DNA from: a virus
Taxonomy: Duplodnaviria; Caudoviricetes
Direction: 5' to 3' (one strand)
Length of the DNA stretch: 64,000 nucleotides
IMG/VR virus record: IMGVR_UViG_3300047160_004532
Location: 3,416-67,415 of that record
Shown here: one piece after another, positions 1 through 64,000 of the stretch
Layout of the letters: each line of letters opens with the position of its first letter
How positions within the stretch are numbered: position 1 is the stretch's first letter
Notes under the pieces: generated by a model
What the model was told of the DNA's origin: nothing
The model's input: only the letters and a program-made list of their open reading frames with translations
The model's database searches: none
Made by a program: the position numbers and the translations under genes

Positions 1-192
1 TCATCTGGCGCTTTGGGAACTGGCGGTTCTTCCATAGGTTGCGGCGGGATTGCAGTGGAAACGACCGTAGAGAGCGCCGTTTTGAGGAGTATATTTCGAA
101 ACGCGGTGTCCCCTCTCCTGGCTTCCATGGCGCCGCGTAGATATGACATCCGTCCCCGGACAGGGACATTCGGTTCGGCCATATGTCCCGTC

Positions 193-459
193 TCATTTGT
201 TGCACTCCGGGCAGCAATCCGCGCAGAAGAAACCATGCGAGGTAATCGGGCAGTGGGCATCCGAGACTGTGATGCCGCACTTCTCGCAGACTGCAGCGAG
301 GCCGAACCGGCCACAGGGTTTGAAGTTTCCCAGGGTCGTGCGGCTCGACGGGAGAGGGCCAATCGCGGCGGGTGGTCGGCGGCGTGACTGCGGACGGGGC
401 ATCATGCGGTCACCGCCTGGAGGAGTGGCATGTCGTTGGCGATGCGGCTCTGTTTTCAC
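193..459 (-). CDS. Small Cys-rich hypothetical protein
   Basis: C-terminal CEKC...HC...CADCCPEC; start uncertain. Confidence 0.35.
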   Translation of the reverse strand: MKTEPHRQRHATPPGGDRMMPRPQSRRRPPAAIGPLPSSRTTLGNFKPCGRFGLAAVCEKCGITVSDAHCPITSHGFFCADCCPECNK

Positions 460-670
460 GTGTGAACACTCTCCTGGCAGAGGGGGCGGTCCAAGCGCAC
501 GCCAGGGCCACCGGGTCCGCCCCTCGTGAAGTTCCGGGGATCAACCGGACCCTTGGACTGTAACAGACTTTCAACGTATGTTCAACACAAATGTTGTGTG
601 CTTGCCAATAAATTAGCTGGCCATCGTCTGCGGGAAGGTGATAAGTTAAGTACCTAGGGGGAGTTGACAG

Positions 671-1060
671 GTGACGGAAACGATGAGCCGGGACGAGATG
701 GAGGCGCGAAGGCTGGCGGCGGGGCACGATCTTCTGTACGGAGCGACGACCGCGCAAATTCTGGAGAAATACAGCGTAAGCCGGACGACGTTAATGCGCT
801 GGCGCCAGAAAATAAACAAGGCTCCAGGCACGACCGGTTTGCGTAAGACCGTGACAACGGGCCGTCCGCCGAGACTCAAACCGCATCAGGTCGCACAGGT
901 TCGTCAGTGGTGCTACAACATTCCCCAGTACACCTATCAGGAGATTCGGGACCAGATCGAGAAGAACTTTGGCATTTGCTACAACCGCGACTCCGTTGGT
1001 CGGATTCTGTGGCAGATGGGGCTCCAGTCGGGCCGCAGCCGGGCAAAGCGGAAGGCGTAG
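671..1060 (+). CDS. HTH/winged-helix protein resembling the IS630-family transposase N-terminus, no catalytic domain
   Basis: VSRTTLMRW...GRPPRL...YTYQEIRDQIEKNFGICY..DSVGRILWQMGL pattern; no DDE ORF follows. Confidence 0.7.
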   Translation: MTETMSRDEMEARRLAAGHDLLYGATTAQILEKYSVSRTTLMRWRQKINKAPGTTGLRKTVTTGRPPRLKPHQVAQVRQWCYNIPQYTYQEIRDQIEKNFGICYNRDSVGRILWQMGLQSGRSRAKRKA

Positions 1061-1069
1061 AATTGCAAT

Positions 1070-1432
1070 ATGCCCGCAACTTCTCCAGCCCAGCGGCGCC
1101 TATTCGCTATCGCTGAACACCACCCCGACCAACTCTACGACAAAAACAAGGGACTCGCTAACCTGCCGCAAAATACTCTGCACGACTTCGCCGCTACGAA
1201 GGAATCGTCCATGCCGAAGCGCCGGAACTACGGAGAAGAGGGAGAGACATATTCGGACGAGGGCAACTGGATCTCCGAGGCGACGTCGAAACCGGGATTC
1301 CGTAAGGGCGCGCTGACGCGGAAGGCGACGGCCGCCGGCATGTCGCCGATGAGCTTCGCGCGGAAGCATTACGGGGATAGCGGGAGGACTGGCGCGCAAA
1401 GTCGCTTTGCGATCAACGCGACTCAAAAGTGA
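1070..1432 (+). CDS. Conserved small basic phage protein
   Basis: MPATSPAQRRLFAIAEHHP and NWI...KGAL motifs; TAGAAT 6 nt upstream of ATG. Confidence 0.75.
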   Translation: MPATSPAQRRLFAIAEHHPDQLYDKNKGLANLPQNTLHDFAATKESSMPKRRNYGEEGETYSDEGNWISEATSKPGFRKGALTRKATAAGMSPMSFARKHYGDSGRTGAQSRFAINATQK

Positions 1433-1537
1433 CGTCGCCATACTGGCGAAGGGTCGCGAGCGCAGCCTCTATCCTTGCCTTTCGCAAGCGCGCTGGCGTG
1501 AGATGCCGGCGCAGGTGCTCAGCGGAGGAAATAATGG

Positions 1538-1954
1538 CTATTCGGATTCTGGTGTGGTTTTTGCTCTATCACCGTCAACTCCATCAGGATTCATTGTGTG
1601 TGGCTCGTCATCTTCCGGGTCCAAGATTCCGAGACCGCCGTTCTCGACGGCCTTGTCCATCATGGAATCCAAGAATCGGGTCAGCGGCGTGCTGCCGTCC
1701 TCTCCCTCATCATTGATTTCATGGCAGATATCTTCAGCAAATTGGAGAGGATCGGCTATCTGGAACTCCCGCTTGAACTCCCCTGAAGCCTCGTCATACG
1801 GGTTGTTTCCTTCGCCATTCTCAAAGGCAAAGGCAATCGTGCGGATACCGATGGAGATGACTAGATTGCCGTCCTGAACGACGGCCCGTAACGGCATACC
1901 CTCCCGACCGTCACCAGAAGCCACACTAGAATCCGATTTTGGATGCAATGTCAT
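1538..1954 (-). CDS. Hypothetical acidic phage protein
   Basis: GGAG RBS upstream of ATG 1954; LVISIGIRTIAFA...DGSTPLTRFLD. Confidence 0.7.
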   Translation of the reverse strand: MTLHPKSDSSVASGDGREGMPLRAVVQDGNLVISIGIRTIAFAFENGEGNNPYDEASGEFKREFQIADPLQFAEDICHEINDEGEDGSTPLTRFLDSMMDKAVENGGLGILDPEDDEPHTMNPDGVDGDRAKTTPESE

Positions 1955-1972
1955 TTCAACGTTTCTCCACAC

Positions 1973-2536
1973 TCAAATCCGAATAGCCGAAATAATCTCC
2001 AAGTTTTCAATTCTGTTGTCCGCCCGATCACCGTTGATGTGATGAACGTGCTCCTTGGGGTCCAACTTCCTCCCAATGTGCTGCTGTATGATCCACCGGT
2101 GTTCCGATATCCTGCCACTCCCGTCCGGCGCATTTATGCATCGGTATCCGCCATGCATCGTGATATTTCCTCGACGCGGCGTCGCCTTTCCCTTACGGTC
2201 GGACCAAGCGCATTGCTGAGAACAGTATTTCCCGGACAGTCCTTTGTGAATATACGTCGAGAACTCGCGTTGACAATGTGCACAAACGCAGGCTTTTTTG
2301 CCGCCGCTCGGAAGAAACTTGCCTACCCGAGCGTGACCTATGCAGGCGGTAGAGCAGAACCGCGGAGATCGGTTTCGTCCGTACTGGCAGACGGATTTAC
2401 CGCACCATTCACAGGGCACATACCGAGGAGTCTTCTTCTCCATCTTGCATCGACATTGAACACAGCAAAAACGAGCGTTCGGACGACAGCTCGAAAATCT
2501 TCGCTTGCAATTTTCGCATTCGAACCGATGTCTCAT
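1973..2536 (-). CDS. HNH homing endonuclease with zinc-finger repeats
   Basis: Three CxxC..F...FCSxxC units then GY...EHR...GRKL...EHVHHINGDRADNRIENL. Confidence 0.9.
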   Translation of the reverse strand: MRHRFECENCKRRFSSCRPNARFCCVQCRCKMEKKTPRYVPCEWCGKSVCQYGRNRSPRFCSTACIGHARVGKFLPSGGKKACVCAHCQREFSTYIHKGLSGKYCSQQCAWSDRKGKATPRRGNITMHGGYRCINAPDGSGRISEHRWIIQQHIGRKLDPKEHVHHINGDRADNRIENLEIISAIRI

Positions 2537-2600
2537 AGTGCATTTGCAATTATGTCAGAACTGCGGTAGTTGTCAATGGTGATATGATCGGAACCGTCGC

Positions 2601-4715
2601 ATGAGTAAGAAGCCCCTTGACGTCCCTCCTCACCTCGATCCTCGCCTCAAAGGCAAGCTCCACGCCTTCCCAATCCCGCCATGGTTGGGCAGCGCCAAAG
2701 CGAAGCTCTACGGCGTCCCTCAGATCACGGACCCGATGTATGTCCAGCGGTTCGAGAAATCGGACAGCACACTCCATTTTGAGAGCAACCCGGGCCCACA
2801 GACACACGCGCTATTTGCCCCATTCGAGGAGCTGGTCGTTGGAGGCCGCCGCGGCGGTGGGAAGTCAGTTTGGCTCCTCGCCAAGCCGTGTATGACGGAC
2901 TTCACGCTGGGGCACGACGACCCAGCCCGAGGATCGTATTTGAACGACAGGGCGTTTCGAGGACTCTTCCTGCGGCAGGAGTACCAGAGCTTGGCGGAAT
3001 TCATTGAAGAGGCGATTGAATTCTACAAGCCATTCGGCGGGAAGGACGTCGGCGATCCGGTTCAGATTGACTTTCCGTCTGGCGCGAGAATCTATTTCAA
3101 CCACCTTCAAGATGAAAAGGCTTACACCAAGTACAAGGGATGGAACCTAACGTTCATCGGCATTGAAGAGTTGACGACGATCCCCAGCCTCCAGCAGTAC
3201 CGAAAGCTGCTCGGATCGCTCCGCGCCACGCCACGGGTTCGGGAGGTTGCCGGACCGAACGGGACCAAGGTACAGAAGACCTTTCCGCCGCTTCGCACCC
3301 AGATGGCGGCAACGACGAATCCCGACGGACCAGGCGCGCCGTGGGTAATGGACCGCTTCGTCTACGTGCCGGACGAAAAAGGTAAAGACATCCCATGGGG
3401 GACTCCGATGTACGACGGGATCACCGGAAGCTGGAGATGCTTCATCCCCTTCCCGATCGAGGGGAATCCCTACCTTGCCGACAGTACGACGGCAGGCCGG
3501 CGCTACATGGGAATGCTGCGGTCCCAGGACGAGGTCACCCAGCGGCAGTGGATTCACGGCGACTGGCGAGCTGGATCGAGCGTGTTTTTCACCGAGTACC
3601 GACCTGACGGGCCAAACCCGGAGGAGATAGTGGACTTTCCGTGGGCGAACCACAGGACAGACCCGGTGCTCCTGCGGCCGTGGTGGTATCGCTTCGGCTC
3701 TGGCGACTGGGCGTACGACCACCCTGCGGCGTTCCATAAGTTCTGCCGCAACGAGCAAGACAAGCGGTTGCACATTTACGACGAGATGCAGGTTCGTCGC
3801 GTGGCGCCGTTCGAGCTGGGCGCACTCCTCGCCAAGTGGTGGTTGCCTGAATTGTCGGGACTCCACAAGCACTCCAAGGACGCCGCAGTGGTCCTCCATA
3901 TCGGATCGGACATGTTCCGTAAGACCTCGGACGAGCGGACCATCGCCGAGCAGATGGCAGCCGGCATTCGGGAAGTTCTGGGCTCTTACGGGGCGGTCTT
4001 GATGAAGATGGACGACGTGGAACGCGAGATCAACGCGCGCGATCCGCGCCGTGCGCGTGACGTCTTCCAGCGCCGCATGAAGGAAGCCGAAGGCAAGATG
4101 CGGCTCGTTCTGAAGCCCTGTTGGCCGGATCGCGTTTCGGCGTGGCAGTTTATTCGGGACATGTTGCGGTGGCGTCCGGCGATGCTACAGTTCCACACGA
4201 ACGAGGAACGGGGGAAGTACCTACGGCAGGTTCTGGCCGAGGAGGGCCGCGAGTCGTACGAGTTGCAGGCGGCAAACCTCCAGAAGGCCAAGCCCGAGAT
4301 CTTGCCGAAACTGCAAATCTGGCGGTGCTGCGCGGAACTTGACCGCTGTCTCCGGACCGCCAGGCGCGTGCCGTCGCCAAATGATCCGTCAAAAGTGGAT
4401 AGGTCGGACGATGTCCTGAAATTTAACGCCGATTCGGAAGGAAAAGGCGGCGACGATAGTTTAGAAAGTTTTAGAAATGGATGCTTCGCCTACAAAGAGA
4501 TACAGACTTCTATGCCGCTGGACGTCTACGTCTCGGAGCGGATCGAGGAAATCCAGGAAGAGTACGAGAAGAACTACGGCGAGCGGCTAACGGACCCGGC
4601 AAGGCTCGCAATGATTGCACAAACCCAGGTTGCCAACTTCGCCAAGCAGCAGGGCCCAAAAGCGGCATCGTTCAGCCTGCCGAGCAAGTGGAATATTCGA
4701 CATCGGCCACAATAG
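2601..4715 (+). CDS. terL: Terminase large subunit
   Basis: NPGPQ adenine motif, Walker A GGRRGGGKS, Walker B FIGIEEL, ATTNPDGPG, nuclease GDWAYDHP and DDSLESFRNG. Confidence 0.95.
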   Translation: MSKKPLDVPPHLDPRLKGKLHAFPIPPWLGSAKAKLYGVPQITDPMYVQRFEKSDSTLHFESNPGPQTHALFAPFEELVVGGRRGGGKSVWLLAKPCMTDFTLGHDDPARGSYLNDRAFRGLFLRQEYQSLAEFIEEAIEFYKPFGGKDVGDPVQIDFPSGARIYFNHLQDEKAYTKYKGWNLTFIGIEELTTIPSLQQYRKLLGSLRATPRVREVAGPNGTKVQKTFPPLRTQMAATTNPDGPGAPWVMDRFVYVPDEKGKDIPWGTPMYDGITGSWRCFIPFPIEGNPYLADSTTAGRRYMGMLRSQDEVTQRQWIHGDWRAGSSVFFTEYRPDGPNPEEIVDFPWANHRTDPVLLRPWWYRFGSGDWAYDHPAAFHKFCRNEQDKRLHIYDEMQVRRVAPFELGALLAKWWLPELSGLHKHSKDAAVVLHIGSDMFRKTSDERTIAEQMAAGIREVLGSYGAVLMKMDDVEREINARDPRRARDVFQRRMKEAEGKMRLVLKPCWPDRVSAWQFIRDMLRWRPAMLQFHTNEERGKYLRQVLAEEGRESYELQAANLQKAKPEILPKLQIWRCCAELDRCLRTARRVPSPNDPSKVDRSDDVLKFNADSEGKGGDDSLESFRNGCFAYKEIQTSMPLDVYVSERIEEIQEEYEKNYGERLTDPARLAMIAQTQVANFAKQQGPKAASFSLPSKWNIRHRPQ

Positions 4716-4860
4716 TTTCTCCCGTGGCGGATCGGATATCTCGCAATTCCCTATCTAATCGCTCGACTGTTAGGGCGAGTTCTCGGAATGCGCGCTCCAG
4801 GTCGGCAATCCTGGAGCGATCGGACAGTTCACTGCCCGAAGCTCCGACAGGGACCATCAT
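4672..4860 (-). CDS. Small coiled-coil hypothetical protein
   Basis: RIADLERAFRELALTVERLDRELRDI heptads; divergent from 4964. Confidence 0.45.
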   Translation of the reverse strand: MMVPVGASGSELSDRSRIADLERAFRELALTVERLDRELRDIRSATGETIVADVEYSTCSAG

Positions 4861-4963
4861 ATCCGTTCCGTTGATGGCAGTTTATCACCATAAAGTCCCT
4901 TTATTTTGTTCTGTTTTCGGAACAAATTTACGGACCCTGCCTCCCGCGTGATATCGTAATCGC

Positions 4964-5395
4964 ATGTTCAAGCCGCCGATGAAACAGCCGGTCACGATGA
5001 CAAAAACGAAGAGATCACTGACCCTCGGAGCCCCGACTCCCCTCGGCGCGCCGAAGCCCCCGATGGGCGGGGGGCGGATGCCGTTCATGCAGGACGGCGG
5101 ACCGGGAGGCGGCGCGGAACCGGACGGCGCTGAACCCGCCACCGGCGGCGGCGCAGTACTCTCGGCGGATACGATTGGCTACCATCCCGAGCCCCACAAT
5201 TGCGGCAATTGCAAGCACAACCTCGGCGGAACGTGCGAGGTCATGGCGGGCCCGGTGACGGCGGACGGTGGCTGCGACGTCTGGGAGGGTGGCGAGCAAG
5301 AGGAAGAGGAGCCCGAGCAGCCCGATATGGAAGCCGCGCCGGGCGGAACTCCCGAGAGCGGCGGCAGGGGCATGTATGGGAATTTCGCTTCCTGA
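4964..5395 (+). CDS. Low-complexity protein with HiPIP-like four-Cys domain
   Basis: GYHPEPHNCGNCKHNLGGTCEVMAGPVTADGGCDVW; TGaTATCGT extended -10 6 nt before ATG. Confidence 0.7.
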   Translation: MFKPPMKQPVTMTKTKRSLTLGAPTPLGAPKPPMGGGRMPFMQDGGPGGGAEPDGAEPATGGGAVLSADTIGYHPEPHNCGNCKHNLGGTCEVMAGPVTADGGCDVWEGGEQEEEEPEQPDMEAAPGGTPESGGRGMYGNFAS

Positions 5396-5489
5396 TCTCG
5401 ATACGCAGATCAAGATCGCCGTTGGCCTTCTGGTTGTGGTGATCGTCTGGCTGGCGTGGCGCTTCAGGAATGACGGGGGCTACGAGTAG
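5376..5489 (+). CDS. 37-aa single-pass membrane protein
   Basis: IAVGLLVVVIVWLAW followed by RFR. Confidence 0.5.
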   Translation: MGISLPDLDTQIKIAVGLLVVVIVWLAWRFRNDGGYE

Positions 5490-5642
5490 TTAGGCGCCCG
5501 AGTTCTGCGCAGCGTCCTCGTAAGCCTTCAGTCCCCGAATGATCCGGTTCAGGCATTGGATGCGCGTCTCGTTGCCGGCAATCTCCGCGTCCAGCAGCTT
5601 TGCCAAATCGTAATACTCATCAAGATTGAATTCGCCGTTCAT
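5490..5642 (-). CDS. 50-aa hypothetical protein (not in ORF track)
   Basis: MNGEFNLDEYYDLAKLLDAEIAGNETRIQCLNRIIRGLKAYEDAAQNSGA; fills the gap; TATCAT 6 nt upstream. Confidence 0.55.
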   Translation of the reverse strand: MNGEFNLDEYYDLAKLLDAEIAGNETRIQCLNRIIRGLKAYEDAAQNSGA

Positions 5643-5658
5643 GGCACAATGATAGCCG

Positions 5659-6087
5659 ATGAAGCGCTTCCTGCGGCTGTTTCGCGACTTCCGGGACGCC
5701 GAACGCTCCTCTTTGGACCTGTCGGCCGTCCGCGGCGAAGTCTCCCTGTTACGTCAGGCCGTCCTCGACCTCGAAAAGCAACGCGACGTCCTCCAGGACC
5801 GGGCAGCCCACACCGAGGCCGAGAACCAGCATTTGTGGGCGGAACTATCCCGCGCTCTGGAGGGCGAGCGGAAGGCCCTCCAGATGGGCTACAACGAGCA
5901 TTGGAAGATTCGCTACGGTACGACGCCGTACCCCGAAGCACCGTTCCCGCCAGACCGCGCCGCGCCAGACACCGAGGCCGCGAAGGAGGGATTCGGACGG
6001 ATCAACATGTTGCCGAGCCAAGCCGCGCAGGCTCAAGCTATCAGGAATATTCGTACGTTCGTGGACAGTCAACGCCAAAAAGCGTGA
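5659..6087 (+). CDS. Coiled-coil protein upstream of portal
   Basis: Heptad-rich ORF directly before portal. Confidence 0.7.
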   Translation: MKRFLRLFRDFRDAERSSLDLSAVRGEVSLLRQAVLDLEKQRDVLQDRAAHTEAENQHLWAELSRALEGERKALQMGYNEHWKIRYGTTPYPEAPFPPDRAAPDTEAAKEGFGRINMLPSQAAQAQAIRNIRTFVDSQRQKA

Positions 6088-6102
6088 TAACCTGCCCTCA
6101 GT

Positions 6103-8472
6103 ATGGAAATCGTCGGACCAGCGCCTGAAGCATTGACAAATCAGGAGATAATCAAGCGGTTCAAGTCCGAAATCGACACGCTGATTCGGTCCGCCATCGA
6201 CACGCAATACGACCTTGCCAGAATTGTTTTGCTTAATCAGGCCAGGATGAACATCGAGTTCGTCAAGGGTCGCCATTTTCTTGTGCCCGGGTCCGTCGAC
6301 TCTCCATTTGGCTCCTACCTGGACTGGCAGGCGTTCGATCCGTTCAGCGGGGCGGGCGCTTCGCAACAGGGAGGGCCGCAGATCTCCGTGGCGCCGCCGG
6401 TGGGAATCATCGCCGGACTGTGCTTCCGGTACACCGCGGTCATGGGCGCCAACGCGCCGAAGGTCAAGGGCGTAGCTGACGACATCCACGACCAAGATAG
6501 CGTCCATGCGGCAAACTGCGCCGACGTAAGTATTCGCGACACCTGGATAAAGCAACACATCGACCAGCTCTGGCGAATCGTGGCGTACCACCAATTCGTC
6601 ACCGGGCCAGCGTTCCTACGGACCTGCTGGAACACCGACGGCACGAAGTACGGCACGAGTACTGAGCCCAAGATCGAGATCGTTCCCGGTCCCGATGGCG
6701 TCCCGATGCCGCAGCAGACAGGCACGACCGAATACGAGAACGGCGATGCCGAAGTCCGGGTTCACTCGATCCTGGAAGTCTCGATCCCGTACGAGGCGAA
6801 GAAGCTCCCATGTGAATGGCTGCGCTGCGAGGCGATGACGTCGAAATGGTGGCTCCTAAAGCACTACTGCGGGCAGGATGGAGAGCCAGGACCGCTGGAT
6901 CAGTTCCGTGACGGAGATCCGCCAGACGACGACTTGAACGCTGCTTCGACCACGGCAGCAGAGGCGCGCGAGGCCGCCACGTCGCCAACCGGGATGGGAC
7001 GCGTTCAGCGTCCGAACTATTGGCGTCACCACGAATACTGGATCGAGCCGTTCTATTTTGAGGCATTACAAAGCCAGGAAGCACGCGATGTCTTCTACGC
7101 GCATTATCCGAACGGCATCCGAATTTCGAAGGTGGGCAGCATTACGTGCCGCCTCGAAAACCAGTGCGTGACCGAGGAGTGGGGAGTTTGCCGGGTCAAT
7201 CGCGTCGAAAACATCATGGAGCGACCGCTCCAGTCGGACGTCATGCCCCTTCAACGCAGCGTCGACGATCTGTTCGGTATGTCGATTGAGACGGTTCTAC
7301 GGGCAATCACGCGGACCATTGTTGACTCAAACCTCATTGATCGGGAGGCCATCAACACCAATGAGGCGGTTCCGGGCGAGTTCATCCAAACGGCGTTGCC
7401 GGTAGACGGGGATATCCAGAAACGGGTTTTCCAGATCCCGCCGGCCAGGCTGTCTGACCAAGTGATTCCGCTCTTCGAAAAAGCCAAGGAGTTAATGGAG
7501 GAGATCACCGGCGTCAACCCGCGCATTTCTGGCGGCGGACAGCCGACGAACACCTACCGCGAGGCGAAGATGCTACGCGATGCCGCGCTCGCGCAGCTCG
7601 CCCCCCAGGCTCAGGCGATGCGGGACGCCGCGGAAGCAGTTGCCGAGAACACCGTACGGCTCCGGTCAAAGTTCGGCACCGGGACCGTTAAGGCGCAACG
7701 CAAGAGCGCCTACGGCATCCAGACCGACATCATCGACATGGCAAGCCTCTCGGAAGAGAATTGGCACGCCGAGAGCGACGACAACTTTCCGATGTCGCTG
7801 GCCGACAAGCGGGATGCGGCGTACTCGATGATGAAGGAGTTCCCCCCGGAGGTACAGGCCGCCCTTGGGATCTTCGATCCGACCAACATCGAAGAGACTG
7901 TTGAACTGCTCCAGGTTCCTGGCTTCAACAGCGCCATGAAGACTCAGTTCGAAAAGACCCTCCGGGACATCGAACTGCTGCTCAACGATCATCCGATCGC
8001 TGGGCCGATCCAACCGGACGGCAAGCCCGATGAACTGGATCCTTCGATACCCATCGACTCGTACGACGATCACAAACTCGTTGCACTATTCATGGGTAAG
8101 TGGCTAGTGGGCAACCAGAAAGTTAAACACCAGAACCCGATGGGGTTCGCCAACGTGATCGCCCGGTTCATCAAGGAACAGGAAGCCGCGTTCCCGCCGC
8201 CGCCGCCTCCGCCGCCTGCCCTCAAGGGATCGCTCGGTATCCAGATGAAGGCCGAGGACTACCCGAATCTGACTGACGAGATCCTCAAAGGTGCGGGATT
8301 GCCAGGCTCTCCCCCGCAGCCGCAAGCCCCCGCGCCGTCCCCTGCGCCGTCCCCTGCGCCAAGCGGGATGCCGGCGCCTGCTCCAGTGGGTGGTCCGGCG
8401 ATGTCGAGTCCGATCGCGCCGCTGCCTGGACTATCGGCGCCGCAGGGACCAAACGGAATCCCGGTGCAATAG
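6103..8472 (+). CDS. Portal protein
   Basis: 789 aa between TerL and scaffold; MEEITGVNPRISGG...TYREAKML clip motif; Pro-rich tail. Confidence 0.88.
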   Translation: MEIVGPAPEALTNQEIIKRFKSEIDTLIRSAIDTQYDLARIVLLNQARMNIEFVKGRHFLVPGSVDSPFGSYLDWQAFDPFSGAGASQQGGPQISVAPPVGIIAGLCFRYTAVMGANAPKVKGVADDIHDQDSVHAANCADVSIRDTWIKQHIDQLWRIVAYHQFVTGPAFLRTCWNTDGTKYGTSTEPKIEIVPGPDGVPMPQQTGTTEYENGDAEVRVHSILEVSIPYEAKKLPCEWLRCEAMTSKWWLLKHYCGQDGEPGPLDQFRDGDPPDDDLNAASTTAAEAREAATSPTGMGRVQRPNYWRHHEYWIEPFYFEALQSQEARDVFYAHYPNGIRISKVGSITCRLENQCVTEEWGVCRVNRVENIMERPLQSDVMPLQRSVDDLFGMSIETVLRAITRTIVDSNLIDREAINTNEAVPGEFIQTALPVDGDIQKRVFQIPPARLSDQVIPLFEKAKELMEEITGVNPRISGGGQPTNTYREAKMLRDAALAQLAPQAQAMRDAAEAVAENTVRLRSKFGTGTVKAQRKSAYGIQTDIIDMASLSEENWHAESDDNFPMSLADKRDAAYSMMKEFPPEVQAALGIFDPTNIEETVELLQVPGFNSAMKTQFEKTLRDIELLLNDHPIAGPIQPDGKPDELDPSIPIDSYDDHKLVALFMGKWLVGNQKVKHQNPMGFANVIARFIKEQEAAFPPPPPPPPALKGSLGIQMKAEDYPNLTDEILKGAGLPGSPPQPQAPAPSPAPSPAPSGMPAPAPVGGPAMSSPIAPLPGLSAPQGPNGIPVQ

Positions 8473-8900
8473 TGGAGCCAGACGTGCCCCTGCTTCAGCA
8501 TGGTGATTTACTTGAGTTTGTTGATTTCCCTGATAGGACTACTGATAACATTTGCCTATCCCGCCTGCTGGCCCCGCCGCATAATGTGTTGTACGATAAT
8601 GTCGAAATGCTGGTCAAGGCGAGAGCGAGCCTGCTGAAGGACAAACTGAAGCCGTTCAACAAGAAACAGCGCGACGTGTTGAAGTTCATCGTGAGCCACC
8701 ACCGCGCCGATAGGGCGACCCTTGTTAAGACATTCGAGTCCAAAGAAGAACTACCCTTCGACGCCGCAGTGAAGCTCGTCGATAGCGTAGTGAATCCTAG
8801 CGTTGAACTGGGCCTCATCGAGAACATTGACGGCCAGTACACGTTCACGCCGCGGCCCGCATGGGTCGAATACCTCGAAAGTGAGCTTTTGAATGGGTGA
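8472..8900 (+). CDS. Winged-helix-like moron protein
   Basis: FNKKQRDVLKFIVSH...LGLIENIDGQYTFT; more AT-rich; overlaps both neighbours. Confidence 0.55.
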   Translation: MEPDVPLLQHGDLLEFVDFPDRTTDNICLSRLLAPPHNVLYDNVEMLVKARASLLKDKLKPFNKKQRDVLKFIVSHHRADRATLVKTFESKEELPFDAAVKLVDSVVNPSVELGLIENIDGQYTFTPRPAWVEYLESELLNG

Positions 8901-10335
8901 CGCCGCAAGCCCCCTCGCAAACGTATCCGCATCCCTGATGGAGTCCATTCCGGCTGACGTGCTTGGCGAATTCAACGCCGCCGGCGAAGGCGTCGAGGAA
9001 ACTCCATCTTCCGGAGAGACAACGATCGAGACGCCGGAACCGGAGCCAACCGAGGAACCCGTCGCTGAGCCCGAAGTCGAACCGCCGGCACAGGAGGAAC
9101 CCGCCGCCGAGCCCGAAGTCAAGGCCGCTCCAACCGAAGCCGAAGAACTGCCCGAGGGCGTCACAGCAGGCAAGAACCGCAAGGGCGAAGATGGCGTCTT
9201 CGTTGACAAGAAGCGATGGGATTCGACCATCTACGCCAACCACAAGGCGGTCCAGCAAATCTCCGAAATGCTTGGCGAGCCGGCGACCGTCGAGGCGATC
9301 CAACTTCGAGATCGGGCCTATCAGGCGCAGGAACGGCTGTTCTCCGATATCGAGAGCGGTGATCGTGCGAGCCAAGCGAACGTCCTGAACTACCTCTTCG
9401 ACGAGATGCAGTCCGCGCGCGAAACCGGCCGCACCGCATCCGATCCCTCGGTCCCATTCGCGCAGGCCTTCTACGACACGCTCCAGAAGCGTTCGCCTGA
9501 CGGCTATGCCGCAGTCCGGGGGAGCGCCGCGCGTCAACTGCTTCAGGAGATTTTCACCGACGCCGCACGGAGTGGAGACAGGAATTTAATGATCTCTGCC
9601 GGGCGCCTATCGGCGTGGCTGGCCCAAGCGCCAGGGGAGGATGTCGCGGCGATCCGCGCCCTAACCCAGCGCATGAACATTCCCTTTCACCACGTGGACG
9701 AGATGGAAGCTCTCTCCCGTGGGACGAACGATCCGCTGGCGCAAGCCAACGCCCGGATCAAAACCCTGGAAAATCAAATCAACGGTCGTCAAAACACGAA
9801 TCAGACTGAACAGTACGACTCGTGGCGCAATACGACGAACCAGCAGATCACCCAGGCCATCGCCGACGAAGCCATTGAGCCCGCGCTCTCGTCGGTAGCC
9901 GAGGCATGGAAGCCGTTTCCAGACGACTACCAACGTCTCGTAGTCAAACCCCTGAAGGACAAAGTCGATGAGGTGATGTCCTCCGACAAGGCCTTCAAGG
10001 ATCGTGTAGCCACAATCCTCAAGAGTGCCAGCCGCGGAACTGCTCAGTATCGCGACCACATTCGAACGGAACTCACCCGCGCATTCGTCAACCGCGCGAA
10101 GCTCGCCGCCGAGGCGAATCGCCGGCCAATCATCGATTTTGCGAACCAGTCCATCAAGGGCAGAACGGACGCCAACCACGCTCGCCGTCAGGCGGCACAG
10201 ACGCGCTCGGCCCCACAGGGGCAAACAGCCGCCGTACCTCGTTCGCTCGTTCCACCGGGAGCGCTGCCAGCGCCTAAGCCAGGTGAGACTTACGACTCCG
10301 ACGCCGCGTACAAGCTGGCTCTCAGCCTCGTGTAG
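8893..10335 (+). CDS. Capsid scaffolding protein
   Basis: Acidic Pro/Glu-rich N-terminus, helical body, position before capsid gene. Confidence 0.7.
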   Translation: MGDAASPLANVSASLMESIPADVLGEFNAAGEGVEETPSSGETTIETPEPEPTEEPVAEPEVEPPAQEEPAAEPEVKAAPTEAEELPEGVTAGKNRKGEDGVFVDKKRWDSTIYANHKAVQQISEMLGEPATVEAIQLRDRAYQAQERLFSDIESGDRASQANVLNYLFDEMQSARETGRTASDPSVPFAQAFYDTLQKRSPDGYAAVRGSAARQLLQEIFTDAARSGDRNLMISAGRLSAWLAQAPGEDVAAIRALTQRMNIPFHHVDEMEALSRGTNDPLAQANARIKTLENQINGRQNTNQTEQYDSWRNTTNQQITQAIADEAIEPALSSVAEAWKPFPDDYQRLVVKPLKDKVDEVMSSDKAFKDRVATILKSASRGTAQYRDHIRTELTRAFVNRAKLAAEANRRPIIDFANQSIKGRTDANHARRQAAQTRSAPQGQTAAVPRSLVPPGALPAPKPGETYDSDAAYKLALSLV

Positions 10336-10364
10336 GTTCGCTAGATGCGCGAGGAGAATTCCTC

Positions 10365-11639
10365 GTGGCAACCAACACAATCTGGCAACAAAGCGAAGTT
10401 GTCAGAACCAAACTCATCCCCATGTGGATGGAGATGAAGTACGACGTACTCACCGATCTCATCGATAAAGGCGAGGTCGAAACCGTAGGGGAACGCGACT
10501 ACCGCATTCCCTTCCAACAGACGTTCGGCGGCCGCGGCGGACACTACGATCCCCAGGCTGGCGACATGGGACGCGGCAGCAGCCCGACTGGAAACGTCAT
10601 GCTCCAGTCGTACTTCAACTTCCGCCTGAATTTCGAATTCGACAGCCTGCAGATCAAGGCGACGACCTCCCGCAAGGTCGCGCAGCAGAACCCGTTCCTG
10701 AAATGTGTCGCGGACGGCATGGGCGAACTCATGCTGCTCTGGGACAAGATCATTCACGGCAACGGCACGGCCTTCCTCGGAACGTCCATCTCGTTCTCGA
10801 ACTCCTCGGGAGTCACCGTCTACACGATGGACAACCTGTTCGGCGTCCAGCTCCTGCGTCGCGGTCAGTATTACAACGTCTACGACAGCACTGGCACGGT
10901 CCTGAAGTCTGCGGGCACCTTGTACGCCCAACAGATCTTCACGCAGAACCGCACCCTGACCCTCTCCGCGACCGTCCCCAACGCCGCCGCTGGCGACTTG
11001 ATCGCCTTCGAAGGCGTTTCGGGCGCCAACCCCGCCGGACCCCGCGGTCTGAAGTACTGGATCTCGAGCGCCCAGTCCGGCACCACCGCCGGCATCAACC
11101 GCGCCGCGGAAACCCAGATCATCGCCAAGTCCGTCAACGGGCTCAATGGATTGACCACCGAAGCCGTGATGGCGCTCTACCACCAGATCTTGCTGGACCG
11201 CGGCGCCGTCGCCAACAATCTCATCGGCGTCTGTCCGCCCGCCCAGCAAGCCTACGCCTATAGCCAAATGATGGCTATTCAAATGGATTTGATAGACAAG
11301 GCGGAGCAAACGCCTTATGACCGCCTGCCCACTCTCAAGGGCAAGAAAGCCTTCCAGTGGGGCGGAATGCCGCACTATGTCGACATCCACCAGGACCAGA
11401 CGACCGTACCCTACATCAATCCCAAGGAATTCGGAAAGGCTCGCCTCGCGCCCACCGGGTTCTACGAGACGCCCGGCAAGACCGGCCCGGACGCCCGCTT
11501 CATCCAACTGATGGCCGCTTCGGGCGGACCCCAGGCGGCGGTATGGTTCGGCTTGACTAAGGACGAAGACCTGTACAACATCAATCCAGGTGGCCAGGGC
11601 GTTATCGGCAACCTACCATTGAGTTCGTATTACCAGTAG
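10365..11639 (+). CDS. Major capsid protein
   Basis: 424 aa after scaffold; GAGGAG RBS; strongly biased codons; HK97/P22-coat-like layout. Confidence 0.85.
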   Translation: MATNTIWQQSEVVRTKLIPMWMEMKYDVLTDLIDKGEVETVGERDYRIPFQQTFGGRGGHYDPQAGDMGRGSSPTGNVMLQSYFNFRLNFEFDSLQIKATTSRKVAQQNPFLKCVADGMGELMLLWDKIIHGNGTAFLGTSISFSNSSGVTVYTMDNLFGVQLLRRGQYYNVYDSTGTVLKSAGTLYAQQIFTQNRTLTLSATVPNAAAGDLIAFEGVSGANPAGPRGLKYWISSAQSGTTAGINRAAETQIIAKSVNGLNGLTTEAVMALYHQILLDRGAVANNLIGVCPPAQQAYAYSQMMAIQMDLIDKAEQTPYDRLPTLKGKKAFQWGGMPHYVDIHQDQTTVPYINPKEFGKARLAPTGFYETPGKTGPDARFIQLMAASGGPQAAVWFGLTKDEDLYNINPGGQGVIGNLPLSSYYQ

Positions 11640-11659
11640 AATCAACAGCCTACAGATAA

Positions 11660-11932
11660 TGTGCTGCTGGTCATAAATACACGATCGAGAGCCTAAGAAC
11701 GCTCCCGAACGGCATTCGTCAATGTCGTATCTGCGACAAAGAGAGGAAGCAGGCGGCTCGTGACGCCGCCCGCGGGGATCGTCCCAAGTTCAAGAAGACC
11801 AAGCTGGCTACTCGTTGCTGGAGAGGCCATGCCTTAGAGGGAGACAATCTCTACTTCTACGATACGAAATGGGGACAGCAGCGGCGTTGCCGGCGTTGCC
11901 AGGAAATCAGGAACGGCGCGCCGCAGAAGTAG
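11660..11932 (+). pseudogene. Start-less remnant of HNH-associated zinc-finger repeats
   Basis: Frame reads CAAGHKYTIES...RQCRIC and CWRGHALEGDNL...RRCRRC; preceded by in-frame TAA; ATG at 11659 is out of frame. Confidence 0.6.
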
Positions 11933-12003
11933 CCCACTTGCCGGGGTGGTCCGGCTGCATGTCGACCATGTCGCCGGGCTGCGGATCAACGCGGGGATTG
12001 CGC

Positions 12004-12186
12004 TCAGTCCGGGTCATCCACTTCCCCTTCGCCGATCTCGTAGTCGCCGCCAGCCTTGATGTGATCGCAGACCTCGTCCCAGTTCCGGTCGCGGTCGTTC
12101 AGTTCGAGCGCGTTAACAGAGGGGTCGTATGAGCCGCCGATCCACGTCGTCTCGCCACAGATCTTGCAGATGATGGGATATCTCAC
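12004..12186 (-). CDS. Small Cys-containing hypothetical protein
   Basis: GTG start with GGAGG RBS; IICKICG. Confidence 0.6.
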   Translation of the reverse strand: MRYPIICKICGETTWIGGSYDPSVNALELNDRDRNWDEVCDHIKAGGDYEIGEGEVDDPD

Positions 12187-12335
12187 CAGAACCTCCGATC
12201 CCTGACCATTTGCATTGCGTAATCCATGGCCATCCGCCACGTCGGAAATACGCTGAAGCTCCGACCGTCGATAACGGCCCACCTTCGGTGCTCCCCGAGA
12301 TCATCTACGCGGTAGATGCGAATCTTCAAACCCAT
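12183..12335 (-). CDS. 50-aa hypothetical protein (not in ORF track)
   Basis: MGLKIRIYRVDDLGEHRRWAVIDGRSFSVFPTWRMAMDYAMQMVRDRRFW; GTGA overlap with next gene. Confidence 0.5.
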   Translation of the reverse strand: MGLKIRIYRVDDLGEHRRWAVIDGRSFSVFPTWRMAMDYAMQMVRDRRFW

Positions 12336-12592
12336 ATCCCTCTCAGCAATTCCGTCGGTTTGACCTTCAGCGCGGTCGCCGCCTCGTCGATATGATGGAG
12401 TTGGAGCCGGGAGCGGCCGGCCTCGATGTTGTTCAGCGCTTGGCGGGAGATCCCGATCCGCTTGGCGAGGGCGATCTGGGTGATTCCAAGGAAGTGCCGG
12501 GTACGCGCGATCTGAGCGCCCACGCGGACGTAAATTGGCTGAATTGCGAGCGATTCGCGAGGTTTTGGATTTTTGACAATTTGTATCGTCAC
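12326..12592 (-). CDS. XRE-family HTH transcriptional regulator
   Basis: GITQIALAKRIGISRQALNNIEAGR. Confidence 0.9.
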   Translation of the reverse strand: MTIQIVKNPKPRESLAIQPIYVRVGAQIARTRHFLGITQIALAKRIGISRQALNNIEAGRSRLQLHHIDEAATALKVKPTELLRGIWV

Positions 12593-12594
12593 AA

Positions 12595-12623
12595 TTGACA
12601 GATTAACATAAGTGAGGTACAGT
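12595..12623 (+). promoter_or_regulatory. Sigma70-type promoter overlapping a divergent promoter for the XRE gene
   Basis: TTGACA-17 nt-TACAGT; minus strand TGtTAATCT 7 nt before GTG 12592. Confidence 0.75.
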
Positions 12624-12631
12624 TGGGTGGA

Positions 12632-12988
12632 ATGAGCCCGGAATACGTGATGTTTGCGGTGGAGCGGAACCGCGATGAACTACTGGAGGCATACCCTCCG
12701 AATCCCGATACTATCTCAGTCTGGAAGAAGGTATGGCGCGATGCCGTCAACGAGGCGTTTCCGGGGTATGCAATGTTCGCCGACATGGATCGAGCACGTG
12801 CTGAATCCATCGAGTTCGCCGTCGCGCCGCCACGCGTGATCTCGCGGATTCCCGTTAAGTTGCTGAACCCCTGGCCGTGGGAGACTTCCGACCATCTCTA
12901 CTTCACCCAGGCCGCCGGGCGGACCTTCGCGGTGATAGCGCGGACGCTGGACGACGCGCTCTCGCAGACGGAGGCAATGATCCAGTGA
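12632..12988 (+). CDS. Hypothetical protein
   Basis: ATG just after promoter; GTGA-coupled to next gene. Confidence 0.65.
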   Translation: MSPEYVMFAVERNRDELLEAYPPNPDTISVWKKVWRDAVNEAFPGYAMFADMDRARAESIEFAVAPPRVISRIPVKLLNPWPWETSDHLYFTQAAGRTFAVIARTLDDALSQTEAMIQ

Positions 12989-13197
12989 GCGAATCCATCG
13001 ATCATCCGGCGCACTACGGCGGAGATACGCCATATGAGGCAATCAAGGTTATTGAGGCATGGGGGTTGGGGTTTCATCTGGGAAACGCGCTGAAGTATCT
13101 ATCCCGTGCCGACAAGAAGGGTACAGCCATCGAGGATTTGAAGAAGGCACGTTGGTATCTTGACCGCGAGATCAAAAGGCGGGAGGATGCGAAATGA
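12985..13197 (+). CDS. DUF3310-like protein
   Basis: DHPAHY...EAIKVIE...GFHLGNALKYLSRADKKG..EDLKKARWYLDR. Confidence 0.9.
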   Translation: MSESIDHPAHYGGDTPYEAIKVIEAWGLGFHLGNALKYLSRADKKGTAIEDLKKARWYLDREIKRREDAK

Positions 13198-13754
13198 TTC
13201 CTCTCTCCACCCTCAACCGCCGCCTCGGTGAAGCCCTCGGCTTCGTTCTTGGCCTCTCTCAACCGAAGTTCCAATGGAAGGCTACGCAGGATTGCGAGTA
13301 TTTCTTCAAGGGGCCGACCGCCTTGTTCCCTGAGAAGCTCACATGGGCGGATCGCCTCGGGGCCGGCTATGTTCTGACCATCTGGAGGCTGCCGACCGTC
13401 TTCGACGCCGCCAGCAAGAACCTGCGCGTTCTGACCGAGGAAGAATGGAAGCAGATGTTCGGCGGGATGATCCCGTACCCCTCGCGCGGCTGCTACCAGG
13501 CCTACCCGGAGAGCTTCACCCTTGAGGTGACCGCCGAGGCCAACCAGAACTACATCAGGGCGCTGGACCTCCAGATGCAAACCACGCTGGACGATCAGAT
13601 GGACCGGGTCAACCTCAAGGAGGCGCTCGATCGCGCGAAGTGGTGGGACGAGTTCTACGACAAGACGTTCGACATGGCGCCAGCTTTCGGCCAATGGAAG
13701 AGTGGATCGCGCGACGGGCACGTGAGTTTGCCGGCGGTAGCGGGGCAAAGATGA
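13194..13754 (+). CDS. Hypothetical protein, possibly virion-associated
   Basis: 186-aa ORF in ATGA-coupled chain. Confidence 0.7.
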   Translation: MIPLSTLNRRLGEALGFVLGLSQPKFQWKATQDCEYFFKGPTALFPEKLTWADRLGAGYVLTIWRLPTVFDAASKNLRVLTEEEWKQMFGGMIPYPSRGCYQAYPESFTLEVTAEANQNYIRALDLQMQTTLDDQMDRVNLKEALDRAKWWDEFYDKTFDMAPAFGQWKSGSRDGHVSLPAVAGQR

Positions 13755-14038
13755 AGGTGGAAGATTTGGGTATCGCATATCCCCACTGCCGGGATAAGCA
13801 ACGGGAAAATATTGTCGAGATCATCACCGAGGCGGGCGATCAATTCCACCCGAAAAACGGACCGATGGTTACAATCCTCGTCAGCGAAATCGCGAGCATC
13901 CAGCAACCGCTCTCCGAGGAGGATAAAGGGGCATACATCGGCAACGGATACCTGACCCTCAAAAATGGTACGGCATTCTGCATTCGTCATCAGGACTACG
14001 GCGCCCTCCAGAAGCTCATGCGGGAGGCGCACCGATGA
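13751..14038 (+). CDS. Hypothetical protein
   Basis: ATGA overlap at 13751. Confidence 0.6.
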   Translation: MKVEDLGIAYPHCRDKQRENIVEIITEAGDQFHPKNGPMVTILVSEIASIQQPLSEEDKGAYIGNGYLTLKNGTAFCIRHQDYGALQKLMREAHR

Positions 14039-14184
14039 CCTGCCGCTGGAAAGACTGTAACGCCGCTGCCTCCGTCCGCGACGGGCGGCAACTCTGCGAT
14101 GAACACCACGGCGTCTTCGCTGGCATTTTGAAGCACGCGCCGTCGATGGGGTGGGTTTTGATGACTTGGCTGAGGCCGCTATGA
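14035..14184 (+). CDS. 49-aa Cys/His protein (not in ORF track)
   Basis: MTCRWKDC...LCDEHH; ATGA overlaps at both ends. Confidence 0.5.
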   Translation: MTCRWKDCNAAASVRDGRQLCDEHHGVFAGILKHAPSMGWVLMTWLRPL

Positions 14185-14369
14185 TCGGCGTTGTCCTCTT
14201 CATCGCTATGTTTGTCAGTTATCCGCTTCCGGGCGGAGACATTCTCACGCCAGTTACGGCATGGACGGAGAACGGTCGCGTCGAGGTGGGGATCATTGAC
14301 GTCAAGTACGCCGAGCCTTCGAACTTAGAGCTCGTATGGTGGGTGATTCAGATTCCCAACCCGTTGTAA
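14181..14369 (+). CDS. Small protein with hydrophobic N-terminus
   Basis: MIGVVLFIAMFVSYPLP; ATGA overlap. Confidence 0.45.
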   Translation: MIGVVLFIAMFVSYPLPGGDILTPVTAWTENGRVEVGIIDVKYAEPSNLELVWWVIQIPNPL

Positions 14370-14378
14370 GCTAACAGC

Positions 14379-15170
14379 ATGTCCGATGTCTTTAAGGTTG
14401 CAAGCGTTCACTTTGCCCCCCTCCTCCTGAAGCGTCCCGCCTACGGCGGAATTTATGCCATTGACGGCGTGAAACCCGGTGGCCCTCCAGCCATCCTGAA
14501 GGTCGAGAACCGGGTCCAGATTGAGCGCGGCGGATTCACCGATTCGCCCAATCCCCGCACGCGATCCACGCGCCGAGACGTCATCTACGCGGTCGATATC
14601 GCGTTCGACCTCGTGAACGAGTGGACGAATCTGATCGCAGACGGCCGCAAGGATCCTCCGACCTATCCGGGCGTCTGGGTAGTCCGCGACAAAGTGCTGG
14701 CTACCGATGCCGCAGGGGTAGCCATCATCGACGCCGAGAACAAGCAGACCTGGCGCGATGCGACCCGTGAGGAAGCGATGGCAATGTGGAACGAGGATCT
14801 CGAGCGCTGCCGACTGGCCGATTCGAACTACGCCCGCGCAATCTTCGACGCCTGGAACGCTCGAATCGAGCAGCATCCGGACATGGTCAAGACGCTTCCA
14901 AAGGCGGTCCGACTGGCGGCCGAGGCCTACGGCTGGACGGCAGACTGGCTGCGGGACAGCACGATCATCGAAACCAAGGACTGCCAGTTCTGCGGGAAGA
15001 AGGTCCGGAAGCAGGTCATCGTCTGTCCGCAATGCCATCAGGTCATCGACTACGAGGCGTTCGCCAAAGAGCGCGCGAAGCAGGCCGAGGTCAACAAGAA
15101 GCACGGCGTGGTGGATTTTGGGGCGGCGGCGATCGCCGGCGTGACGGAGCGGCCGCCGCAGGCGGCGTAG
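14379..15170 (+). CDS. Hypothetical protein with C-terminal zinc ribbon
   Basis: CQFCG...CPQCH; TAAGCT 6 nt before ATG. Confidence 0.75.
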   Translation: MSDVFKVASVHFAPLLLKRPAYGGIYAIDGVKPGGPPAILKVENRVQIERGGFTDSPNPRTRSTRRDVIYAVDIAFDLVNEWTNLIADGRKDPPTYPGVWVVRDKVLATDAAGVAIIDAENKQTWRDATREEAMAMWNEDLERCRLADSNYARAIFDAWNARIEQHPDMVKTLPKAVRLAAEAYGWTADWLRDSTIIETKDCQFCGKKVRKQVIVCPQCHQVIDYEAFAKERAKQAEVNKKHGVVDFGAAAIAGVTERPPQAA

Positions 15171-15243
15171 GAGGCAGCGATGAAGCAAGAAGTGGGTGCG
15201 TCGTCATCGAACCAGATAACATAGGAGAAAGGAAAAACACAAA

Positions 15244-15456
15244 ATGGCCCCACACCAGGAAAGAGTCGTCAAGGAATTGGAAGAATTGCGGGACAAGCGC
15301 GACAAGTTAAATGCGTTCATCCAATCCAGTCCTATTTTCGATACGTTACCGGATGTGGAAAGGAGTCGATTGCATCACCAACTCTGCATAATGTCCGACT
15401 ACTGCCTCGTTCTAGGCGAGCGGATTGATGCGTTTCCCGCCTCTGTCCCGGCATAG
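15244..15456 (+). CDS. crAss001_48-like small phage protein
   Basis: HQERVVKELEELRDKRDKLNAFI...L..QL..M..Y..VL..RI; AGGAG RBS. Confidence 0.75.
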   Translation: MAPHQERVVKELEELRDKRDKLNAFIQSSPIFDTLPDVERSRLHHQLCIMSDYCLVLGERIDAFPASVPA

Positions 15457-15465
15457 AATGGTTCC

Positions 15466-16485
15466 GTGGCTTACCCATCCAGGGGTTACGTAAAGCAGCA
15501 GGCCCAGAGCATATTAGACGACTATCCGCAAACGTCCACGTCGCCATTCAACGAGAACGTCTTCGCGCCGGCCTTCAATGAGGCGTATGACGTTCTCTAT
15601 CAAGCGATGCTGACTGCCCAGGTTCCGCGCATCGAACTGGAGGTGAACTTCCCGCTTCCGCCAATGACGCTCCAGATCACGCCAGCGGACATGGGAATCA
15701 CCAACTTCGGGGATTACATCTTCCTGCGGGAGCGGCCCTTCGGATCGGACGAAAAGTTCACCGACATCGCAATGGTGGATGTTCTGATCCAGCGCGCGCC
15801 GACGTACAAGCTAATCCAGGCAAACTGGCGCAATAACACGTTTTATTTCACCGGCGCTACGCAGATGATCGAACTACAGATCCGCTACGACACGTCCTCA
15901 GTCGCGCCGATGAAAGACAACGAGCTTGTGGGCGTCGACGGTTCCGGTCCCTTCCTCTACAACTATTGCGTCGGCGTCATGGGCCAGCGCAAGGGCTACG
16001 AGACGACGGCAAATAACTGTATGAACAAGGCGGTTGGCCCAAAGTTCACCTCGGGGACCATGGGAGGCTTGCTCTTTCAGCTCATCCAGCCCCTCGTCCG
16101 AAGCCGACAGAAGGTCCAGGTGGCGCCGCACCCGTACACCGTCACCCGGCGCTATGGAATCTACAGGCAGGTGCCATTTGTTGCTGCACAGCAGGGGACC
16201 ACCGGCGGCGGATCGCAGAACGTCCCGGTCCAGTACTCCAGTGCGCTTGGCTCGATCGTGGGCCAGATCGACGGGATCAACAATCTTTTCTGGATCGTCG
16301 TGGGCGTCACCTCCATGCAGCTATACCGTAACGGAATCCTCCAAACAGTCGGAACCGACTACACGTACGTCTCGAACCAGATAACCTTCCTGCCTGGCAA
16401 ACTGCCCCAGCCGGGCGACGTTCTGACCGCTGACGCCTTCCCGATCTATAGTGGACAAGGCAACTTCGGGTCCGCTGGCATCTAG
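15466..16485 (+). CDS. Head-tail adaptor (tail tubular A-like) with C-terminal beta domain
   Basis: Helical N-terminus then beta insertion; C-terminal GQIDGINNLF...YRNGILQ...PQPGDVLTAD domain. Confidence 0.7.
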   Translation: MAYPSRGYVKQQAQSILDDYPQTSTSPFNENVFAPAFNEAYDVLYQAMLTAQVPRIELEVNFPLPPMTLQITPADMGITNFGDYIFLRERPFGSDEKFTDIAMVDVLIQRAPTYKLIQANWRNNTFYFTGATQMIELQIRYDTSSVAPMKDNELVGVDGSGPFLYNYCVGVMGQRKGYETTANNCMNKAVGPKFTSGTMGGLLFQLIQPLVRSRQKVQVAPHPYTVTRRYGIYRQVPFVAAQQGTTGGGSQNVPVQYSSALGSIVGQIDGINNLFWIVVGVTSMQLYRNGILQTVGTDYTYVSNQITFLPGKLPQPGDVLTADAFPIYSGQGNFGSAGI

Positions 16486-16513
16486 TTCGGATACAATCGT
16501 GTCGAGGTGACAC

Positions 16514-17188
16514 TTGGCACAGTTGCAGCTTTATTCGGGAACGGTTAACCGGATCATCAACGTTTACGTCGTGAACTCAAGCACCGGGGCCGGACTGACC
16601 GGGCTGACCTCTTCGACGGCTGGGCTGACCGCCTACTTCTTTACGAATGCGGCGGGTTCATCGACGGCGATCTCCCTAACGACAATGACCCTCGGGACGT
16701 GGGCGTCCGGTGGATTCGTTGAGGTGGACGCCACGCACATGCCGGGGCTGTACGCTCTCGGGTTGCCCAATGCGATCTTCGCCAACATGGAAGCGACCAT
16801 CATCATGAAGGGCGCGACCAACATGACGGAAACGGTGGTCGAAATAGAGATCACCGCGACGAACAACCAGGACGCGATCCGCGGCGGATTGACCGCCCTG
16901 CCAGCCGGCCCGATGATGTTCAAGAAGAACCAAGCGTTCAATAATTTTGACGTGCTGATGGTTTCGAATGTCGATCACGTGACGCCACTCACGGGCCTGT
17001 CCGTCACTTCCCAGGTCCGAATCGACGGCGCCGGATTCGTCCCTACGACGAACTCAACTGCCGAGGTCAGTAACGGGATCTACAGCCTGAATCTCGCGCA
17101 GGCTGACACCAACGGCAACAAGCTCACGCTGGTCTTCTCGGCCGCCAATGCCGATAGCCGATACGTGGAGATCATCACCCAACCGTGA
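16514..17188 (+). CDS. Virion protein, paralog of 18287-19612
   Basis: Shares GAGLTGLTS..GLTAY, MPG.Y.LG.PNA and NGIY..NLA.ADTNG blocks. Confidence 0.8.
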   Translation: MAQLQLYSGTVNRIINVYVVNSSTGAGLTGLTSSTAGLTAYFFTNAAGSSTAISLTTMTLGTWASGGFVEVDATHMPGLYALGLPNAIFANMEATIIMKGATNMTETVVEIEITATNNQDAIRGGLTALPAGPMMFKKNQAFNNFDVLMVSNVDHVTPLTGLSVTSQVRIDGAGFVPTTNSTAEVSNGIYSLNLAQADTNGNKLTLVFSAANADSRYVEIITQP

Positions 17189-17196
17189 GCGTGTGA

Positions 17197-18294
17197 ATGG
17201 GATACACAAACTACGCGCAGATCACGATCGATCATACGAAAGTTGGAGGGTCGGACCTCACGGACTTCAAACTGCTGGTCTACGGCACATATTCGCAATT
17301 TGCCACCACGGGAAACGGCGGATACGCGACGAGCGCTAGTGGGTTTGACATTATCGCGGCAGCGGACGGTCCCGGAGTCACCACTTACGACTTTGAGCGG
17401 GTTTCGTGGAACGGGACCACCGGAGTATCGGCATTTTGGATTCGAGTTCCGACTCTGTCGCACACGGTCGATACGGTGATCTACATGCCTATCGGAAATT
17501 CTGCGATCACGACGGACCAGCAAAATTCCTCCGGAGTATGGACGGGGGGATCATCCAACGCTTTTGGTGGCGTCTGGCATTTCGCCGAAGGCGGCTCCGG
17601 GGCGGTAACGATAATCGACTCCACGGGAGCAAGCAATGGTTTCTGGAATTCTAACGCCGGGGCGTACACCACGGGAATGACAGCACCCAATGCCGGAAGT
17701 TTTACCGGCTCCAATTCGGCAGATCTAAACGATACCGGATACAGTCCGACGGCTTCGATCAGCTTCGGAGCATGGGTCAAATTAGGCCAGCTCAGTAGCG
17801 TTCAAAGAGTAATCGCCAAATGGGACGGGAGCCACACTTGGCTTCTTGAGGTTGGATCTGGAAATACATGGAATGGGTATGTTAATGCTCCTGGACAGGG
17901 AACGGTTGCGGCATCATCTTCAACCGGGGTAGATCAGACCAATTGGCATAGGACCATCGTTACTTATGATGGCTCCCTTATTCGGCTTTACGTGGATGGT
18001 TCTCAGGTTGCAACCCATGTCCAAACCGGAGCTATATCTACAAATTCCCACGCGATCCTGGCCGGAATCAATGAAGGTCTGACTACCTATCTGAAGGGCA
18101 CGATGCAGGATCTTTTCGTAGTCAGCGGAGTGCTCAGCGCCGACTGGGTAACTGCCGATTACGCGAATTCCAACTCCCCGTCTACGTTTTATTCGATATC
18201 GTTCGCCGCCAACCCTCCAAGCGGGATATTTATAGTCAATCCTGGCATGGACGGGGGGATGCACCCGCAAATGAAGGGAGGAATAAATGGCTAA
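17197..18294 (+). CDS. DUF2341-like plus LamG/ConA-like lectin protein
   Basis: ITIDHTKV..SDLTDF..L, FWIRVPTLS, VWHF; then WHRTIVTYDGSLIRLYVDG. Confidence 0.8.
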   Translation: MGYTNYAQITIDHTKVGGSDLTDFKLLVYGTYSQFATTGNGGYATSASGFDIIAAADGPGVTTYDFERVSWNGTTGVSAFWIRVPTLSHTVDTVIYMPIGNSAITTDQQNSSGVWTGGSSNAFGGVWHFAEGGSGAVTIIDSTGASNGFWNSNAGAYTTGMTAPNAGSFTGSNSADLNDTGYSPTASISFGAWVKLGQLSSVQRVIAKWDGSHTWLLEVGSGNTWNGYVNAPGQGTVAASSSTGVDQTNWHRTIVTYDGSLIRLYVDGSQVATHVQTGAISTNSHAILAGINEGLTTYLKGTMQDLFVVSGVLSADWVTADYANSNSPSTFYSISFAANPPSGIFIVNPGMDGGMHPQMKGGING

Positions 18295-19612
18295 ATTGTC
18301 TCTCGTAAAGGGCACCACGAGCAAGATGATCGATTTCTTCGTCCAGGACTCATCCAGCACCACGGGCGCGGGACTTACTGGACTAACGAGCGGCTCCTCG
18401 GGACTCACCGCCTATTACTATCGCGAGGGTGCAAACGCGTCCGTTTCGATCAGCTTGACGAGCGCGACCCTCGGCACCTTCACGAGCGCGGGATTCATCG
18501 TCGTGGACGGGACGAACATGCCCGGCGTTTACCAGTTGGGCATCCCTAACGCCGCGCTCGCTATCGGCGCCGCGAGCGTTGTCGTGATGCTCAAAGGCGC
18601 GACGAACATGGCCCCGGTGTTGATTGAAATCGAATTGACCGCCTCCGACAACCAGGATGGCGTGCGCTTCGGGCTTACGGCGCTTCCCAACGCCAACGCT
18701 TCGGCGTCCGGTGGCCTGCCAACCGTTGGAACCGGATCTGGACAAATCACGCTCTCTTCCGGCGCTGTCACAGCAGGCACGGTCAGTGACAAGACTGGGT
18801 ACTCCCTCACGCAGAGCTTTCCGACTAACTTCGCGTCCCTGGCTATTACGGGTGGCGGCGCCGTCACGGCCGGAACCGTGAGTGACAAAACCGGCTACAG
18901 CTTGACGCAATCCTTCCCTTCTAACTTCGCTTCTCTCGCTATCACCGTCGGCGGTGCCGTTACGGCGGGCACGGTAAGCGATAAAACCGGCTACTCGCTA
19001 ACCCAGACCTTCCCAACGCACTTCTCAATCCTTGCGATCGACGGGTCCGGAGCCGTGACCGCGGGAACGTTGGCCGGAACGCCGGCGAACTTCTCAAGCA
19101 TGGCGATCACTCCGGGGGGCGCAGTCACCGCTGGCACCGTGACCGATAAGACCGGGTACTCCCTGACCCAAGCATTTCCATCAAACTTTGCGTCGATGGC
19201 GATCTCCGGTGGCGGCGCCGTCACGGCCGGAACTGTCAGTGACAAGACGGGCTACTCCCTGACACAGAGCTTCCCGTCAAACTTCGCCACGATGTCGATC
19301 GACGGCAGCGGGCGCGTGACATACGCGCCAGGCGAAATGCAGATCAAGCGGAATGTCGGGTTCAACCACTTTCAATTCGTCCTCTTCAACAGCGTTGACC
19401 ACGTCACGCCGATATCCGGACTCACTGTCACCTCGCGTGTTTCAGTTGACGGTGCCTCCCCGGTTGCCACCGTCAACACCGCCAGTTCCCTCGCGAACGG
19501 CATCTACAACATCAACCTCGCCGCCGCAGACACGAACGGGACAACGCTAATGTTCGAGTTCACCGCAACGGGCGCGGACCCGACCTTCGTGAGGGTAATC
19601 ACCCAGGCCTAG
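18287..19612 (+). CDS. Virion fibre-like protein with internal 32-aa repeats
   Basis: Paralog of 16514 with inserted repeat stalk. Confidence 0.8.
   Translation: MAKLSLVKGTTSKMIDFFVQDSSSTTGAGLTGLTSGSSGLTAYYYREGANASVSISLTSATLGTFTSAGFIVVDGTNMPGVYQLGIPNAALAIGAASVVVMLKGATNMAPVLIEIELTASDNQDGVRFGLTALPNANASASGGLPTVGTGSGQITLSSGAVTAGTVSDKTGYSLTQSFPTNFASLAITGGGAVTAGTVSDKTGYSLTQSFPSNFASLAITVGGAVTAGTVSDKTGYSLTQTFPTHFSILAIDGSGAVTAGTLAGTPANFSSMAITPGGAVTAGTVTDKTGYSLTQAFPSNFASMAISGGGAVTAGTVSDKTGYSLTQSFPSNFATMSIDGSGRVTYAPGEMQIKRNVGFNHFQFVLFNSVDHVTPISGLTVTSRVSVDGASPVATVNTASSLANGIYNINLAAADTNGTTLMFEFTATGADPTFVRVITQA
18760..19320 (+). repeat. Coding tandem repeat, 96-nt unit
   Basis: GAVTAGTVSDKTGYSLTQSFPSNFASLAI, five full copies and one shortened; boundaries approximate. 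Confidence 0.9.
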
Positions 19613-19616
19613 GAAG

Positions 19617-20297
19617 ATGCTTACAGACATCCTCCTAGGCACGCTAACGTGGTCGCCCTCATATCCGGGCGGCCACACCGCGCCTCCAGTCATCGTCAAG
19701 ACGGCAATCCTGAACTACCCCCAGCTTGCCTTCGATCTCAATCAGGGACCGTTCATCGCAGTCGGCGCTCTTGTCATGGGCGGCACGGGCGCGCGGGTTC
19801 TGACCGCCCAAATCAATTACGAGGGCCAACAGATCATCGACTGGTCCGACGGTCCCTTCCGGATTTACGGCGCAACGGTCCTTGGCGGTTGGCCTGGCAG
19901 CCGGCGCTTCTCCCACATCGACTACGGGTTCTTCGCCCTCGATCTCAACGCCGGACCGTTCCTGATGTGGGGCGCGTCGACCGGGCCCAGCGGCGCGACG
20001 GTCTTCTACCGCATCCTCCAGCCAAAGATCGAATGGCGGCTTCACCCTCGAGTCCCTCCGCCAATGCAGTACACGACGGCGGACGGATCGCTGGTCGGCG
20101 CGGTGGACGGCCTCAACGACACCTTCACGGCGACAGTCTTACTGGACCGGTGGCAGGTTTACGTGAACGGGGTCTGCCAGCAGCTCAACGTGCAGTGCGT
20201 GGCACCGGGCGGCGCGTGGCTGCGGTTCCTGCCGGGGTTCATCCCGCAGAAGGGCGACATCGTCACTGTTGAGGGCTGGATAGGAGCTTCATATTGA
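19617..20297 (+). CDS. Virion protein with C-terminal DGxN beta domain
   Basis: GAVDGLNDTF...YVNGV.Q...PQKGDIVTVEG, like C-terminus of 15466. Confidence 0.7.
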   Translation: MLTDILLGTLTWSPSYPGGHTAPPVIVKTAILNYPQLAFDLNQGPFIAVGALVMGGTGARVLTAQINYEGQQIIDWSDGPFRIYGATVLGGWPGSRRFSHIDYGFFALDLNAGPFLMWGASTGPSGATVFYRILQPKIEWRLHPRVPPPMQYTTADGSLVGAVDGLNDTFTATVLLDRWQVYVNGVCQQLNVQCVAPGGAWLRFLPGFIPQKGDIVTVEGWIGASY

Positions 20298-20440
20298 AAC
20301 ACAACTGGGCACTTAAGCAAATACTCGGCGTGCCGTTCTGCATCATCTGCGGAATCGTCAAGCGCAAGTACGGTCAAAATAAGCCGTGCAAGGGGCCGAC
20401 CAAGATGCGAAAAATGGAGACGCCGATTGATAAGCGCTGA
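20294..20440 (+). CDS. 48-aa Cys-containing phage protein (not in ORF track)
   Basis: MKHNW...CIICGIVKRKYGQNKPCKG; TTGA overlap. Confidence 0.6.
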   Translation: MKHNWALKQILGVPFCIICGIVKRKYGQNKPCKGPTKMRKMETPIDKR

Positions 20441-20807
20441 CCAGATTGTCCTGCATGGCATCGGGGACTACGTTTTACAATCGGACTGGATGGCGACCGA
20501 GAAGACCAAGGGCCACTTCGCCGCGACGATGCACGCCTTGGTGTATTCGTTGCCGTTCATTGTTCTGGTGCCTTCCCCCGTCGCATGGTTTACCATTTTC
20601 TCGACCCACGAGATAATCGACCGATACCGACTAGCTCGTTATATTTGCTGGGCAAAAAACTGGCTCGGCCCGAACCGTCCATGGAGGGAATGCACCAAGA
20701 CCGGGTATCCCGAGGGGCGCCCAGACTGGCTAGCCGTGTGGCTGATGATTTTCGCGGACAACATTCTCCACATCGTCATAAACGGTATGGCTTTGAAGTA
20801 CTTGTGA
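20427..20807 (+). CDS. DUF3307-like membrane protein (moron)
   Basis: HGIGDYVLQSDWMA..K...HALVY...H..ID...ADNILH. Confidence 0.8.
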   Translation: MISADQIVLHGIGDYVLQSDWMATEKTKGHFAATMHALVYSLPFIVLVPSPVAWFTIFSTHEIIDRYRLARYICWAKNWLGPNRPWRECTKTGYPEGRPDWLAVWLMIFADNILHIVINGMALKYL

Positions 20808-20885
20808 TGGACACCACCGCGCGGCGCGTGGCCCAAAGAAGGGCGATATCGTGACCGTGGAAGGATGGATTGGAGCTTCGTACTA

Positions 20886-21344
20886 ATGGTCCCTTCTGAC
20901 GCCTGCTACAACCTCATCAAGCGGTTCGAGTCTTTTCAGCCGAACGCCTACCTTGATCCGGAGGGCATCCCGACCATCGGCTACGGCCATACCTATGGCG
21001 TCGTGATGGGCTTCACCTGCACCCAGGTGCAGGCCGACGACTGGCTGAAGTCGGACGTCAGTCTGGCTGATTCATTCGTCGGGGTCCAAGTCAAGGTTCC
21101 CCTCACGCAGGGCCAGTTCGACGCGCTGACGTCCTTCGTGTTCAACTGCGGGATTCAGGCGTTCGCCGAGTCGACACTCCTGCGAAAGCTCAATGCCGGG
21201 GATTATGCCGGCGCGGCGGCCGAGTTCCCTCGATGGGTCCACGGGAACGGGATGCGCGTCCTCGCGGGGCTAGTCACCCGGCGCGCGACCGAACGGATAC
21301 TGTTCGAGACCGGCACGCTGCCAGCACCGGGCAAGAAGCCTTGA
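20886..21344 (+). CDS. Endolysin, GH24 lysozyme
   Basis: E-8-D-5-T triad (FESFQPNAYLDPEGIPTIGYGHT), QFDALTSFVFNCG, GLVTRR. Confidence 0.93.
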   Translation: MVPSDACYNLIKRFESFQPNAYLDPEGIPTIGYGHTYGVVMGFTCTQVQADDWLKSDVSLADSFVGVQVKVPLTQGQFDALTSFVFNCGIQAFAESTLLRKLNAGDYAGAAAEFPRWVHGNGMRVLAGLVTRRATERILFETGTLPAPGKKP

Positions 21345-21435
21345 AAGTGAGCTGACACAGCCGGGTGCTGTGATACCCTTGCATCAACACGGGGGTTTTC
21401 CCGTGGACATCAGAATTGAAAGGACATCTCTTCAT

Positions 21436-21903
21436 ATGGCTGCAACAGTTTCTTCTCCAGCCGTAGCGGGGCGCATTGCCGTTTACAGCAATCTTTCCGC
21501 GATCATTCTCACCATCAATGCCAACGGCGCCACGTACGTTCAGGGCTCCGGGAACGGCCTTCCATTTGACCTCGCGGCGGCACTTAGTGGCTATCTGGTC
21601 AATGACGAACCCTATTTGAATCCGGGTGACGTCCTGACCGTGTGGCCTTCCGCAGTGACTTCTGGCGGATATACGACCGGCCAGGTGGCCCTCGGCACGC
21701 CGGTGTTGACCGCAGTGAGCGGCTCCGGTTACGGCTCAGCCGCTGGACTTCCGCCACCGATGTCCGTACAGCCCGACAACACGCTGACGACCTTCCCGTG
21801 CAACATCCGGCTCTGGAACGGCACGAGCGAGTTCGGCGCGGGCGCGTGCTCGGAAATCTTCACGATTCTGGTTCTGATCGCTCGCGGCGGCGTTAACGCC
21901 TAA
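21436..21903 (+). CDS. Putative virion protein
   Basis: Small-residue beta-rich ORF in structural cluster. Confidence 0.65.
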   Translation: MAATVSSPAVAGRIAVYSNLSAIILTINANGATYVQGSGNGLPFDLAAALSGYLVNDEPYLNPGDVLTVWPSAVTSGGYTTGQVALGTPVLTAVSGSGYGSAAGLPPPMSVQPDNTLTTFPCNIRLWNGTSEFGAGACSEIFTILVLIARGGVNA

Positions 21904-21940
21904 TATCGGGTAACTCCCGTAAAGAAAGGAGAAACCGATC

Positions 21941-23338
21941 ATGCCATACTCTACCGGACGAACGCCCAACATGCAGGGCGCACTTACACGAGCCATGCGG
22001 CAAGCATGGGAAGGCGACCAGGCAGGCGTCGACCAGCTTCCAATCATGGTACCGATGGCGAACGGCGAAGCGCTGCCGGTCCCCAATGCCGCAGGAACCG
22101 GCTCCGTGCCGGCGCTCTCGGTCAGTTCAGGGGACATTGCCTATATCCCGATCCCAACGCTGGCGACGTACAACGTCGCCCTGAACGCTGCTCTCGGGAC
22201 CACGCGATTTTTCATCGCCGACACCTACTATCGAGTGGCTGGAATCCGTTTCAGCTACAAGACAGCGGGAACGTCCGCCTCGATCGCCATCCAGGTGACG
22301 AAGGACATCCAGGGCCAAGCGCCAGGCGCTGGCGTCTCTCTTCTGGCCACCCCGTTCGACGGCGTCAACGCGACTATCAACATCAGCAACACCGGAACCC
22401 TGGTCAACAATCAGAGCAGCTTGCTGTTGAATCCGGGCGACTTCCTCTCGGTCCAGTTCACCGGGACGCTGACCACGATCGCTGGCGTGGTGGTTGAGGT
22501 GAGCCTGGTGAACACCTGCAACACCGGCTTGCAGGCTCCCGCGGTCGTCGTTAACAATCTTCCGCTCCAGACCCCGTACGGCAAGACGCAGGTTTCTAAC
22601 GTCGCGATGTTCTACACGCACCGCAACACCGACCTCGCGACTACCACGTTCTTTATCGCTAACCGGGACATGTCGATCACGGCGATTTATGCTGTGACGG
22701 GGACGGTGTTCGCCACGGGCGTCACGGTGGACGTCACGAAGGACACCGGGACCAACGCGCCCGGCGCTGGCAATTCGGTCCTATCTGCAGCAATGACCGG
22801 CTTGGCCGGAACAAGCACGGCCAATACCCTCGTAATCCCCGGCCTGAATCTCACAACCAATCGCCTCAACATGGCGGCGGGAGATCGCCTCGCCGTCAAA
22901 TTCTCGGCTACGACAACCGGCGCGGATATCGCCCTGCTGGTGGTGTTCGCTCCGTTATACAACCGCATTGAACAGAGCTTTTTCCTGAACCTCAATGCGC
23001 AGCAGCAGGTAGCCCAGGACTTCATGATTGCCGGACGCAATTACGAAGTAATTGACGCCTCCTGCGTGTACGGCACAACTGCAGGTGGGGCGGCGAAGCT
23101 GGCCGTCACCATCGACAAGTTGTCAAACGCTCCCGGCGCTGGCAATGTCGTCCAGACGGACAACACCAACGCCGGATTCGATATGAACTCCACCGCGAAT
23201 ACGGTTCAGTTCATGACGCCCGCCGCTATCCGCCTACGCCAAGTGTCGCCAGGGGACCGAATCGGACTCAATCCAACCGGCGCCGCCCAGAACATCGCCA
23301 AGGTCTGTGTCACGGTATCCTTGAGGCCGTGGTCCTAA
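21941..23338 (+). CDS. Virion protein with three tandem beta-sandwich repeats
   Basis: FFIA...APGAG...L..GD three times; AAGGAG RBS. Confidence 0.8.
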   Translation: MPYSTGRTPNMQGALTRAMRQAWEGDQAGVDQLPIMVPMANGEALPVPNAAGTGSVPALSVSSGDIAYIPIPTLATYNVALNAALGTTRFFIADTYYRVAGIRFSYKTAGTSASIAIQVTKDIQGQAPGAGVSLLATPFDGVNATINISNTGTLVNNQSSLLLNPGDFLSVQFTGTLTTIAGVVVEVSLVNTCNTGLQAPAVVVNNLPLQTPYGKTQVSNVAMFYTHRNTDLATTTFFIANRDMSITAIYAVTGTVFATGVTVDVTKDTGTNAPGAGNSVLSAAMTGLAGTSTANTLVIPGLNLTTNRLNMAAGDRLAVKFSATTTGADIALLVVFAPLYNRIEQSFFLNLNAQQQVAQDFMIAGRNYEVIDASCVYGTTAGGAAKLAVTIDKLSNAPGAGNVVQTDNTNAGFDMNSTANTVQFMTPAAIRLRQVSPGDRIGLNPTGAAQNIAKVCVTVSLRPWS

Positions 23339-23646
23339 CCGTAAAAGAACGTATCCTTCTCCTGTCGTTGTTGCCCACTGACGGAGGGTCGCTTGCGGCC
23401 CTCCGTATCAAACAGCAGATTTGGTTTTCCCTTGAGGAGCGGGACAGGATCAGCCTTAAGGCCGAACAGGCCGACGGAACCCTCCACTGGACATGGGACA
23501 CCAGCGTCCCTTCAGAGATCGACTTCCACCCCTCAGCGCGGCAAGCGGTCTTTCTCTCGGACCTGATGGTCGCCACGAGCCAGCAGGGGAAGCTCAACGA
23601 CGAAATGGTGCCGCTCTTTCCAAAGCTCTACCTGCCGCCAGAATGA
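23329..23646 (+). CDS. Hypothetical protein
   Basis: LTVKERILLLSLLP.DGGSL; overlaps upstream stop. Confidence 0.65.
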   Translation: MVLTVKERILLLSLLPTDGGSLAALRIKQQIWFSLEERDRISLKAEQADGTLHWTWDTSVPSEIDFHPSARQAVFLSDLMVATSQQGKLNDEMVPLFPKLYLPPE

Positions 23647-24056
23647 TCCGGTTCATCATATTTCCTCCGAGAGGCGGCGAGCGTCTGGCGTTCTTGCTCC
23701 AACTGCCTTGAGCTAGCTTCATTTTCGGCGATCTTCCGGTCAAGCTCAACGATCCGCTGCCTCTCCCGCTCCGGAATTTCACGTTCCGCCAATGCGTACG
23801 AATCAACCAGCCACGACGGGACAGGCAGTCTCGATTCTTCGAACGTATTTTTCATAATCTTGCACAGCGATAAGAGAACGAGAACCTCATCGTCGGAAAG
23901 GGGCGCGAGACGAGATAGGGGCACGCGCTTAACACAGGCGACGAGATCTTTAAGTAATCCAAGACCAAGATGGAGTTGGTTCGACTCACGAAGTGTCTGA
24001 TGACCGGCGTCTTCGACGGCTTCGGTTGCGTTCGGTGTACTATTCTGTCTGGGCAT
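23628..24056 (-). CDS. Antisense moron with coiled-coil C-terminus
   Basis: AGGAGG RBS before ATG 24056. Confidence 0.55.
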   Translation of the reverse strand: MPRQNSTPNATEAVEDAGHQTLRESNQLHLGLGLLKDLVACVKRVPLSRLAPLSDDEVLVLLSLCKIMKNTFEESRLPVPSWLVDSYALAEREIPERERQRIVELDRKIAENEASSRQLEQERQTLAASRRKYDEPDHSGGR

Positions 24057-24146
24057 TATGCGATCCTCCTCATGGTTCGCGTAAGTAAGGGCCACGCGGC
24101 GCGTAGGAACGCCTGCTTGGCCCGGTCCTCATTGTAGACTAAATCA

Positions 24147-25808
24147 GTGTCAGTAAGAGAGTTTTCTCCCGGAAAGCAGATTACTAGTCCGCGCGGGATG
24201 TGGTCCGCAACAGCGCAGAAGCGCATGGGTAGCCCATCGAGGGCCTCCCTAATGCAGAATATGCGGGTCGCGCCCGGCGTCGTCCGCAGCCGCCCAGGAA
24301 CGACGCCGATCGCGCCGGCCACGGGATTTGTGACCGGGCTCTTCAATTGGATCGACCCACTCGGCGTCAACCACGTCCTATTCCGGGACGGCACGGTTAT
24401 CAGCGACTTCGTCCAGGGAGTCGGAACGGCGACGGTGATGAACAGCATCGGCACGACCTACCGGCCGTCCTTTGCCGATCTTGACGTCTGGACCTACATC
24501 TGCGGTTACGATACCGCCGGCATCGGGACGTTCCAGGCGCGGACCTTCGACGGAACAAACGCGCCGGATCTTTGCTTTGCGCCTCCGATCGCATTGACTG
24601 CGGCCACGGCAACGGACGGCGGAAGCGGACAATGCACTCAGGGCACGCACTTTATCGGATTCGTCTACGAGAATCGGGACGGCTACTCCGGACGGCCAAG
24701 CACCAAGGTGTCGGGTTCCCCGATCTCAATCACCCTCAACGCCGGACTGCGCAAGGTCAATATCACGGTCACCATACCGGCGCTGACGGACGGCGGTCCA
24801 AGTCCAACTGGAGGCAACGCGACTCTATTCCTGATCGTCACTCGTGCCGATAACCCGAATATCTGGTATTTCCTGCCTCCTGCGGTAGGAGCGTCAACAA
24901 GCGTCGAGCAGCGGCCGGTGCCTTACAATATGCCGACGATGCTGAACTTCGTGTTCGATCTTTCGGATGAAGATCTAGCGGCATCCGCGGATTCGGCGAA
25001 TGACCAGTTTAATTTGCTCTCGCAGGCCGATGATGGGACAGGGCCGTTCAATCCAAATTTCGTCGTCGCTTACGGGCAGCGTATGTGCTATGGCGTCGGG
25101 ACGGTTATCTATATCTCCGATATCGACAATCCCCAGCAAATCGCTGCGGATCGGAATCAGTTATCGATGCCGAATAAGCGCTATATCGGGATGGCGTTTC
25201 CGCTGCCCGGAGGCACGGATCTATTCCTCACTGGCGACGGTTGGACCGCGCGCGTGACGGACAACTCCGATATTCCGGCGACGTGGGCTCAGCCAATCAA
25301 AGTCTCCGATCGCCTCGGCGCCCCGTTCCCGAACTGCGTCTGCTTCAAGACCGGCGGCGGTAACGCGTGGATCGCAACATCGGATGGCCCTTACCAGTTC
25401 AACGGTCAGTTCGCAGAGAAACCGCTCTCCTATCTCGTTTCGGACCAGTGGGAAAGGGTGAACTGGACCGCGGCGTACGCGATCGAGATTGCCGACGATG
25501 CAGCGCACCGCAAGCTGTACATGGCGGTCCCCTTAGACGGCGCCACCATTCCGACGCACACCTTCCTCTGGGACTACCAGAACGGCCTCGAATTCGATCA
25601 GGTCGACTTCTCGATCGACAATTACAACTTCACTCAATTCTCCAGCATCGGCGTCGTGAAGGAGATTTCAAACGATAAGACCAACCTCTGGATAGCGCCG
25701 CCGGGTTCAGGCCACCCGCCGTACTGTTTTACAGTTCAGATTACCGATTCCTCGGCGCAGACGGCGAGCGCTAACTGCTGTATCTCTGTCTCGTGTCCGG
25801 GAGCCTAA
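24147..25808 (+). CDS. Tail nozzle (tail tubular B / P22 gp10-like), N-terminal part, ending in last strands of an Ig-like domain
   Basis: ASLMQNMRVAPGVVRSRPG start, propeller blades (VVAYGQRMCYG...IYISD); ends YCFTVQITDSSAQTASANCCISVSC. Confidence 0.75.
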   Translation: MSVREFSPGKQITSPRGMWSATAQKRMGSPSRASLMQNMRVAPGVVRSRPGTTPIAPATGFVTGLFNWIDPLGVNHVLFRDGTVISDFVQGVGTATVMNSIGTTYRPSFADLDVWTYICGYDTAGIGTFQARTFDGTNAPDLCFAPPIALTAATATDGGSGQCTQGTHFIGFVYENRDGYSGRPSTKVSGSPISITLNAGLRKVNITVTIPALTDGGPSPTGGNATLFLIVTRADNPNIWYFLPPAVGASTSVEQRPVPYNMPTMLNFVFDLSDEDLAASADSANDQFNLLSQADDGTGPFNPNFVVAYGQRMCYGVGTVIYISDIDNPQQIAADRNQLSMPNKRYIGMAFPLPGGTDLFLTGDGWTARVTDNSDIPATWAQPIKVSDRLGAPFPNCVCFKTGGGNAWIATSDGPYQFNGQFAEKPLSYLVSDQWERVNWTAAYAIEIADDAAHRKLYMAVPLDGATIPTHTFLWDYQNGLEFDQVDFSIDNYNFTQFSSIGVVKEISNDKTNLWIAPPGSGHPPYCFTVQITDSSAQTASANCCISVSCPGA

Positions 25809-25809
25809 G

Positions 25810-27618
25810 ATGCCAATAACGGTAAATCTAATATCCCATCCGCTATCGGATGCAGGCAACAACGAGAACGGAATCGGGCCGTACCAAGTAGGCACAAACG
25901 ATTATGTCGCGATTATCGACTTTATCCATGACCCGGAAGGCGCGGCAACCGTTTTCCTGGCGGCATGGAGAAGCCTCGACGGCGGCCTCACGTGGTCACA
26001 ATCCGACGCCACCCACGCGCCACAGCTAACCGGAACCGCCGGCACCGGACAGGTTTACGGAGCCGACATCGATCCCGCTTCTGGAAAGATCGTGGTCGCC
26101 TACTTCTCGCACAGTGGGACGACAATCAACGTAACGACGTTTAATCCGGCGACAAATCTTTGGGGTGAGCCTGGCTATGCTTTTGAGGCTGACTGCTTCG
26201 ACTCTCCGACGGTATTCGTCAAGGTCCGTGACGAGCTTTCCTTCACCTATAGCCCAATCGCGGACTATAAGATCTTCTTTTACTGCATGGCGGCAGGTGC
26301 GGCTTATATAGTCGTTGCTCACTCGGACGGACCTTCCCTAAGCGCTATCGGCTACTACAACGGAACGTCATGGAGCGGCTCTTTCCCGGACGGCGGAGCC
26401 TTTTTCACGGCAATCCCAGACTCTACCCGCTCGTTTCTTCACGTCTTTACCGGATCTGGAACTGACTTCAATAAGCTCGAACATACAGCGTGGACAGCAG
26501 GAACGGCTGGCGCAACTTTCGAGGTTGCCGACTGGAACACGTCAAGTCCATTTCCCGTATTCGACAGAGCACAAACGACTGGCTGGATCTCCCGCGGCTG
26601 CGCATTTATTGCTTTCGGGAACGTCTATGTAGCGGGGCTCAGTAGTGATTCAACCAACAGCCACATCTACCTGATGTACGGGACCGATATTTCGACACCG
26701 GCGATGATCTACTCGACGCAGACGATCTCGACGCCGGGAAGCGGAACGTTTGCCCTTAACAACATCCTCATGATGTTTGATGGCACGACATTTAGCATCG
26801 TTTTCGGTAGCGGAGATCCGTTAACGGCGAACACCTATTTAGTAAACAGCACCGACGGCACGACATTCACGGTCAATCCCACGGCAATATCGCCGCTTGC
26901 GAGCGTGTATGCACAAGGAACCTCGCCGCGCGACTACTTTGCTTCTGCCGGAATGATCCTCAGCCGATCGCCGAATCTAGCCCCAGGCATTGGCGTCCCC
27001 TACTACATGGTCTCAGGGGGCAGCCCGCCGCCGCCTACGCCGACGATCGGATGTAATGATCCGCCGACCGCGACCATCGGGACGCCGTATAGCCACACGT
27101 TTTCTTTCAGCGGTGGAACCCCACCTTACACATTCGCAATTACATCCGGTTCGCTGCCGCCCGGCCTTTCCCTCAATACTTCAACCGGCGTGGTTTCGGG
27201 AACGCCATCCGGAGCCGGAATCACTTGCGCCTCAATCGTCCACTATGACGCCAGTACCTTCAACGACAGCGGGGCGGCCGTCGCCACTCTCTGGGAGAGC
27301 GGCCTCGCGCGCGGGGTAGGCGAGCTCGTGAGCATGATGATTCGCCTCGGGGGATGCCTCATCTGGGCGCGCGGGAACGGAACGCTGAACGTCATCGCGT
27401 GGGGCCCAGACCATCAGCAAAGCCAGAATCCGCCGCTTATGATCGTACAGGGAGTGCCGGCGTTGCTGACGCCGCGGCCTGGCGTCACGTATCAGACGCG
27501 ATTTGACATGCGGCAGATCGAGAACGCGACCATGCAAGTAGGAACGAACGCGGTGGATGAATGGGTTGAAGTGTCGATGCTGCAACCACTTTGGAAGCCA
27601 GACCTGTTCAACAGGTAG
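25810..27618 (+). CDS. Asp-box propeller + N-terminal part of Ig-like domain + nozzle C-terminal domain
   Basis: RSLDGGLTWS and STDGTTF Asp-boxes; TPYSHTF..SGGTPPYTFAITSGSLPPGLSLNTSTGVVSGTP; HYDASTFNDSG..V.TLWESG. Confidence 0.75.
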   Translation: MPITVNLISHPLSDAGNNENGIGPYQVGTNDYVAIIDFIHDPEGAATVFLAAWRSLDGGLTWSQSDATHAPQLTGTAGTGQVYGADIDPASGKIVVAYFSHSGTTINVTTFNPATNLWGEPGYAFEADCFDSPTVFVKVRDELSFTYSPIADYKIFFYCMAAGAAYIVVAHSDGPSLSAIGYYNGTSWSGSFPDGGAFFTAIPDSTRSFLHVFTGSGTDFNKLEHTAWTAGTAGATFEVADWNTSSPFPVFDRAQTTGWISRGCAFIAFGNVYVAGLSSDSTNSHIYLMYGTDISTPAMIYSTQTISTPGSGTFALNNILMMFDGTTFSIVFGSGDPLTANTYLVNSTDGTTFTVNPTAISPLASVYAQGTSPRDYFASAGMILSRSPNLAPGIGVPYYMVSGGSPPPPTPTIGCNDPPTATIGTPYSHTFSFSGGTPPYTFAITSGSLPPGLSLNTSTGVVSGTPSGAGITCASIVHYDASTFNDSGAAVATLWESGLARGVGELVSMMIRLGGCLIWARGNGTLNVIAWGPDHQQSQNPPLMIVQGVPALLTPRPGVTYQTRFDMRQIENATMQVGTNAVDEWVEVSMLQPLWKPDLFNR

Positions 27619-27628
27619 GAGAGCGTAT

Positions 27629-27892
27629 ATGAGAATAGAACGTCCAACAATCGAAGAACTAGAGAAAATCTTGGCATCGGAAGACCAACAGGTTGAGTTT
27701 TTACCGAACGGCCAAGTCATTGCTATCACGAAGGAATTTCCCGATCCCACAGATGAATATCTCAGGGACCCGGTCTTTGACAAGATCTGGAACTGTATTA
27801 AGAGTTGGGATATCAACGTTCCAGGCGCCTACTCAGGTTACTGTGGTGCTATGGGTAATCACGTAAGAGCGATCATGGACGCCATCCGTTAA
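27629..27892 (+). CDS. Small moron protein
   Basis: GGAG RBS; DPVFDKIWNCIKSWDINVP..Y.GYCGA.GNHV. Confidence 0.7.
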   Translation: MRIERPTIEELEKILASEDQQVEFLPNGQVIAITKEFPDPTDEYLRDPVFDKIWNCIKSWDINVPGAYSGYCGAMGNHVRAIMDAIR

Positions 27893-27893
27893 G

Positions 27894-29162
27894 ATGGCGC
27901 AGCAATCCTTCAGCAACGTTCACGCGACTGGGCCGCCACTCATCACCAACAAGCCCGTGCCCTCGCGCGTGTCGTCTCCCGCCGCCATCCGTTCGGCCTT
28001 TTCGAATGAAAACTGGGCGATGTCGCTGGCGAAGGACATGGAGTCGCTATCCCGCAACGTCGATTCGCTTCATTCCGCCCTTACGCAGAACCAGAGCGTC
28101 AACAGCATTCTCGTAACGAACAATCAGGGCCAAGTCGTCGCCGCGATCGGCAACGTGGTCAACGGCGGGGAGTACTTCACAAACTGGTTCAGCGAGATCC
28201 ACGTCGGCGATCCGCTCCTCACCAAAGATCCCCGAAACGCCCTCTTCAACGCCAACCTAGACGGCAGCGTGACGATCGGTCAGCATGGCTGGCTGGACGT
28301 GCTGGACCCCTATTCCGGCATCGCCGCCTATCTAGGAACCCAGTTCGACTCGATCACGATCACGGACGCGGCGGACAACGGCTCCGGACTGATCCGCCTG
28401 ACGCTCGGAGCCGCCACGGACCTCGTGACCGGCAACACGGCCCAGGTTCGCGGTATGCAGAACGCCGGCGTACCGAACGCCACGGGAACATGGACGGTGA
28501 CGGTTGTCGATTCGACACACGTGGACCTTCAGGGATCGGTATTCGCCGGCATGTATGTCGCGCCGACGGTCCCCTTCGGAATCGATACCGTCTCGCCGAC
28601 GATTGACCGCGTTCTCCAGATTTCTGGCATTACGAGCCATTCCGGCCTGTTCGAAGTGCAGACCGCCGTCGCCCACACGTACGAGACTGGCGACCGAGTG
28701 AACATTTCCGGCGTCACCGGGATGCCAACCGTCAACACCCAGTGGACGGTGACCGTCATAGACTCGACCCACTTCACGCTCGACAACTCTACCTTTGCGG
28801 GCAGTTTCACGACGGGCGGTACGTCGCTCCGGTACTTCGCTGGAGGTCTGTTCCAGACCATCGCGGTCGGACCCTCGTTCCAGGATTACCTACTCCGGGC
28901 GTTCGCGGACGGATCGCTTCGGATCCGAGACGCCCAAATTAGCTTGACGTCGCCCTTCGGCACTATCGTAATTGATCCCGAGGGAGCCCCAGATGGTGCC
29001 GCGACGATCGTCATCACCAACAATTCGGGTGCCCATATCACCATCACCTCTGGCATTTCCTCGACCAATCCGAGCATAATCGGCTACGACAGCGGCGGCA
29101 TCGTCCGCTTCCAGCTTGGGATGCGGCCGATAACGAACGCTGGCTTCCTGGATCTGTTCTGA
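27894..29162 (+). CDS. Tail fibre/spike-like protein with two FCCH-like repeats
   Basis: ITDAADNGSGLIRLT...GTWTVTVVDSTHVDL and ...QWTVTVIDSTHFTL. Confidence 0.7.
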   Translation: MAQQSFSNVHATGPPLITNKPVPSRVSSPAAIRSAFSNENWAMSLAKDMESLSRNVDSLHSALTQNQSVNSILVTNNQGQVVAAIGNVVNGGEYFTNWFSEIHVGDPLLTKDPRNALFNANLDGSVTIGQHGWLDVLDPYSGIAAYLGTQFDSITITDAADNGSGLIRLTLGAATDLVTGNTAQVRGMQNAGVPNATGTWTVTVVDSTHVDLQGSVFAGMYVAPTVPFGIDTVSPTIDRVLQISGITSHSGLFEVQTAVAHTYETGDRVNISGVTGMPTVNTQWTVTVIDSTHFTLDNSTFAGSFTTGGTSLRYFAGGLFQTIAVGPSFQDYLLRAFADGSLRIRDAQISLTSPFGTIVIDPEGAPDGAATIVITNNSGAHITITSGISSTNPSIIGYDSGGIVRFQLGMRPITNAGFLDLF

Positions 29163-29174
29163 CATAATTGGGCC

Positions 29175-30794
29175 ATGGCGACTCCCTACAATCCGGCGAC
29201 GGTCAACTACCTGAACCAGAACTGGACGACGTCCGACCCTCGCAAGATCTCGGCGAACCAGCTCCAGACCAACGCCCAGGCGGCGCAGGCCGCGCAACAA
29301 AACGCCACGCAAGCCCAGGACTATCTGACGCCCATCGAACAACAGATGGCGTCCGGCCAGGGCGGCTACTCCCCGGATGAATTGTCGCAAATCCGGATGA
29401 CACCCGAGCAGCAGCAGCAGATGGTGACATCCGCCGGCATCTCCGCAGGGACGCAGACGGCCGCAGCGACCGACGCCGCGCAACGCGCCGCCAATGCCAG
29501 CGGCGGAAATCCTCTCGCTCTCGCGGCATATCGGGCGCGCGCCGCGCAGCAGGAGGGAGCGCAAGCCGGTGACGCAATGACCCAAGCTCGAGTCGCGGCA
29601 TCCAACGCGGCCGCGCAGCGCGCAGAGAACATCGGACAGACCCGCATCGGCCAACAGAACGTCGGCCTCGGGCTGCAGTCGCAGTATCAGCAGCAGCAGA
29701 ACCAGGACGTCCAGAACGCCCTCAACCGGCAGACGACGGGCGCGGGGCAGGGAATTCAGGCCTCCCAGACGCCCAGCACGTTCGACAAGATCATGGGCGG
29801 GATCGGCGGCTTCCTCGGCGCGCTGGACGAAGGGTACGCGGCAGATGGCGGCGGCGGGATGCGTGACGCCGTGGTCGCGGAAGGCGGTCCCGAGGCTGTC
29901 GTGCCGCTCCGCGCGAACTACATGCAGGACGGCGGATCGAGCACCGAAGGTTTGGGCCCATCGACGGCGCAGCAGGGGTACGAGGTCACCAAGGAATCGC
30001 CCGATCCGATCCTCGACCGGCTCCGCGAGATCAATCGGCCACCGTCTGCACGTTGGCCCGCGCAGGACGTAGGGGGTCAGTTTTCTTTCAGCAACCGAAC
30101 CGAGGATATACCGGGGCAATTTCTTCCGAGCAACGCCGCGACGATGACAACCAAGGAACATACCAAGTGGCAATCGGATCGGGACAAGATCCCCGGCTCC
30201 AAAGAGGCCGACAAGAAGGCCGTGGAAAAGACCAAGCGCTACCTACAGGACGGCGATGGAGCCTTTGACTTCGGCGGCGACTACAGCTCGGACGCTTCGG
30301 GAGGTACTGGTAGTACTGGCAGTACCGGGACTGCGGCCACCAGCACCCCGTGGTTTCAACGACTCAAGGCGGCGATCTCGCCGCAACCTCCGACCTCAAA
30401 TGCGCCAGGCGCGCCGGCGCACACGGCAGGCACGCCAAGTGACAACCCGCCCTCGATGCAGTCTGCTCGAACCCTTGGCGGCGGCATCGGCACGCTCGCA
30501 AAAATGTTCCTCGCAGAAGACGGCGGGAACTACCTCAGCGACGGATGGTCCGGGGAAGAGTCGGGAAAGTGGGGAGGCAGTAGTACCGGCGATATCGACT
30601 CGGTTTCTCGGTTCCTCGCGGACGGCGTGATGGGTGCGGCGGATGGCGCTATCTTCACGAAGCCGACGCAGGTCAAGATGGGCCCGAATGACGCGGCGGT
30701 GCCCCTCTCGTATCGGGCCCGCGCCAAAACGCGACCCTCGATGGCGATGCCGGTGGTGAACCAGATTCAGCAACGGAGGATGTATGGCGGGTAG
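29175..30794 (+). CDS. Ejection/pilot-like internal virion protein
   Basis: Gln/Ala-rich helical N-half, recurring ADGG and GPEAVVPL motifs. Confidence 0.65.
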   Translation: MATPYNPATVNYLNQNWTTSDPRKISANQLQTNAQAAQAAQQNATQAQDYLTPIEQQMASGQGGYSPDELSQIRMTPEQQQQMVTSAGISAGTQTAAATDAAQRAANASGGNPLALAAYRARAAQQEGAQAGDAMTQARVAASNAAAQRAENIGQTRIGQQNVGLGLQSQYQQQQNQDVQNALNRQTTGAGQGIQASQTPSTFDKIMGGIGGFLGALDEGYAADGGGGMRDAVVAEGGPEAVVPLRANYMQDGGSSTEGLGPSTAQQGYEVTKESPDPILDRLREINRPPSARWPAQDVGGQFSFSNRTEDIPGQFLPSNAATMTTKEHTKWQSDRDKIPGSKEADKKAVEKTKRYLQDGDGAFDFGGDYSSDASGGTGSTGSTGTAATSTPWFQRLKAAISPQPPTSNAPGAPAHTAGTPSDNPPSMQSARTLGGGIGTLAKMFLAEDGGNYLSDGWSGEESGKWGGSSTGDIDSVSRFLADGVMGAADGAIFTKPTQVKMGPNDAAVPLSYRARAKTRPSMAMPVVNQIQQRRMYGG

Positions 30795-31005
30795 CATCAA
30801 GATCTCAAGCCGCCGCGTCAAGGTCTGCATGGAGCTTACAGTTCCCACGTACCTTGACAGTCTGAGCGATATCGAAGTGGGACTGCTCTTTCAAGTACAG
30901 GCTGGACAGCAGACGGTATTTGGACCGGAACTTCGTGAAGCCGTAACGGTTATGAAAGCGAGGTATCTTGGCGATGCCCAACCCGATGCCCAAGTCTCCG
31001 TATAA
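30784..31005 (+). CDS. Small hypothetical protein
   Basis: GGAGG upstream; bridges two large ORFs. Confidence 0.45.
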   Translation: MAGSIKISSRRVKVCMELTVPTYLDSLSDIEVGLLFQVQAGQQTVFGPELREAVTVMKARYLGDAQPDAQVSV

Positions 31006-32455
31006 GTTTCCGGCGTACATCTACGGACCGCGGCACGGGCGCGCCTACCTGGATGTCGGTTCGCCCTACCTTGACCCGCAAGCAGCCTTCGGCAACAACA
31101 TTAACGAGTTGATGGACACGACAGCGGAGGGCCCGTCAGAACCACTCCAGATTGAGGATTATGCCGCGACGAACGCAGCACCTCGATCCTTTGAGGGACG
31201 CAAGTTCGGACTGGTGGATATGCCCGAGGCCCCCGTCGCGGACTGGCGGAAGGCTCTCCTGCCTGCCGAGACGACCAGCGCAACACCTACGGATGAAACC
31301 ACCCAGGCTGAACTTCCTACCGCGCTGGGATCGTCCTACGACACCCTTGAGGACCGTTGGCGTAAGTTTCCGAAGATGAAAGACCCCGCCAAGATTCCTT
31401 GGTGGCAGCGGGGATTGGCTGGCGCGGCGGGATTCGGCGCCGGATGGAGCAACGCGGCGTCCCGGACGCGGCGCCCGATCGATATTGCCGCAATGCAGGG
31501 GAATATCCTCCAGCCTGAATACGGCGAGAAGTTGGCCGCATGGCGAAGCAGTCTCGCGCCCGCGGAAGCCGAAGCCCAGATCGAAGGGATGCGCCAGCAG
31601 GCGGCGCTGAAGGCCGAACAGATTCGCGCCCAAGCCCAAGCTCGACTTGAGAATGCGGCTCGGTGGAAAGAGCGCAATATTCCGATTGATGATCCGGAGA
31701 TGGCGAACTTCTTCCATAAACCAGTCGGCACCCCGATCGACCGGGAAGTCTACCGCGCCTACATCCAGAAGAAGTTAGCCCAAACTCCACAAAAGGGCGC
31801 AGTGAAGCAGATGTCGCCAATGGAGGCCTCGGCCGCGCGGTCCCTCGGGCTTGATCCGGCCAACATGGACTCGTGGGACGCGACCGCAGCGCAGAACTTC
31901 TTCAATCTGGTTCGGAAGCAGACGCCAGCCGGAAAGACCAACGCGATTGACCTAGCGCTCGCATCGGTCGGGGTGCAGCCGGGACAAGTGCCCACACCAC
32001 AACAGGCCGCAGCGGCCCTACAGCGGTACAAGCCCCCGAAGGCGGCCCGCGACCCGAACGCACCGAAGCCGTTCACCCAAGCGCAGAAGGACTCCATCGG
32101 CAACGCCAAGGACACCGAACTCCGCCAGTTGATGAACAAGACCCAGGAAATACTCCGTAACCCAAGCGCCACGGACGAACAGAAGCAGCGCGCGATGGAG
32201 GACGAGGCCTATCAGGCAGATGCGATCCAGCGGCAGTACGAGACGCGAGTCGAGCAACACGTGGGCGAGGCGCAACCGCACTTCGACATGTATACATGGA
32301 TGAAGAACCACCGACAGCAGATTGAAGGGGGGCGGCAGCCGTCGCCAGCAATAACGGAACAGGAGGCGCGCAAGCGGGCCGCTGCGGGAGGCGCCACGCC
32401 AGCACAGATTGACGAACTAATCCGCAAGGGACGCGCTCAAGGCAAGATCAGGTAG
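30968..32455 (+). CDS. Ejection-like internal virion protein
   Basis: WWQRGLAGAAG amphipathic segment, Ala/Gln-rich helices; start may be ATG 30974 or 30986. Confidence 0.65.
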   Translation: MAMPNPMPKSPYKFPAYIYGPRHGRAYLDVGSPYLDPQAAFGNNINELMDTTAEGPSEPLQIEDYAATNAAPRSFEGRKFGLVDMPEAPVADWRKALLPAETTSATPTDETTQAELPTALGSSYDTLEDRWRKFPKMKDPAKIPWWQRGLAGAAGFGAGWSNAASRTRRPIDIAAMQGNILQPEYGEKLAAWRSSLAPAEAEAQIEGMRQQAALKAEQIRAQAQARLENAARWKERNIPIDDPEMANFFHKPVGTPIDREVYRAYIQKKLAQTPQKGAVKQMSPMEASAARSLGLDPANMDSWDATAAQNFFNLVRKQTPAGKTNAIDLALASVGVQPGQVPTPQQAAAALQRYKPPKAARDPNAPKPFTQAQKDSIGNAKDTELRQLMNKTQEILRNPSATDEQKQRAMEDEAYQADAIQRQYETRVEQHVGEAQPHFDMYTWMKNHRQQIEGGRQPSPAITEQEARKRAAAGGATPAQIDELIRKGRAQGKIR

Positions 32456-32459
32456 TCCC

Positions 32460-35400
32460 ATGGGATCGACCAACGGGTTCGACGTTGACAAGTTCCTGAA
32501 CTCAATAGGAAACCAATCACAGCCGCAGCAACCGCAAGCCCAGCCAGCAAGCGGGGGATTCGATGTCGACAGGTTCTTGGACTCGATAGGAAACACGTCG
32601 CCTTCCCCGCAGCCACAAGCTTCCGCGCCGGTACCACCGCCCGACCGCTACCCCGGACTTCCCAAGGCCGTGGCGAGTCCCTCCCTCGACGAGATGCCGT
32701 GGTATCAGCGCTACCCAGAGGAGTTGCGTCGACTCCTCATGGGCGAGCCCGGGCAGGACACGGCGATCGCGCACGCCCTCGGACAAGAGCAAGTCAAACC
32801 ACAATTCCAACCGCAACCATATGAGCGCCCCATTATCAGCTTTGAGGGGAGTCCGACACTCACCCGTGCGGCATTGACCTCGGTAGCTCCGACCTACGCT
32901 TGGTCCCCCGATCCCGATCTCGCGCGCGGAGTCGGCAAGGCCATGACCGGCATGACGACCGGACCCAACGTAGGGCTCCTTGTCGGGACAGCAGGACTCT
33001 CGGAACTACCGGTCCTCGGTCAGGCCGCGAATGCCTACTTCACCGAAGAGATGCTGCGGCAGGCCGCGCAGCAGGCCCCGCAGGTCAAGGAAGCGATGGA
33101 TCGCGGCGACTACGCGACGGCTAAGGAGCTGGCAACCGAGATGGGATTCAACCTCGCCATGGGAGGCGCGGGAGCGGTCCACGCGGTCAAAGGCGCGGCG
33201 AGGATCCCAGGTCAAATCCGGGAACTCGCCACGCGCGAGGCGCAAGCGAGAGGAGAATTCCGTCCGACGACTGGGCAACCGGCGCCGCCGCCGGCAGAAC
33301 CGGGTCCGACAACCGGCGTTCCGCCGCCGCAACCCGAGGCCGTCGAGCCGACGAAGACATCCCGCCCGGGTCCGAGGACGCCGGTTCCTCCGACTGCCGC
33401 CGCAGCTACGGTCCCCGAGGCACCCCAAACGCTGGACATCCAGTTCTCGCAACTCAACCAAGGACTACGGAAGGCCGTCATGGTCCCGAAGGAGAATGCC
33501 AGCTATCGGCCACCATCGCTTGAGCCTGGCATCTCCCGAAAAGCTGACCCTTACGGAAACATCTTCTACTACGACACTCAGCAGGGGGTTACGGCAGGCC
33601 AGGTTCTCGCCGCATCGAAGAATAACACTCTCCCCGAGCTTCTCGGCGGTCCGGGAGGCATGGGCGCGCCCGACAAGTCCGTGCTGCCGCCGAACGCGCC
33701 TGTCGTCACGGCCAAGGCAGCAGACGGGACCGAGGTTCAGTCGACGGCGACAACGCCAGAACGGGTAGGCGAAACGGCAACCGCCACGCAACCGCTGGTT
33801 CCAGAAGGGGGAGCGCTCGAAGTCAAGGCGCCGCAGGAAGCCATCCGGGACCGGCTGGCAGCTCCGGGAGAATCTGTGCCGGCCCCGAACATTTCGACGA
33901 TTGAGCCCACTGTACCACCAAAACCGGGTCAAGAGCTATTCCGTGGTGCGTGGGAGGTGCCTCTCAACGAGAAGGGTGTCGCCGAGGCGCAGGACGCCGC
34001 CCAGCGAACCGCCGGCATGTGGGATGAGATACACGCTAGCCCGATGGGGCGAGCGCAGGAAACGGCTGGAATCGTCGCAGGGACGAACCCGCAGGCGGTC
34101 ATCCACCCGCCGAATCCGGCATTAGCGCCGTGGACTCTAGGCGAGCACGAGGGGAATGCCGTCACGCCCGAGCGGATCGCCGACCTGAACGACCACATCG
34201 TAAACCGTCCAGACGAACCGCTGGGCGGTGTGGGCCAACATTCCGGCAGGCCGGGCGAGAGCTTTAACGACTTCTTCCATCCACTCATCCGCCAACTGCT
34301 GGACGAGGTGCGCGGGTATCAAGAGGGGCAACGGATTCTCAACGTCACCCACTACCGGGACATTCGGGCGATCCAGGCCGCGCTCCGCGCCGAGCATGGT
34401 GAACCCTTTGACGCCGATTTCATGACGGCGAAGGGCGACGAGAAGCCGGGGGATCTCTTCTACTTCGATACGCACACCGGGGATCTAGTCCCGGCTACGG
34501 ACGCTTCGAAGCCAGGAATTTACTTCCTTCGCCACGGCGAGACGATGGCAAATGAGGGGGCGGGAAGTCAAGGGGTAAATCGGGGGCAAATCGGTGGTAA
34601 ATCGGGGGGGATTGGTCCTCCATCGCCCGAAACTCTCGGCGCTCCCGCGCCACTCGGTGGGGAGATTCCCGCGAATATTCGCCCGGAGACGGTGCCTGCT
34701 TCGCGACAACTCGCCGCGCCCGCGCCCTTGGGCGAAACGACCGGGACACCCCCGCCGCCGCGACCGGACGCCTTCAGCCAGTTTCTGACGTCCGAGGAGG
34801 GGTCGTTCAACCCGCAATTCGTCAAGGACGCCCTCGCCGAACCGATCGCCCTCAAGACCAAGCGCGATCAGATGATGAACTTCCTGAAGGCGCGCGAAGG
34901 GACGCCCAGCCAGAAGAAAATGGGCCAGCGCGCGATTGAGTACCTCGTCGGCCAGCGAGACTGGTTCCTCACCAAGTCGATGCAAATTCTCGACATGGCA
35001 AAGAAATTCGTTCCGGACGAGAATGAGCGGAAAGCGCTCGCCCTGATGCGCGACTTCCAGAATCGCCCGGGCGAACTGAAGCAATGGCGCGACCTGACCC
35101 ACCCGAACCTGTACCACGTAGGACGCGGACAGGCGGGACCGGCGAACCTAGACGCCGTCAAGCGAATCGAAGCGCTACGGCCCGTCATCGATCTCGCCTT
35201 GAATCCAACGCCAGGGATGCAGCGTGCCAACATTGTCCTCGACAGCTTCTCTAATCTGACCCTCGCTGTCGGCAAGAAGCTCGGCTGGTTGGACTCGCGC
35301 CTGACCCCCGAGGAGTACGTTCCCCACATTCTTGACTCGAGGGAAGACGTCTTGGAGAATCCGTATACCCAGGAACGGGCGACCGGATCGGCCGTCGCCG

Positions 35401-37262
35401 GCAAGATTAGCCGCAGTTTCGCCCACGGGAAGGAACGTAAAGCCTACGATACCCTGCTCGACGCCATCGCGGACGGTGCCAGGCCGAAGACCCTCGACGC
35501 GATTGACGCCTTCAGCGTCTACGCGGATAAGTTCTCAACGAAGCGTGCCACGGAGATGTGGAAGGACACCATGCTCCAGAACGGTTTCGCGAAGTGGGGG
35601 GGTATGGACAGGCCGGTGGAGGGATGGGAAGTCTTCGCGCCGCAGGGCAACCTGTTCAAGATTCCGTACGCACGGCTGAACAAAAAGGGCGAACCAGTGC
35701 CGGGACTTCAGCAACTCTGGGGGCCAAAATTCATGGTCGATGCCATGAAGCCGGTCACGGACCCGAACTACATGCTCAGGATGCCGTGGCTCCAGAAAAC
35801 CTATCTCTGGCAGCAGTACGTCAAGTCGATCAATCTCGCGTGGTCCTTCTTCCACCCGAAGGCACTCGAACTTATGGCGGCGTCGAACATGGGTCCGGAG
35901 GGGACCTACCGTGCCCATATGCTCGATCTCGACTCCAAGGACGCCAAAGATCTCGAGCAGGATGGCGCAATGCACGGGCTCACGACCGCAATTCAGGGTA
36001 AGGTGATCGATGCCTACCGCCGCCTCGCGCCCGGATCAATCCCGCACTGGGGCGAAATCATCACGAGCGCACCGGGCCTGAAGCAAATGAACAAAGTTGC
36101 CGAGGCCACGACGGAACTGACCTTCGGCGTCATGCAGAGGAAGTTCAAGATCTGGGATTACGGCCGCCAGACGGCGAAGTGGATCGCGGATCATCCGAAC
36201 GCCACGCCGCAGGAGCTTTCTGACGCCAAGACCTCGATCGCGCGCCAAGTGAATGCCGTCTACGGAGGCCTGAACTGGGAAACCCTCGGCTGGAGTCGCC
36301 AAGCTCTCACTCTCGCTCGCCTTGGATTGCTCGCGCCGGACTGGACGTTCTCGAACTTCATGAACGTGGGGCAGGCATTCGAGGGCGGCTGGAAGGGTGC
36401 CACGCACCAAGCCGCCAAGGCGGTCGGCATTAATGCCCCGAAGTCATGGGAGTCAAGCCCTGCCGGAAACTCCGCGCGCTTATTCTGGATCCGAACCATG
36501 CTGGGCGGTATCGCAGCGACCCAACTGATGAGTGTTGCCCTCACCGGAAAGCCCTCAAAACGGCCCACGCAGGTCTACCTTGGCACCGACCCGGAGGGGA
36601 AAGAAGTCTATCAGAACTGGTTCTTCGCGGGCGCGCCAGGCGACCTCGTCAACATGATGAGCAAGATGAAGGAAGGCGGCGGGTTCCATGGTCCGGCAAT
36701 GTGGCTCGCCAACAAGCTCACGCCGATCACGAGGGCCGCTCTGCAGCAGTACACCGGCAAAACATACGTCGGCAAAGACATCGCCTCCAAGGATATGGAC
36801 TTCCTGCCGAAGACTGTCCGGCAGGGGGCCTATGCTCTACGCGAAATCTCGCCGATCCCCTTCTCGGCCTCTAGCGCCTACGACATGCTCACCAGCGGCG
36901 GTCCGGAGCGCAAACCCGTCGAGTATATTTCTACCCTCCTTGGCGGGCAGCCAGCCTCTCACGTTGTGCCCGAGGGCATGAAGATGACCTCCAAGGGCTT
37001 GCGTCCCGAGAAGCCAAAGACCAAAATCAGCCAATTCCAGCAAATGTGGAGCGGTCGGGTATACGTCCCTGAAGCAAAGAGCTTGGAGCGAATGGACCTC
37101 ACGAACGCCTTACGCGCATACGATTCGGTTTCAGATGCGGACCGGGAGAAACTCAAGGCCATCATGCGCGGGAAGGTCTACCGTGCGCGCTCCCAGCCGA
37201 GCCAGTGGACCCCGGACGCCAAGAGTCTCGCAATGAAGCATTTCAATGTAGGTCCGTACTGA
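32460..37262 (+). CDS. Large ejection-type protein (1600 aa) with embedded permuted histidine phosphatase domain
   Basis: Duplicated GFDVD.FL.SIGN N-terminus; PLNEKG, SPMGRAQETA, GES, VTH and RHGET motifs at 33930-34556. Confidence 0.75.
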   Translation: MGSTNGFDVDKFLNSIGNQSQPQQPQAQPASGGFDVDRFLDSIGNTSPSPQPQASAPVPPPDRYPGLPKAVASPSLDEMPWYQRYPEELRRLLMGEPGQDTAIAHALGQEQVKPQFQPQPYERPIISFEGSPTLTRAALTSVAPTYAWSPDPDLARGVGKAMTGMTTGPNVGLLVGTAGLSELPVLGQAANAYFTEEMLRQAAQQAPQVKEAMDRGDYATAKELATEMGFNLAMGGAGAVHAVKGAARIPGQIRELATREAQARGEFRPTTGQPAPPPAEPGPTTGVPPPQPEAVEPTKTSRPGPRTPVPPTAAAATVPEAPQTLDIQFSQLNQGLRKAVMVPKENASYRPPSLEPGISRKADPYGNIFYYDTQQGVTAGQVLAASKNNTLPELLGGPGGMGAPDKSVLPPNAPVVTAKAADGTEVQSTATTPERVGETATATQPLVPEGGALEVKAPQEAIRDRLAAPGESVPAPNISTIEPTVPPKPGQELFRGAWEVPLNEKGVAEAQDAAQRTAGMWDEIHASPMGRAQETAGIVAGTNPQAVIHPPNPALAPWTLGEHEGNAVTPERIADLNDHIVNRPDEPLGGVGQHSGRPGESFNDFFHPLIRQLLDEVRGYQEGQRILNVTHYRDIRAIQAALRAEHGEPFDADFMTAKGDEKPGDLFYFDTHTGDLVPATDASKPGIYFLRHGETMANEGAGSQGVNRGQIGGKSGGIGPPSPETLGAPAPLGGEIPANIRPETVPASRQLAAPAPLGETTGTPPPPRPDAFSQFLTSEEGSFNPQFVKDALAEPIALKTKRDQMMNFLKAREGTPSQKKMGQRAIEYLVGQRDWFLTKSMQILDMAKKFVPDENERKALALMRDFQNRPGELKQWRDLTHPNLYHVGRGQAGPANLDAVKRIEALRPVIDLALNPTPGMQRANIVLDSFSNLTLAVGKKLGWLDSRLTPEEYVPHILDSREDVLENPYTQERATGSAVAGKISRSFAHGKERKAYDTLLDAIADGARPKTLDAIDAFSVYADKFSTKRATEMWKDTMLQNGFAKWGGMDRPVEGWEVFAPQGNLFKIPYARLNKKGEPVPGLQQLWGPKFMVDAMKPVTDPNYMLRMPWLQKTYLWQQYVKSINLAWSFFHPKALELMAASNMGPEGTYRAHMLDLDSKDAKDLEQDGAMHGLTTAIQGKVIDAYRRLAPGSIPHWGEIITSAPGLKQMNKVAEATTELTFGVMQRKFKIWDYGRQTAKWIADHPNATPQELSDAKTSIARQVNAVYGGLNWETLGWSRQALTLARLGLLAPDWTFSNFMNVGQAFEGGWKGATHQAAKAVGINAPKSWESSPAGNSARLFWIRTMLGGIAATQLMSVALTGKPSKRPTQVYLGTDPEGKEVYQNWFFAGAPGDLVNMMSKMKEGGGFHGPAMWLANKLTPITRAALQQYTGKTYVGKDIASKDMDFLPKTVRQGAYALREISPIPFSASSAYDMLTSGGPERKPVEYISTLLGGQPASHVVPEGMKMTSKGLRPEKPKTKISQFQQMWSGRVYVPEAKSLERMDLTNALRAYDSVSDADREKLKAIMRGKVYRARSQPSQWTPDAKSLAMKHFNVGPY

Positions 37263-37288
37263 TCTTCACTCGCGATACAATCAGGCAC

Positions 37289-37708
37289 ATGAGACGCAAG
37301 TTGACCGCCGCAGCGTTCGCGCTCCTGCTTCTGTCCTCGCAACTGTTCGGGGCCTTCACTGTCATCAACCGCACGTCGAAGTGGTGCCCGCAGTGCGGGT
37401 CGAGCTACTCGTATGGGGGTCCGTTCGAGGTCTATTGGCAGCCGGTTCCGATGGTCCTGACGAGTCTGGCAAACAACAATAACGACATCCGGTTGATCGC
37501 CATCACCCTCTATAACTCGAACGTCGCCAGCGTGACGATCACCTTCCAGACGAAGGACTCGTCACCTTACCCGTTGCCCCTGAGCGGTCCGATAGCGTCG
37601 GGAACTAGCGTTTCGTTCAACATGCCAGCCGGGCTGCTTTGTCACAATGGAGCGAGCATTCAGGCGAGCGATGCTGGGGTTTACTTCTCAGGTCAATGGA
37701 CAAATTAG
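37289..37708 (+). CDS. Signal-peptide protein, beta-sandwich-like
   Basis: MRRKLTAAAFALLLLSSQLFG-A; TACAAT 7 nt before ATG. Confidence 0.75.
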   Translation: MRRKLTAAAFALLLLSSQLFGAFTVINRTSKWCPQCGSSYSYGGPFEVYWQPVPMVLTSLANNNNDIRLIAITLYNSNVASVTITFQTKDSSPYPLPLSGPIASGTSVSFNMPAGLLCHNGASIQASDAGVYFSGQWTN

Positions 37709-37716
37709 TGCCTCTT

Positions 37717-40700
37717 ATGAAACCACTCGCGAAGTTCCTTCTACTGGGAGCGCTCTTTGCTTGGTTCGGCAAAGACGGCGCCGCACAGATCCAGCCCTAC
37801 CCTGGCGGTGGGGGCGGCGGCGGTGGGAGTTCGCCTTGCATTGTGTCGGGCGGGCAGACGACCGGGTACGTCCTCACGGCAACCAACTCCGGAAACCAGT
37901 GTTCCTGGCAGACAGTCGGCTCGCCGTCCGTCGACCAGAATACGGTCAAGAACGCTTGGTTTCTGAACGACACTGGTACGGCTAATGCGATCACCGGAAC
38001 CACGACGACGACCTACCCTGGCGCGTACGCCAAGGGGCAAACAGTCATCCTCATCAAGGCCGCATCGAATACCGGCGCGGTGACGATCAACATCAATTCC
38101 CTCGGCAACAAAGCCGTGACAAAGAACGGGACCAACCCGCTCACCGGCAGCGAAATGATGATCGGCGTGCCTTACATGCTGATCTACGACAACACGGAAT
38201 TCCAAATCGTCGCCGCGGCCGGCGCGTCCATCCCCGTCACGTCGAACCTGATAGGCGGCGATGGCGCGGGAGGACTTAGCGCGACGTCCATTCCGCCTGC
38301 CAATGTCATCGTCTCGACGGGTTCCTACAATAATCCACCGTGGATCGTGACCCTCGCGGGTAGCAAGATCAATACGGCGATCCCTTGCGGAAGTATGCCC
38401 AGCCTCACCGGGGACGTCAGCAACACGTCCTGCGCGACCCAAGTGCTCGCAACTCACCTCTCCTCACCTCTTCCCGTAAACCAAGGGGGCACCGGCACCA
38501 CGAGTCCAGGAATCGTCGGAGGGACCAACATCACCATCACGGGGACGTGGCCGAGCCAGACCGTGACCTCGACGGCGGCCGGAAACGGCTCCTGTACGAA
38601 TCAGGTCGTCACCGCAACCGTCAGTGCGGCCGCGCCGACATGCACGACCCTCACGTCCGTCTACGTCAACACATCCATCGCAATCACGGGCGTTGACATC
38701 AACACTTCGAGCCAGGTCACCGTTACTCACCTGTCATCACCCCTCCCAGTCAACCAGGGGGGCACGGGCACCACGTCACCGGGACTCGTCGCCGGAACCA
38801 ACGTGACGATTACCGGAAGCTGGCCGAATCAGACGATCAATTCCACTGGCGGCGGTGGCGGCGGAACGATCCCCGTCACGACGAACGTACTTAAGGGCGA
38901 CGGCGCGGGCAACGCCGCAGATAGCGGAATCGGGGTCAGTTCGAACACCGGGAAAGCCTCCTCGATCGACTTCCTGAACGGTACGGCCCTCGGCGGCATA
39001 CCCGCGCACTCCTTCCGACTGGAGGCACCCGCCTCGATCTCTGCCTCTTATGCTTGGCATCCTCCCGCTGCGGACGCCGCAGGATTCATTAAGAGCGACG
39101 GCTCCGGGAACCTCTCAATCGTGACCATCGGGGGAACCTGTACGAACCAAGTGGCAACCGCGATCGGCTCGACTGCCGGGGCACCGACATGCACGACGAT
39201 CACTAGCAGCTACGTGAATAATACGATCGCCATTACCGGCGTTGACATCAATGCCAGTAGCCAAGTCCAAGCGACCCACCTCTCTTCCGCGCTCCCAGTG
39301 AACCAGGGCGGCACCGGGACCGCGAGCCCAGGCTTAGTCGCCGGAACCAACATAACGATCACTGGCTCATGGCCGAATCAAACCATCAACTCCAGTGCTG
39401 GCGGCGCTGGGACCGGCAGTTGCACAAATCAGGTCGTGACGGCTGTCAACGTCGGCGCGCCAACATGTACGACGATCACGAGCAGCTATGTCAACAACTC
39501 AATCGCGTTGACTGGGGTCGATATCAACACCAGCAATCAGGTGACGGTAACGCATCTCGCCTCGGCGCTCCCAGTTCTCCAGGGAGGCACAGGGACCACA
39601 ACGCCCGCCCTGGTCGCCGGCACCAACATCACGATTACCGGGAGTTGGCCGAATCAGACAATCAACTCGACCGCCGGCGGCGCTGGAACCGGCGCTTGTA
39701 CAAACCAAGCGGTTACAGCGGTGAACACCGGCGCGCCAACGTGTACAACTCTCACCTCCGCTTATGTGAACTCGAGCATTGCCCAGACCGGCGTTGACAT
39801 CAACACCTCGTTCCAGGTCACAGCGACCCATCTCGCATCGGCGCTTCCAGTGAATCAGGGGGGCACCGGGACGACGTCGCCGGCGATCGTCGGTGGCTCC
39901 AATATCACCGTTTCGGGGAGTTGGCCCGGGCAGACAGTCGCGATCAGCACCTCCGTTGTCCAGGGATCGACGTCCTTCGCGGGGGCGCCGTTCACTTCCT
40001 CAAGCGCTGGCTCCTACAACAACACCAGCGACTACTCGCCGGTAGCCGGGCTCATGGGGTCCGGGGCAAGCTCGGCGATCGCGGTGAAGAACTACTTCCA
40101 CCCGGCGTCGGAAAGCCTCATCCGTGAGAGCGGCGTCGTCGGGGCGGCCATTACAACGACCGGGGACTCAAACTGGGAGACGGACGGCGTCGTCGGGATG
40201 GTAGTGTCGAAGTCCAAGACCACTGGGTCCGTCGCTGGCAGCTTCTTTGCCGCGGCCATCGCGACCACGAGCCCACCTGTCACGGTCTGGTCAACCAATT
40301 TGCTTGTCCAAGACGTCGACAAGACGAACACGACATGCACGGGGCAGTACCAGAATTGGTGTCACTACGCAGCCAATCTCATTAGCGAAGAAATCGACGC
40401 CAACGTATACGATACGGGCACATCTTACAGCGGGACCAACTACGGGATCACCTATCTGAACGGGCACACGTCGACCCCGACAAGTGCGATTCTCTTCAAC
40501 GAGCCAGGATCGCTGGGTAGCCCCAACGGGAATTTCTTCGACAACGGCATTTATTCAAATGATTTCGCGACGGACGTATTTGCCCATATCGGGCGCGGAC
40601 AGACAGTCTCGACGGCCTCGCAGTTCATCGACTTCACCTCTGGCGGCTCCAGCCAGTACAACACGCGCATGTGGAACAGCGGAACCGGACTCTTCGTCAT

Positions 40701-41124
40701 CCTGCCAGGTCAGACGAGCGCGAATACGAACACCTTTCTGCTCGACACTAGCGGAAATATGTTCCTCGATTCCGGCAATTTTGTTTTCGGTCTGTCCAGC
40801 AGCCATCACGTCGCGGAACTGACAAGCGCGATACCGTCAGGTAACGGCACCGGGCTCACCTTCAACGCCCAAAACGTTTCCGGGACGTGGACCGCGCTAC
40901 TTACCTCCAACCGCGCCGCCCTCATTGAGATGGCGAACGGAGGCATCGATTTCTCGGCCACGACAGGAACGCAGACGTCGGGCGTGGCGTTGAGCGGCAC
41001 GGTAAAGATCATGCACCTCGACGCGGTCGGCAGTAACGGCTGGCTGATCCTCGCTACCTCTTGCTCTGGAGTTCCTTCCGGGGCCATTTACAACAACGGC
41101 GGAACGCCAGCAATCTGTCCGTAA
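37717..41124 (+). CDS. Tail-fibre-like repeat protein with signal peptide
   Basis: MKPLAKFLLLGALFAWFGKDGAA-Q; ASNTGAVTININSLGNK fibre domain; five LPVNQGGTG repeats. Confidence 0.8.
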   Translation: MKPLAKFLLLGALFAWFGKDGAAQIQPYPGGGGGGGGSSPCIVSGGQTTGYVLTATNSGNQCSWQTVGSPSVDQNTVKNAWFLNDTGTANAITGTTTTTYPGAYAKGQTVILIKAASNTGAVTININSLGNKAVTKNGTNPLTGSEMMIGVPYMLIYDNTEFQIVAAAGASIPVTSNLIGGDGAGGLSATSIPPANVIVSTGSYNNPPWIVTLAGSKINTAIPCGSMPSLTGDVSNTSCATQVLATHLSSPLPVNQGGTGTTSPGIVGGTNITITGTWPSQTVTSTAAGNGSCTNQVVTATVSAAAPTCTTLTSVYVNTSIAITGVDINTSSQVTVTHLSSPLPVNQGGTGTTSPGLVAGTNVTITGSWPNQTINSTGGGGGGTIPVTTNVLKGDGAGNAADSGIGVSSNTGKASSIDFLNGTALGGIPAHSFRLEAPASISASYAWHPPAADAAGFIKSDGSGNLSIVTIGGTCTNQVATAIGSTAGAPTCTTITSSYVNNTIAITGVDINASSQVQATHLSSALPVNQGGTGTASPGLVAGTNITITGSWPNQTINSSAGGAGTGSCTNQVVTAVNVGAPTCTTITSSYVNNSIALTGVDINTSNQVTVTHLASALPVLQGGTGTTTPALVAGTNITITGSWPNQTINSTAGGAGTGACTNQAVTAVNTGAPTCTTLTSAYVNSSIAQTGVDINTSFQVTATHLASALPVNQGGTGTTSPAIVGGSNITVSGSWPGQTVAISTSVVQGSTSFAGAPFTSSSAGSYNNTSDYSPVAGLMGSGASSAIAVKNYFHPASESLIRESGVVGAAITTTGDSNWETDGVVGMVVSKSKTTGSVAGSFFAAAIATTSPPVTVWSTNLLVQDVDKTNTTCTGQYQNWCHYAANLISEEIDANVYDTGTSYSGTNYGITYLNGHTSTPTSAILFNEPGSLGSPNGNFFDNGIYSNDFATDVFAHIGRGQTVSTASQFIDFTSGGSSQYNTRMWNSGTGLFVILPGQTSANTNTFLLDTSGNMFLDSGNFVFGLSSSHHVAELTSAIPSGNGTGLTFNAQNVSGTWTALLTSNRAALIEMANGGIDFSATTGTQTSGVALSGTVKIMHLDAVGSNGWLILATSCSGVPSGAIYNNGGTPAICP
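38450..39940 (+). repeat. Five coding repeats of about 90 aa
   Basis: THL.S.LPV.QGGTG..SP..V.GTNITITG.WP.QT plus CTNQ..TA....APTC spacers; boundaries approximate. Confidence 0.85.
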
Positions 41125-41131
41125 GGAGCCT

Positions 41132-41440
41132 ATGAAAACCATCCTAGCCACCCTCATAATCCTTGGGTCACTTTCCGGAATTATTTACGACGCCAAGGTA
41201 AACGCGGCCGAGATCGAAAAGAAGAGTCCGCCGCCCAAAGATCTCAGCGACACCCAGCGGAAGCAACTCTACCGCGCCTATGCCGATTATGTGGCGGCGC
41301 AGGCGAGCGCGGATAAACTCAAGATCGAACTCGACAAGGTCCAAGCCGAAATGAAGGCATTTTGCGGTGGGGAGATTCAGGAAGCTGCGGATCGCGACAT
41401 TCACTGCAAACCGGAGCCGCCGAAGGAAGCTAAGAAATGA
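41132..41440 (+). CDS. Signal-peptide coiled-coil protein with one Cys pair
   Basis: MKTILATLIILGSLSGII; AFCGG...IHCKP; AAGGAG RBS. Confidence 0.75.
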   Translation: MKTILATLIILGSLSGIIYDAKVNAAEIEKKSPPPKDLSDTQRKQLYRAYADYVAAQASADKLKIELDKVQAEMKAFCGGEIQEAADRDIHCKPEPPKEAKK

Positions 41441-42480
41441 AACGCGCCACTCTCATCGTTACGCTGGGCCTTATCTTCATCTACGCGACGATATGGATTG
41501 CCCTTCCGCAGACTCCGGGGATCAACCTCAATCTGTCCGGCGGCGGCGGGGGCGGCGGCGGAAGTCTTGACTTCCAGAGCAACTCCGTGTCCCTTGGGAC
41601 GATCACCGCGCTCAACATCGTGCCGGGCACGGGCGTGACAGCAACGCCGACGAACCCAAGCGGAACAGGCAACCTTCAAATGTCACTGGATACGGCTTAC
41701 GCGCCGAGTAAGGCCAATCTCCAGAGCGCAACGAACCCGCAGATTTGCACTTCGGCATCGATGAGCGGCACCGCGTACACGGCAACTTGCGCATATACCT
41801 TGGGAGCCTACGCTGCAAAGCAGACTTTGTACTGGTATGCGGACGTTACCAACACAAGCACCACGCCAACATTGAACATTGACACGCTGGGCAACAAGAC
41901 CCTCGTGAAACTGGGCGGCGGCGCCCTAGCCAACAACGACATTAAGGCCGCATCGCTCTATCGCATCTGGTACGACGGAACGAACATGGAGGTGGTTGAG
42001 GCGGGACTTGGAGGAGGTTCTTCCGCTCCGTACTCTCTCAGCAAGGGATACACATCAATTTCTTCGGGTGGTAGTCCGGTAGCCGTTTATTCGGTCACTA
42101 TGCCCGCATTATCTACTGGGAACTGTAGGCAGATAAACTTTGAGGTTGGCGGGTCAGTTAGTGGAGCTTCAATCTCGGCTGTTATTGGTGGGACGGTCAC
42201 ATGGGTAGCTGATGCTGCATTCGGTGGATCTGGAACTAATTATGCTGGTTATACATTACAGCTATGCAATGATGCTGGAGTGCAGAATGCCCAGCATACG
42301 ACCGTAATATCTTCATTTTATAATCTAGGAGCTGGGCCTGTCCCATATGGTGGGGCATCAACTACAGCCACTCCCCTAACCTCATCTCTGAATTTTGCCA
42401 CCACGCAGACGCTTGTAATCAATGTGAGCGACTCGGGAACGGCATACGGATACGCACTTTCTATAGCCGACACTCAATAA
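41437..42480 (+). CDS. Tail-fibre-like protein with N-terminal signal/anchor
   Basis: MKRATLIVTLGLIFIYATIWIALP; TNTSTTPTLNIDTLGNK...IWYDGT fibre domain. Confidence 0.75.
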   Translation: MKRATLIVTLGLIFIYATIWIALPQTPGINLNLSGGGGGGGGSLDFQSNSVSLGTITALNIVPGTGVTATPTNPSGTGNLQMSLDTAYAPSKANLQSATNPQICTSASMSGTAYTATCAYTLGAYAAKQTLYWYADVTNTSTTPTLNIDTLGNKTLVKLGGGALANNDIKAASLYRIWYDGTNMEVVEAGLGGGSSAPYSLSKGYTSISSGGSPVAVYSVTMPALSTGNCRQINFEVGGSVSGASISAVIGGTVTWVADAAFGGSGTNYAGYTLQLCNDAGVQNAQHTTVISSFYNLGAGPVPYGGASTTATPLTSSLNFATTQTLVINVSDSGTAYGYALSIADTQ

Positions 42481-42481
42481 G

Positions 42482-45400
42482 ATGAAATCACTCTATATTT
42501 TGTTATCGGCGGCGTCACTATCGTTTGGCGGTCAATCGGTACACCTGGATACCGGATATCCCAGCAATTCATCTATGACGACTGCCTCTCGTCATCGTCT
42601 TGAGTTCTACCTTCACGACTGGACTAACACCGGGATCGAGCATCTTAAGGGCGGGTCTGATGCAACTGGATGGGTGATCTACATTCAAGATGGAATCGTG
42701 ACGATCTACAACCCTTGGGAGACTGGTGCTCATCCTTCCGATCCCATAGCGGTTGACCTGCGATCAATTAGTCCACAGGCGGTATATTTCAGGCTTCAGC
42801 GTCAATACCAAACGAACACTGATTCCTATGAGGCTTGGGATATACACGGGAATAGATTCTTTTTCATAACTGTAACCTACACCGGAGACAGCCCTTCTGG
42901 TACGGGTTTTATATGGGGGGATGGATCGAATGGTGCGCCTATGTGGGCAGGATGGGTGAGGACACACTCAACAATTCTTCCGATCAATTCTAGGCCACCA
43001 ACGACAGTTGACAATCCCAATCGATTGATCGAATGGAAGTTTGACGGCAGTTTGGCTGACTCTGGACCTAACGGCTACACGGCCACATGGAGTAGCGGCA
43101 GCCCTACGTATGAAGCAACGCCGTACCAGAATGTTGTCGCGGTCTTGAGGACTAGTAATGCCAACACTTGGGCAAATACTCTTTCACAGCGTGCTGGATA
43201 TGCCGCGACTCTCGACGGAACCGGAAGCTACAGCCAATCGGACACGTCGAATGCGGTCACATGCTTCTGGCAGGAACTGAGCGGTCCCACACTGGCCCTG
43301 TTCGACAGTCACACGAGTTGCAATCCGAATCTAACCGGGCAAATATTCGGAGACTATCTGCTACAAATGGAAGCTGTAGACGACCGCTCGATCACTGCCC
43401 TCGCAAGCAATCACATCGGTTGGGTGGCTACGGACGACAACTCGGTTGTCGTTCAGCCAACAAGTGTCGCAAACGCGGATGCCCTTTATGGTCCCATGCC
43501 TGCTTGGGGCACAAGCCCCTGGGGCTACTACGATTACTTTCACAACAGGGGCATGACACTCCGAACAATTGACTATGCTCTGCCAATCAATCCATTTTTC
43601 GGCTTCCCGGTTCCGATGACTTATCCAGGATGGTCATCTCTGCAGTGGGAACAATATGGCAGCGGAACAGTAAGCTGGTTTTGGAACGGGATCGGCACTG
43701 GACTTGGCAATCAGAGTGTTACCCCAAAGGGAACTACCCTAGCCGGAAATCTTGGGAATAATCCTGTAACTGATCTGACGATATCCGTTGTTGATGCGAC
43801 ACAGTTGGATCTTTCCGAATTCCCCACTAGAATTCTTCTGTACACTGGGAGTGGTGATCCCGAGGAGGTCAGAATTTGCAGTAGCTCAGGAAATACACTG
43901 AATGTCTGCTATGACGGACGAGGACCTAACATTCAGTCTTGGACAAGTGGGCAGATAGTTGCTCAGGATAAGGTAACTGGCACGGGTACACACTTCGTTA
44001 CCGATTCTAATTCTGCAATATGTCCAGTTGGAGTACCGTCTCCCCCAGGTCCATCCTTTTTTTCCACTGGCACAATTACACTGACTCATTCCTCAACAAC
44101 AGCTACCCTATCGAGTGACGCCCACTGGTACGGTTTTACTTCAGCGCAATTCAACCCAGCAGGGAAGAATGACTTCTACCTGCGGGCTGCAGCTACACAT
44201 GGAGGAACCCCGTTCTATTTCATTACTAGGATGAACACAGGGGGAGCTGAGGCAGAGGCCTCTAATATAATTGGGGGAGTAATCCAGCCCGGAGGAGTTG
44301 TACCTATTGCCGGGGATACTTATGGTCAGAATTACTATGCAGGCTTCGTTGATGTTGTGGTTACCGACCCAACCGGCTCAGGAGCCGATATCACAGCTAA
44401 CGTTACGTCGGGAAACATTGTTACTTATACCGTGAATAACGGTGGAAGCAATTACACGAGTCCGACAGTCTGGATTTATCCACGTAAAGTACTTCTTTCG
44501 CGTCCATTTCCATCGGACGCAGATGATGGAAGCTATTCCTACACACTACTACCAGGAACCAGGACAGTTACCCTGTTCAGTCCAACCTATCCAGATACTA
44601 CGGGTAAAGGATTGGCGATGTGGGGAACCTCGGGCTGTGAATCGGAAACATCCCTGTATCTGAATCCTCTGTCACCAGCACAGATTAATAGTCTGAATAA
44701 TGCCTTTGGTTATGATTCCCCACACAATGGGCAACTTATCAGTGGATTGCAGTATTCCGTAACAGACACATCTGGATGGATTAACAACGGGGGACTTGGA
44801 GGTGAATTCTTTTATGGAGAGAATATGGCCTCGGAAGTCCTGTACCTCCGATCGGGATTGGATGCTGCCAAAAGTGCGTCATCGATTGTGTCCGACCACA
44901 TATTGCAGTCTCCATGGATGTACATAGTATCAAGCAACTTGCTTTCACTCGGTGGTCCTGCGATCGGGGCGGTCAATCGTCTGATAACGCAGAATAACCC
45001 ATCTGATCCGAGATGGCCGCTTGCTCGGCAGATGTTCAACCGTGGCGCTCAGGAAATCGAGTATATGACAACGTACGGATGCAACTCTGACGACACTCGT
45101 GACTTGGGATATGGTCAGGCGCTTTTGGTTCTTGGGATGCTATACGATCCTGATCCGACATGGAAGGCACATTGGCAGACTTACCTGACAGATATGGAGG
45201 CTATTGATACATCCTGCCATGGTTCTGACAACTCTTGGTCTAATGGGGGAATTTGGAACTCTGTCGGAGGTTGCGGTGCGGGAGGTACAAACCCTTGCGC
45301 CCCTCTGACAATGACGGATGGGTCTGCCGTAGTTACACCATATGGGAGTCTCACGTCAATCGCATCCGGCATGTGTATGGGAACGGCATACGGCAGCGGA

Positions 45401-46660
45401 ACAGTAACTAATGGATCAGCGTCTTTCTCGATCACTAGCACTACTGCAGGAACATTGGGGGCTGCAAACGACTTTGTTCTTAATGGCACGCAATCAGGTG
45501 GATCACAACCCCTTACTCTTGCCCTCCAGTTCAACGGGAGCGGCCCGTATAATCTTGCCGCATACTGGCCTGGAGATTCCGGCACGGTCACCTGGATGTC
45601 CTATACAGGTGGTCAGGCTAACGGGTGGAATCAAATGGCCTTTGCTCACTGTGCTGGGTATCCAGGTCTATGCGGAGGATCGGGACAGGGAAATAATGAT
45701 AAGGTCAACTTATCTCGGAACTACATGTGCTACCAACAAGATGCAACCCACATCATATTGGATCGGCCATGGAAGGAACCCGGCTGCACAGGTGGGATAG
45801 TTTGCGGTAATGATTACGCGAGTTACGGGGCGGGGAACGTGGTGGGATTTGGGCAGTTGCCATACATGTTGGGGATTAAGAGTTATGCAATGGGATTGCT
45901 AGCTCGATCAAGCCTGTCTCCATACAACTCTGACTACCAAACATTTTTAGATGGGGCCACTCAGTGGATCCACGATAACGGGATAAACGCAAACGATCAA
46001 ACGGTGCCATATGGACAGACATACCAATTCTGCGCCACGAGTTGGCTGGTGCTGCCGAACCTTTCGACGCTATTTGACTACAAAACGGACGGCTGTACGG
46101 CTGGGGCCAGCCATTTTGGAGTGGGAGGAAACCGAGAACAAATCGGAGAGTTGAGTAACGCTATTTCAGATTTTTACTTATCTAACCAAAGCCCAACTAA
46201 CAAGACATGGGCTGACACTGTGACTGGGGCACTCTGGGGAAATCCTCTCTTTAATACCGGGGGAGTCTATTATGACTCTAATTCGAGTGCGGCCGACCCC
46301 GCAGCGTTCAACATGAATGATGGGGCTATAAACGAGGGGAAATGGTATGGGTTCTTCACCGGGATGAGTTTCGCCCACCGCTGGATCGCCCAGCGGCTCG
46401 AGAATCCGGCTCCTGCGGCCCCGGCAACGCGAACGATCAAGGTTCCGTTTACCTGTTCGGGAATCACCGGCTGCGCAAAGGCCAAGATGACGGTCACCCA
46501 ACCGACCGGAGATTCTGCCTCGTACACCTGCACCAGTTCGCCGTGTTCGCTCACCAGCCTGGCGGGCATCGGGTCCGCCTTGTTACAGATCCAATACCTC
46601 ACGTCAGGGAACGCCGTTCTGACGACCGGCGATCCGCTTCCGCTATATGTCGGCAGGTGA
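42482..46660 (+). CDS. Large signal-peptide adhesin/receptor-binding-like protein (LamG-like and PKD-like domains)
   Basis: MKSLYILLSAASLSFG; WKFDGSLADSGPNG; LDGTGSYS...FWQELSGP; many Cys pairs. Confidence 0.75.
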   Translation: MKSLYILLSAASLSFGGQSVHLDTGYPSNSSMTTASRHRLEFYLHDWTNTGIEHLKGGSDATGWVIYIQDGIVTIYNPWETGAHPSDPIAVDLRSISPQAVYFRLQRQYQTNTDSYEAWDIHGNRFFFITVTYTGDSPSGTGFIWGDGSNGAPMWAGWVRTHSTILPINSRPPTTVDNPNRLIEWKFDGSLADSGPNGYTATWSSGSPTYEATPYQNVVAVLRTSNANTWANTLSQRAGYAATLDGTGSYSQSDTSNAVTCFWQELSGPTLALFDSHTSCNPNLTGQIFGDYLLQMEAVDDRSITALASNHIGWVATDDNSVVVQPTSVANADALYGPMPAWGTSPWGYYDYFHNRGMTLRTIDYALPINPFFGFPVPMTYPGWSSLQWEQYGSGTVSWFWNGIGTGLGNQSVTPKGTTLAGNLGNNPVTDLTISVVDATQLDLSEFPTRILLYTGSGDPEEVRICSSSGNTLNVCYDGRGPNIQSWTSGQIVAQDKVTGTGTHFVTDSNSAICPVGVPSPPGPSFFSTGTITLTHSSTTATLSSDAHWYGFTSAQFNPAGKNDFYLRAAATHGGTPFYFITRMNTGGAEAEASNIIGGVIQPGGVVPIAGDTYGQNYYAGFVDVVVTDPTGSGADITANVTSGNIVTYTVNNGGSNYTSPTVWIYPRKVLLSRPFPSDADDGSYSYTLLPGTRTVTLFSPTYPDTTGKGLAMWGTSGCESETSLYLNPLSPAQINSLNNAFGYDSPHNGQLISGLQYSVTDTSGWINNGGLGGEFFYGENMASEVLYLRSGLDAAKSASSIVSDHILQSPWMYIVSSNLLSLGGPAIGAVNRLITQNNPSDPRWPLARQMFNRGAQEIEYMTTYGCNSDDTRDLGYGQALLVLGMLYDPDPTWKAHWQTYLTDMEAIDTSCHGSDNSWSNGGIWNSVGGCGAGGTNPCAPLTMTDGSAVVTPYGSLTSIASGMCMGTAYGSGTVTNGSASFSITSTTAGTLGAANDFVLNGTQSGGSQPLTLALQFNGSGPYNLAAYWPGDSGTVTWMSYTGGQANGWNQMAFAHCAGYPGLCGGSGQGNNDKVNLSRNYMCYQQDATHIILDRPWKEPGCTGGIVCGNDYASYGAGNVVGFGQLPYMLGIKSYAMGLLARSSLSPYNSDYQTFLDGATQWIHDNGINANDQTVPYGQTYQFCATSWLVLPNLSTLFDYKTDGCTAGASHFGVGGNREQIGELSNAISDFYLSNQSPTNKTWADTVTGALWGNPLFNTGGVYYDSNSSAADPAAFNMNDGAINEGKWYGFFTGMSFAHRWIAQRLENPAPAAPATRTIKVPFTCSGITGCAKAKMTVTQPTGDSASYTCTSSPCSLTSLAGIGSALLQIQYLTSGNAVLTTGDPLPLYVGR

Positions 46661-46760
46661 GTGTGATATTCTCCACATGAAAGGTTGATCTTATGCGGGA
46701 CGGTAAATCCTCGGGGGAGGGGGCCGTCCCCGAGGAAACCGAAGGGAGCTGTTCAAAACG

Positions 46761-46943
46761 ATGAACCTCTGGATAAATCTTGGACTCCAACTCGTCGGCG
46801 TCGTTGGGAATTTCCTCGCGACATCCAACGGTGCGATCCCGGCGAAGTGGTCACCCGTCATCAGCGCGGCACAGGCCGTTGTCGGCGTTATTGCGCACTA
46901 CTACAACACCGACGGGACGCCGCAATCCGTTGCCAAACAATGA
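46761..46943 (+). CDS. Putative holin
   Basis: 60 aa, two hydrophobic segments, polar tail; AAGGGAG RBS. Confidence 0.6.
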   Translation: MNLWINLGLQLVGVVGNFLATSNGAIPAKWSPVISAAQAVVGVIAHYYNTDGTPQSVAKQ

Positions 46944-47212
46944 CCTCCGTATCCATGACGCCGCAAGAGTTTGCGGACATTAAGTCCGAACTTCTCCGGT
47001 CCGATCCGGACAGAGGAATCCGAATCACCGAAGAAGTGAACGGTAAACCGGGCGGTATCTCGGGGAAAAACCCCATCAACTGGTCCGCGGAATACACTTA
47101 CGCAGACGGAAAACTGTCAGTTAAGGGACATGGAGTATTCATTGCAGGGAAGGTGGAAGAGAAGCTGGTCGGCAAGCTCAATGATGCCCTGGCCCGCTTG
47201 AGGCAGACTTAG
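46940..47212 (+). CDS. Hypothetical protein
   Basis: ATGA overlap with holin. Confidence 0.6.
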   Translation: MTSVSMTPQEFADIKSELLRSDPDRGIRITEEVNGKPGGISGKNPINWSAEYTYADGKLSVKGHGVFIAGKVEEKLVGKLNDALARLRQT

Positions 47213-47238
47213 GATCGGGAAAGGATAGGCTGCAGAGT

Positions 47239-47787
47239 ATGGCCGCAGCTCAGGCGGTGCTAGTTGAAATGCCCTCAATTCGCCGGGATGACCAACAAAC
47301 TGACCTAGGAAAAGTACTGGGCGGCCTGCAGTCTCTAGAAACCCTTGTTGTCGAACAGCACGCAACACTGCGTACGCAGTTCGGGTTCTTGAAAGAGGGA
47401 GTCGACGAACTCTCGCGGACGATCAAGGAAAAGGCGGATCGCCGAGAATTGAAGGAAATCAGGGACGAGCACAGGGTGAGTTTAGCTGAGGTCAAGGCGG
47501 AATCGGCATTCACTGCCGGTAAAATCGCGAAAGAGGTCACGGATAAGCTCGAGGCCGAGGCCGAATCTTTTGCCGAGTTTCGCGCGTCGTTGCTCGAAAC
47601 CATGCGCGAGTTCAAGGAAGAGACAAACGCGCGCCTAGATAAACTCTCCGAGGAAGTCAAACTCCACGAGGGCCTCAAGAATCGCGTCCACGGGGGATGG
47701 GTCATGGCCGGCACGATCGGCGCGGCAATCGTTGCCACGCTGGGGTTCCTTTTCTCCGTCCTCTCATTTCTTACTAAGAAGCCATAG
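47239..47787 (+). CDS. Coiled-coil protein with C-terminal transmembrane helix
   Basis: Heptads then GGWVMAGTIGAAIVATLGFLFSVLSFL. Confidence 0.75.
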   Translation: MAAAQAVLVEMPSIRRDDQQTDLGKVLGGLQSLETLVVEQHATLRTQFGFLKEGVDELSRTIKEKADRRELKEIRDEHRVSLAEVKAESAFTAGKIAKEVTDKLEAEAESFAEFRASLLETMREFKEETNARLDKLSEEVKLHEGLKNRVHGGWVMAGTIGAAIVATLGFLFSVLSFLTKKP

Positions 47788-47794
47788 AAACCTA

Positions 47795-47823
47795 TTGACG
47801 CTAACGACGGTATGTGTTAGTGT
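47795..47823 (+). promoter_or_regulatory. Early promoter with overlapping inverted repeat
   Basis: TTGACG-17 nt-TAGTGT with TGn extension; ACGCTAAC...GTTAGTGT palindrome. Confidence 0.7.
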
Positions 47824-47829
47824 CTTTGT

Positions 47830-47994
47830 GTGCCCCAACTCAACATTCCGGACGTGCCGGACACACTCATGCGGGCGATCGCGTCCCAGGCTGCGGTCGA
47901 GGGGAAGACGCGACGTGACTTCGTAATCGGCATCCTTAGCGAAAAGCTCAAGAAACAGCAGGACGCTATCGAGCAACGGAAGGAGCGCGGATGA
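47830..47994 (+). CDS. Ribbon-helix-helix DNA-binding protein (not in ORF track)
   Basis: MPQLNIPDVPDTLMRAIASQAAVEGKTRRDFVIGILSEKL; ATGA-coupled to YqaJ gene. Confidence 0.75.
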   Translation: MPQLNIPDVPDTLMRAIASQAAVEGKTRRDFVIGILSEKLKKQQDAIEQRKERG

Positions 47995-49001
47995 TCGCGC
48001 CTCCCGAAGACGGCGGCATCGAGGTCATCGACTACCAGGCGTTCCTTGAGGAACGCAAGACTGGCATCGGTGGTTCCGATTGCGCCTCCCTGTTCAACGT
48101 CGGCTACGGCTGCCGCCGGCGCCTCTGGTACGAGAAGAACGGCGCCACGCCGGATTTTCCGCGCGACGAGTCGGACGTCATGCAGATGGGCAAGATTCTT
48201 GAGCCGTGGATCATTCATCGCTACTCCTACCTGACCAAACGCGACGTGTGCAAGACGCCGCCGATGCAGCGCCACAGGCAGCATAAATTTCTGGTAGTTC
48301 ACGCCGACGCATTGGTCCGGGATAGATCCCGAGGGGTCAACGACGAGCGCGGCGTCCTGGAGTGCAAGGCTTTCGGGCGCGAGGTTTTCTACAAGGTCAA
48401 GAGGGCCGGCATGGTGGATGATTACATCCTCCAGCTTCAGCATGGGATGCTCGTGTTCGGCCTTAACTGGGGATCGTTCGCGACATGCTGCCGGGATAAC
48501 GGCGCGGAGCATCACTTTGACAGCGAGCGCGACAAGGACATTTGCGAAGCGATCGAGGCGAACGCTATCGAGTTCTGGGCGAAGTTGAAAGACCCGAACG
48601 GCCCGAAGGCGCTCGACCCCGACGACGACCGCTGCCAGAACTGCGAATATCGCCGGACGTGCCAGGGCGCGCGCTTTGCCGGCATCGTCAACACGAAGAA
48701 GTTGGAGAGCGACGAGTCGTTGCGGCCGCTATTGACCGAGTACCTCACGCGCAAAGGCTTGGAGTCTGAAGCCGAGGCATTAGTGAAAGAAACGAAGGCG
48801 GAATTGGAGGCCTCGATCGGCGAGCGGACGGCGGTATCGTGCGCCGGATACAACATCTATTTCGGCAAGCAGCAGCGGATGCTCTGGAAGACGGACGACA
48901 TGGCGGCGGAAATCTCGCGCCTGTCGGGCAAGTCTCCAGATGAAGTGACGAAGGAATATCAGCAGCCGGGGAAAGAGTTCCGGGCGCTCCGGGTGTACTA
49001 G
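47991..49001 (+). CDS. YqaJ/lambda-exonuclease-family nuclease
   Basis: RKTGIGGSD, GKILEP, HADAL, LECK, Y..QLQH. Confidence 0.92.
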   Translation: MIAPPEDGGIEVIDYQAFLEERKTGIGGSDCASLFNVGYGCRRRLWYEKNGATPDFPRDESDVMQMGKILEPWIIHRYSYLTKRDVCKTPPMQRHRQHKFLVVHADALVRDRSRGVNDERGVLECKAFGREVFYKVKRAGMVDDYILQLQHGMLVFGLNWGSFATCCRDNGAEHHFDSERDKDICEAIEANAIEFWAKLKDPNGPKALDPDDDRCQNCEYRRTCQGARFAGIVNTKKLESDESLRPLLTEYLTRKGLESEAEALVKETKAELEASIGERTAVSCAGYNIYFGKQQRMLWKTDDMAAEISRLSGKSPDEVTKEYQQPGKEFRALRVY

Positions 49002-49074
49002 GAGCTGCACGAAAAAGGAGACAGGATAAGTCCCTACCTCCATCACCAATAAAAAGGGAGGGCACATTTTTCTT

Positions 49075-50022
49075 ATGGCAACCAACACACAAGCACCACC
49101 GCCCGAACAGGCGCCGCTTCCCGAGGAGGAGCCGCGCCGAAGGGGCAGCAATAAAGATCTCCTCGACCTCATCGCCGACGACATGTCGCGGCAAGAGTTC
49201 GGCAAGCAGATTGTCGAGGCGGAGTTGGAGAAGGATCTCTTCGCCCAGGACCAGCGGCTCGCCCGGGTCTTCGCGGAGTCCGGCGCGTTCGATGACCTCG
49301 CCAAACTCCAGCCGCGCCAAGCGGTCGCGCTCGCAATGGCGAAGATCCAGATCGGGCGCAGCTGGGGGATCAACCCCGCTGACTCGATGCAGTTCATCTT
49401 CTTCCAGAACGGGCGCCCGTCAGTTCAGCAGGAATTGTACGCGGCGAGCATGAGAGATAAGGGCTGGGACTGGGATGTCCAGTGGTCCCGCGACGACAAG
49501 GGAAAATGCACGGGATGCACGCTCTGGCTGAAGAAGTGGGACGCCGAGAGCAAATCGTACAAGCCGGTCAAGGACCGCCAAGGCAAGGAAGTCTCCGAAT
49601 CCTTCACCAAGGACGACGCGGACACTGCGATGGTCCACGAGAAGGGCGGCATGATTAAGCTCTCCGACAAGTGGAACTTCAAGTCATGGGGGCGCGACAT
49701 GTACTTCTGGCGCGCTCTCTCTCGGCTGCGCCGGTTCCACGCAACGAACGTACTCCGCGGCGCCGCGTTACCGTTCGAGGCCGAGGAGTCCTTCACGGGC
49801 GAAGTTGACCAGACCGCGGTCGCCACCGTCGAGAAGACGGCGAAATTGGCCCAGCAAGTGAAGGAACAGACGAAGGCCGAGGAACCGAAGCAGACGAACG
49901 GGACCGTATCGACCGACGCACTGCGTGAGAAGATTGCGGCGGCTAAGACGACAACGGAAGCGGCCATGGCGAGTGTCGTAACCCCGAAGGCCGAGGAGAA
50001 GAAACCGGAGGATCTGTTCTGA
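49075..50022 (+). CDS. RecT-like single-strand annealing protein
   Basis: Follows YqaJ; IGRSWGINP..SMQ.I...NGRP and RDM..WRALSR..R motifs. Confidence 0.6.
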   Translation: MATNTQAPPPEQAPLPEEEPRRRGSNKDLLDLIADDMSRQEFGKQIVEAELEKDLFAQDQRLARVFAESGAFDDLAKLQPRQAVALAMAKIQIGRSWGINPADSMQFIFFQNGRPSVQQELYAASMRDKGWDWDVQWSRDDKGKCTGCTLWLKKWDAESKSYKPVKDRQGKEVSESFTKDDADTAMVHEKGGMIKLSDKWNFKSWGRDMYFWRALSRLRRFHATNVLRGAALPFEAEESFTGEVDQTAVATVEKTAKLAQQVKEQTKAEEPKQTNGTVSTDALREKIAAAKTTTEAAMASVVTPKAEEKKPEDLF

Positions 50023-50231
50023 TGGTTGTATCGAGGTCGACAAAGCTGGCATTCATAGGGTGCTTGGTGCTTAGCCCCATACCTCTCGCGTTCGTTGGTA
50101 AGTTGCTCTATAAAGTAGCCCTGCGAATGACTGGCGAGGATGTGGTTGCCTTTATCGCAACGATATACCAGTTGGCCTTTCTGTACATGGCGGCGATATA
50201 CTTCGTCGGCACTATGGAGGTGCGCAAGTAA
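50022..50231 (+). CDS. Small two-helix membrane protein
   Basis: Two hydrophobic segments; TGATG and TAATG coupling. Confidence 0.55.
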   Translation: MVVSRSTKLAFIGCLVLSPIPLAFVGKLLYKVALRMTGEDVVAFIATIYQLAFLYMAAIYFVGTMEVRK

Positions 50232-51544
50232 TGCTGATGACCAACATCAAAATCAAGGGCTGTGCGGCGTTCGCGCAGGAGGTGAACTTCCCGCTGAGCG
50301 CAATCGTGGCGATCCAGGGCAAGAACCGTCAGGGCAAGTCCGCGCTCATCGCTTGCCTGACGTATCCCTTCCGCCAGGGGCACGACCCCGACATGGTCAA
50401 CGGCGAATCCGGCGAAATCGTCGTGACGTTCGACGACGGCTCGATGGTTCGCGCGACGGTGACGAAGGAGAAAACGGAGCGCATGGTGAAACCTGCAGGT
50501 TCCGTGCGATGGGACCGCAGCCGGAAGTACATCGACGATATCTCGAACGCGGTTAGCTTCGACCCCGTGGGGTTCCTTAAACTCGAGGAGAAGAAGCAGG
50601 TCGAGACGCTCTTGAAGGTTATGCCGCTGGACATGAAGGTCGAGGAGATGAAGGCGGCGATCGCTGGCTTCGAGGCCTTAGCTAATGGCGCGTGCGCCAA
50701 GTATCCGAACGCTTCGGCGCTCGAAACCATCAACTCGGTTCGCAGGGCAATCTACGACGAGCGCACGGCGACCAACGCCGCCGCTGACACCCATACGAAG
50801 TATGCCGACGAGATGGAGCGATCCCTCAAGGCGATGGATCTGATGGGCGATGCCAACTGGGAGGGCGAAGTCGAACGGCTTCGGGAAGCCGAGCGACAGC
50901 GCGCGGCGATCGAAATGCGCGAGCAGGAGGAACTCCGAATGGAGTTCGTCGAATACAGGGCCAAGGTCCAAGCTGACGTCGACAAACTTATCGAAGCAAA
51001 ACGTGCAGAATGCGCCCAACGCAAGAACGAGATTACGGCTGCCCATTCGGGCAAGCGCACCGAGCTTGCAGCCGACCTCGCTACGGCTAACGCACGACTT
51101 GAAACGAAGCTCCAATCCCGCGGCCAGGAGGAGGCGATCAGGAAGGCTCGCGCAGCGGCTGCGGAGTCCGCCAAACAATCGGAAGCTATGACGGCGGCTA
51201 TCGGTCGCCTCGATGAACTCAAGCGCGCCGTGGCTTCCCGGCTGCCCATCCAGGGCATCGAGATCCAGGATGGCCGTATCCTCCGCAAGGAGGGCGAGCG
51301 CCTCGTGCCCTTCGTGAAGTGGAGCTTCTCGGACCAGGTGCTCTTCTGTCTGCGGATCGCGGTCTTGGCGCACGGGAAGGCTGGATTCATCTGTCTCGAT
51401 GACGCCGAGCATCTCGACAAAGAGCGCCGCGTTATGCTGGCGCGGACCGCGCGTAAGTACGCGGAGGAACAGGGGTTGCAGTTCATTATTGCTACGGTGG
51501 ATGATGGGCCGCTGGCGGTCACGGATGGGTCGGAGGGAATATGA
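50231..51544 (+). CDS. SMC/SbcC-like ABC-type ATPase
   Basis: Walker A QGKNRQGKS, central coiled coil, SFSDQ signature-like, ICLDDAEHLD. Confidence 0.85.
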   Translation: MLMTNIKIKGCAAFAQEVNFPLSAIVAIQGKNRQGKSALIACLTYPFRQGHDPDMVNGESGEIVVTFDDGSMVRATVTKEKTERMVKPAGSVRWDRSRKYIDDISNAVSFDPVGFLKLEEKKQVETLLKVMPLDMKVEEMKAAIAGFEALANGACAKYPNASALETINSVRRAIYDERTATNAAADTHTKYADEMERSLKAMDLMGDANWEGEVERLREAERQRAAIEMREQEELRMEFVEYRAKVQADVDKLIEAKRAECAQRKNEITAAHSGKRTELAADLATANARLETKLQSRGQEEAIRKARAAAAESAKQSEAMTAAIGRLDELKRAVASRLPIQGIEIQDGRILRKEGERLVPFVKWSFSDQVLFCLRIAVLAHGKAGFICLDDAEHLDKERRVMLARTARKYAEEQGLQFIIATVDDGPLAVTDGSEGI

Positions 51545-51720
51545 GCGAACCGACCCTTACCGATAGGCAGCAGACCGTGGCCTTAATGGCGGCCATCTTA
51601 CGGGCGGGACACTTCTCTTGCGACGGCGGATGCGAGAAGGCCGAGTGGTATGTCGCCGCTGCAATGGACCTTCTAGACCGCGTTTGCGAAGCCGTACCGA
51701 TCAGTTCAGCAAAGGAGTGA
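51541..51720 (+). CDS. 59-aa hypothetical protein (not in ORF track)
   Basis: MSEPTLTDRQQTVALMAAILRAG; ATGA overlap. Confidence 0.5.
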   Translation: MSEPTLTDRQQTVALMAAILRAGHFSCDGGCEKAEWYVAAAMDLLDRVCEAVPISSAKE

Positions 51721-51727
51721 TAAAAAA

Positions 51728-52825
51728 GTGAACCCCAGACTCGATCATTTCCCGCCCGGGTCCGAAAATTTCATTGACCACCCGAGTCATGCGAAACCCG
51801 GTATCCACGTATATCCGGACCGGCTCTACGTCCTGACGATGCTCGAGAATCCTATCCGCTGGCGGTCCCGCTACCAGAACTTCTCCCAGTTCCAGCGCAT
51901 GGTAGATGAGTCCGGCGCCATCCTGTACGTAGCGGAAGTGGCATTTGAGAACCGGGCGTTCGAGATCACCGATGCCGGCAATCCGAGACACCTTCAGCTT
52001 CGCGCGGAGTCCGAGGTATGGAGGAAGGAGAATACCCTAAACCTCCTGGCGGCGAGACTTCCTCCGGATTGCCAAAAGCTCGCCACGCTTGACGCCGATG
52101 TAGAGTTCGCTCGCCGCGACTGGGCGCAGGAGATCCTGCATCAACTCGCCCACTACGATGTGATTCAGCCCTTCTCTCACGCCATCAACTTGGACTCCAA
52201 TGCGGCTCCGCAGGACGACGTGCCGCCAACGAGCTTCATGTTCCGCTGGTGCGAGAACGGGATCGCACCACACTCCCCCGACTTCATGGAAGACCGGCCA
52301 GTTATCTGGACTACCAAGGGGGTAAAGCGAGATCACGAGGCTCCCACAAAGAACGGTTATCCCGGGGTAGAGGGAATCCAGAAGTGGCATCCAGGTCTTG
52401 CGTGGGCATTCCGCAAGTCGGCATGGGATGCGCTTGGCGGTATGCCGGACTGGCTCATCACTGGGTCTGGAGACTGGTTTCTTGCCAACGCTTTGATAGG
52501 CCATCTCATGGCGGCCTTGGATCAGAGGCATACTGATTCCTACAAGCGGTGGTGTCAGATCCTTCAGGATCGTTGCGTACCGATCCGAGACAACCCGGAA
52601 GGTGGACTCGGATACATGCCTGGTCTCATCCTCCACCGTTACCATGGGACGCACAGGAACCGTATGTACGAGAAGCGGCATGAGTTTGTTATCAACTGCG
52701 GATTCGATCCGGAGTTGGACCTCAAGCGGGACTGGCAGGGACTCTGGCAGTTGACCGGGAGGAACCCTCGATTGAGAGACGGACTCCGCGTTTACAATCG
52801 GTCTCGCAATGAAGACGGTGAGTAA
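51728..52825 (+). CDS. GT-A-fold glycosyltransferase-like protein
   Basis: KENTLN...LDADVEF DxD; AWAFRKSAWDALGG; GSGD; HRYHG. Confidence 0.7.
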   Translation: MNPRLDHFPPGSENFIDHPSHAKPGIHVYPDRLYVLTMLENPIRWRSRYQNFSQFQRMVDESGAILYVAEVAFENRAFEITDAGNPRHLQLRAESEVWRKENTLNLLAARLPPDCQKLATLDADVEFARRDWAQEILHQLAHYDVIQPFSHAINLDSNAAPQDDVPPTSFMFRWCENGIAPHSPDFMEDRPVIWTTKGVKRDHEAPTKNGYPGVEGIQKWHPGLAWAFRKSAWDALGGMPDWLITGSGDWFLANALIGHLMAALDQRHTDSYKRWCQILQDRCVPIRDNPEGGLGYMPGLILHRYHGTHRNRMYEKRHEFVINCGFDPELDLKRDWQGLWQLTGRNPRLRDGLRVYNRSRNEDGE

Positions 52826-52842
52826 AAGAAAGGAAAAGAGAA

Positions 52843-53640
52843 TTGCCTACATTCTTCAATAACCTAAGCCAAATGAAGCTCGGAAAGCTTCCGCCGAGAG
52901 TTGACCCTCGGACGTTCCAGCTTTCCAAATACATCAAGGCCTTGCCGCCTCCGCCGGACAACTGCGGGTACGTCGACAAGATCCATAACTGGCAGATGCT
53001 CGGCAACGACGTCTACGGGGACTGCGTGGAAGCGGCCGCCGGCCATTGCGAAATGCAGTGGACCGCGTACTCCGGAATCCCGTTCACCCCGACAACGCAG
53101 CACATCCTCGATGACTACTCGGCCATCACGGGATTCAACCAGAACGATCCGTCGACCGATAACGGGACCGTGCCGCTCGACATGCTGAAGTACTGGCGGA
53201 ACACCGGGATCGCCAGCCGCAAGATTGCCTCATTCATGGCGGTCGACTGGAAGAACCATTCGGAGGTCAAGCAGGCCATCGAATTGTTTGGCAATATCTT
53301 GGTCGGCATCAGGCTTCCATTCACCGCCCAGACTCCCGTGAACGGAGATAACGGCCTGCCTTGCTGGTCCTTGCAGGACATGCAGTCACCGAATTCCCTG
53401 CCAGGAAGTTGGGGCGGACACATGATCCCGATCGTCGGCTACGGTATCGACGCGAAGGGGAACAAGGGGATGATGGGCGTTACGTGGGGAGGTACGATTG
53501 ATGTCACGTGGGGATTCGGGGACACCTATTACGAAGAAGCTTGGGTGGTTCTCTCGCAGGACTGGATTGATTCGCGGACTGGCCTTGCTCCTTCCGGCTT
53601 CGATCTCGACGCTCTTAAGTCAGACATCGCCCTCCTCTGA
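52843..53640 (+). CDS. Papain-like cysteine peptidase
   Basis: MLGND.YGDCV, DNG, WGGH..PIVGY, VTWG. Confidence 0.7.
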   Translation: MPTFFNNLSQMKLGKLPPRVDPRTFQLSKYIKALPPPPDNCGYVDKIHNWQMLGNDVYGDCVEAAAGHCEMQWTAYSGIPFTPTTQHILDDYSAITGFNQNDPSTDNGTVPLDMLKYWRNTGIASRKIASFMAVDWKNHSEVKQAIELFGNILVGIRLPFTAQTPVNGDNGLPCWSLQDMQSPNSLPGSWGGHMIPIVGYGIDAKGNKGMMGVTWGGTIDVTWGFGDTYYEEAWVVLSQDWIDSRTGLAPSGFDLDALKSDIALL

Positions 53641-53647
53641 AGACGGC

Positions 53648-53869
53648 ATGGAATCGGACTACATCTCGATCATCCTAACGGAGTACTTCAAGGAAAAGGG
53701 GTATTCCTCCTTTGAGTAGGTTCCCGATGGACAGTTCGTCGTCCCGATCGACAAGTATGCCTACTACGTTGTGGCCGTCAAGCAGGGAGCGGATCAGTCC
53801 TCACCGGAAAATTGCTCGATCCTGGTGTACCGTTGCGATGTCCTATACTTCGGGGGGTTCTCATTCTGA
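53648..53869 (+). pseudogene. Small ORF interrupted by in-frame TAG
   Basis: MESDY...YSSFE*VPDGQFVVPIDKYAYYVVAV...; TAG at 53717. Confidence 0.45.
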
Positions 53870-53892
53870 TGAAATGATGAAAGGGCGAGCGA

Positions 53893-54252
53893 ATGCCTAA
53901 AAGAATGACGTATGAGTGCGACGTCTGCGGACGGACGAAGCGCGAGGCCAACCACTGGTGGACGATCCGGGAGACGCCGATTGACAAGGGTTTCCATCTG
54001 AAGGCGTTCGACCCGAGCGAGGAGATCTTCGTCTGCGGGGGTGCCTGCCTCCATAGGAAGATCACCGAGTACACGACACGAGTACTGGAGCGGGAGCGTG
54101 AAGCCGAACAGTACGCGATACGAGTACTGGAGCGGGAGCGTGAAGCCGAACTGAAGGCGTTAGTCGAGGCAATTCCGCCCGAGGATATGCACCCGCCCGA
54201 GCCGCCCGAGGATAACGCCGAAGAGATCCCCCCGGAGGACTTACCGTTTTGA
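53893..54252 (+). CDS. Zinc-binding hypothetical protein with 14-aa duplication
   Basis: CDVCG...CGGAC; RVLEREREAE twice. Confidence 0.7.
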   Translation: MPKRMTYECDVCGRTKREANHWWTIRETPIDKGFHLKAFDPSEEIFVCGGACLHRKITEYTTRVLEREREAEQYAIRVLEREREAELKALVEAIPPEDMHPPEPPEDNAEEIPPEDLPF

Positions 54253-54518
54253 GACTCACCGCAGGGCAGGCTTGCTACCAACCGAAGCAGCGGTTTAACC
54301 GGCTCAGCGCCGTCCTGATAATGTGCGGTCCGCGACCCTGCGACTTCAACCTGATCCAGATATCCCCTTCCGAGATGGAGGGGCGGCGCAAAACCGAGGT
54401 CCACGGCCTGCCGATCTACTTCTCCGTTGAGATAGTCTGGGGTAAGGTCTGGTTCTATCCGACGCCTGATAAGAACTACTCCGCCCGTCTTCGTTGCCTG
54501 CGAGAATTCGAGCAATGA
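54249..54518 (+). CDS. Small protein resembling the beta domain of head-tail adaptors
   Basis: GLPIYF......VWFYPTPDKNY; coupled at both ends. Confidence 0.5.
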   Translation: MRLTAGQACYQPKQRFNRLSAVLIMCGPRPCDFNLIQISPSEMEGRRKTEVHGLPIYFSVEIVWGKVWFYPTPDKNYSARLRCLREFEQ

Positions 54519-55945
54519 GCGAACTCCGCGACTACCAGCTCCAGGACATGGAGGAGATCCGCGCACTCTACCGCGAGGGCCACAGCCGGGTCCTCCTGGT
54601 GGCGCCGACAGGATCCGGGAAGGGCACGATTGCTGCGTATATCGTCCGTAGTTCGTCCTCCAAGGGGAAGCGCATTCAGTTCTGGGTCAACCGTCGTACG
54701 CTCGTCCACGACATGAGTGGGCGCCTGAATCGGCTTGGCGTCGATCACGGCGTAATCATGGCGGGGAGCAAGCGGAAGAAGCCGTGGGAGCCGGTGCAGA
54801 TAGCGTCGATCGACACTCTGCGGAACTACGACAAGTTGCCCGAGGCTCACCTGGTCATAGTGGACGAGGCTCACTTTGCCGTGTCGCGGGGCTGGAAAGA
54901 TATGTTCGCCCGCTACCCTGACGCGAAGTTTCTGTTCCTCACCGCAACGCCGGTCCGGTTATCCGGCGAGGGCATGTGCGAGATCGCCGACGTGATGGTG
55001 ATGGGCCCGTCCGTCCAGATGCTCATCGATCGCGGTTACCTGGTCCCCGCTCGAGTATTCGCGCCCAGCAAGCCCGACCTCCAAGGCATTCGCTCTGCGC
55101 ATGGCGATTACAACCAGAAGCAGCTCAGCGAACGCTGCGACAACGTCACGCTGGTGGGCGACATTGTGGACACCTGGAAGCGCTTGGCGTCCGACCGGAA
55201 GTCCGTGGCCTTCGCTGTCGATAAGCGCCATGCCGAGCACATCGCCGAGTCGTTCAGGTGTGCGGGCATTACGGCGACCACGGTTACCGACGAGACCTCC
55301 GACGACGAACGCGAGAAGATTTGGGAGGACTTCGACAACGGCGCTCTGCGCGTCGTGCCGAGCGTTGGAGTCATCTCGTACGGCTGGGATCATCCGATCT
55401 GTTCCTGCACCATCCTCGCGCGCCCTACGCAATCCGTCGCGCTCTACCTGCAGCAGGTCGGTCGCGGCTGCCGACCGGCGCCGGGCAAAACTGACCTGCT
55501 CGTCCTCGACCACGCCGGCAACACACAGACACACGGGTTCTACCACGACGAGCGTGAGTGGAGCTTGCAGGGCGGCTGTATTAATAAGCGCGCGAACAAG
55601 GACGGCGCACCGGCGGTCACCTACTGCCGCGCGTGCCTTCTGACGTTCCTCCCAGGCCCCGACAAGTGCCCAGCGTGCGGCGCGATCATTGTGAAGAAGG
55701 GCAGGGAGATCGAGGTAGTTGAAGCCGAGCTTGAAGAGCTTCGCCGGCGGGATACAAAGCTCAAGACTGCCGAGGAGTGGCGCCGGACGACCACGATCCC
55801 GCAACGGATGGAGATGTTCGACGGCTGGCAGCGGACGGCGAAGGAGCGCGGCTACTCGCCCAGGTGGGCAGTGACCAAATACGCTGTTATCTTTGGGCGG
55901 AAATACGAGATTGAACGAGCGGAACTACACGAGAGGACGGCGTAG
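54515..55945 (+). CDS. SF2 DEAH helicase with C-terminal zinc ribbon
   Basis: APTGSGKG, DEAH, LTATP, GWD, QQVGRG.R, CRAC...CPACG. Confidence 0.95.
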   Translation: MSELRDYQLQDMEEIRALYREGHSRVLLVAPTGSGKGTIAAYIVRSSSSKGKRIQFWVNRRTLVHDMSGRLNRLGVDHGVIMAGSKRKKPWEPVQIASIDTLRNYDKLPEAHLVIVDEAHFAVSRGWKDMFARYPDAKFLFLTATPVRLSGEGMCEIADVMVMGPSVQMLIDRGYLVPARVFAPSKPDLQGIRSAHGDYNQKQLSERCDNVTLVGDIVDTWKRLASDRKSVAFAVDKRHAEHIAESFRCAGITATTVTDETSDDEREKIWEDFDNGALRVVPSVGVISYGWDHPICSCTILARPTQSVALYLQQVGRGCRPAPGKTDLLVLDHAGNTQTHGFYHDEREWSLQGGCINKRANKDGAPAVTYCRACLLTFLPGPDKCPACGAIIVKKGREIEVVEAELEELRRRDTKLKTAEEWRRTTTIPQRMEMFDGWQRTAKERGYSPRWAVTKYAVIFGRKYEIERAELHERTA

Positions 55946-55946
55946 T

Positions 55947-56567
55947 GTGGAGAAACCCATCATCTTCAGCGGTGAGACGGTCCGCGCGATCTTGGATGGA
56001 CGCAAGACGCAGACGCGGCGAATATTCGGGTATAAGGTTTCCGGTCCGAATCCCCCCAACTTCAGCACCTTCGACGTATATTCGGGCGCCCAATGGGTTG
56101 GTGCCTTTGGGCGGGATGGCAAAGGGAACGCTACGCGGCTTGTTCGCTACCAGCCAGGAGACGTTCTCTGTGTCCGAGAGAACTGGTGGGAAATTCCGGA
56201 ACCGACGGCGCGCCAGCTCCGCGATGGTGCCGACACGTGGCCGAACATTGCCTACGACGCCGACGAGAACGATATTACGCGGGAACAGAATCGGGCGTCG
56301 GGGTGGAAGCTCAGGCCCTCGATTCATCTTCCGCGCAAGCACGCGAGGATATTCCTGTCCGTTCGCGATCTGAAGATTGAACGGTTACAGTCGATTAGTG
56401 ATCGGGATGCCGTAGCCGAGGGCGTCCGCCTGCCTACGGACGCGGTTGCCGGGGTGACGGCTGCTGCCTACTTCTCAGTGCTGTGGCAATCGATCAACAA
56501 ACAGATTGGCCGCAGATGGTGCGATAACCCGTGGGTGGTTGCGACGACGTTCCGGAGGCTCTTGTGA
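55947..56567 (+). CDS. ASCH-like phage protein
   Basis: KPIIFSGETVRAILDGRKTQTRR...GD.L.VRE...PSIH.P...ERLQ.I...AEG...NPWV. Confidence 0.85.
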   Translation: MEKPIIFSGETVRAILDGRKTQTRRIFGYKVSGPNPPNFSTFDVYSGAQWVGAFGRDGKGNATRLVRYQPGDVLCVRENWWEIPEPTARQLRDGADTWPNIAYDADENDITREQNRASGWKLRPSIHLPRKHARIFLSVRDLKIERLQSISDRDAVAEGVRLPTDAVAGVTAAAYFSVLWQSINKQIGRRWCDNPWVVATTFRRLL

Positions 56568-56959
56568 CCTCCAACGAGCTCACGAACACCCTCCTACTGG
56601 AGATCCCGAAGCGCTTCCCGCAATGTCGCGTCTGGCGCGCTAATTCCGCGACGGCCTTCCCGCTGGACCGGGCCAAGGCGGCATTGCGCTACCTCCTGCA
56701 GAACAATATCAAGGCCGCAATTGAGTGCTTGCGGTCACGACCGATCCGGTTTGGAGTGCCTGGTCAGGCGGACATCTCGGGTGTCGCCGGACCCGCCGGG
56801 CGCCGGCTGGAGATCGAAGTTAAGGTAGGGACTGACAAGCTGCGGCCGGAACAGGTAGCATTCAGGAAGATGTGTTTGGACCGGGGCGCCGTCTATATCG
56901 AAGCGCGGGACGTGGAAACGGCACTCAAGGAACTGGAGGTCGAACTTGGGACTCTATAA
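56564..56959 (+). CDS. VRR-NUC-type nuclease
   Basis: GVPGQADI...IEVK...LRPEQ..F. Confidence 0.85.
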   Translation: MTSNELTNTLLLEIPKRFPQCRVWRANSATAFPLDRAKAALRYLLQNNIKAAIECLRSRPIRFGVPGQADISGVAGPAGRRLEIEVKVGTDKLRPEQVAFRKMCLDRGAVYIEARDVETALKELEVELGTL

Positions 56960-57515
56960 ATGCACGCTTTACGAAAAGGGCGAACCCGTCGTCATCGAAG
57001 GCCGGATCGTCTCGCAAGAGGTGGTAGCAGCAACGGGCGGAAAGGCCTGGTACTCCTGGTTCCTTGATCTCCACGACGCTGCCGATCACATAAAAATAAC
57101 CGACATTCGCGTTAAATCGTTGAATCGTCGCCATGCTCGCCCGATGGCGTGCGGATGGGAGGAGCGCATGGACCGAGCCAATAAGATCATTCGCGTTATC
57201 GGGTCGCATGGCCGTAGGTTCCTGTCCTCAAACTCCGACTGCCGTGAGCCGAAGGAAGATCCGACCTTCTCTCGATTTGAGGTCGACTCCAAGGGCGAAC
57301 TCTGGTACGTCCAGTGGTACGGGGCAAAGCGCATCCTCGTGCGACATCGGGAATGGCCGGGCTTCTGTGACGGAGGAACACTGCGCGGGGTAATCGAGCA
57401 TCTCCGCAATCACATTCTCCTCGGAAACCCTGTGCGTATTCATTTCGCCGAGTACTGGGGCTACGAGCAAGACATGGCACTCGTCGCAAGGGAGGTAGGT
57501 GAATTGTGCAGGTGA
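56946..57515 (+). CDS. Hypothetical protein
   Basis: Overlapping ORF in operon; FCDGGTLRG. Confidence 0.65.
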   Translation: MGLYKCTLYEKGEPVVIEGRIVSQEVVAATGGKAWYSWFLDLHDAADHIKITDIRVKSLNRRHARPMACGWEERMDRANKIIRVIGSHGRRFLSSNSDCREPKEDPTFSRFEVDSKGELWYVQWYGAKRILVRHREWPGFCDGGTLRGVIEHLRNHILLGNPVRIHFAEYWGYEQDMALVAREVGELCR

Positions 57516-57946
57516 CCCAAGAACAGATTGACGACGTCGAGGCAAAATGTCGCGTTGACGAGGACGTCATTCGCGGGATTATGGCACGCGTTCCACCATC
57601 ATGGGATCTCATCCAGCACCTTCCCGCAGGCGGAGCGTTCCGGCGCGGGAATCTGCAGGTCTTGTTCACCGTCCAGAAGTACGAGAACTGCTTCACCCAC
57701 GCGTGGGAGACGTGGGTCCACGCCTCGGTATGTGGCCGTCGAGGTGAGCATCGCTGGTACCTGCCAGACTGGGAAGAGGTCAAGCGGGTCAAGCACGACT
57801 TTATTGGTGAGGATCGGTGGGCTTACCAGGTGTTCCCGTCCTCAAAGGACTACGTCAACCAGCACGCGTACGTTCTGCACCTGTACGCGCTCCTCGACGG
57901 CGAGCCCGCGTTGCCGGACTTCACATGGGGGCTGGGGACGATTTGA
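57506..57946 (+). CDS. Conserved phage protein (DUF7694-like)
   Basis: PDWEEVKRVKHDFIG...AYQVFP...YVNQH..VLHL. Confidence 0.7.
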   Translation: MQVTQEQIDDVEAKCRVDEDVIRGIMARVPPSWDLIQHLPAGGAFRRGNLQVLFTVQKYENCFTHAWETWVHASVCGRRGEHRWYLPDWEEVKRVKHDFIGEDRWAYQVFPSSKDYVNQHAYVLHLYALLDGEPALPDFTWGLGTI

Positions 57947-58215
57947 TAGTCCAGACCAATCGCGGCATCAAACTCTACGGCTACGAGTCCTGCCGTCCGA
58001 GCGAGTGGCCGCATTATCTGCGCGTCCGCTCTGTTGCGCTCTACCGTCAGGGTCGCGTCTTCACCGGCGCGTGGGTTCCGAACACACGGCGGTCGCGGAA
58101 GATCCTGCGCGCTTTGGCGCGAGACTCTCTCGGCAACTACTTCGCCGCTGAGGCATTCTTCGACGCCGGTGAGGCGTTCTTCGACCTCGGTCGGCTGCGG
58201 AGGCTCCGCCCCTGA
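57943..58215 (+). CDS. Hypothetical protein
   Basis: TTGA overlap upstream, CTGA overlap downstream. Confidence 0.55.
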   Translation: MIVQTNRGIKLYGYESCRPSEWPHYLRVRSVALYRQGRVFTGAWVPNTRRSRKILRALARDSLGNYFAAEAFFDAGEAFFDLGRLRRLRP

Positions 58216-58949
58216 TCCCAGCGTCTGCGGTTGCCCGAGTCCTCGAAGCCACCGACCTCCTGGCTCTCGCACACCAGTACGTCAAGCTGCGCCGGTCCGG
58301 CAAGGAATGGTTCGGACTGTGCCCCCACCATACCGAGCGAACGCCCAGCTTCTCCGTGAATCCCGCGAAGCAGATGTTCTACTGCCGCGGCTGCCAGTGG
58401 GGAGGGAATGCGATAACTTTCGTGATGGCGGTCGAACGGGTTAAATTCCCCGAGGCCGTCCGCATCCTCGCCGATCGCGCCGGCATCCCGCTCGAGGAAA
58501 GCCCTCGACAGCGGTCGGCAGACGATAGTTTCCTCTCCCAGGTGGTCGCCGAGGCGCGGCAGTTCTGGGAGGGTGCCAGGGATCGGTATAACGAACGTCA
58601 ATCGCATTGGCTGGAATGCCGAGCTGCGGCAGGCCGAGAGCTGCGATCGCGGTCGGATGACACCCCGGAATGGTGGTACGTCCTTGGCCTTTACAGGCGA
58701 TACGCGCGATCGGCCGCCCGGTGGGACCGGATCATCCGCCGGCATGACGGCAGCGGCAAGAGCGAGCTTGTGGCGCGATACGCGGGCTACAGGGGCAGGC
58801 ACCCCGGAATCGTCGAGAGGTTGAGGCAGGAACGGGAGCTGATTGCTGGCTGCGAGGACGTGGAGAACGCGGCGCTTCAGGCAGTAGGGGAACTGGAACC
58901 GGGGATCTTGTGTCGGCTCCTCGACCACTTGGCTACGACGATTCGATAA
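58212..58949 (+). CDS. DnaG-type CHC2 zinc-finger protein without TOPRIM domain (probable CTG start)
   Basis: Frame upstream of ORF-track start reads DLLALAHQYVKLRRSGKEWFGLCPHHTERTPSFSVN...FYCRGC. Confidence 0.85.
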   Translation: MIPASAVARVLEATDLLALAHQYVKLRRSGKEWFGLCPHHTERTPSFSVNPAKQMFYCRGCQWGGNAITFVMAVERVKFPEAVRILADRAGIPLEESPRQRSADDSFLSQVVAEARQFWEGARDRYNERQSHWLECRAAAGRELRSRSDDTPEWWYVLGLYRRYARSAARWDRIIRRHDGSGKSELVARYAGYRGRHPGIVERLRQERELIAGCEDVENAALQAVGELEPGILCRLLDHLATTIR

Positions 58950-58988
58950 TCCTCGGGTTGGGCGCGTCCGACGTAAACTTCACTTCGA

Positions 58989-59366
58989 TTATCTCTTGAC
59001 CCTCAGCGGTGGATGTCGTTTCGCACCGTGTTCTGAGGACACTGTCAGTATGAGGTAAAACATGCCTATCTGTACCCCTGAATATTCAACTATTTCAACT
59101 AAGCTTGTAATCGGCTGGTAAGTAGAGTTGAGAAAGTTCCTCGCTTCATCCTTGCCATAGTACTTAGAGAGCAAATCGGCTGCTCTCTCATAAAGGGCTA
59201 CGGATCGGGAGTAAGCATGTCCCTTTTCACTTGATTCTGCCTCAACCATCATGAGGTGATAGGCTGCTTCTCTCACAAGGCACCTGAGATCATGGTCTAA
59301 GGTGATCTCAAACTCTATTTTAGAAACCTCGAATTTACTGCCATCTTGCAGACGATATAGATTCAT
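58989..59366 (-). CDS. AT-rich moron protein
   Basis: GGAGG RBS before ATG 59366; composition shift. Confidence 0.55.
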   Translation of the reverse strand: MNLYRLQDGSKFEVSKIEFEITLDHDLRCLVREAAYHLMMVEAESSEKGHAYSRSVALYERAADLLSKYYGKDEARNFLNSTYQPITSLVEIVEYSGVQIGMFYLILTVSSEHGAKRHPPLRVKR

Positions 59367-59487
59367 TAGAACCTCCAACCAATGCAACCTCTCCTGATGC
59401 CAGATGCATCAGCACTCCCATAAGCGTAATGATTACAGGAGGGCTGCTGAGCCTAACAGCTGAGGATGGGAGAGCACTGAGCTAGCT

Positions 59488-59967
59488 CTACTGTAGAGCT
59501 ATCTTGGCCCACTCAAGAGCCAATCTAGTTTTAGGTCTGTCCTCACGATTAGCCCAGTGTCGCATGGCTTCATCGTAGGTAAAGTCACGGCAGCCGCACT
59601 GAATCCTCATCTCCCCCCCTTGAGTGATCCAAGCCGTGAAGATGCCCCACTCTGCAATACCTGACAGCTGCACCAATTTTTTAGGTTTGGAGCAGTCGCA
59701 GCAGTCTGAGCAGCCGGAGCAGCCGGAGCAGCCGGAGCAGTCTGAGCACCTGGAGCAACCGTAGCAGCCGGAGCAACCGTAGCAGCTGGAGCAGCTGGAG
59801 CAGTCTGAGCAGCTGGAGCAGCCGGAGCAGTCTGAGCACCTGGAGCAGCCGGAGCAGTTTTGGCAATCCTTACAATTAGCAAGTGTTGCTAACGCTGCTC
59901 TAGCTTTCTCCTCATCACGCCAATATTCTGTACTACATCTATTTCCGTTATCGTCAGTAATCCACAT
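59488..59967 (-). CDS. Cys-tripeptide repeat protein
   Basis: About 19 consecutive C-x-x units; GGAGG RBS. Confidence 0.8.
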   Translation of the reverse strand: MWITDDNGNRCSTEYWRDEEKARAALATLANCKDCQNCSGCSRCSDCSGCSSCSDCSSCSSCYGCSGCYGCSRCSDCSGCSGCSGCSDCCDCSKPKKLVQLSGIAEWGIFTAWITQGGEMRIQCGCRDFTYDEAMRHWANREDRPKTRLALEWAKIALQ

Positions 59968-60166
59968 AGAACCTCCAAAAGATCCACAAGCGCATGTCTC
60001 GGGATCTCTCTAGACGCTCTATACTGCACTAGCTGGCAGCATCATCTTGACAACGCTCGCTGGCAGCATCATTCGCCACACTTCAGGTAATGCTCTTGAT
60101 CTGAATACGCCAAGCTCATCAAGTATTGCAGCGCCTCCAATTGCTTTGGCGTCAGGACGATTGTCT

Positions 60167-60457
60167 TCAGTACCCCAGCCATCGCAGCACCTCCGGGTAG
60201 GTCCAGTCCGTCACGTCGACCCAGTGGCTCGCGTCACGCTGGAACACTGTGTCGTAAACCTCGTCCCACGCATACAGCCGATCGGCCGCCAACAACGTCG
60301 GCTTGCCATGCTCGCGCATAACATCGAGCTGCCACAGCGCCCATGCCTGCTGCGCCGGCATCCCATGCTCAATCGCATACCGCGCCAGTTTGTATGCTTG
60401 CTTCTCGAGCAGGAGGTTGGTCCGATAGGAGTGATAGACCATCTGCAAATGTCTCAT
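60167..60457 (-). CDS. Hypothetical protein
   Basis: ATGA-coupled ORF in leftward operon. Confidence 0.6.
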   Translation of the reverse strand: MRHLQMVYHSYRTNLLLEKQAYKLARYAIEHGMPAQQAWALWQLDVMREHGKPTLLAADRLYAWDEVYDTVFQRDASHWVDVTDWTYPEVLRWLGY

Positions 60458-60621
60458 TTCTTGCCCTCCATCAGCTCGCCGAGGTAATCCGTCGTCACGT
60501 CCTGCTTCGCCGCCAAATCATCGATCAGGACGTTCAGCTCCCTGATCTCCCACTGCTCGATCATTACGATGATGAGGAGCGCCAGAAGCGCTCCCGCCAC
60601 GACAGGGTGAAGGTTTCTCAT
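60454..60621 (-). CDS. 55-aa membrane protein (not in ORF track)
   Basis: MRNLHPVVAGALLALLIIVMIEQW; ATGA overlaps. Confidence 0.55.
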   Translation of the reverse strand: MRNLHPVVAGALLALLIIVMIEQWEIRELNVLIDDLAAKQDVTTDYLGELMEGKK

Positions 60622-60824
60622 CGGAGATTCTCCAGAATCCGACGCGGCAGAATGTATCGATCATAGTTCTCATTCCGCTTTTCGTCGTCTTTGGTCTGAT
60701 AGCCTTTGCCCTCGCAGCGAAAGCACTCGCCGCCAGGCCCTTTGGGAACTCCGTTCTCCACGCGGGTAACGAATTTGCCCGTTCCCCCGCAACGCCCACA
60801 GACGATGTTCGCCATGGCTACCAC
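60618..60824 (-). CDS. Small DnaJ-type zinc-finger protein
   Basis: CGRCGGTG...CFRCEGKG. Confidence 0.7.
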   Translation of the reverse strand: MVAMANIVCGRCGGTGKFVTRVENGVPKGPGGECFRCEGKGYQTKDDEKRNENYDRYILPRRILENLR

Positions 60825-61048
60825 CTCCCATTCATGCGCTCATACTCTCGCTCCATCCGCTCTTCGTAACCGCGATCCGAGCAAACGTAATCCTCGCCCT
60901 GATAGCCGTCAGGTCCAGCGTCGGACTTGCGGCTATGGCAGTTCAACCCGTACACGTCGCCGTTGCGATACCACTTCGCACGGCTGCCAATCGGTAACGC
61001 GGCGCCGCATTGCTTGCAGTGCGCCGCACGCTTCAACGTAATCGTCAT
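60818..61048 (-). CDS. Small zinc-binding protein
   Basis: CKQCG...NCH. Confidence 0.6.
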   Translation of the reverse strand: MTITLKRAAHCKQCGAALPIGSRAKWYRNGDVYGLNCHSRKSDAGPDGYQGEDYVCSDRGYEERMEREYERMNGRW

Positions 61049-61128
61049 TCGTCATTCTCCTGCCCATGGTTGGGCTTTCCGTAGATACGGAAGGATTCCC
61101 CCTGTCACGAGGAACCCTTCATCACCAC

Positions 61129-61287
61129 CTACGCGATTTGCCAGCCGCGCTCTGTCAGCCAAGCCACATCGCCGGCGTCCGTCAGTTTTAGACGAATGGC
61201 GCGAACCTCGGGCGCCCACAGAGGCCAGTGATCGGCTTCAATCATCAGGCGTAACTCCAAACGCAAACTTGACAACTTCTGACTCAT
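61129..61287 (-). CDS. 52-aa hypothetical protein (not in ORF track)
   Basis: MSQKLSSLRLELRLMIEADHWPLW; ATGA overlap. Confidence 0.45.
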   Translation of the reverse strand: MSQKLSSLRLELRLMIEADHWPLWAPEVRAIRLKLTDAGDVAWLTERGWQIA

Positions 61288-61466
61288 TCGAACATCTCCC
61301 TCTGTTCTTCGCTGCCGTCATCGAACAACGGCAGCGTCTTGATTGATCTGTGCGCCGTCAACGTCGTCAGCGGCGCTCTCCATTCGGCCGTCACTCTGTC
61401 GGCCTCGAGGCGAAGGCGGTACTGTTCCGCCTCCGCTTGCATATCATCCAGGTTGTCGAACATCAT
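61284..61466 (-). CDS. 60-aa hypothetical protein
   Basis: ATGA overlap with J-domain gene; LPLF..EQREMF tail. Confidence 0.55.
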   Translation of the reverse strand: MMFDNLDDMQAEAEQYRLRLEADRVTAEWRAPLTTLTAHRSIKTLPLFDDGSEEQREMFE

Positions 61467-61861
61467 CGGCGCCCCCGATACTTCCCTGTGATGCGCTCGA
61501 AGGCTTCCTGGATCTTGCGAAACGTCGCAGCATCCCCGCCGCGGTCCGGATGATGCTGCATGGCGAGGCGACGGTGAGCTTTCTTGACCTCGTCCATCGT
61601 CGCGTTCGGCGACAGCCCGAGCACGGCGTACCAGTCCGTGAACGGGTTCGACCACTCGCGGTTCTGCTGCTGGCGCTGCTGCCGCTCACGTTCGCGCTCA
61701 CGCTGTTGGCGCTCACGCTGTTCGCGTTCGTATTCTTCGCGGTATCGATCCCGGCGCCGCCGCGAGTCTTCGCTCTCCGCGCTACTGAAGTCGAACCCGC
61801 TCTGACCCCCGAAATCGAACCCAGCGCCAGTATTCTCGAAGCCGAACCCTGATTGGCTCAT
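61463..61861 (-). CDS. J-domain protein (C-terminal J domain)
   Basis: DWYAVLGLSPNATMDEVKKAHRRLAMQHHPDRGGD...IQEAFE. Confidence 0.92.
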   Translation of the reverse strand: MSQSGFGFENTGAGFDFGGQSGFDFSSAESEDSRRRRDRYREEYEREQRERQQRERERERQQRQQQNREWSNPFTDWYAVLGLSPNATMDEVKKAHRRLAMQHHPDRGGDAATFRKIQEAFERITGKYRGRR

Positions 61862-62481
61862 ACAAGTAGCAGCTCCATTTCGATCCCCATCAAGCCGGCG
61901 CGGACGTTGTTCTTGGCCTCAGCGAGGATCTTGTGCATCAGCGGCGCCGTCGCGCTAGTCGGCGCTTCGTTGAACCAGACTTCGTACAACATCTGACCCA
62001 ACTCTGCGGCATCGACGCACGCTTCGAACTGCACTTCCCTACACCGACTCTTGAACCGACCTTCCAGCTTCCCTGTGCCATTGCAGGTGAAGATGAAGAT
62101 CGTCTTCGCCGGAAAGTGTCCTGACCCATCGAGCACGCTCAATAGCGCATTCTGCGCCGCTGTCGACATCGTATCCGCTTCGTCGATGATCGCGACATGC
62201 CATTCACTCTTCCCAAACATCGGGATGAAGTTACAGGCATACACCAGGTCATTGACCGCTTCTTTGGTGCAAGCCGATGCCGGTATGTGATGCACCTCCG
62301 CTTGCAGTTCCGCGGCAAGCGCAAGCGCGAGCGAAGTTTTCCCCGTGCCCGAGTCGCCTACGAACAGCCACGCGCTCTCCCATGGCGACTTCGCCAACTT
62401 GCCCATGAACGCCTTAGCACGGCTCAACCCCACGAAGTCCTTGATCTTCCGTGGGCGGTACTTCTCCGTTAGACTTTGCAT
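61858..62481 (-). CDS. Clamp-loader-like AAA+ ATPase (RFC/DnaX/RarA-type)
   Basis: LTEKYRP....FVG, GDSGTGKT, IIDEAD, SRC. Confidence 0.9.
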   Translation of the reverse strand: MQSLTEKYRPRKIKDFVGLSRAKAFMGKLAKSPWESAWLFVGDSGTGKTSLALALAAELQAEVHHIPASACTKEAVNDLVYACNFIPMFGKSEWHVAIIDEADTMSTAAQNALLSVLDGSGHFPAKTIFIFTCNGTGKLEGRFKSRCREVQFEACVDAAELGQMLYEVWFNEAPTSATAPLMHKILAEAKNNVRAGLMGIEMELLLV

Positions 62482-63121
62482 TCGTTTCTCTCCTGCCGCT
62501 GGTAGCGGCTTCGTTTACCTCAGCGCATGACGCCTAACAGGCGCCATCCGTTGAAGGCTCTCGGATCTTTAACCGGTTTCCCGTCCCGAGAGCTTTCGAA
62601 TCCCGTTCCTACCTCTCCCGTGTGCCGCTTAGGGCAACCATACGACGCATCATTCCGGCGCCGCACATTCCCACGCTTCTCGCGCTTCTCACAACCCACG
62701 TTTCCGCAGTGCCTCCCCTCCGCAAGCATCATCGCCAGATTCAATCTCGGCTTCCCTATGCGCTCCACCCGTCCCTACGGTTTGCTGTCCCGCTTCCCCG
62801 GTACGCCACGCATCACTCCACCGCTAACCAGCTCGCCTACATCTATCGGCTATTCAGTTTTCGAAGATCTTGCCGTCCGCGCCTCTCAATCGCGTCTGAC
62901 ATGCTGAGCGTAACTCAGTTTTCCATAATCACCCTAAAATAGTCTGTAAGCCGCTGAAAACAAACAAAATTCTCCTATTGACGTGTTTTGGGATACTTTA
63001 CGGTTTTCGCTTTTGTTTCGCTTTAATTTTCGCCGTTTATTCGCCTGCTTTCAGGCTAACTTGTGTCTCTTCCGCGGCGCCATATTCCACGTGAAACACT
63101 CCACCGCGCTAAGATCGGCTT

Positions 63122-63754
63122 GTGATCGCATCTGACCTGAAGATCCGCTCCAAAATTGACGCTCTGCCAGACGCCCAACGCGCCGCAGTAATTGACGCCA
63201 TCCTCAAACGCACGCCACTACGCGTTATCGCCAAAATGGCAGGCGTTGACGCTATGTCTGTAGCACGTTACCGCGACAGAGTCGTTCTACCCGCTCTACA
63301 GCCGCGACGCGCAATGCCAAATCACGTTGATTCAGTAGCTTGCGATCTTACGAAAACTGCCGAGCTTGCAAATCAACCCGTTTCCGCAATGGCAAACCAG
63401 ATTGCAGGAACAAGTGTGGTCCGGGAGAGGATACACCACCTCTTCGGGGATATCGAGGAAACGATCAACCGTGCCAAGGCCGCGGTGCAGGTCGTAAGTG
63501 ATGGAAATGGGGAACTTGTACCTATTGGAGATGACCTGAAAGTCCTCGCCCCGCTGTTCGCCCAGGCCAACAAAAACATCGAGCTGTTGGCGAAGGTGAC
63601 AGGTGAGATCGTCAGGGCCGAACACCGACCCGCCCAGCTTACCGTTAACATCGTCATGCCGGCCGCTATGGGGACAAGGCATGTCGAGCGGCAGGATATT
63701 GCCGAGGATGTGGTGATCGACGTGTCATCTGCGGCTAAAATCGGCTCCAGATAG
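63122..63754 (+). CDS. terS: Probable terminase small subunit
   Basis: N-terminal SKIDALP plus HTH (Mu gp27/DUF3486-like), helical core, QLTVNIVMP tail; precedes TerL if the genome is circular. Confidence 0.6.
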   Translation: MIASDLKIRSKIDALPDAQRAAVIDAILKRTPLRVIAKMAGVDAMSVARYRDRVVLPALQPRRAMPNHVDSVACDLTKTAELANQPVSAMANQIAGTSVVRERIHHLFGDIEETINRAKAAVQVVSDGNGELVPIGDDLKVLAPLFAQANKNIELLAKVTGEIVRAEHRPAQLTVNIVMPAAMGTRHVERQDIAEDVVIDVSSAAKIGSR

Positions 63755-64000
63755 CGCAAATTCCACGTTATCGTTAAAGCTAGTGCAATGATTGGACTTA
63801 AGCTCGATTATCGTCTGCTAATTTTACATAAGAGCCATTATCGGAAGTAGATCCGACATGGCCTGATGTAGGCTAGACGTAGGCTGACGACCCCAAGGAG
63901 ATCCCTCGCCAGGCCCAGGGGTAGGAGTCCCTTCCAGCAGACCCCCACCCCCACCCCATCCCCTAAATCCCGACCTCCTCTAGTCGGTCGCGTAAAGTCA

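Follow-up and report, generated by a model that had tools for sequence, protein, structure and literature searches.

The locus described here raises the question of how a phage tail nozzle could be assembled when its chain is divided between two adjacent genes, each of which also carries part of an immunoglobulin (Ig)-like domain. It lies in a window of 64,000 nucleotides (by which we mean the whole stretch of DNA analysed) from an uncultured soil podophage of the Caudoviricetes. The first report of a split nozzle dates from 2026 and concerns the Pseudomonas phage A1002 (Kochitakasuvirus), where nozzle-rope gp39 and nozzle-base gp42 rebuild the canonical nozzle by β-strand complementation (PLoS Biol 2026, PMC13730344). 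The split nozzle as such is already known, and a split-Ig clasp has not been described with it; the new element here is the proposed clasp. On the basis of sequence comparisons and structural models, we consider it likely that the two genes encode a two-polypeptide nozzle in which the split Ig domain acts as a clasp across the chain break, probably secured by disulfides and likely derived from a tandem Ig array.

Results

Gene organization

Both open reading frames (ORFs) were verified in the window and lie on the plus strand, ORF1 at 24147-25808 and ORF2 at 25810-27618, the latter in the +1 frame relative to the former. ORF1 starts with GTG, a choice backed by the conserved N-terminus of its homologues. 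The gene junction (25799-25812, plus strand) consists of a Shine-Dalgarno-like GGGAG, located 6 nt 5' of the ORF2 ATG, followed by the ORF1 TAA, a single G and the ATG itself (TAA-G-ATG), an arrangement which suggests translational coupling. We name the fragments A and I2 in ORF1, and cargo, I1 and B in ORF2. The gene neighbourhood is made of structural and lysis genes, and a P22-type portal is present in a related contig. A PHROG search gave no match, nor did a sequence search of the PDB, and no DNA or protein match to the split-nozzle locus was found in a phage collection of 50,697 records.

The nozzle fold and its interruption

Residues 1-522 of ORF1 (A, 24147-25712; platform-N, β-propeller and part of the tip) align with at least 120 homologues at 54-69% identity, and the alignment ends at a W-I-x-P-x-G-x-G motif, past which the last ~30 residues of ORF1 have no counterpart in uninterrupted homologues. 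The C-terminus of these homologues (ending in LFNR) aligns with ORF2 residues 474-602 (B, 27229-27618 including the stop codon), which correspond to the nozzle's final 129 residues, with the last propeller strands and platform-C. As in the A1002-type split, the C-terminal nozzle piece is thus found by alignment on a second protein and is absent from ORF1.

The AF2 model of an uninterrupted homologue (P0008, pLDDT 91.3) gave, in Foldseek, podophage nozzles throughout its top 30 matches, including T7 gp12, P22 gp10 and the nozzle of cyanophage A4 (E = 7.6e-17, the lowest value). Judged from their 55-69% identity to the folded proteins, the window's ORF1 and ORF2 together have the podophage tail nozzle fold. 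In the P0008 model, the break site maps to the turn that joins strands 507-513 and 517-523 of one β-hairpin.

As a single-chain proxy for the two-chain complex, we used the read-through of a relative (L006), in which ORF1 and ORF2 are naturally in frame. On this read-through, the rows of uninterrupted homologues extend over residues 1-528 and 949-1076 and leave the interval blank. The A and B parts of its AF2 model superpose on whole solved nozzle chains (Z 20-29, maximum 28.8; ~450 aligned residues over the model range 5-1076), in a model whose alignment includes uninterrupted rows that favour A-B docking and covers the Ig halves by 3-4 rows only. The initial annotation had read ORF1 as nozzle-like with a tail of Ig strands, and had placed the missing nozzle C-terminus in ORF2. 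Both readings are borne out, the first by the homologue alignment, the fold of P0008 and the Ig profile match described below, and the second by the alignment of B, with A and B matching the uninterrupted homologues exactly and the insertion falling at a single hairpin turn.

Two complementary pieces of one Ig domain

The segment I1 (ORF2 residues 411-473, 27040-27228, plus strand) contains strands one to four of an Ig domain of the He_PIG type. Pfam He_PIG (PF05345) matches ORF2 residues 416-469 with an E-value of 7.8e-8 (33.1 bits, against a gathering cut-off of 24) and is covered only at positions 8-70 of 96, so the domain is incomplete within one chain. A purpose-built HMM of 87 positions, made from complete domains, matches I1 at positions 1-70 (E = 1.4e-25) and the tail of ORF1, I2, at positions 62-85 (E = 1.6e-5). 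I2 (ORF1 residues 523-553, 25713-25805, plus strand) supplies strands F and G, the final two, and I1 and I2 are the sole two matches of the HMM in the 64-kb window. The same division recurs among relatives: I1 spans HMM position 1 to positions 57-70 in eight partners, and I2, spanning positions 58-62 to 85, forms the C-terminal end of ten ORF1-type proteins. No match of the Ig HMM was obtained on uninterrupted nozzles. At the level of sequence, I1 and I2 are complementary, non-overlapping pieces of one Ig domain, in the swapped order that had been proposed for them.

In the L006 model, I2 forms two strands and I1 four (pLDDT 74-78), and the split halves are as good as a complete Ig domain in the same chain (pLDDT 66-75). 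One whole Ig domain would probably assemble across the break between the two chains.

The alternative that survives best keeps a functional two-piece nozzle in which the Ig halves are not paired within one heterodimer, and we regard it as rather unlikely. Either I2 would pair with the I1 of a neighbouring subunit, chaining the hexamer ring (covalently, if disulfides form), or A-B complementation alone would suffice and I1 would take its strand from another protein. The geometry of the domain makes a neighbour swap equally plausible, with the end of the G strand and the start of the A strand at opposite poles, and the A1002 pieces are indeed joined by propeller and platform strand complementation with no shared Ig domain (PMC13730344). 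Against this, the Ig HMM identified no other strand donor of Ig type in the window. Moreover, I1 and I2 are always found together and their cysteines co-vary (see below), and by the chain topology I1 ends, and I2 begins, next to the A/B hairpin of their own subunit.

Cysteines of the split domain

Two pairs of cysteines connect the halves on paper. The first comprises C415 of ORF2 (27052-27054, in I1) and C544 of ORF1 (25776-25778, in I2), and is invariant in 8/8 pairs of relatives. The second comprises C473 of ORF2 (27226-27228, at the I1/B joint) and C550 of ORF1 (25794-25796), with both cysteines present in six pairs and neither in two, and these two belong to one broad clade and may represent a single event. 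In the six ORF2-type partners that were aligned, C415 and C473 are both conserved (6/6). The initial annotation named Cys codons at 25725 and 27226, which are indeed those of C527 and C473; C527 and C545 of ORF1 are seen in this window only.

The positions of the first pair correspond to HMM columns 3 and 80, at which cysteines strongly co-occur in complete domains. Over 465 distinct complete domains, the counts are 384 with neither cysteine, none with the second only, 13 with the first only and 68 with both (Fisher 7e-69, computed over rows that are repeats within related proteins and hence non-independent). This agrees with the pairing of the IGC and NCC motifs (C415 with C544) that had been guessed. 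Since the matching pair lies within a single domain in complete Ig domains, and this domain is here split, a C415-C544 bond would bridge two chains; this bond is probably a disulfide that was taken over from the parent domain. The C473-C550 pair is probably a second staple, specific to the split form, at the other pole. Phage assembly happens in the reducing cytoplasm, and for this reason any ORF1-ORF2 disulfide would form late or after lysis. A zinc site at the four cysteines was also considered and is ruled out, given that two pairs retain just two of the four.

Conservation and variation of the split

At least eight ORF1/ORF2-type pairs, with 50-86% identity, were found on separate contigs from independent assemblies of other samples; a scan of IMG/VR gave four loci. 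ORF2-type partners were collected by gene context, and a similarity search with ORF2 returned He_PIG repeat proteins and no partners. What the pairs carry at the break is highly variable: a propeller, TIG repeats, a bare I1-B protein, cargo placed after I2 (as in P0042, P0250 and P0255) or up to five genes between the pieces. In L006 and L007 the junction is TAAATG and both ORFs are in frame, in L002, L004 and L005 two to five genes separate the ORF1- and ORF2-type pieces, and P0251 has a 750-residue in-frame insert at the same nozzle site.

Conservation of the fragments can be compared from the pairwise identities among pairs (58% for A, 53% for I1, 44% for I2 and 48% for B). Because the identities of the Ig halves resemble those of A and B, the cassette is taken to be of the same age as the nozzle family. 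These sequence comparisons indicate that the insert is an old cassette with variable content and not a fixed 1.5-kb unit. The permuted 1.5-kb insertion originally proposed is hence right as to the permutation, at one hairpin, and wrong as to a fixed size, the content ranging from nothing to five genes.

Uninterrupted nozzles make up ~95% of the family members examined and split ones ~5%, in a family of 489 representative clusters, a proportion that would suit a broken or decaying nozzle gene, with ORF1 and ORF2 as its remnants, or a defective phage. We find this very improbable, as the ORFs are intact and free of frame damage in eight pairs diverged to 50-60% identity, key residues are invariant, the start of ORF2 is tightly coupled to the stop of ORF1, and the genome region searched contains no second nozzle gene (one match only).

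Restoration of a single nozzle chain, by DNA excision, by recoding over the stop or by intein-like trans-splicing at the junction cysteines, is more improbable still. The Cys at the I1/B joint (Ser in two pairs) does occupy the place of a +1 nucleophile, and the ORFs are in frame in L006 and L007. Nevertheless, the window ORFs are in different frames and the pieces lie two to five genes apart in L002, L004 and L005; neither direct nor inverted repeats occur at the two joints; the Pfam search shows no HINT/intein family, the flanking pieces matching the Ig HMM; the A/I2 joint has no conserved nucleophile; I-T, not H-N, precedes C473; and the joined form is absent from the metagenome contigs aligned to the stretch. 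The lack of any exact DNA repeat flanking the insert had been noted in the initial annotation, and its own view of excision and Cys-based trans-splicing as exotic alternatives holds, with no support for either.

That the window comes from a metagenome-assembled, linear, 74%-complete contig might suggest a chimera, which we can practically dismiss: the eight independent pairs share the arrangement, and unitigs from other soil-metagenome runs cross the A/I2/stop/ATG region, and with it the ORF1/ORF2 junction, with 0 differences (at the I1/B joint there is one unitig with 23 nt on its left side, too short to count as bridging).

The cargo of ORF2

Residues 1-410 of ORF2 (25810-27039, plus strand) probably form a BNR/sialidase-like β-propeller, followed by a Pro-rich linker. 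ORF2 contains two S-x-D-x-G-x-T-W (Asp-box-like) motifs, and the structural neighbours of the cargo in the Atlas are BNR_2, BNR_4 and sialidase clusters (TM 0.66-0.72, for a query model with pLDDT 0.50). Similarity to the propeller of another partner, P0248, is weak, and Pfam gave no match on the cargo at E<=0.01. The Asp-box propeller of the initial annotation stands as a lead only, the motifs and the Atlas neighbours (TM ~0.7) speaking for it and the missing Pfam match against it. By analogy with A1002, the cargo is probably located at the fibre-dock position, on the nozzle's flank and not at its tip.

Discussion

In the mechanism that we propose, ORF1 would provide ~80% of the nozzle (A) and end in the Ig strands F-G (I2), and ORF2 would contribute, in this order, the cargo propeller, the Ig strands A-E (I1) and the last 129 nozzle residues (B). 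Strand pairing of B with A would complete the nozzle fold during assembly, and I2 would add its two strands to I1, creating a whole Ig domain, the clasp, where the chains cross. Such a clasp would convert an internal insertion site into a site that takes cargo held by a single end, and would therefore allow the cargo to differ widely among relatives and to lie before or after the break.

The comparison with A1002 reveals several common features. In both cases the nozzle comes from two genes, the C-terminal ~130-150 residues (propeller-C and platform-C) end a separate protein, an accessory structure occupies the N-terminal part of that protein, and a short additional segment closes the N-piece (fiber-dock-N in A1002). 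Judging from domain order and sizes only, the break may be at the same structural position. Genes lie between the pieces in A1002 (the fibre genes gp40/41, by numbering) and likewise in L002, L004 and L005. Unlike in A1002, the break is here bridged by the halves of one He_PIG Ig domain, in swapped order and with conserved cysteines, the N-piece gene comes first, and a propeller or some other domain serves as cargo instead of a 300-Å rope. There is no detectable sequence similarity between the two systems (ORF1 tblastn against the 50,697 phage records, a collection which may lack A1002). The one-chain nozzles T7 gp12, P22 gp10, Sf6 gp8, VP1, Pa223 and SU10 have the same fold as A and B together, but as a single polypeptide without Ig halves, with ~10% sequence identity.

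Other split Ig-like folds offer a useful reference. In chaperone-usher pili, another polypeptide supplies the last strand(s) missing from an Ig-like fold, in a very stable non-covalent joint. There, the following subunit donates one G strand and a polymer results, whereas here F and G would come from an obligate heterodimer partner, the disulfides are probable and the split would have arisen by permuted insertion. SpyTag/SpyCatcher is an engineered split Ig-like sandwich, in which a short strand tag and the larger remainder relock covalently; it is man-made and uses an isopeptide bond, and the present pair occurs in nature, its locks being probably disulfides.

Should the clasp function in the way proposed, split nozzles would be recurrent (~5% of the 489-cluster family) and not a one-off of A1002, and there would be a concrete route for breaking an essential ring-forming protein with assembly retained. 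Receptor- or glycan-binding cargo could then be exchanged at a fixed nozzle site, which is relevant to how host range evolves in uncultured soil phages. For protein engineering, a true clasp would be a natural split β-sandwich pair with built-in covalent locks. For annotation, short He_PIG proteins with an L-F-N-R-type nozzle C-terminus are to be read as nozzle pieces, not fibres.

A broader reading, to which we assign somewhat less than an even chance, is that of a portable natural split-Ig clasp, disulfide-stapled, of out-of-phase origin and accepting cargo of any topology. I2 would be a two-strand tag and I1 a four-strand catcher, with one or two disulfides between the chains as staples; the pluggable cargo would include whole gene sets, with an anti-defence gene among them; and, on a family tree built with FastTree only, the nozzle family would have seen no fewer than six gains or losses of the clasp.

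As to the origin, the clasp likely derives from a single repeat unit (I2-I1) that was copied out of phase from a tandem Cys-pair Ig array and would have entered the nozzle at a loop, G-P-S-A-A-G, resembling the Ig E-F loop G-T-P-x-x-x-G. The tandem He_PIG arrays of related phages (such as P0126, in L014) are of the same subtype as I1 and I2 but complete and contiguous, have 55-70% identity to I1 and share the cysteines at columns 3 and 80. A P0126-like array is the candidate donor type: P0126, a virion protein of L014, contains six Cys-pair Ig domains in tandem, and its gene lies upstream of one for an uninterrupted nozzle, at a distance of 2.7 kb.

Results and Discussion

Identity of the split protein and position of the break

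The window represents most of a 67.4-kb IMG/VR metagenome contig, and fragments nearly identical to it are present in soil metagenomes. It contains both open reading frames described in the initial annotation, with the coordinates and content reported there: ORF1 (P0001, plus strand, 24147-25808, GTG start, 553 aa) and ORF2 (P0002, plus strand, 25810-27618, 602 aa), joined by TAA-G-ATG with GGGAG six bases 5' of the ATG. Searches of PHROGs, PDB sequences and a phage collection with the ORFs gave no match; in Pfam, ORF1 had no significant match and ORF2 only a truncated He_PIG (residues 416-469, profile positions 8-70 of 96, E 7.8e-8).

ORF1 has more than 140 homologs (489 representative clusters among 1.84 billion), the majority 630-660 aa long. 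Their similarity to ORF1 ends at about residue 522; beyond this point they have about 129 more residues, with L-F-N-R at the C-terminus, and this part aligns to ORF2 474-602. The nozzle identity itself is borne out by the AF2 model of P0008, an uninterrupted one-chain homolog (42-row alignment, pLDDT 91.3), since the 30 top Foldseek hits of this model are, without exception, nozzle proteins of podophages (among them those of cyanophage A4, T7 gp12, HRP29, Kp9, SU10, PhiM1, P22 gp10 and Sf6). In alignment A9, the uninterrupted rows span residues 1-528 and 949-1076 of the read-through of a related pair (locus L006), with nothing between. The break falls in the tight turn joining P0008 strands 507-513 and 517-523; the insertion therefore separates two strands of one hairpin, at the point marked by the bar in W-I-G-P-S-A-A-G | N-I-A-H-F-D.

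Complementary halves of one Ig-like domain

ORF1 thus consists of the N-terminal nozzle piece (A) and a tail (I2), and ORF2 of a cargo, a second Ig piece (I1) and the nozzle C-terminus (B). We built an 87-position Ig HMM from 637 complete domains of He_PIG proteins found in the ORF2 homolog search. I1 of eight ORF2-type partners matches from positions 1-2 to 57-70 (E 1e-16 to 1e-25), and the tails of ten ORF1-type proteins match, at their extreme C-terminal end, from positions 58-62 to 85 (E 8e-8 to 0.016), so the two ORFs do carry complementary pieces of one domain. Uninterrupted nozzles have no match to this HMM. In a six-frame search of the window I1 and I2 were the sole matches, and neither half therefore has an alternative partner within this genome stretch. 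The L006 partner, P0245, has the whole domain directly before its I1, which shows, as far as sequence goes, how the intact domain would appear.

The L006 ORFs are in frame (junction TAAATG), and their natural read-through, P0247 (TAA read as G), was folded with A9 as a single-chain proxy from a relative. The model has pLDDT values of ~90 for A, 85-90 for B, ~75 for I2 (strands 531-539 and 545-553), 74-78 for I1 (four strands, 901-938), 66-75 for the complete Ig of the same chain and <40 for an N-domain of no assigned type. Solved nozzles superpose over their whole length on model range 5-1076 (Z of 28.8 for Pa223, 27.1 for VP1, 25.5 for P22 gp10 and about 21 for T7 gp12), so that in this model a single nozzle is rebuilt from A and B, and the confidence values are consistent with a predicted I1-I2 contact. 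We consider it very probable that ORF1 and ORF2 form a functional two-piece nozzle, and likely that I1 and I2 co-fold.

Cysteines at the joint

Two cysteines are invariant in 8/8 pairs, at the start of I1 (C415, ORF2) and at the start of the I2 G strand (C544, ORF1), mapping to HMM columns 3 and 80. Among 465 distinct complete domains, 384 have neither cysteine, 13 only that at column 3, 0 only that at column 80 and 68 both (Fisher 7e-69, on rows that are not independent), a sequence pattern characteristic of two cysteines that pair within one domain; once the domain is split, this pair would bridge the two chains. The possible disulfide suggested in the initial annotation between IGC and NCC would involve these same cysteines. 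A second pair, C473 (I1/B joint, ORF2) and C550 (end of I2, ORF1), resembles a staple specific to the split: six pairs have both residues, L012 and L013 have neither, and the complete Ig of P0245 lacks them. Since the cysteines can go two at a time, as in L012 and L013, disulfides fit better than a four-cysteine metal site. At least one inter-chain disulfide is somewhat favored.

Conservation and cargo of the split pairs

Eight pairs, each from a separate contig, were identified by gene context. The second protein adjoins the first in the window (propeller-I1-B, 602 aa), L006 (domain of no assigned type, complete Ig and I1-B, 515 aa), L007 (TIG-like repeats, propeller and I1-B, 1114 aa), L012 (propeller-I1-B, 625 aa) and L013 (bare I1-B, 191 aa, the cargo following I2 in a 951-aa A-I2-X first protein). 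It consists of short repeats and I1-B in L004 and L005 (242-243 aa, two other genes intervening) and in L002 (245 aa, five intervening). A ninth contig, encoding P0004, has the same layout, and further A-I2-X proteins are P0250 (950 extra residues) and P0255. Mean pairwise identities are 58% for A, 53% for I1, 44% for I2 and 48% for B, which makes the cassette as old as the family; it has also been kept intact. Judged by this conservation, the split arrangement is neither an artifact nor a dead gene. Short unitigs from other soil runs also cross the A/I2/stop/ATG region with 0 differences. P0251 (1371 aa, single chain, 64.5-kb ENA contig) carries a ~750-residue in-frame insert at the same hairpin, flanked by Pro-rich linkers, which makes this hairpin a general site for cargo.

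The five genes between the L002 nozzle pieces include a 75-aa Acb2/Tad1-hairpin protein (L002:7674-7901, E 2.9e-18), of a family of sponges for anti-phage signaling molecules, and a 120-aa protein (L002:10683-11045) with the HTH_23/32/29/33 set, typical of IS630-type transposase N-termini; this gap seems to be a place where accessory genes can land. In six other proteins (P0022, P0339, P0340, P0348, P0351 and P0361) part A is kept and the last 150-420 residues are neither I2 nor B; these may be other kinds of split or remodeled nozzles.

Comparison with phage A1002 and placement of the cargo

Our literature search on split nozzles found one paper, which describes Pseudomonas phage A1002 (PMC13730344). 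In that phage, the 398-aa gp42 has a short "fiber-dock-N" segment at its end. In gp39, a long fiber-dock rope and an Ig-like domain precede propeller-C and platform-C (residues 469-620), and gp39 and gp42 complement one another through beta-strands (PMC13730344). The principle of a two-piece nozzle is common to both phages, and by domain order and size the breaks are probably at the same site. The window differs from A1002 in its lineage and gene order, and also in its joint, which uses a single Ig domain in two halves that bear conserved cysteines. The split nozzle itself is therefore already known and not a new category. The display of the propeller at the tail tip, as initially annotated, is not supported: by analogy with A1002, a lateral, fiber-dock-like position is more likely.

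In the N-termini of the short partners P0243 (L004:9837-9990), P0242 (L002:11046-11200) and P0244 (L005:9856-10010), a 9-14-residue repeat, R-V-P/A-Q-V-T-x-E-V, occurs three times. Upstream lie a gene of ~375 aa and another of ~350 aa, and one of the two weakly matches a ConA-like 3-keto-disaccharide hydrolase (E 7.7e-5). In the A1002 rope, fiber dimers are bound by strand augmentation; by analogy, the repeats could be a short fiber dock, with fibers encoded between the nozzle pieces.

Evolution of the cassette

In a FastTree of part A (110 rows), at least 6-7 changes are required to account for the ten split rows. For every pair the nearest uninterrupted relative is the same by B and by A (for example L012 versus P0049, 70% and 82%), so A and B were co-inherited and the cassette was gained or lost repeatedly, presumably through recombination between relatives. 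Repeats flanking the insert were not found in the window.

As to its origin, P0126, a virion protein of a related phage, carries six Ig domains in tandem that share the Cys-pair subtype of the split domain; it is encoded 2.7 kb upstream of that phage's uninterrupted nozzle gene. We infer a tandem-array origin, in which one repeat length would have been copied out of phase (I2 of unit n and I1 of unit n+1) and its insertion at the nozzle loop would yield A-I2-I1-B in frame; this loop, G-P-S-A-A-G, resembles the Ig E-F loop, G-T-P-x-x-x-G. An Ig domain has its two ends at opposite poles, so a chain of this kind would favor having a long insert or a chain break to separate I2 from I1, and both are observed.

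Second insertion site and neighboring genes

Many nozzle homologs of 727-966 aa (including P0018, P0025, P0048 and P0073) have between one and four small beta-barrels inserted past about residue 185, which is a second, independent insertion site; P0073 has PF16190 E1_FCCH. The gene following ORF2 (27894-29162) has its own E1_FCCH domain (E 6.8e-8). Further downstream, a 1600-aa protein (32460-37262) has a His_Phos_1 (histidine-phosphatase) match at residues 492-643 (E 6.2e-16, profile positions 15-159 of 194), a domain that in a relative (L014:18021-19433) occurs in a 470-aa protein of the same module. A phage lysozyme gene (20865-21344, PF00959, E 2e-44) lies within a run of virion genes, ~2.8 kb upstream of the nozzle.

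Follow-up and report, generated by a model that had tools for sequence, protein, structure and literature searches.

Histidine phosphatases, or phosphoglycerate-mutase-like enzymes, share a textbook enzyme fold; the superfamily includes SixA, PGAM5 and Sts-1. In the phosphoglycerate mutase/histidine phosphatase family the RHGET motif is normally the first in the chain, and PhoE and dPGM act by an established mechanism that proceeds through a phospho-histidine intermediate. The described proteins most similar to the domain reported here are the broad-specificity phosphatase PhoE (YhfR) of Geobacillus stearothermophilus (1H2E/1EBB), the phosphoserine phosphatase PspA/iPSP1 (4IJ5) and CobC (6NRU, 6E4B). 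Like the proteins of this PhoE type, the phage domain is compact and lacks the insertions of dPGM. It differs from them in being embedded in a protein of 1600 residues, in having a loop of its own family, and in carrying at its C-terminal end the RHGETxxN strand with which the others begin. Our searches of the literature turned up neither a permuted histidine phosphatase or phosphoglycerate mutase nor a histidine phosphatase domain described in phage virion proteins.

Another described system that this locus resembles is that of the phage polyvalent proteins, giant proteins that combine unrelated enzymatic domains, are encoded among the late genes and have been proposed to be injected with the DNA (PMC5512222). 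2H, DdrB-ParB and LPD38 domains were reported to be specific to polyvalent proteins of the phage type (Iyer, Burroughs, Anand, de Souza, Aravind 2017, J Bacteriol; PMC5512222). The main text of that study contains no word starting with 'phosphatase', 'PGM' or 'permut'.

We analyzed a stretch of 64,000 nucleotides, hereafter the window, which covers positions 3,416 to 67,415 of the IMG/VR record IMGVR_UViG_3300047160_004532. This record, a virus contig of 67.4 kb estimated as 74% complete, encodes a large terminase (TerL) and a helicase; its matches to tail-fiber and structural proteins are weak. An initial annotation, made from the sequence alone, had described a histidine phosphatase with permuted motifs at positions 33930-34556. 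All the motifs it listed are present there, in the order it gave and in frame 1, within a single open reading frame of 1600 residues whose ATG lies 4 nucleotides past the stop codon of the upstream reading frame. The public gene call of the same protein starts 78 codons further in and thus has 1522 residues. Searches with the genes adjoining this reading frame gave no family match. Its parts are the following:

32460..37262, + strand: open reading frame of the polyvalent-type phage protein that carries the phosphatase domain (1600 aa)
33927..34502, + strand: core of the histidine-phosphatase fold, residues 490-681, equivalent to canonical positions ~17-200 and comprising strands 2-6 with their helices (Pfam, AF2, VIA overlay)
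34050..34052, + strand: R531, the second phosphate-binding arginine, in SPMGRAQET
34149..34151, + strand: E564, the predicted general acid, in LGEHEG
34350..34352, + strand: H631, the second active-site histidine, in NVTHY
34503..34514, + strand: short linker DASK, residues 682-685, between the last canonical strand and the relocated first strand (DSSP of the model)
34515..34556, + strand: relocated first strand and catalytic loop, GIYFLRHGETMANE, residues 686-699 (the out-of-order HMM segment, equivalent to PhoE 4-19)
34530..34535, + strand: R691 and H692, the arginine of RHG and the predicted nucleophilic histidine
34797..37259, + strand: mostly helical carrier module at the C-terminal end, 821 aa (32 homologues; AF2 model; BFVD matches)

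On the N-terminal side of the phosphatase domain there is a proline-rich linker, and the C-terminal RHGET motif is followed by a low-complexity Gly/Pro sequence.

Pfam recognizes a single His_Phos_1 domain (PF00300) in the 1600-residue protein, with a score of 59.1 bits against a gathering cut-off of 21.7, which places the domain in the branch-1 histidine phosphatase superfamily. The match covers residues 492-643 and positions 15-159 of the 194 positions of the profile. Because it begins only at position 15, the first strand of the profile and its RHG are absent from the N-terminal side of the domain; the segment IYFLRHGETMANE, residues 687-699, lies C-terminal to the matched region. That a profile read from left to right could miss the RHG had been anticipated in the initial annotation, and this is how His_Phos_1 behaves. 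A profile built from 66 family members and searched against all PDB sequences had PhoE as its best match (E 7e-26), yet PhoE (1H2E) was matched by HMMER in two swapped pieces: profile positions 213-228 (iYlvRHgeTawN) aligned to PhoE 4-19, and profile positions 9-162 to PhoE 17-163. In PhoE these pieces adjoin each other, and the query profile has them in reversed order. This places the opening of the chain in the loop after RHGExxN, where the initial annotation had put it.

Three relatives with canonical order (P0141, P0142, P0148) served for comparison. In these the RHG is N-terminal and the C-terminal motif is lacking, and their Pfam matches start at profile positions 1-3, as against 9-17 in the permuted members. 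From these three relatives we built an HMM locally, as a substitute for Pfam, and compared with it the domain in its native order and in an artificially reordered form, in which residues 683-702 were moved before residues 489-682. The reordered domain gave one collinear match that included the RHG (107.5 bits), whereas the native order gave 94.3 bits and a separate fragment of 0.7 bits. The canonical chain order, with the RHG strand first, is not that of the phosphatase domain, and since the RHG strand is not first in the chain, the domain is a permuted variant rather than a standard member of the family. The start of the Pfam match, the swapped PhoE pieces, the collinear match after reordering, for which the earlier proposal had called, and the canonical-order controls all agree with the circular permutation that it put forward. 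We conclude that residues ~488-700 are a true, circularly permuted histidine phosphatase of branch 1 and are most similar to the small phosphatases PhoE, PspA and CobC. Among the NCBIfam equivalogs (phosphoglycerate mutase, CobC, PspA, SixA) no cut-off was reached, the best score being that of TIGR03162 cobC (48.1 against 162.9 bits) and the others falling far short of their own thresholds, and no known specificity can therefore be transferred to the domain.

When 1.84 billion cluster representatives were scanned in full with HMMER, 599 relatives reached E <= 0.001, and 165 of them E <= 1e-10. Motif order was determined in 151 representatives, the best relatives among the 599. In 138 of these the histidine motif, xH(G)xT, is C-terminal (in 121, RH precedes Gly or a close equivalent), in 3 the order is canonical with an N-terminal RHG, and in none do both motifs occur in one protein; the other representatives are fragments or carry inserts. 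The C-terminal motif is also retained in the five closest homologues. Its conservation in these and in 138 of 151 representatives, with the histidine at 99%, shows that the motif is not due to chance.

The structure of the phosphatase domain was predicted with AF2 from the family alignment (pLDDT 91.7, pTM 0.85). The model has an alpha/beta/alpha fold with a six-stranded mixed sheet, and VIA-align superimposed its residues 11-202 onto PhoE 17-200 with a Z-score of 17.7 (2.6 Å over 173 residues). The Z-score to PspA was 17.8, and PhoE, PspA/iPSP1 and CobC were the best fold matches (Z 17.5-17.8, ~2.6 Å, ~173 residues). All elements of the canonical fold were matched in the overlay except strand 1. 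The predicted structure is a fourth independent line of evidence for the permutation, beside the swapped PhoE pieces, the canonical-order controls and the reordering. DSSP placed one strand at model residues 196-200 and another at 207-212, both in blocks with a pLDDT of 94-98; the second of these, the last strand of the model, ends at the arginine of RHG (R212 in model numbering). Given that the relocated strand is predicted at a pLDDT of ~98 and that the rest of the sheet is canonical, the vacant central slot of the sheet is the only sensible place for it. The relocated strand would thus occupy this slot, and His692 would sit in the active-site pocket by R531, E564 and H631.

One detail of the model speaks against the permutant reading. 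The connection between the strand of the last hairpin and the relocated strand comprises only ~6 residues, which would be tight if both strands are parallel and flank strand 5. Such a short linker could instead reflect an exchange of strands between subunits, in which the RHG strand enters the slot of a neighboring chain and the active site exists only in an oligomer, for example in an assembled ejection complex. Long inserts between the core and the strand in some relatives (~226 aa in L012, 48 aa in P0123) would fit this arrangement, as would the oligomeric nature of ejectosome proteins, established for T7 gp14-16. However, AF2 closes the domain of the monomer in cis with high confidence, and there are standalone members of 210 residues that have no other oligomerizing part. 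We therefore consider strand exchange very improbable and retain a permuted domain that closes within one chain.

All five catalytic residues are present in the 1600-residue protein (R691, H692, R531, E564 and H631), and so is N698, the asparagine of ETxxN. This set of Arg-His, second Arg, Glu acid and second His aligns to the motifs of PhoE, which has the same set; the RHG, the SxxxRA motif and the second histidine are retained, as the initial annotation stated. Over the 138 aligned domains, R531 is conserved in 100%, the moved histidine (H692), T695 and G686 in 99% each, E564 in 93%, R691 in 84%, N698 in 82% and H631 in 77%. The chain opens with the loop that in canonical members comes after RHGETxxN, runs through strands 2-6 and their helices in the normal order and, after a short linker, ends with the normally first strand and loop, which carry Arg691 and His692. 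In the mechanism we propose from homology to PhoE and dPGM, this last strand would fill the central slot of the sheet and bring His692 beside Arg531, Glu564 and His631. His692 would then accept the phosphate as phospho-histidine while the two arginines and His631 hold it, and Glu564 would protonate the leaving group. If so, the domain would be an active phosphomonoesterase. It also has a conserved family-specific loop, RPDExxPGxGxxSxxPGESF (residues ~582-602), in the region that serves as the substrate cap in other members. The conservation of a family-specific loop in the cap region suggests that the family shares one specific substrate.

The second histidine is the least conserved of these residues, and in one subfamily LILHSLTDDD replaces RHGxT. 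Both observations would fit a pseudoenzyme, that is, a non-catalytic module of the virion protein that binds phosphate or is purely structural. Yet the copy in the 1600-residue protein keeps all five catalytic residues together with the ETxxN asparagine, and the conservation pattern across the family is that of active enzymes, and we consider the pseudoenzyme reading highly unlikely.

The permuted order spans more than 100 sequence clusters, from standalone proteins of 210-260 residues to giant multidomain phage proteins. In the standalone proteins of up to 300 residues (n=62), the median length of the sequence ahead of the RG motif is 13 residues, and that of the sequence behind the histidine is 14. 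A stretch of 13 residues is too short to hold the first strand together with RHGETxxN. Of 65 short proteins, 62 start with Met. It is barely credible that the domain is the remnant of a tandem duplication, with a first copy that is dead for want of its RHG strand and a C-terminal RHGET that is a stub of a decayed second copy without structural role: permutations usually arise when a gene segment is duplicated and both ends are then lost, so that intermediates are expected, and the low-complexity Gly/Pro stretch after the motif would suit a decayed copy, but the histidine and threonine of the motif are conserved throughout 138 diverged domains, the standalone proteins end shortly after it, AF2 packs the strand with high confidence, and no member with two copies of the domain or with both motifs was seen in any representative.

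In an unrooted IQ-TREE phylogeny with a site-mixture model, the three canonical-order relatives all lie on one side of a branch with an SH-aLRT support of 81. In a FastTree phylogeny they were nested among the permuted members, which suggested repeated changes of order; we dropped this scenario on account of the IQ-TREE placement. As the canonical-order relatives fall on one side of the unrooted IQ-TREE phylogeny, a single change of order suffices, and on these sequences one change from a canonical ancestor would be enough to explain the permuted family. Searches with tblastn of 50,697 phage records gave no match for the whole protein or for the standalone member P0053, and only partial matches for the standalone member P0047 (64-76% coverage, ~30% identity); no cultured phage with the permuted domain was found among these records. 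A single-sequence search of viral and genome contigs detected no related loci.

The C-terminal module of the protein (~820 residues) has 32 homologues of 451-1437 residues, some of which carry a ddrB-ParB, GGDEF, zeta toxin or GNAT domain in front of it instead. The close homologues P0006 and P0009 carry ddrB-ParB, and more distant relatives of the phosphatase carry SNF2, an Eco57I-type methylase, FtsK-gamma or LAGLIDADG. Several unrelated domains are thus combined, and the cargo is exchanged between relatives, as in polyvalent proteins; among the partners of the relatives, 2H, ddrB-ParB, SNF2, N6A methylase, GGDEF and ART-PolyVal are domains listed for these (PMC5512222). In BFVD, the AF2 model of the module (pLDDT 78.7) had 100 matches at E <= 0.001. 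The best of these, with E-values of ~2e-15, bear the name 'large polyvalent protein associated domain', and others contain an ART-PolyVal, zeta toxin, RelA/SpoT or LT_GEWL domain. Proteins of Escherichia phage PTXU04 and Ralstonia phage Alix are among the BFVD fold relatives. The predicted structure therefore indicates a clear similarity of the carrier to the modules of phage 'large polyvalent proteins'. Its neighbors in a language-model comparison were LPD38 clusters. The Pfam LPD38 model had no match in the 1600-residue protein, in 33 carrier sequences or in the record, and likewise none in the control genomes, and we have rejected membership in LPD38 by sequence on these grounds. The carrier resembles LPD-containing proteins by fold and language-model features only, not by the Pfam LPD38 model. 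We infer that the 1600-residue protein is a phage polyvalent protein, composed of an exchangeable N-terminal enzyme and an 820-residue carrier module. This protein is probably a virion component that is released along with the DNA.

We also compared the carrier module with structures in the PDB. Foldseek detected nothing significant there (E 0.14). In VIA, the top two matches were 9JYY_I (Z 7.3) and 8VB2_A (Z 6.4), followed by a next row at 4.3, all in the range expected by chance for helical proteins. 8VB2_A, from the PhiM1 ejectosome, also headed an independent search of 48,161 chains, with a Z-score of 6.0 over 190 residues that again lies in the chance range for helical proteins. Chain I of 9JYY (1223 residues) we take to be T7 gp16, a protein that carries a lytic transglycosylase. 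As in ejectosomes of the T7 gp16 type, the phage protein is large and mostly helical with an enzymatic domain on its N-terminal side, and the LT_GEWL domain in some fold relatives of the carrier recalls the enzymatic domain of T7 gp16. Only ~190 of the 821 carrier residues align to the T7 and PhiM1 proteins, without sequence similarity and with Z-scores within the chance range for helical proteins. The fold matches of Z 6-7.3 to T7 and PhiM1 proteins amount to a weak, suggestive resemblance, and the label 'ejection protein' given in the initial annotation would be plausible.

The commonest recognizable partner, present in eight representatives and the viral locus L009, is a 2H phosphoesterase that has both HxT/S motifs and directly follows the phosphatase. 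Wherever present, it occupies this position: P0140 is a two-domain protein of 404 residues that consists of phosphatase and 2H, and in P0005 a 2H/Acb1-like phosphoesterase comes right after the phosphatase. By forming or resolving 2',3'-cyclic phosphates, 2H enzymes give rise to 2' or 3' phosphomonoesters, and a phosphatase next to one would finish the healing of RNA ends or the destruction of nucleotide signals. Because relatives often carry an intact 2H directly downstream, our guess, which is the weakest step of the argument, is that, early in infection, the phosphatase dephosphorylates nucleotides or RNA ends at the 2' or 3' position. Removal of these phosphates would repair RNA damage or erase nucleotide signals. 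Neither the 1600-residue protein nor its record, which is 74% complete, contains a 2H domain, and the phosphatase must therefore also act alone. Phospho-proteins, judged by other members of the superfamily, and small metabolites are possible targets as well. Delivery with the DNA and action on a host signal or a defence substrate, both suggested in the initial annotation, would be plausible.

A more far-reaching and rather unlikely version of this idea is that the virion delivers the phosphatase as a counter-defence enzyme, coupled in series to 2H, the two together being an injected two-step eraser or healer that acts before phage genes are expressed. The 2H enzyme would open the cyclic or 2',3'-cyclic phosphate ends of immune signal nucleotides or of tRNA cut by nucleases, and the phosphatase would then remove the resulting 2' or 3' phosphate. 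The permutation may serve to free the termini of the domain for in-line insertion into a protein that is threaded through the tail. To the explanation as a whole, namely a permuted phosphatase, predicted to be active, on a polyvalent carrier that is probably packed in the virion, with 2' or 3' phosphates as a guess for its substrate, we assign a probability of roughly 0.85.

The locus thus encodes a known enzyme fold, rewired, inside a known type of phage protein. We found no earlier report of a natural circular permutant of the histidine phosphatase fold. Database profiles align the permuted members only from position ~15, so that pipelines label them 'PhoE' with a nucleophile that is apparently missing, and annotators may misjudge permuted domains as inactive. 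The coexistence of permuted (138 of 151) and canonical (3 of 151) forms is a natural experiment on how folding responds when the central catalytic strand is moved. For the phages, a predicted phosphomonoesterase is added to the enzymes that they fuse to virion carrier modules, and its recurrent pairing with 2H offers a lead to an early-acting counter-defence or RNA-repair activity.

Some relatives of the permuted phosphatase carry additional sequence between the phosphatase core and the relocated RHG strand, the canonical first strand with the catalytic histidine. The insert comprises about 226 aa in the related locus L012 (3-3773, +) and 48 aa in the homologue P0123, and in a further homologue, P0079, a weak candidate for the strand lies about 240 aa downstream. 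The new linker is therefore a permitted insertion site.

In a subfamily of six homologues (P0121, P0129, P0138, P0143, P0153, P0155), LILHSLTDDD(T)D takes the place of RHGxT, with retention of the histidine, loss of the arginine and glycine, and an acidic tail after the motif. Two of the six (P0143 and P0155) have a 2H phosphoesterase domain downstream. The subfamily is possibly an inactive form or one with altered chemistry.

At the viral loci L004, L005, L007 and L008, the permuted phosphatase occurs as short forms of 249-396 aa, together with one form of 776 aa, and is located inside or at the end of runs of large ORFs. These runs are co-directional and tightly abutting, a layout compatible with virion gene arrays.

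At the very N-terminal end of the predicted 1600-aa ORF, a 13-residue motif occurs twice, and a Gln/Pro-rich stretch comes after each occurrence:

32475-32513 (+): GFDVD(K/R)FL(N/D)SIGN, first copy, within the 1600-aa ORF
32556-32594 (+): same motif, second copy, within the 1600-aa ORF

Both copies are upstream of Met79, where the public gene call starts, so they may lie outside the translated protein.

Elsewhere in the window, G+C falls to 0.50 at 42001-46000, compared to about 0.60 in the rest, and one large ORF coincides with this stretch:

42482-46660: 1392-aa ORF, most of its length inside the low-G+C stretch

This ORF, which had no match in Pfam or PHROG, could encode a fibre or receptor-binding protein and have been acquired recently.

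In P0086, a giant relative of 4748 aa, the permuted phosphatase shares one chain with FtsK-gamma, an Eco57I-type methylase, a helicase C-terminal domain and a LAGLIDADG domain that may be an intein. Homologues of the 820-aa carrier module (34797-37259, +) also occur without the phosphatase: in P0170, P0171 and P0193, ddrB-ParB, GGDEF and zeta-toxin domains take its place ahead of the module. These proteins resemble a series in which the cargo is swapped, and such a series could be mined for further injected enzymes.

Follow-up and report, generated by a model that had tools for sequence, protein, structure and literature searches.

Five consecutive genes, designated p1 to p5, lie on the plus strand at positions 37289-46660 of the window, that is, of the whole 64,000-nucleotide stretch of viral DNA that was analysed. 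The source record is a linear metagenomic contig estimated to be 74% complete, and the host of this uncultivated soil-type phage is probably a member of the Acidobacteria (Acidobacteriota).

Gene Organization around the Fibre Position

The gene directly upstream of p1 (32460..37262, plus strand) encodes a 1600-aa ejection-type protein with a histidine-phosphatase domain (His_Phos_1, E 6e-16; phrog_12933). In the T7 gene order, the fibre gene (gp17) comes after the internal/ejection proteins; the ejection-type gene thus marks the fibre position, and the block occupies the same place as the gp17-position fibres of T7-like phages. The block sits right behind the ejection protein and is closely coupled to the structural genes, with no convincing terminator between them, though terminator-like matches were no commoner than in shuffled sequence. 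Signal-less fibre-like candidates, with weak fibre or LamG matches, are located upstream at 15466-19612. Downstream of the block lie genes for a RecE-like exonuclease, a RecT-like protein, and a helicase.

The first-pass annotation placed the block directly before a holin. A 60-aa ORF with two hydrophobic stretches is indeed found at 46761..46943 (plus strand), but its identity as a holin was not confirmed: profile searches gave no significant family match and no known holin family, and the only recognised lysis enzyme, an endolysin at 20865-21344 (Phage_lysozyme, E 2e-44), is encoded 25 kb upstream. The endolysin forms a pair (20427..21344, plus strand) with a DUF3307 gene, a family of membrane proteins. 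Although the 60-aa ORF is not beside a recognised endolysin, its two hydrophobic stretches still fit an unclassified holin. The last gene ahead of a terminator-like hairpin (47797-47824) encodes a protein of 182 aa that has a coiled coil and, at its C-terminus, a membrane anchor (47239..47787, plus strand).

Features of the Five Proteins

p1 (37289..37708) begins at the first ATG past the stop of the 1600-aa gene and encodes a small beta-rich protein of 139 aa with a predicted N-terminal signal peptide (MRRKLTAAAFALLLLSS/Q; slashes denote predicted cleavage sites). Its family has 14 representatives, most of them with signal-like N-termini.

p2 (37717..41124), which starts 8 nt past the p1 stop, encodes an 1135-aa protein assigned as a fibre from its sequence, repeats, and homologues. 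Its signal peptide (GAA/Q) is followed by a Gly8 linker, a Cys-loop, and an ININSLG fibre domain spanning about residues 85-165; next come the LPVNQGGTG repeats, accompanied by CTNQ..APTC pairs, and finally a C-terminal domain. LPVNQGGTG occurs five times and CTNQ...APTC four times, and the LPVNQGGTG repeat was found in 128 viral contigs. Residues 108-182 share about 40% identity with an annotated tail fibre of Pseudomonas phage Lauda. The N-terminal module of p2 is kept in 15 clusters whose C-termini differ, and this combination of a conserved N-terminus and a variable C-terminus matches the pattern of phage virion fibres. p2 has no recognisable tail-attachment domain, and Pfam gave no match to one. 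A conserved N-terminal domain of ~100 residues is present in 45 of the 46 signal-less viral loci with an ININSLG domain; p2 has its signal there instead, and only about 60 residues (linker and Cys loop) separate the signal from the ININSLG domain. No part is recognisable by which p2 could attach to the tail.

p3 (41132..41440; AAGGAG upstream) encodes a 102-aa protein with a predicted signal peptide (VNA/AE); the mature part is charged and helical, and the protein has a single Cys pair (78, 92). Neither a family match in profile searches nor a relative in the fetched loci was found; its topology and one LSDTQ motif hint weakly at an exported chaperone.

p4 (41437..42480), whose start overlaps the p3 stop (ATGA), encodes a 347-aa short fibre according to its homologues and structure model. 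A long hydrophobic N-terminus (20 residues) is followed by a Gly8 linker, a fibre domain whose paired Cys are residues 104 and 118, and a knob of the C1q/TNF type. In the model, residues 92-190 match a tail-fibre chain in the structure of Pseudomonas phage Pa193 (Z 9.0), and for residues 193-347 the matches are jelly rolls resembling C1q/TNF (Z 8-10); tail fibres are among the 158 viral matches in BFVD. Nearly all of the 49 homologues of p4 bear signals. The earlier observation of tail-fibre hallmarks in two of the genes was thus borne out, since p2 and p4 are fibre-like in both sequence and fold. The ININSLG domain is common to p2/p4 and the Lauda and Pa193 fibres; unlike known fibres, however, p2 and p4 open with a signal, behind which lie a Gly linker and a Cys loop, and they carry paired cysteines.

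p5 (42482..46660) starts 1 nt past the p4 stop and encodes a glycanase-like protein of 1392 aa, predicted to be secreted, with 22 Cys, a GC content of 0.50, and a GC3 of 0.50. From its structure model and homologues, the signal peptide leads into an N-terminal beta domain, after which come a PKD domain (about residues 242-311) and an (alpha/alpha)6 barrel into which beta domains are inserted; a beta sandwich forms the C-terminus. The model of residues 320-1392 (pLDDT 75, pTM 0.71) was compared by VIA-align, in which the barrel matched GH105 YteR, GH88, GH76, PL26, and others (Z 17-18 and rmsd about 4 A over about 310 residues); the margin over the baseline stated for helical models (Z about 14) is moderate. 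Foldseek returned weak matches only, to the same kind of fold, and at the sequence level none of the CAZy-type Pfam families was matched. By its modelled fold, the barrel belongs to the six-hairpin glycosidase/lyase type. Another phage contig, L002 (GC 0.50), matches the C-terminal 233 aa of p5 with 81% identity, and p4 and p5 (GC3 0.57 and 0.50 vs 0.75) look like a recently swapped cassette.

Signal Peptides of p1-p5

All five proteins were previously proposed to begin with signal peptides. The ORFs are present, and their N-termini agree with the proposal: K/R residues are followed by an uncharged hydrophobic core and a cleavage site of small residues. The best 11-residue Kyte-Doolittle mean was 1.8-2.7 in p1-p5, whereas it was below 1.6 in every structural gene at 15466-37262, in line with the earlier remark that the upstream virion genes lack such N-termini. 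A crude signal rule flagged 8 of 72 genes, five of which are the consecutive p1-p5, and a run of at least five flagged genes arose in 0.025% of 200,000 gene-order shuffles (permutation p about 2.5e-4); the same rule flagged 12 of 293 decoy ORFs. These calls rest on the crude rule, with cleavage sites assigned by eye and by regular expression.

In p1, p2, p3, and the p5 family, the n-region is positive, the core is 12-16 residues long, and small residues occupy -3 and -1. The c-regions contain signal peptidase I-type sites, namely LSS/Q in p1, GAA/Q in p2, and VNA/A in p3; the p5 family has AFA/GQS, and p5 itself SLS/F or SFG/G. p4 has no good cleavage site, whereas its family has AFG/Q or LLA/Q. 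Because the hydrophobic stretch of p4 also has the length of a transmembrane helix, p4 may stay membrane-anchored (signal anchor). Signals are conserved in the relatives of p1, p2, p4, and p5, that is, in the four families that were searched. The true starts might have lain downstream, but the N-termini of p2, p4, and p5 align with homologue signals, which supports the signal peptides as real features and not start-codon artefacts.

Glutamine directly follows the predicted site in p1 and p2 (small-x-small/Gln) and in most p4 relatives. In the p2 family, this residue (Q24) is invariant across the 15 clusters; the p5 family has Gln at +2, and p3 is without it. In samples of Bryobacterales genomes, small-x-small-Q was located just past the hydrophobic core in 23 of 44 signal-like N-termini, compared with 23 of 210 control windows, and an A-x-A/Q ending is common to the phage signals and to most signals sampled from these genomes. 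The Q-rule has been treated as specific to Bacteroidetes (PMC10367356, PMC10653852), and we found no description of it in Acidobacteriota in the literature. The A-x-A/Q signals in Bryobacterales suggest that the rule reaches beyond Bacteroidota. The signals of Q-rule proteins encoded by Porphyromonas gingivalis phages are predicted to expose an N-terminal Gln, as the host signal peptidase does (PMC10367356, PMC10653852); those proteins, however, are of unknown function and not described as fibres, and their host belongs to Bacteroidota, not to the likely Acidobacteriota of the present phage.

Paired Cysteines

Cysteine makes up 47 of 3115 aa (1.5%) in p1-p5, mostly as close pairs, whereas the structural proteins encoded upstream contain 34 in 7964 aa (0.43%). 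The close pairs reported in the first-pass annotation were all recovered (CTNQ...APTC, CSGITGC, and CTSSPC), and the motif NTGAVTININSLGNK is present as well. The 16 Cys of p2 form eight pairs with a spacing of 8-21 residues, the numbers of Cys are even in p3, p4, and p5, and C104 and C118 are invariant in the p4 family. Among relatives of the p2 fibre, signal-bearing proteins contain 1.3% Cys and signal-less ones 0.37% (p 0.019, n = 6 vs 90). The CxxC of p1 (residues 33-36) is not kept across its family.

Related Loci in Viral Contigs and Bryobacterales Chromosomes

Signal-bearing fibre blocks after the ejection protein also occur in other viral contigs. In L036, L083, L106, and L073, an ejection-type protein is followed by one to four signal-bearing fibre-like genes. 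Lysis genes come next in L106 (a recognised endolysin) and L083, and in L073, a 1893-aa protein of phrog_12933 is followed by three small genes and then by a signal-bearing fibre. In several contigs besides the present one, every fibre-like gene at that position within the approximately 10 kb read on each side bears a signal.

Bryobacterales chromosomes also contain signal-bearing genes that resemble p2, p4, and p5; they lie within polysaccharide loci, away from any phage genes, and a p2-like gene adjoins an MBOAT gene in a complete genome. These relatives of the fibre-block proteins are secreted proteins of the loci. Families and signals are as in the phage, and p4-p5 adjacency is kept on at least 12 contigs. 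The p4-like proteins there exceed phage p4 in length (about 560 aa) and carry other C-terminal domains.

A Possible Extracytoplasmic Route

Tailed-phage assembly takes place wholly in the cytoplasm according to the textbook view, and to our knowledge all characterised tail fibres assemble there. Judging from the conserved secretion signals and paired cysteines, with all five genes at the fibre position, the host-recognition and sugar-cutting proteins of this phage are in all likelihood made outside the cytoplasm, the compartment in which its particles are built. Export of p1-p5 is well supported by the predicted signals. More specifically, we propose, with a probability of roughly 0.4, that p1-p5 form a host-surface recognition and glycan-cutting module routed via the host Sec pathway. 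Late in infection, the proteins would cross the inner membrane and lose their signals; the host Dsb system would oxidise them, and they would pool in the periplasm or on the envelope. Particles built in the cytoplasm would meet them only once the membrane is breached at lysis, when p2, and probably p4, would dock on the tail, the step to which we lean. p5 may be an EPS depolymerase, either tail-docked or free. The retention of the signals probably reflects an inability of these families to fold within the cytoplasm. Sec-exported/SAR endolysins (Lys44 of fOg44; P1-type) are likewise late phage proteins; exported through the Sec machinery of the host, they await the action of the holin outside the cytoplasm (PMC6116005); in contrast to p1-p5, they are lysis enzymes, not fibres or adhesins, with no known link to virion assembly.

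It is also a real possibility, though we would not favour it outright, that p1-p5 are exported but never enter the virion. They would then act on the envelope of the infected cell or free, stripping or masking EPS or the receptor so that progeny are not trapped, blocking superinfection, or clearing matrix around neighbouring cells (like XepA or a receptor-destroying enzyme), and the true fibres would be signal-less, such as the candidates at 15466-19612 with their weak fibre or LamG matches. The cellular homologues in phage-free polysaccharide loci, the missing attachment domain of p2, and the apparently recent swap of p4 and p5 would agree with this. XepA (XkdY) of PBSX is a precedent, as it is an exported late phage protein absent from particles (PMC6834076), and the P. 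gingivalis phage Q-rule proteins may modify the host outer membrane, as their authors suggest (PMC10367356). However, XepA is a pentameric dumbbell without fibre repeats, from the PBSX lytic cassette in a monoderm host (Bacillus subtilis), and it matched the p4 knob only weakly in fold (Z 6.9). The position of the block past the ejection protein, its coupling to the structural genes, the signals on fibre-like genes at that position in other contigs, and the constant N-terminus and variable C-terminus of p2 argue for virion fibres, and lysis would free enzymes without any signal.

That the hydrophobic N-termini do not serve in export at all, but as membrane tethers, assembly handles, or trimerisation helices of proteins folded and assembled in the cytoplasm, is unlikely. 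The cytoplasmic assembly of characterised fibres and the helix-length core of p4 speak for it, as does one paper in which phage DGR target proteins are recognised by their lack of signal peptides (PMC6199706). It accounts poorly for the typical n-regions, cores, and -3/-1 residues of p1, p2, p3, and the p5 family, for the invariant Gln past the p2 site, for cellular homologues with the same signals, and for a host-type signal motif common to phage and Bryobacterales; moreover, paired cysteines would be hard to use in a reducing cytoplasm. An artefact, in which starts were placed too far upstream or host DNA was joined to a phage contig, is very improbable. The linear, incomplete source contig and the database gene call for p5, which starts at Met32 and drops the signal, point in this direction, but the 31 residues before Met32 align with homologue signals, the starts are coupled to preceding stops, and the block has phage genes both upstream (the ejection protein) and downstream (the exonuclease, RecT-like protein, and helicase). 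With its N-termini conserved, this explanation is already largely refuted.

Extending the Sec-routed module to other phages is more speculative, and we consider it possible, though less likely than not, that particle building in two compartments is widespread in tailed phages whose hosts' signal peptidase cuts before Gln (Acidobacteriota, Bacteroidota). Heads and tails would be cytoplasmic, whereas the whole recognition apparatus (fibres, knobs, glycanases, and esterases) would leave the cytoplasm through Sec, be trimmed, form its disulfide bonds in the periplasm, and attach to the tail only when the membrane opens at lysis, its modules being exchanged with secreted proteins of host polysaccharide loci. 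We found no published description of signal-bearing phage fibres or of such an extracytoplasmic route.

If export of fibres and depolymerases is routine, a branch of phage assembly that runs outside the cytoplasm has gone unrecognised, and oxidative folding may be a requirement for receptor-binding proteins in soil and gut phages, which bears on their expression, on host-range engineering of laboratory phages, and on host prediction. The link to chromosomal polysaccharide-locus genes suggests trade between phage and host in proteins that bind or cut host surface glycans. As the database call for p5 illustrates, such signals can be hidden by gene callers.

Genomic Context of the Five Genes

The sequence comes from an IMG/VR virus record of 67.4 kb. 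The large terminase gene occupies 2601-4715. Midway through the structural module, at 20865-21344, comes an endolysin gene of the Phage_lysozyme family, which adjoins a DUF3307 gene (the pair spans 20427-21344). An ejection-type protein of 1600 aa, bearing a histidine-phosphatase domain, is encoded at 32460-37262, and downstream of 47991 are genes for a RecE-like exonuclease, a RecT-like protein, and a helicase. Because p1 (37289-37708), p2 (37717-41124), p3 (41132-41440), p4 (41437-42480), and p5 (42482-46660) are flanked by the 1600-aa gene upstream and by the replication genes downstream, they lie inside the phage genome. A search of the viral contigs returned no close relative of the ejection-type protein, and no names were obtained by searches for the fibre-like genes upstream.

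The first-pass annotation had placed a holin at 46761, but this gene was without family support and the endolysin is 25 kb upstream, beside the DUF3307 gene. The operon ends with a 182-aa coiled-coil protein carrying a C-terminal membrane anchor, followed by a terminator-like hairpin (47239-47824). No family match was found for this protein, whose topology is reminiscent of XhlA from the PBSX lysis cassette.

Signal Peptides of the Five Proteins

Inspection of the ORFs and their starts agreed with the first-pass description of five consecutive signal-bearing genes. An AAGGAG site precedes the p3 start; the stop of p3 and the start of p4 overlap, and 1 nt separates the p4 stop from p5. All five N-termini consist of K/R followed by a hydrophobic core without charge, and, as had been claimed, none of the structural genes from 15466 to 37262 has a comparable N-terminal hydrophobic stretch. 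A crude rule flagged 8 of 72 genes, five of which were the consecutive block genes; a run of such length occurred in 0.025% of gene-order shuffles, and 4% of decoy ORFs were flagged.

Conservation in homologues was the best test at hand for the reality of these signals. A signal opens nearly all of the 49 p4 homologue clusters, and its typical endings are AFG↓Q and LLA↓Q. The N-terminal module of p2 is kept in 15 clusters in the order signal, AQ, Pro/Gly linker, Cys loop, and ININSLG domain, with an invariant Gln after the signal and divergent C-terminal parts. Relatives of p5 open with M..LLL..AFAGQS, which aligns with the first 31 residues of p5; the public gene call, by beginning at Met32, leaves out the signal peptide (42482-42574), showing that automatic start calls can hide signals of this kind. 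Most of 14 p1 family representatives also carry signals, while no p3 relatives were present in the fetched loci. The conservation in the p1, p2, p4, and p5 families thus rules out mis-called starts for these four genes. Judged from sequence, the five proteins are probably exported (probability roughly 0.85). Lipoprotein signals were rejected because Cys at +1 is absent from all five cleavage regions.

An eight-glycine run occurs soon after the signal in p2 (37804-37827), p4 (41539-41562), and a p4 homologue, P0003. In many relatives a short Cys-loop module (C..G..C..G.W) comes next.

The paired cysteines and the motifs quoted in the first-pass annotation were all found in the sequences. Cys makes up 1.5% of the residues in the five proteins, compared with 0.43% in the structural proteins encoded upstream. 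In p2 there are 16 Cys, arranged as eight pairs with spacings of 8-21 residues, and the counts in p3, p4, and p5 are even. Among relatives of the p2 fibre, Cys content was higher in signal-bearing than in signal-less proteins (p 0.019, small sample).

Identity of the Proteins

No significant match to p1-p4 came from Pfam or PHROGs, and the PKD domain found in p5 was the only match for its family. Profile searches of PDB sequences with the p2 and p4 families yielded no matches, and the ESM Atlas provided no usable lead for p5 or the p2 C-terminus. Residues 108-182 of the 1135-aa p2 share about 40% identity with part of an annotated tail fibre of Pseudomonas phage Lauda, and the LPVNQGGTG/SWPNQTIN repeat of p2 occurs in 128 viral contigs. 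The model of the 347-aa p4 was confident for residues 100-190 alone, and this part matched a tail-fibre chain of Pseudomonas phage Pa193 (Z 9.0, 94 residues). Residues 193-347, which lie outside the confident part of the model, were similar to C1q/TNF-type knobs (Z 8-10). In BFVD, p4 had matches to 158 viral models, several of which bear the name tail fibre.

For the 1392-aa p5, residues 320-1392 were modeled with a pLDDT of 75. Its (alpha/alpha)6 barrel aligned with GH105, GH88, GH76, and polysaccharide lyases over about 310 residues with Z 17-18 (VIA-align), and Foldseek gave weak matches only between the p5 model and the PDB. At the level of the fold, p5 is thus predicted to be of the (alpha/alpha)6 glycanase/lyase type.

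The two remaining proteins are small, p1 being beta-rich and p3 helical. A CxxC in p1 was considered as a thiol oxidoreductase motif, a reading that was rejected for lack of conservation. In p3, for which Pfam returned no match, the mature part carries an LSDTQ that resembles the LTXXQ motif of the Spy/CpxP periplasmic chaperones; the first-pass annotation had put p3 forward as a possible exported chaperone.

GC3 declines through the five genes, from 0.76 in p1 and 0.75 in p2 to 0.66 in p3, 0.57 in p4, and 0.50 in p5. The last 233 residues of p5 share 81% identity with a gene at L002:2-703, on a phage contig with a GC of 0.50, where it sits just ahead of packaging genes. This suggests that p4 and p5 (41437-46660) are a cassette that was swapped in recently.

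Relatives in Phages

Among 77 complete fibre ORFs with the p2 repeat, about seven open with signals, every one ending AQ or GQ, and the others have ordinary fibre N-termini. In 45 of 46 viral loci with the ININSLG domain, about 100 residues forming a conserved N-terminal domain (MARNGSGTY...) precede it, without a signal, L106 being the sole locus with a p2-type signal. The p2 signal thus occupies the place of the conserved N-terminal domain of its signal-less relatives, a domain that may anchor the fibre to the tail. A search of the viral contigs with the p4 family profile found no relatives.

The layout recurs in four signal-bearing loci. In L036, Pro/Gly-rich proteins are followed by four large signal-bearing genes in a row. 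In L106, a p2-like gene and one for a GDSL esterase, both with clear signals, lie upstream of an endolysin, and the block also contains two further genes whose N-termini are hydrophobic. L083 has two signal-bearing genes. In L073 (GC 0.39), a 1893-aa protein belongs to the same histidine-phosphatase PHROG family as the ejection-type protein, and its gene is followed by three small genes and then by one for a signal-bearing 1204-aa protein matching a tail-fibre PHROG (L073:1422-12373). Since L073 combines low GC with the same layout, the layout spans very different hosts.

The esterase in the fibre block of L106 (L106:12653-13390) is a signal-bearing GDSL/SGNH protein (Pfam E 3e-17; PHROG "tail protein" family) and may represent an exported appendage protein of deacetylase type. 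Small ORFs beside the p2-like genes in L106 and in the Bryobacterales genome G006 were rejected as p1 relatives (hhalign probability <1%).

Relatives in Cells and the Likely Host

Genes resembling p4 and p5, both with signals, are adjacent on at least 12 non-viral contigs and in one Bryobacteraceae genome, and no further gene of the phage matched these loci. By Pfam, the genes around them encode, among others, a flippase (Polysacc_synt), GNAT acetyltransferases, and a UbiA prenyltransferase accompanied by a FAD-binding partner; sugar-transferase- and glycosyltransferase-like genes were also read from the translations. Homologues of p5 occur on contigs as long as 507 kb named Bryobacteraceae or Bryobacterales. 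A p2-like signal-bearing protein of 1203 aa is encoded in a complete 8.76-Mb Bryobacterales genome (L182:380-3988, minus strand), one gene away from an MBOAT acyltransferase gene (L181:17790-19181, minus strand); no phage-like genes were seen around it in 60 kb (ORF list and two Pfam matches). On sequence grounds, the p2, p4, and p5 families also comprise putative secreted cell proteins in polysaccharide loci. Given these cellular relatives, the likely host is a member of the Bryobacterales.

The chromosomal pair is conserved in polysaccharide biosynthesis loci of Bryobacterales (L003, L008, L009, L018, L022, and others), the p4-like protein being about 560 aa and the p5-like protein about 1260-1330 aa.

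Possible Fates of the Proteins after Export

What we infer for the proteins after export takes the form of two readings that stand close to each other. We tentatively favour docking, in which the exported proteins would attach to particles at lysis, because of the fibre position of the genes, the modular evolution of p2, and the recurring layout. With almost equal probability, the proteins may instead be exported and never become part of the particle. This second reading is favoured by the cellular homologues, by a p2 that lacks the candidate attachment domain, and by the precedent of XepA, an exported PBSX protein (PMC6834076). Exported late phage proteins are already known, namely, endolysins (PMC6116005) and XepA (PMC6834076), and no paper on Sec-exported tail fibres was found in the literature.

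Signals Followed by Gln in Bryobacterales

The signals of Bryobacterales were sampled in about 300 kb from two genomes, L153-L172 (G001) and L181-L183 (G006). A small-x-small-Q motif just past the core was present in 23 of 44 signal-like N-termini, compared with 23 of 210 control windows (odds ratio 8.9). The Q-rule has been described as exclusive to Bacteroidetes (PMC5837995, PMC10653852); in view of this enrichment, however, it may extend to Bryobacterales (Acidobacteriota). In P. gingivalis phages, proteins following the Q-rule have been noted, with function unknown (PMC10367356). Most of the obvious signal peptides in both Bryobacterales genomes end A-x-A↓Q.
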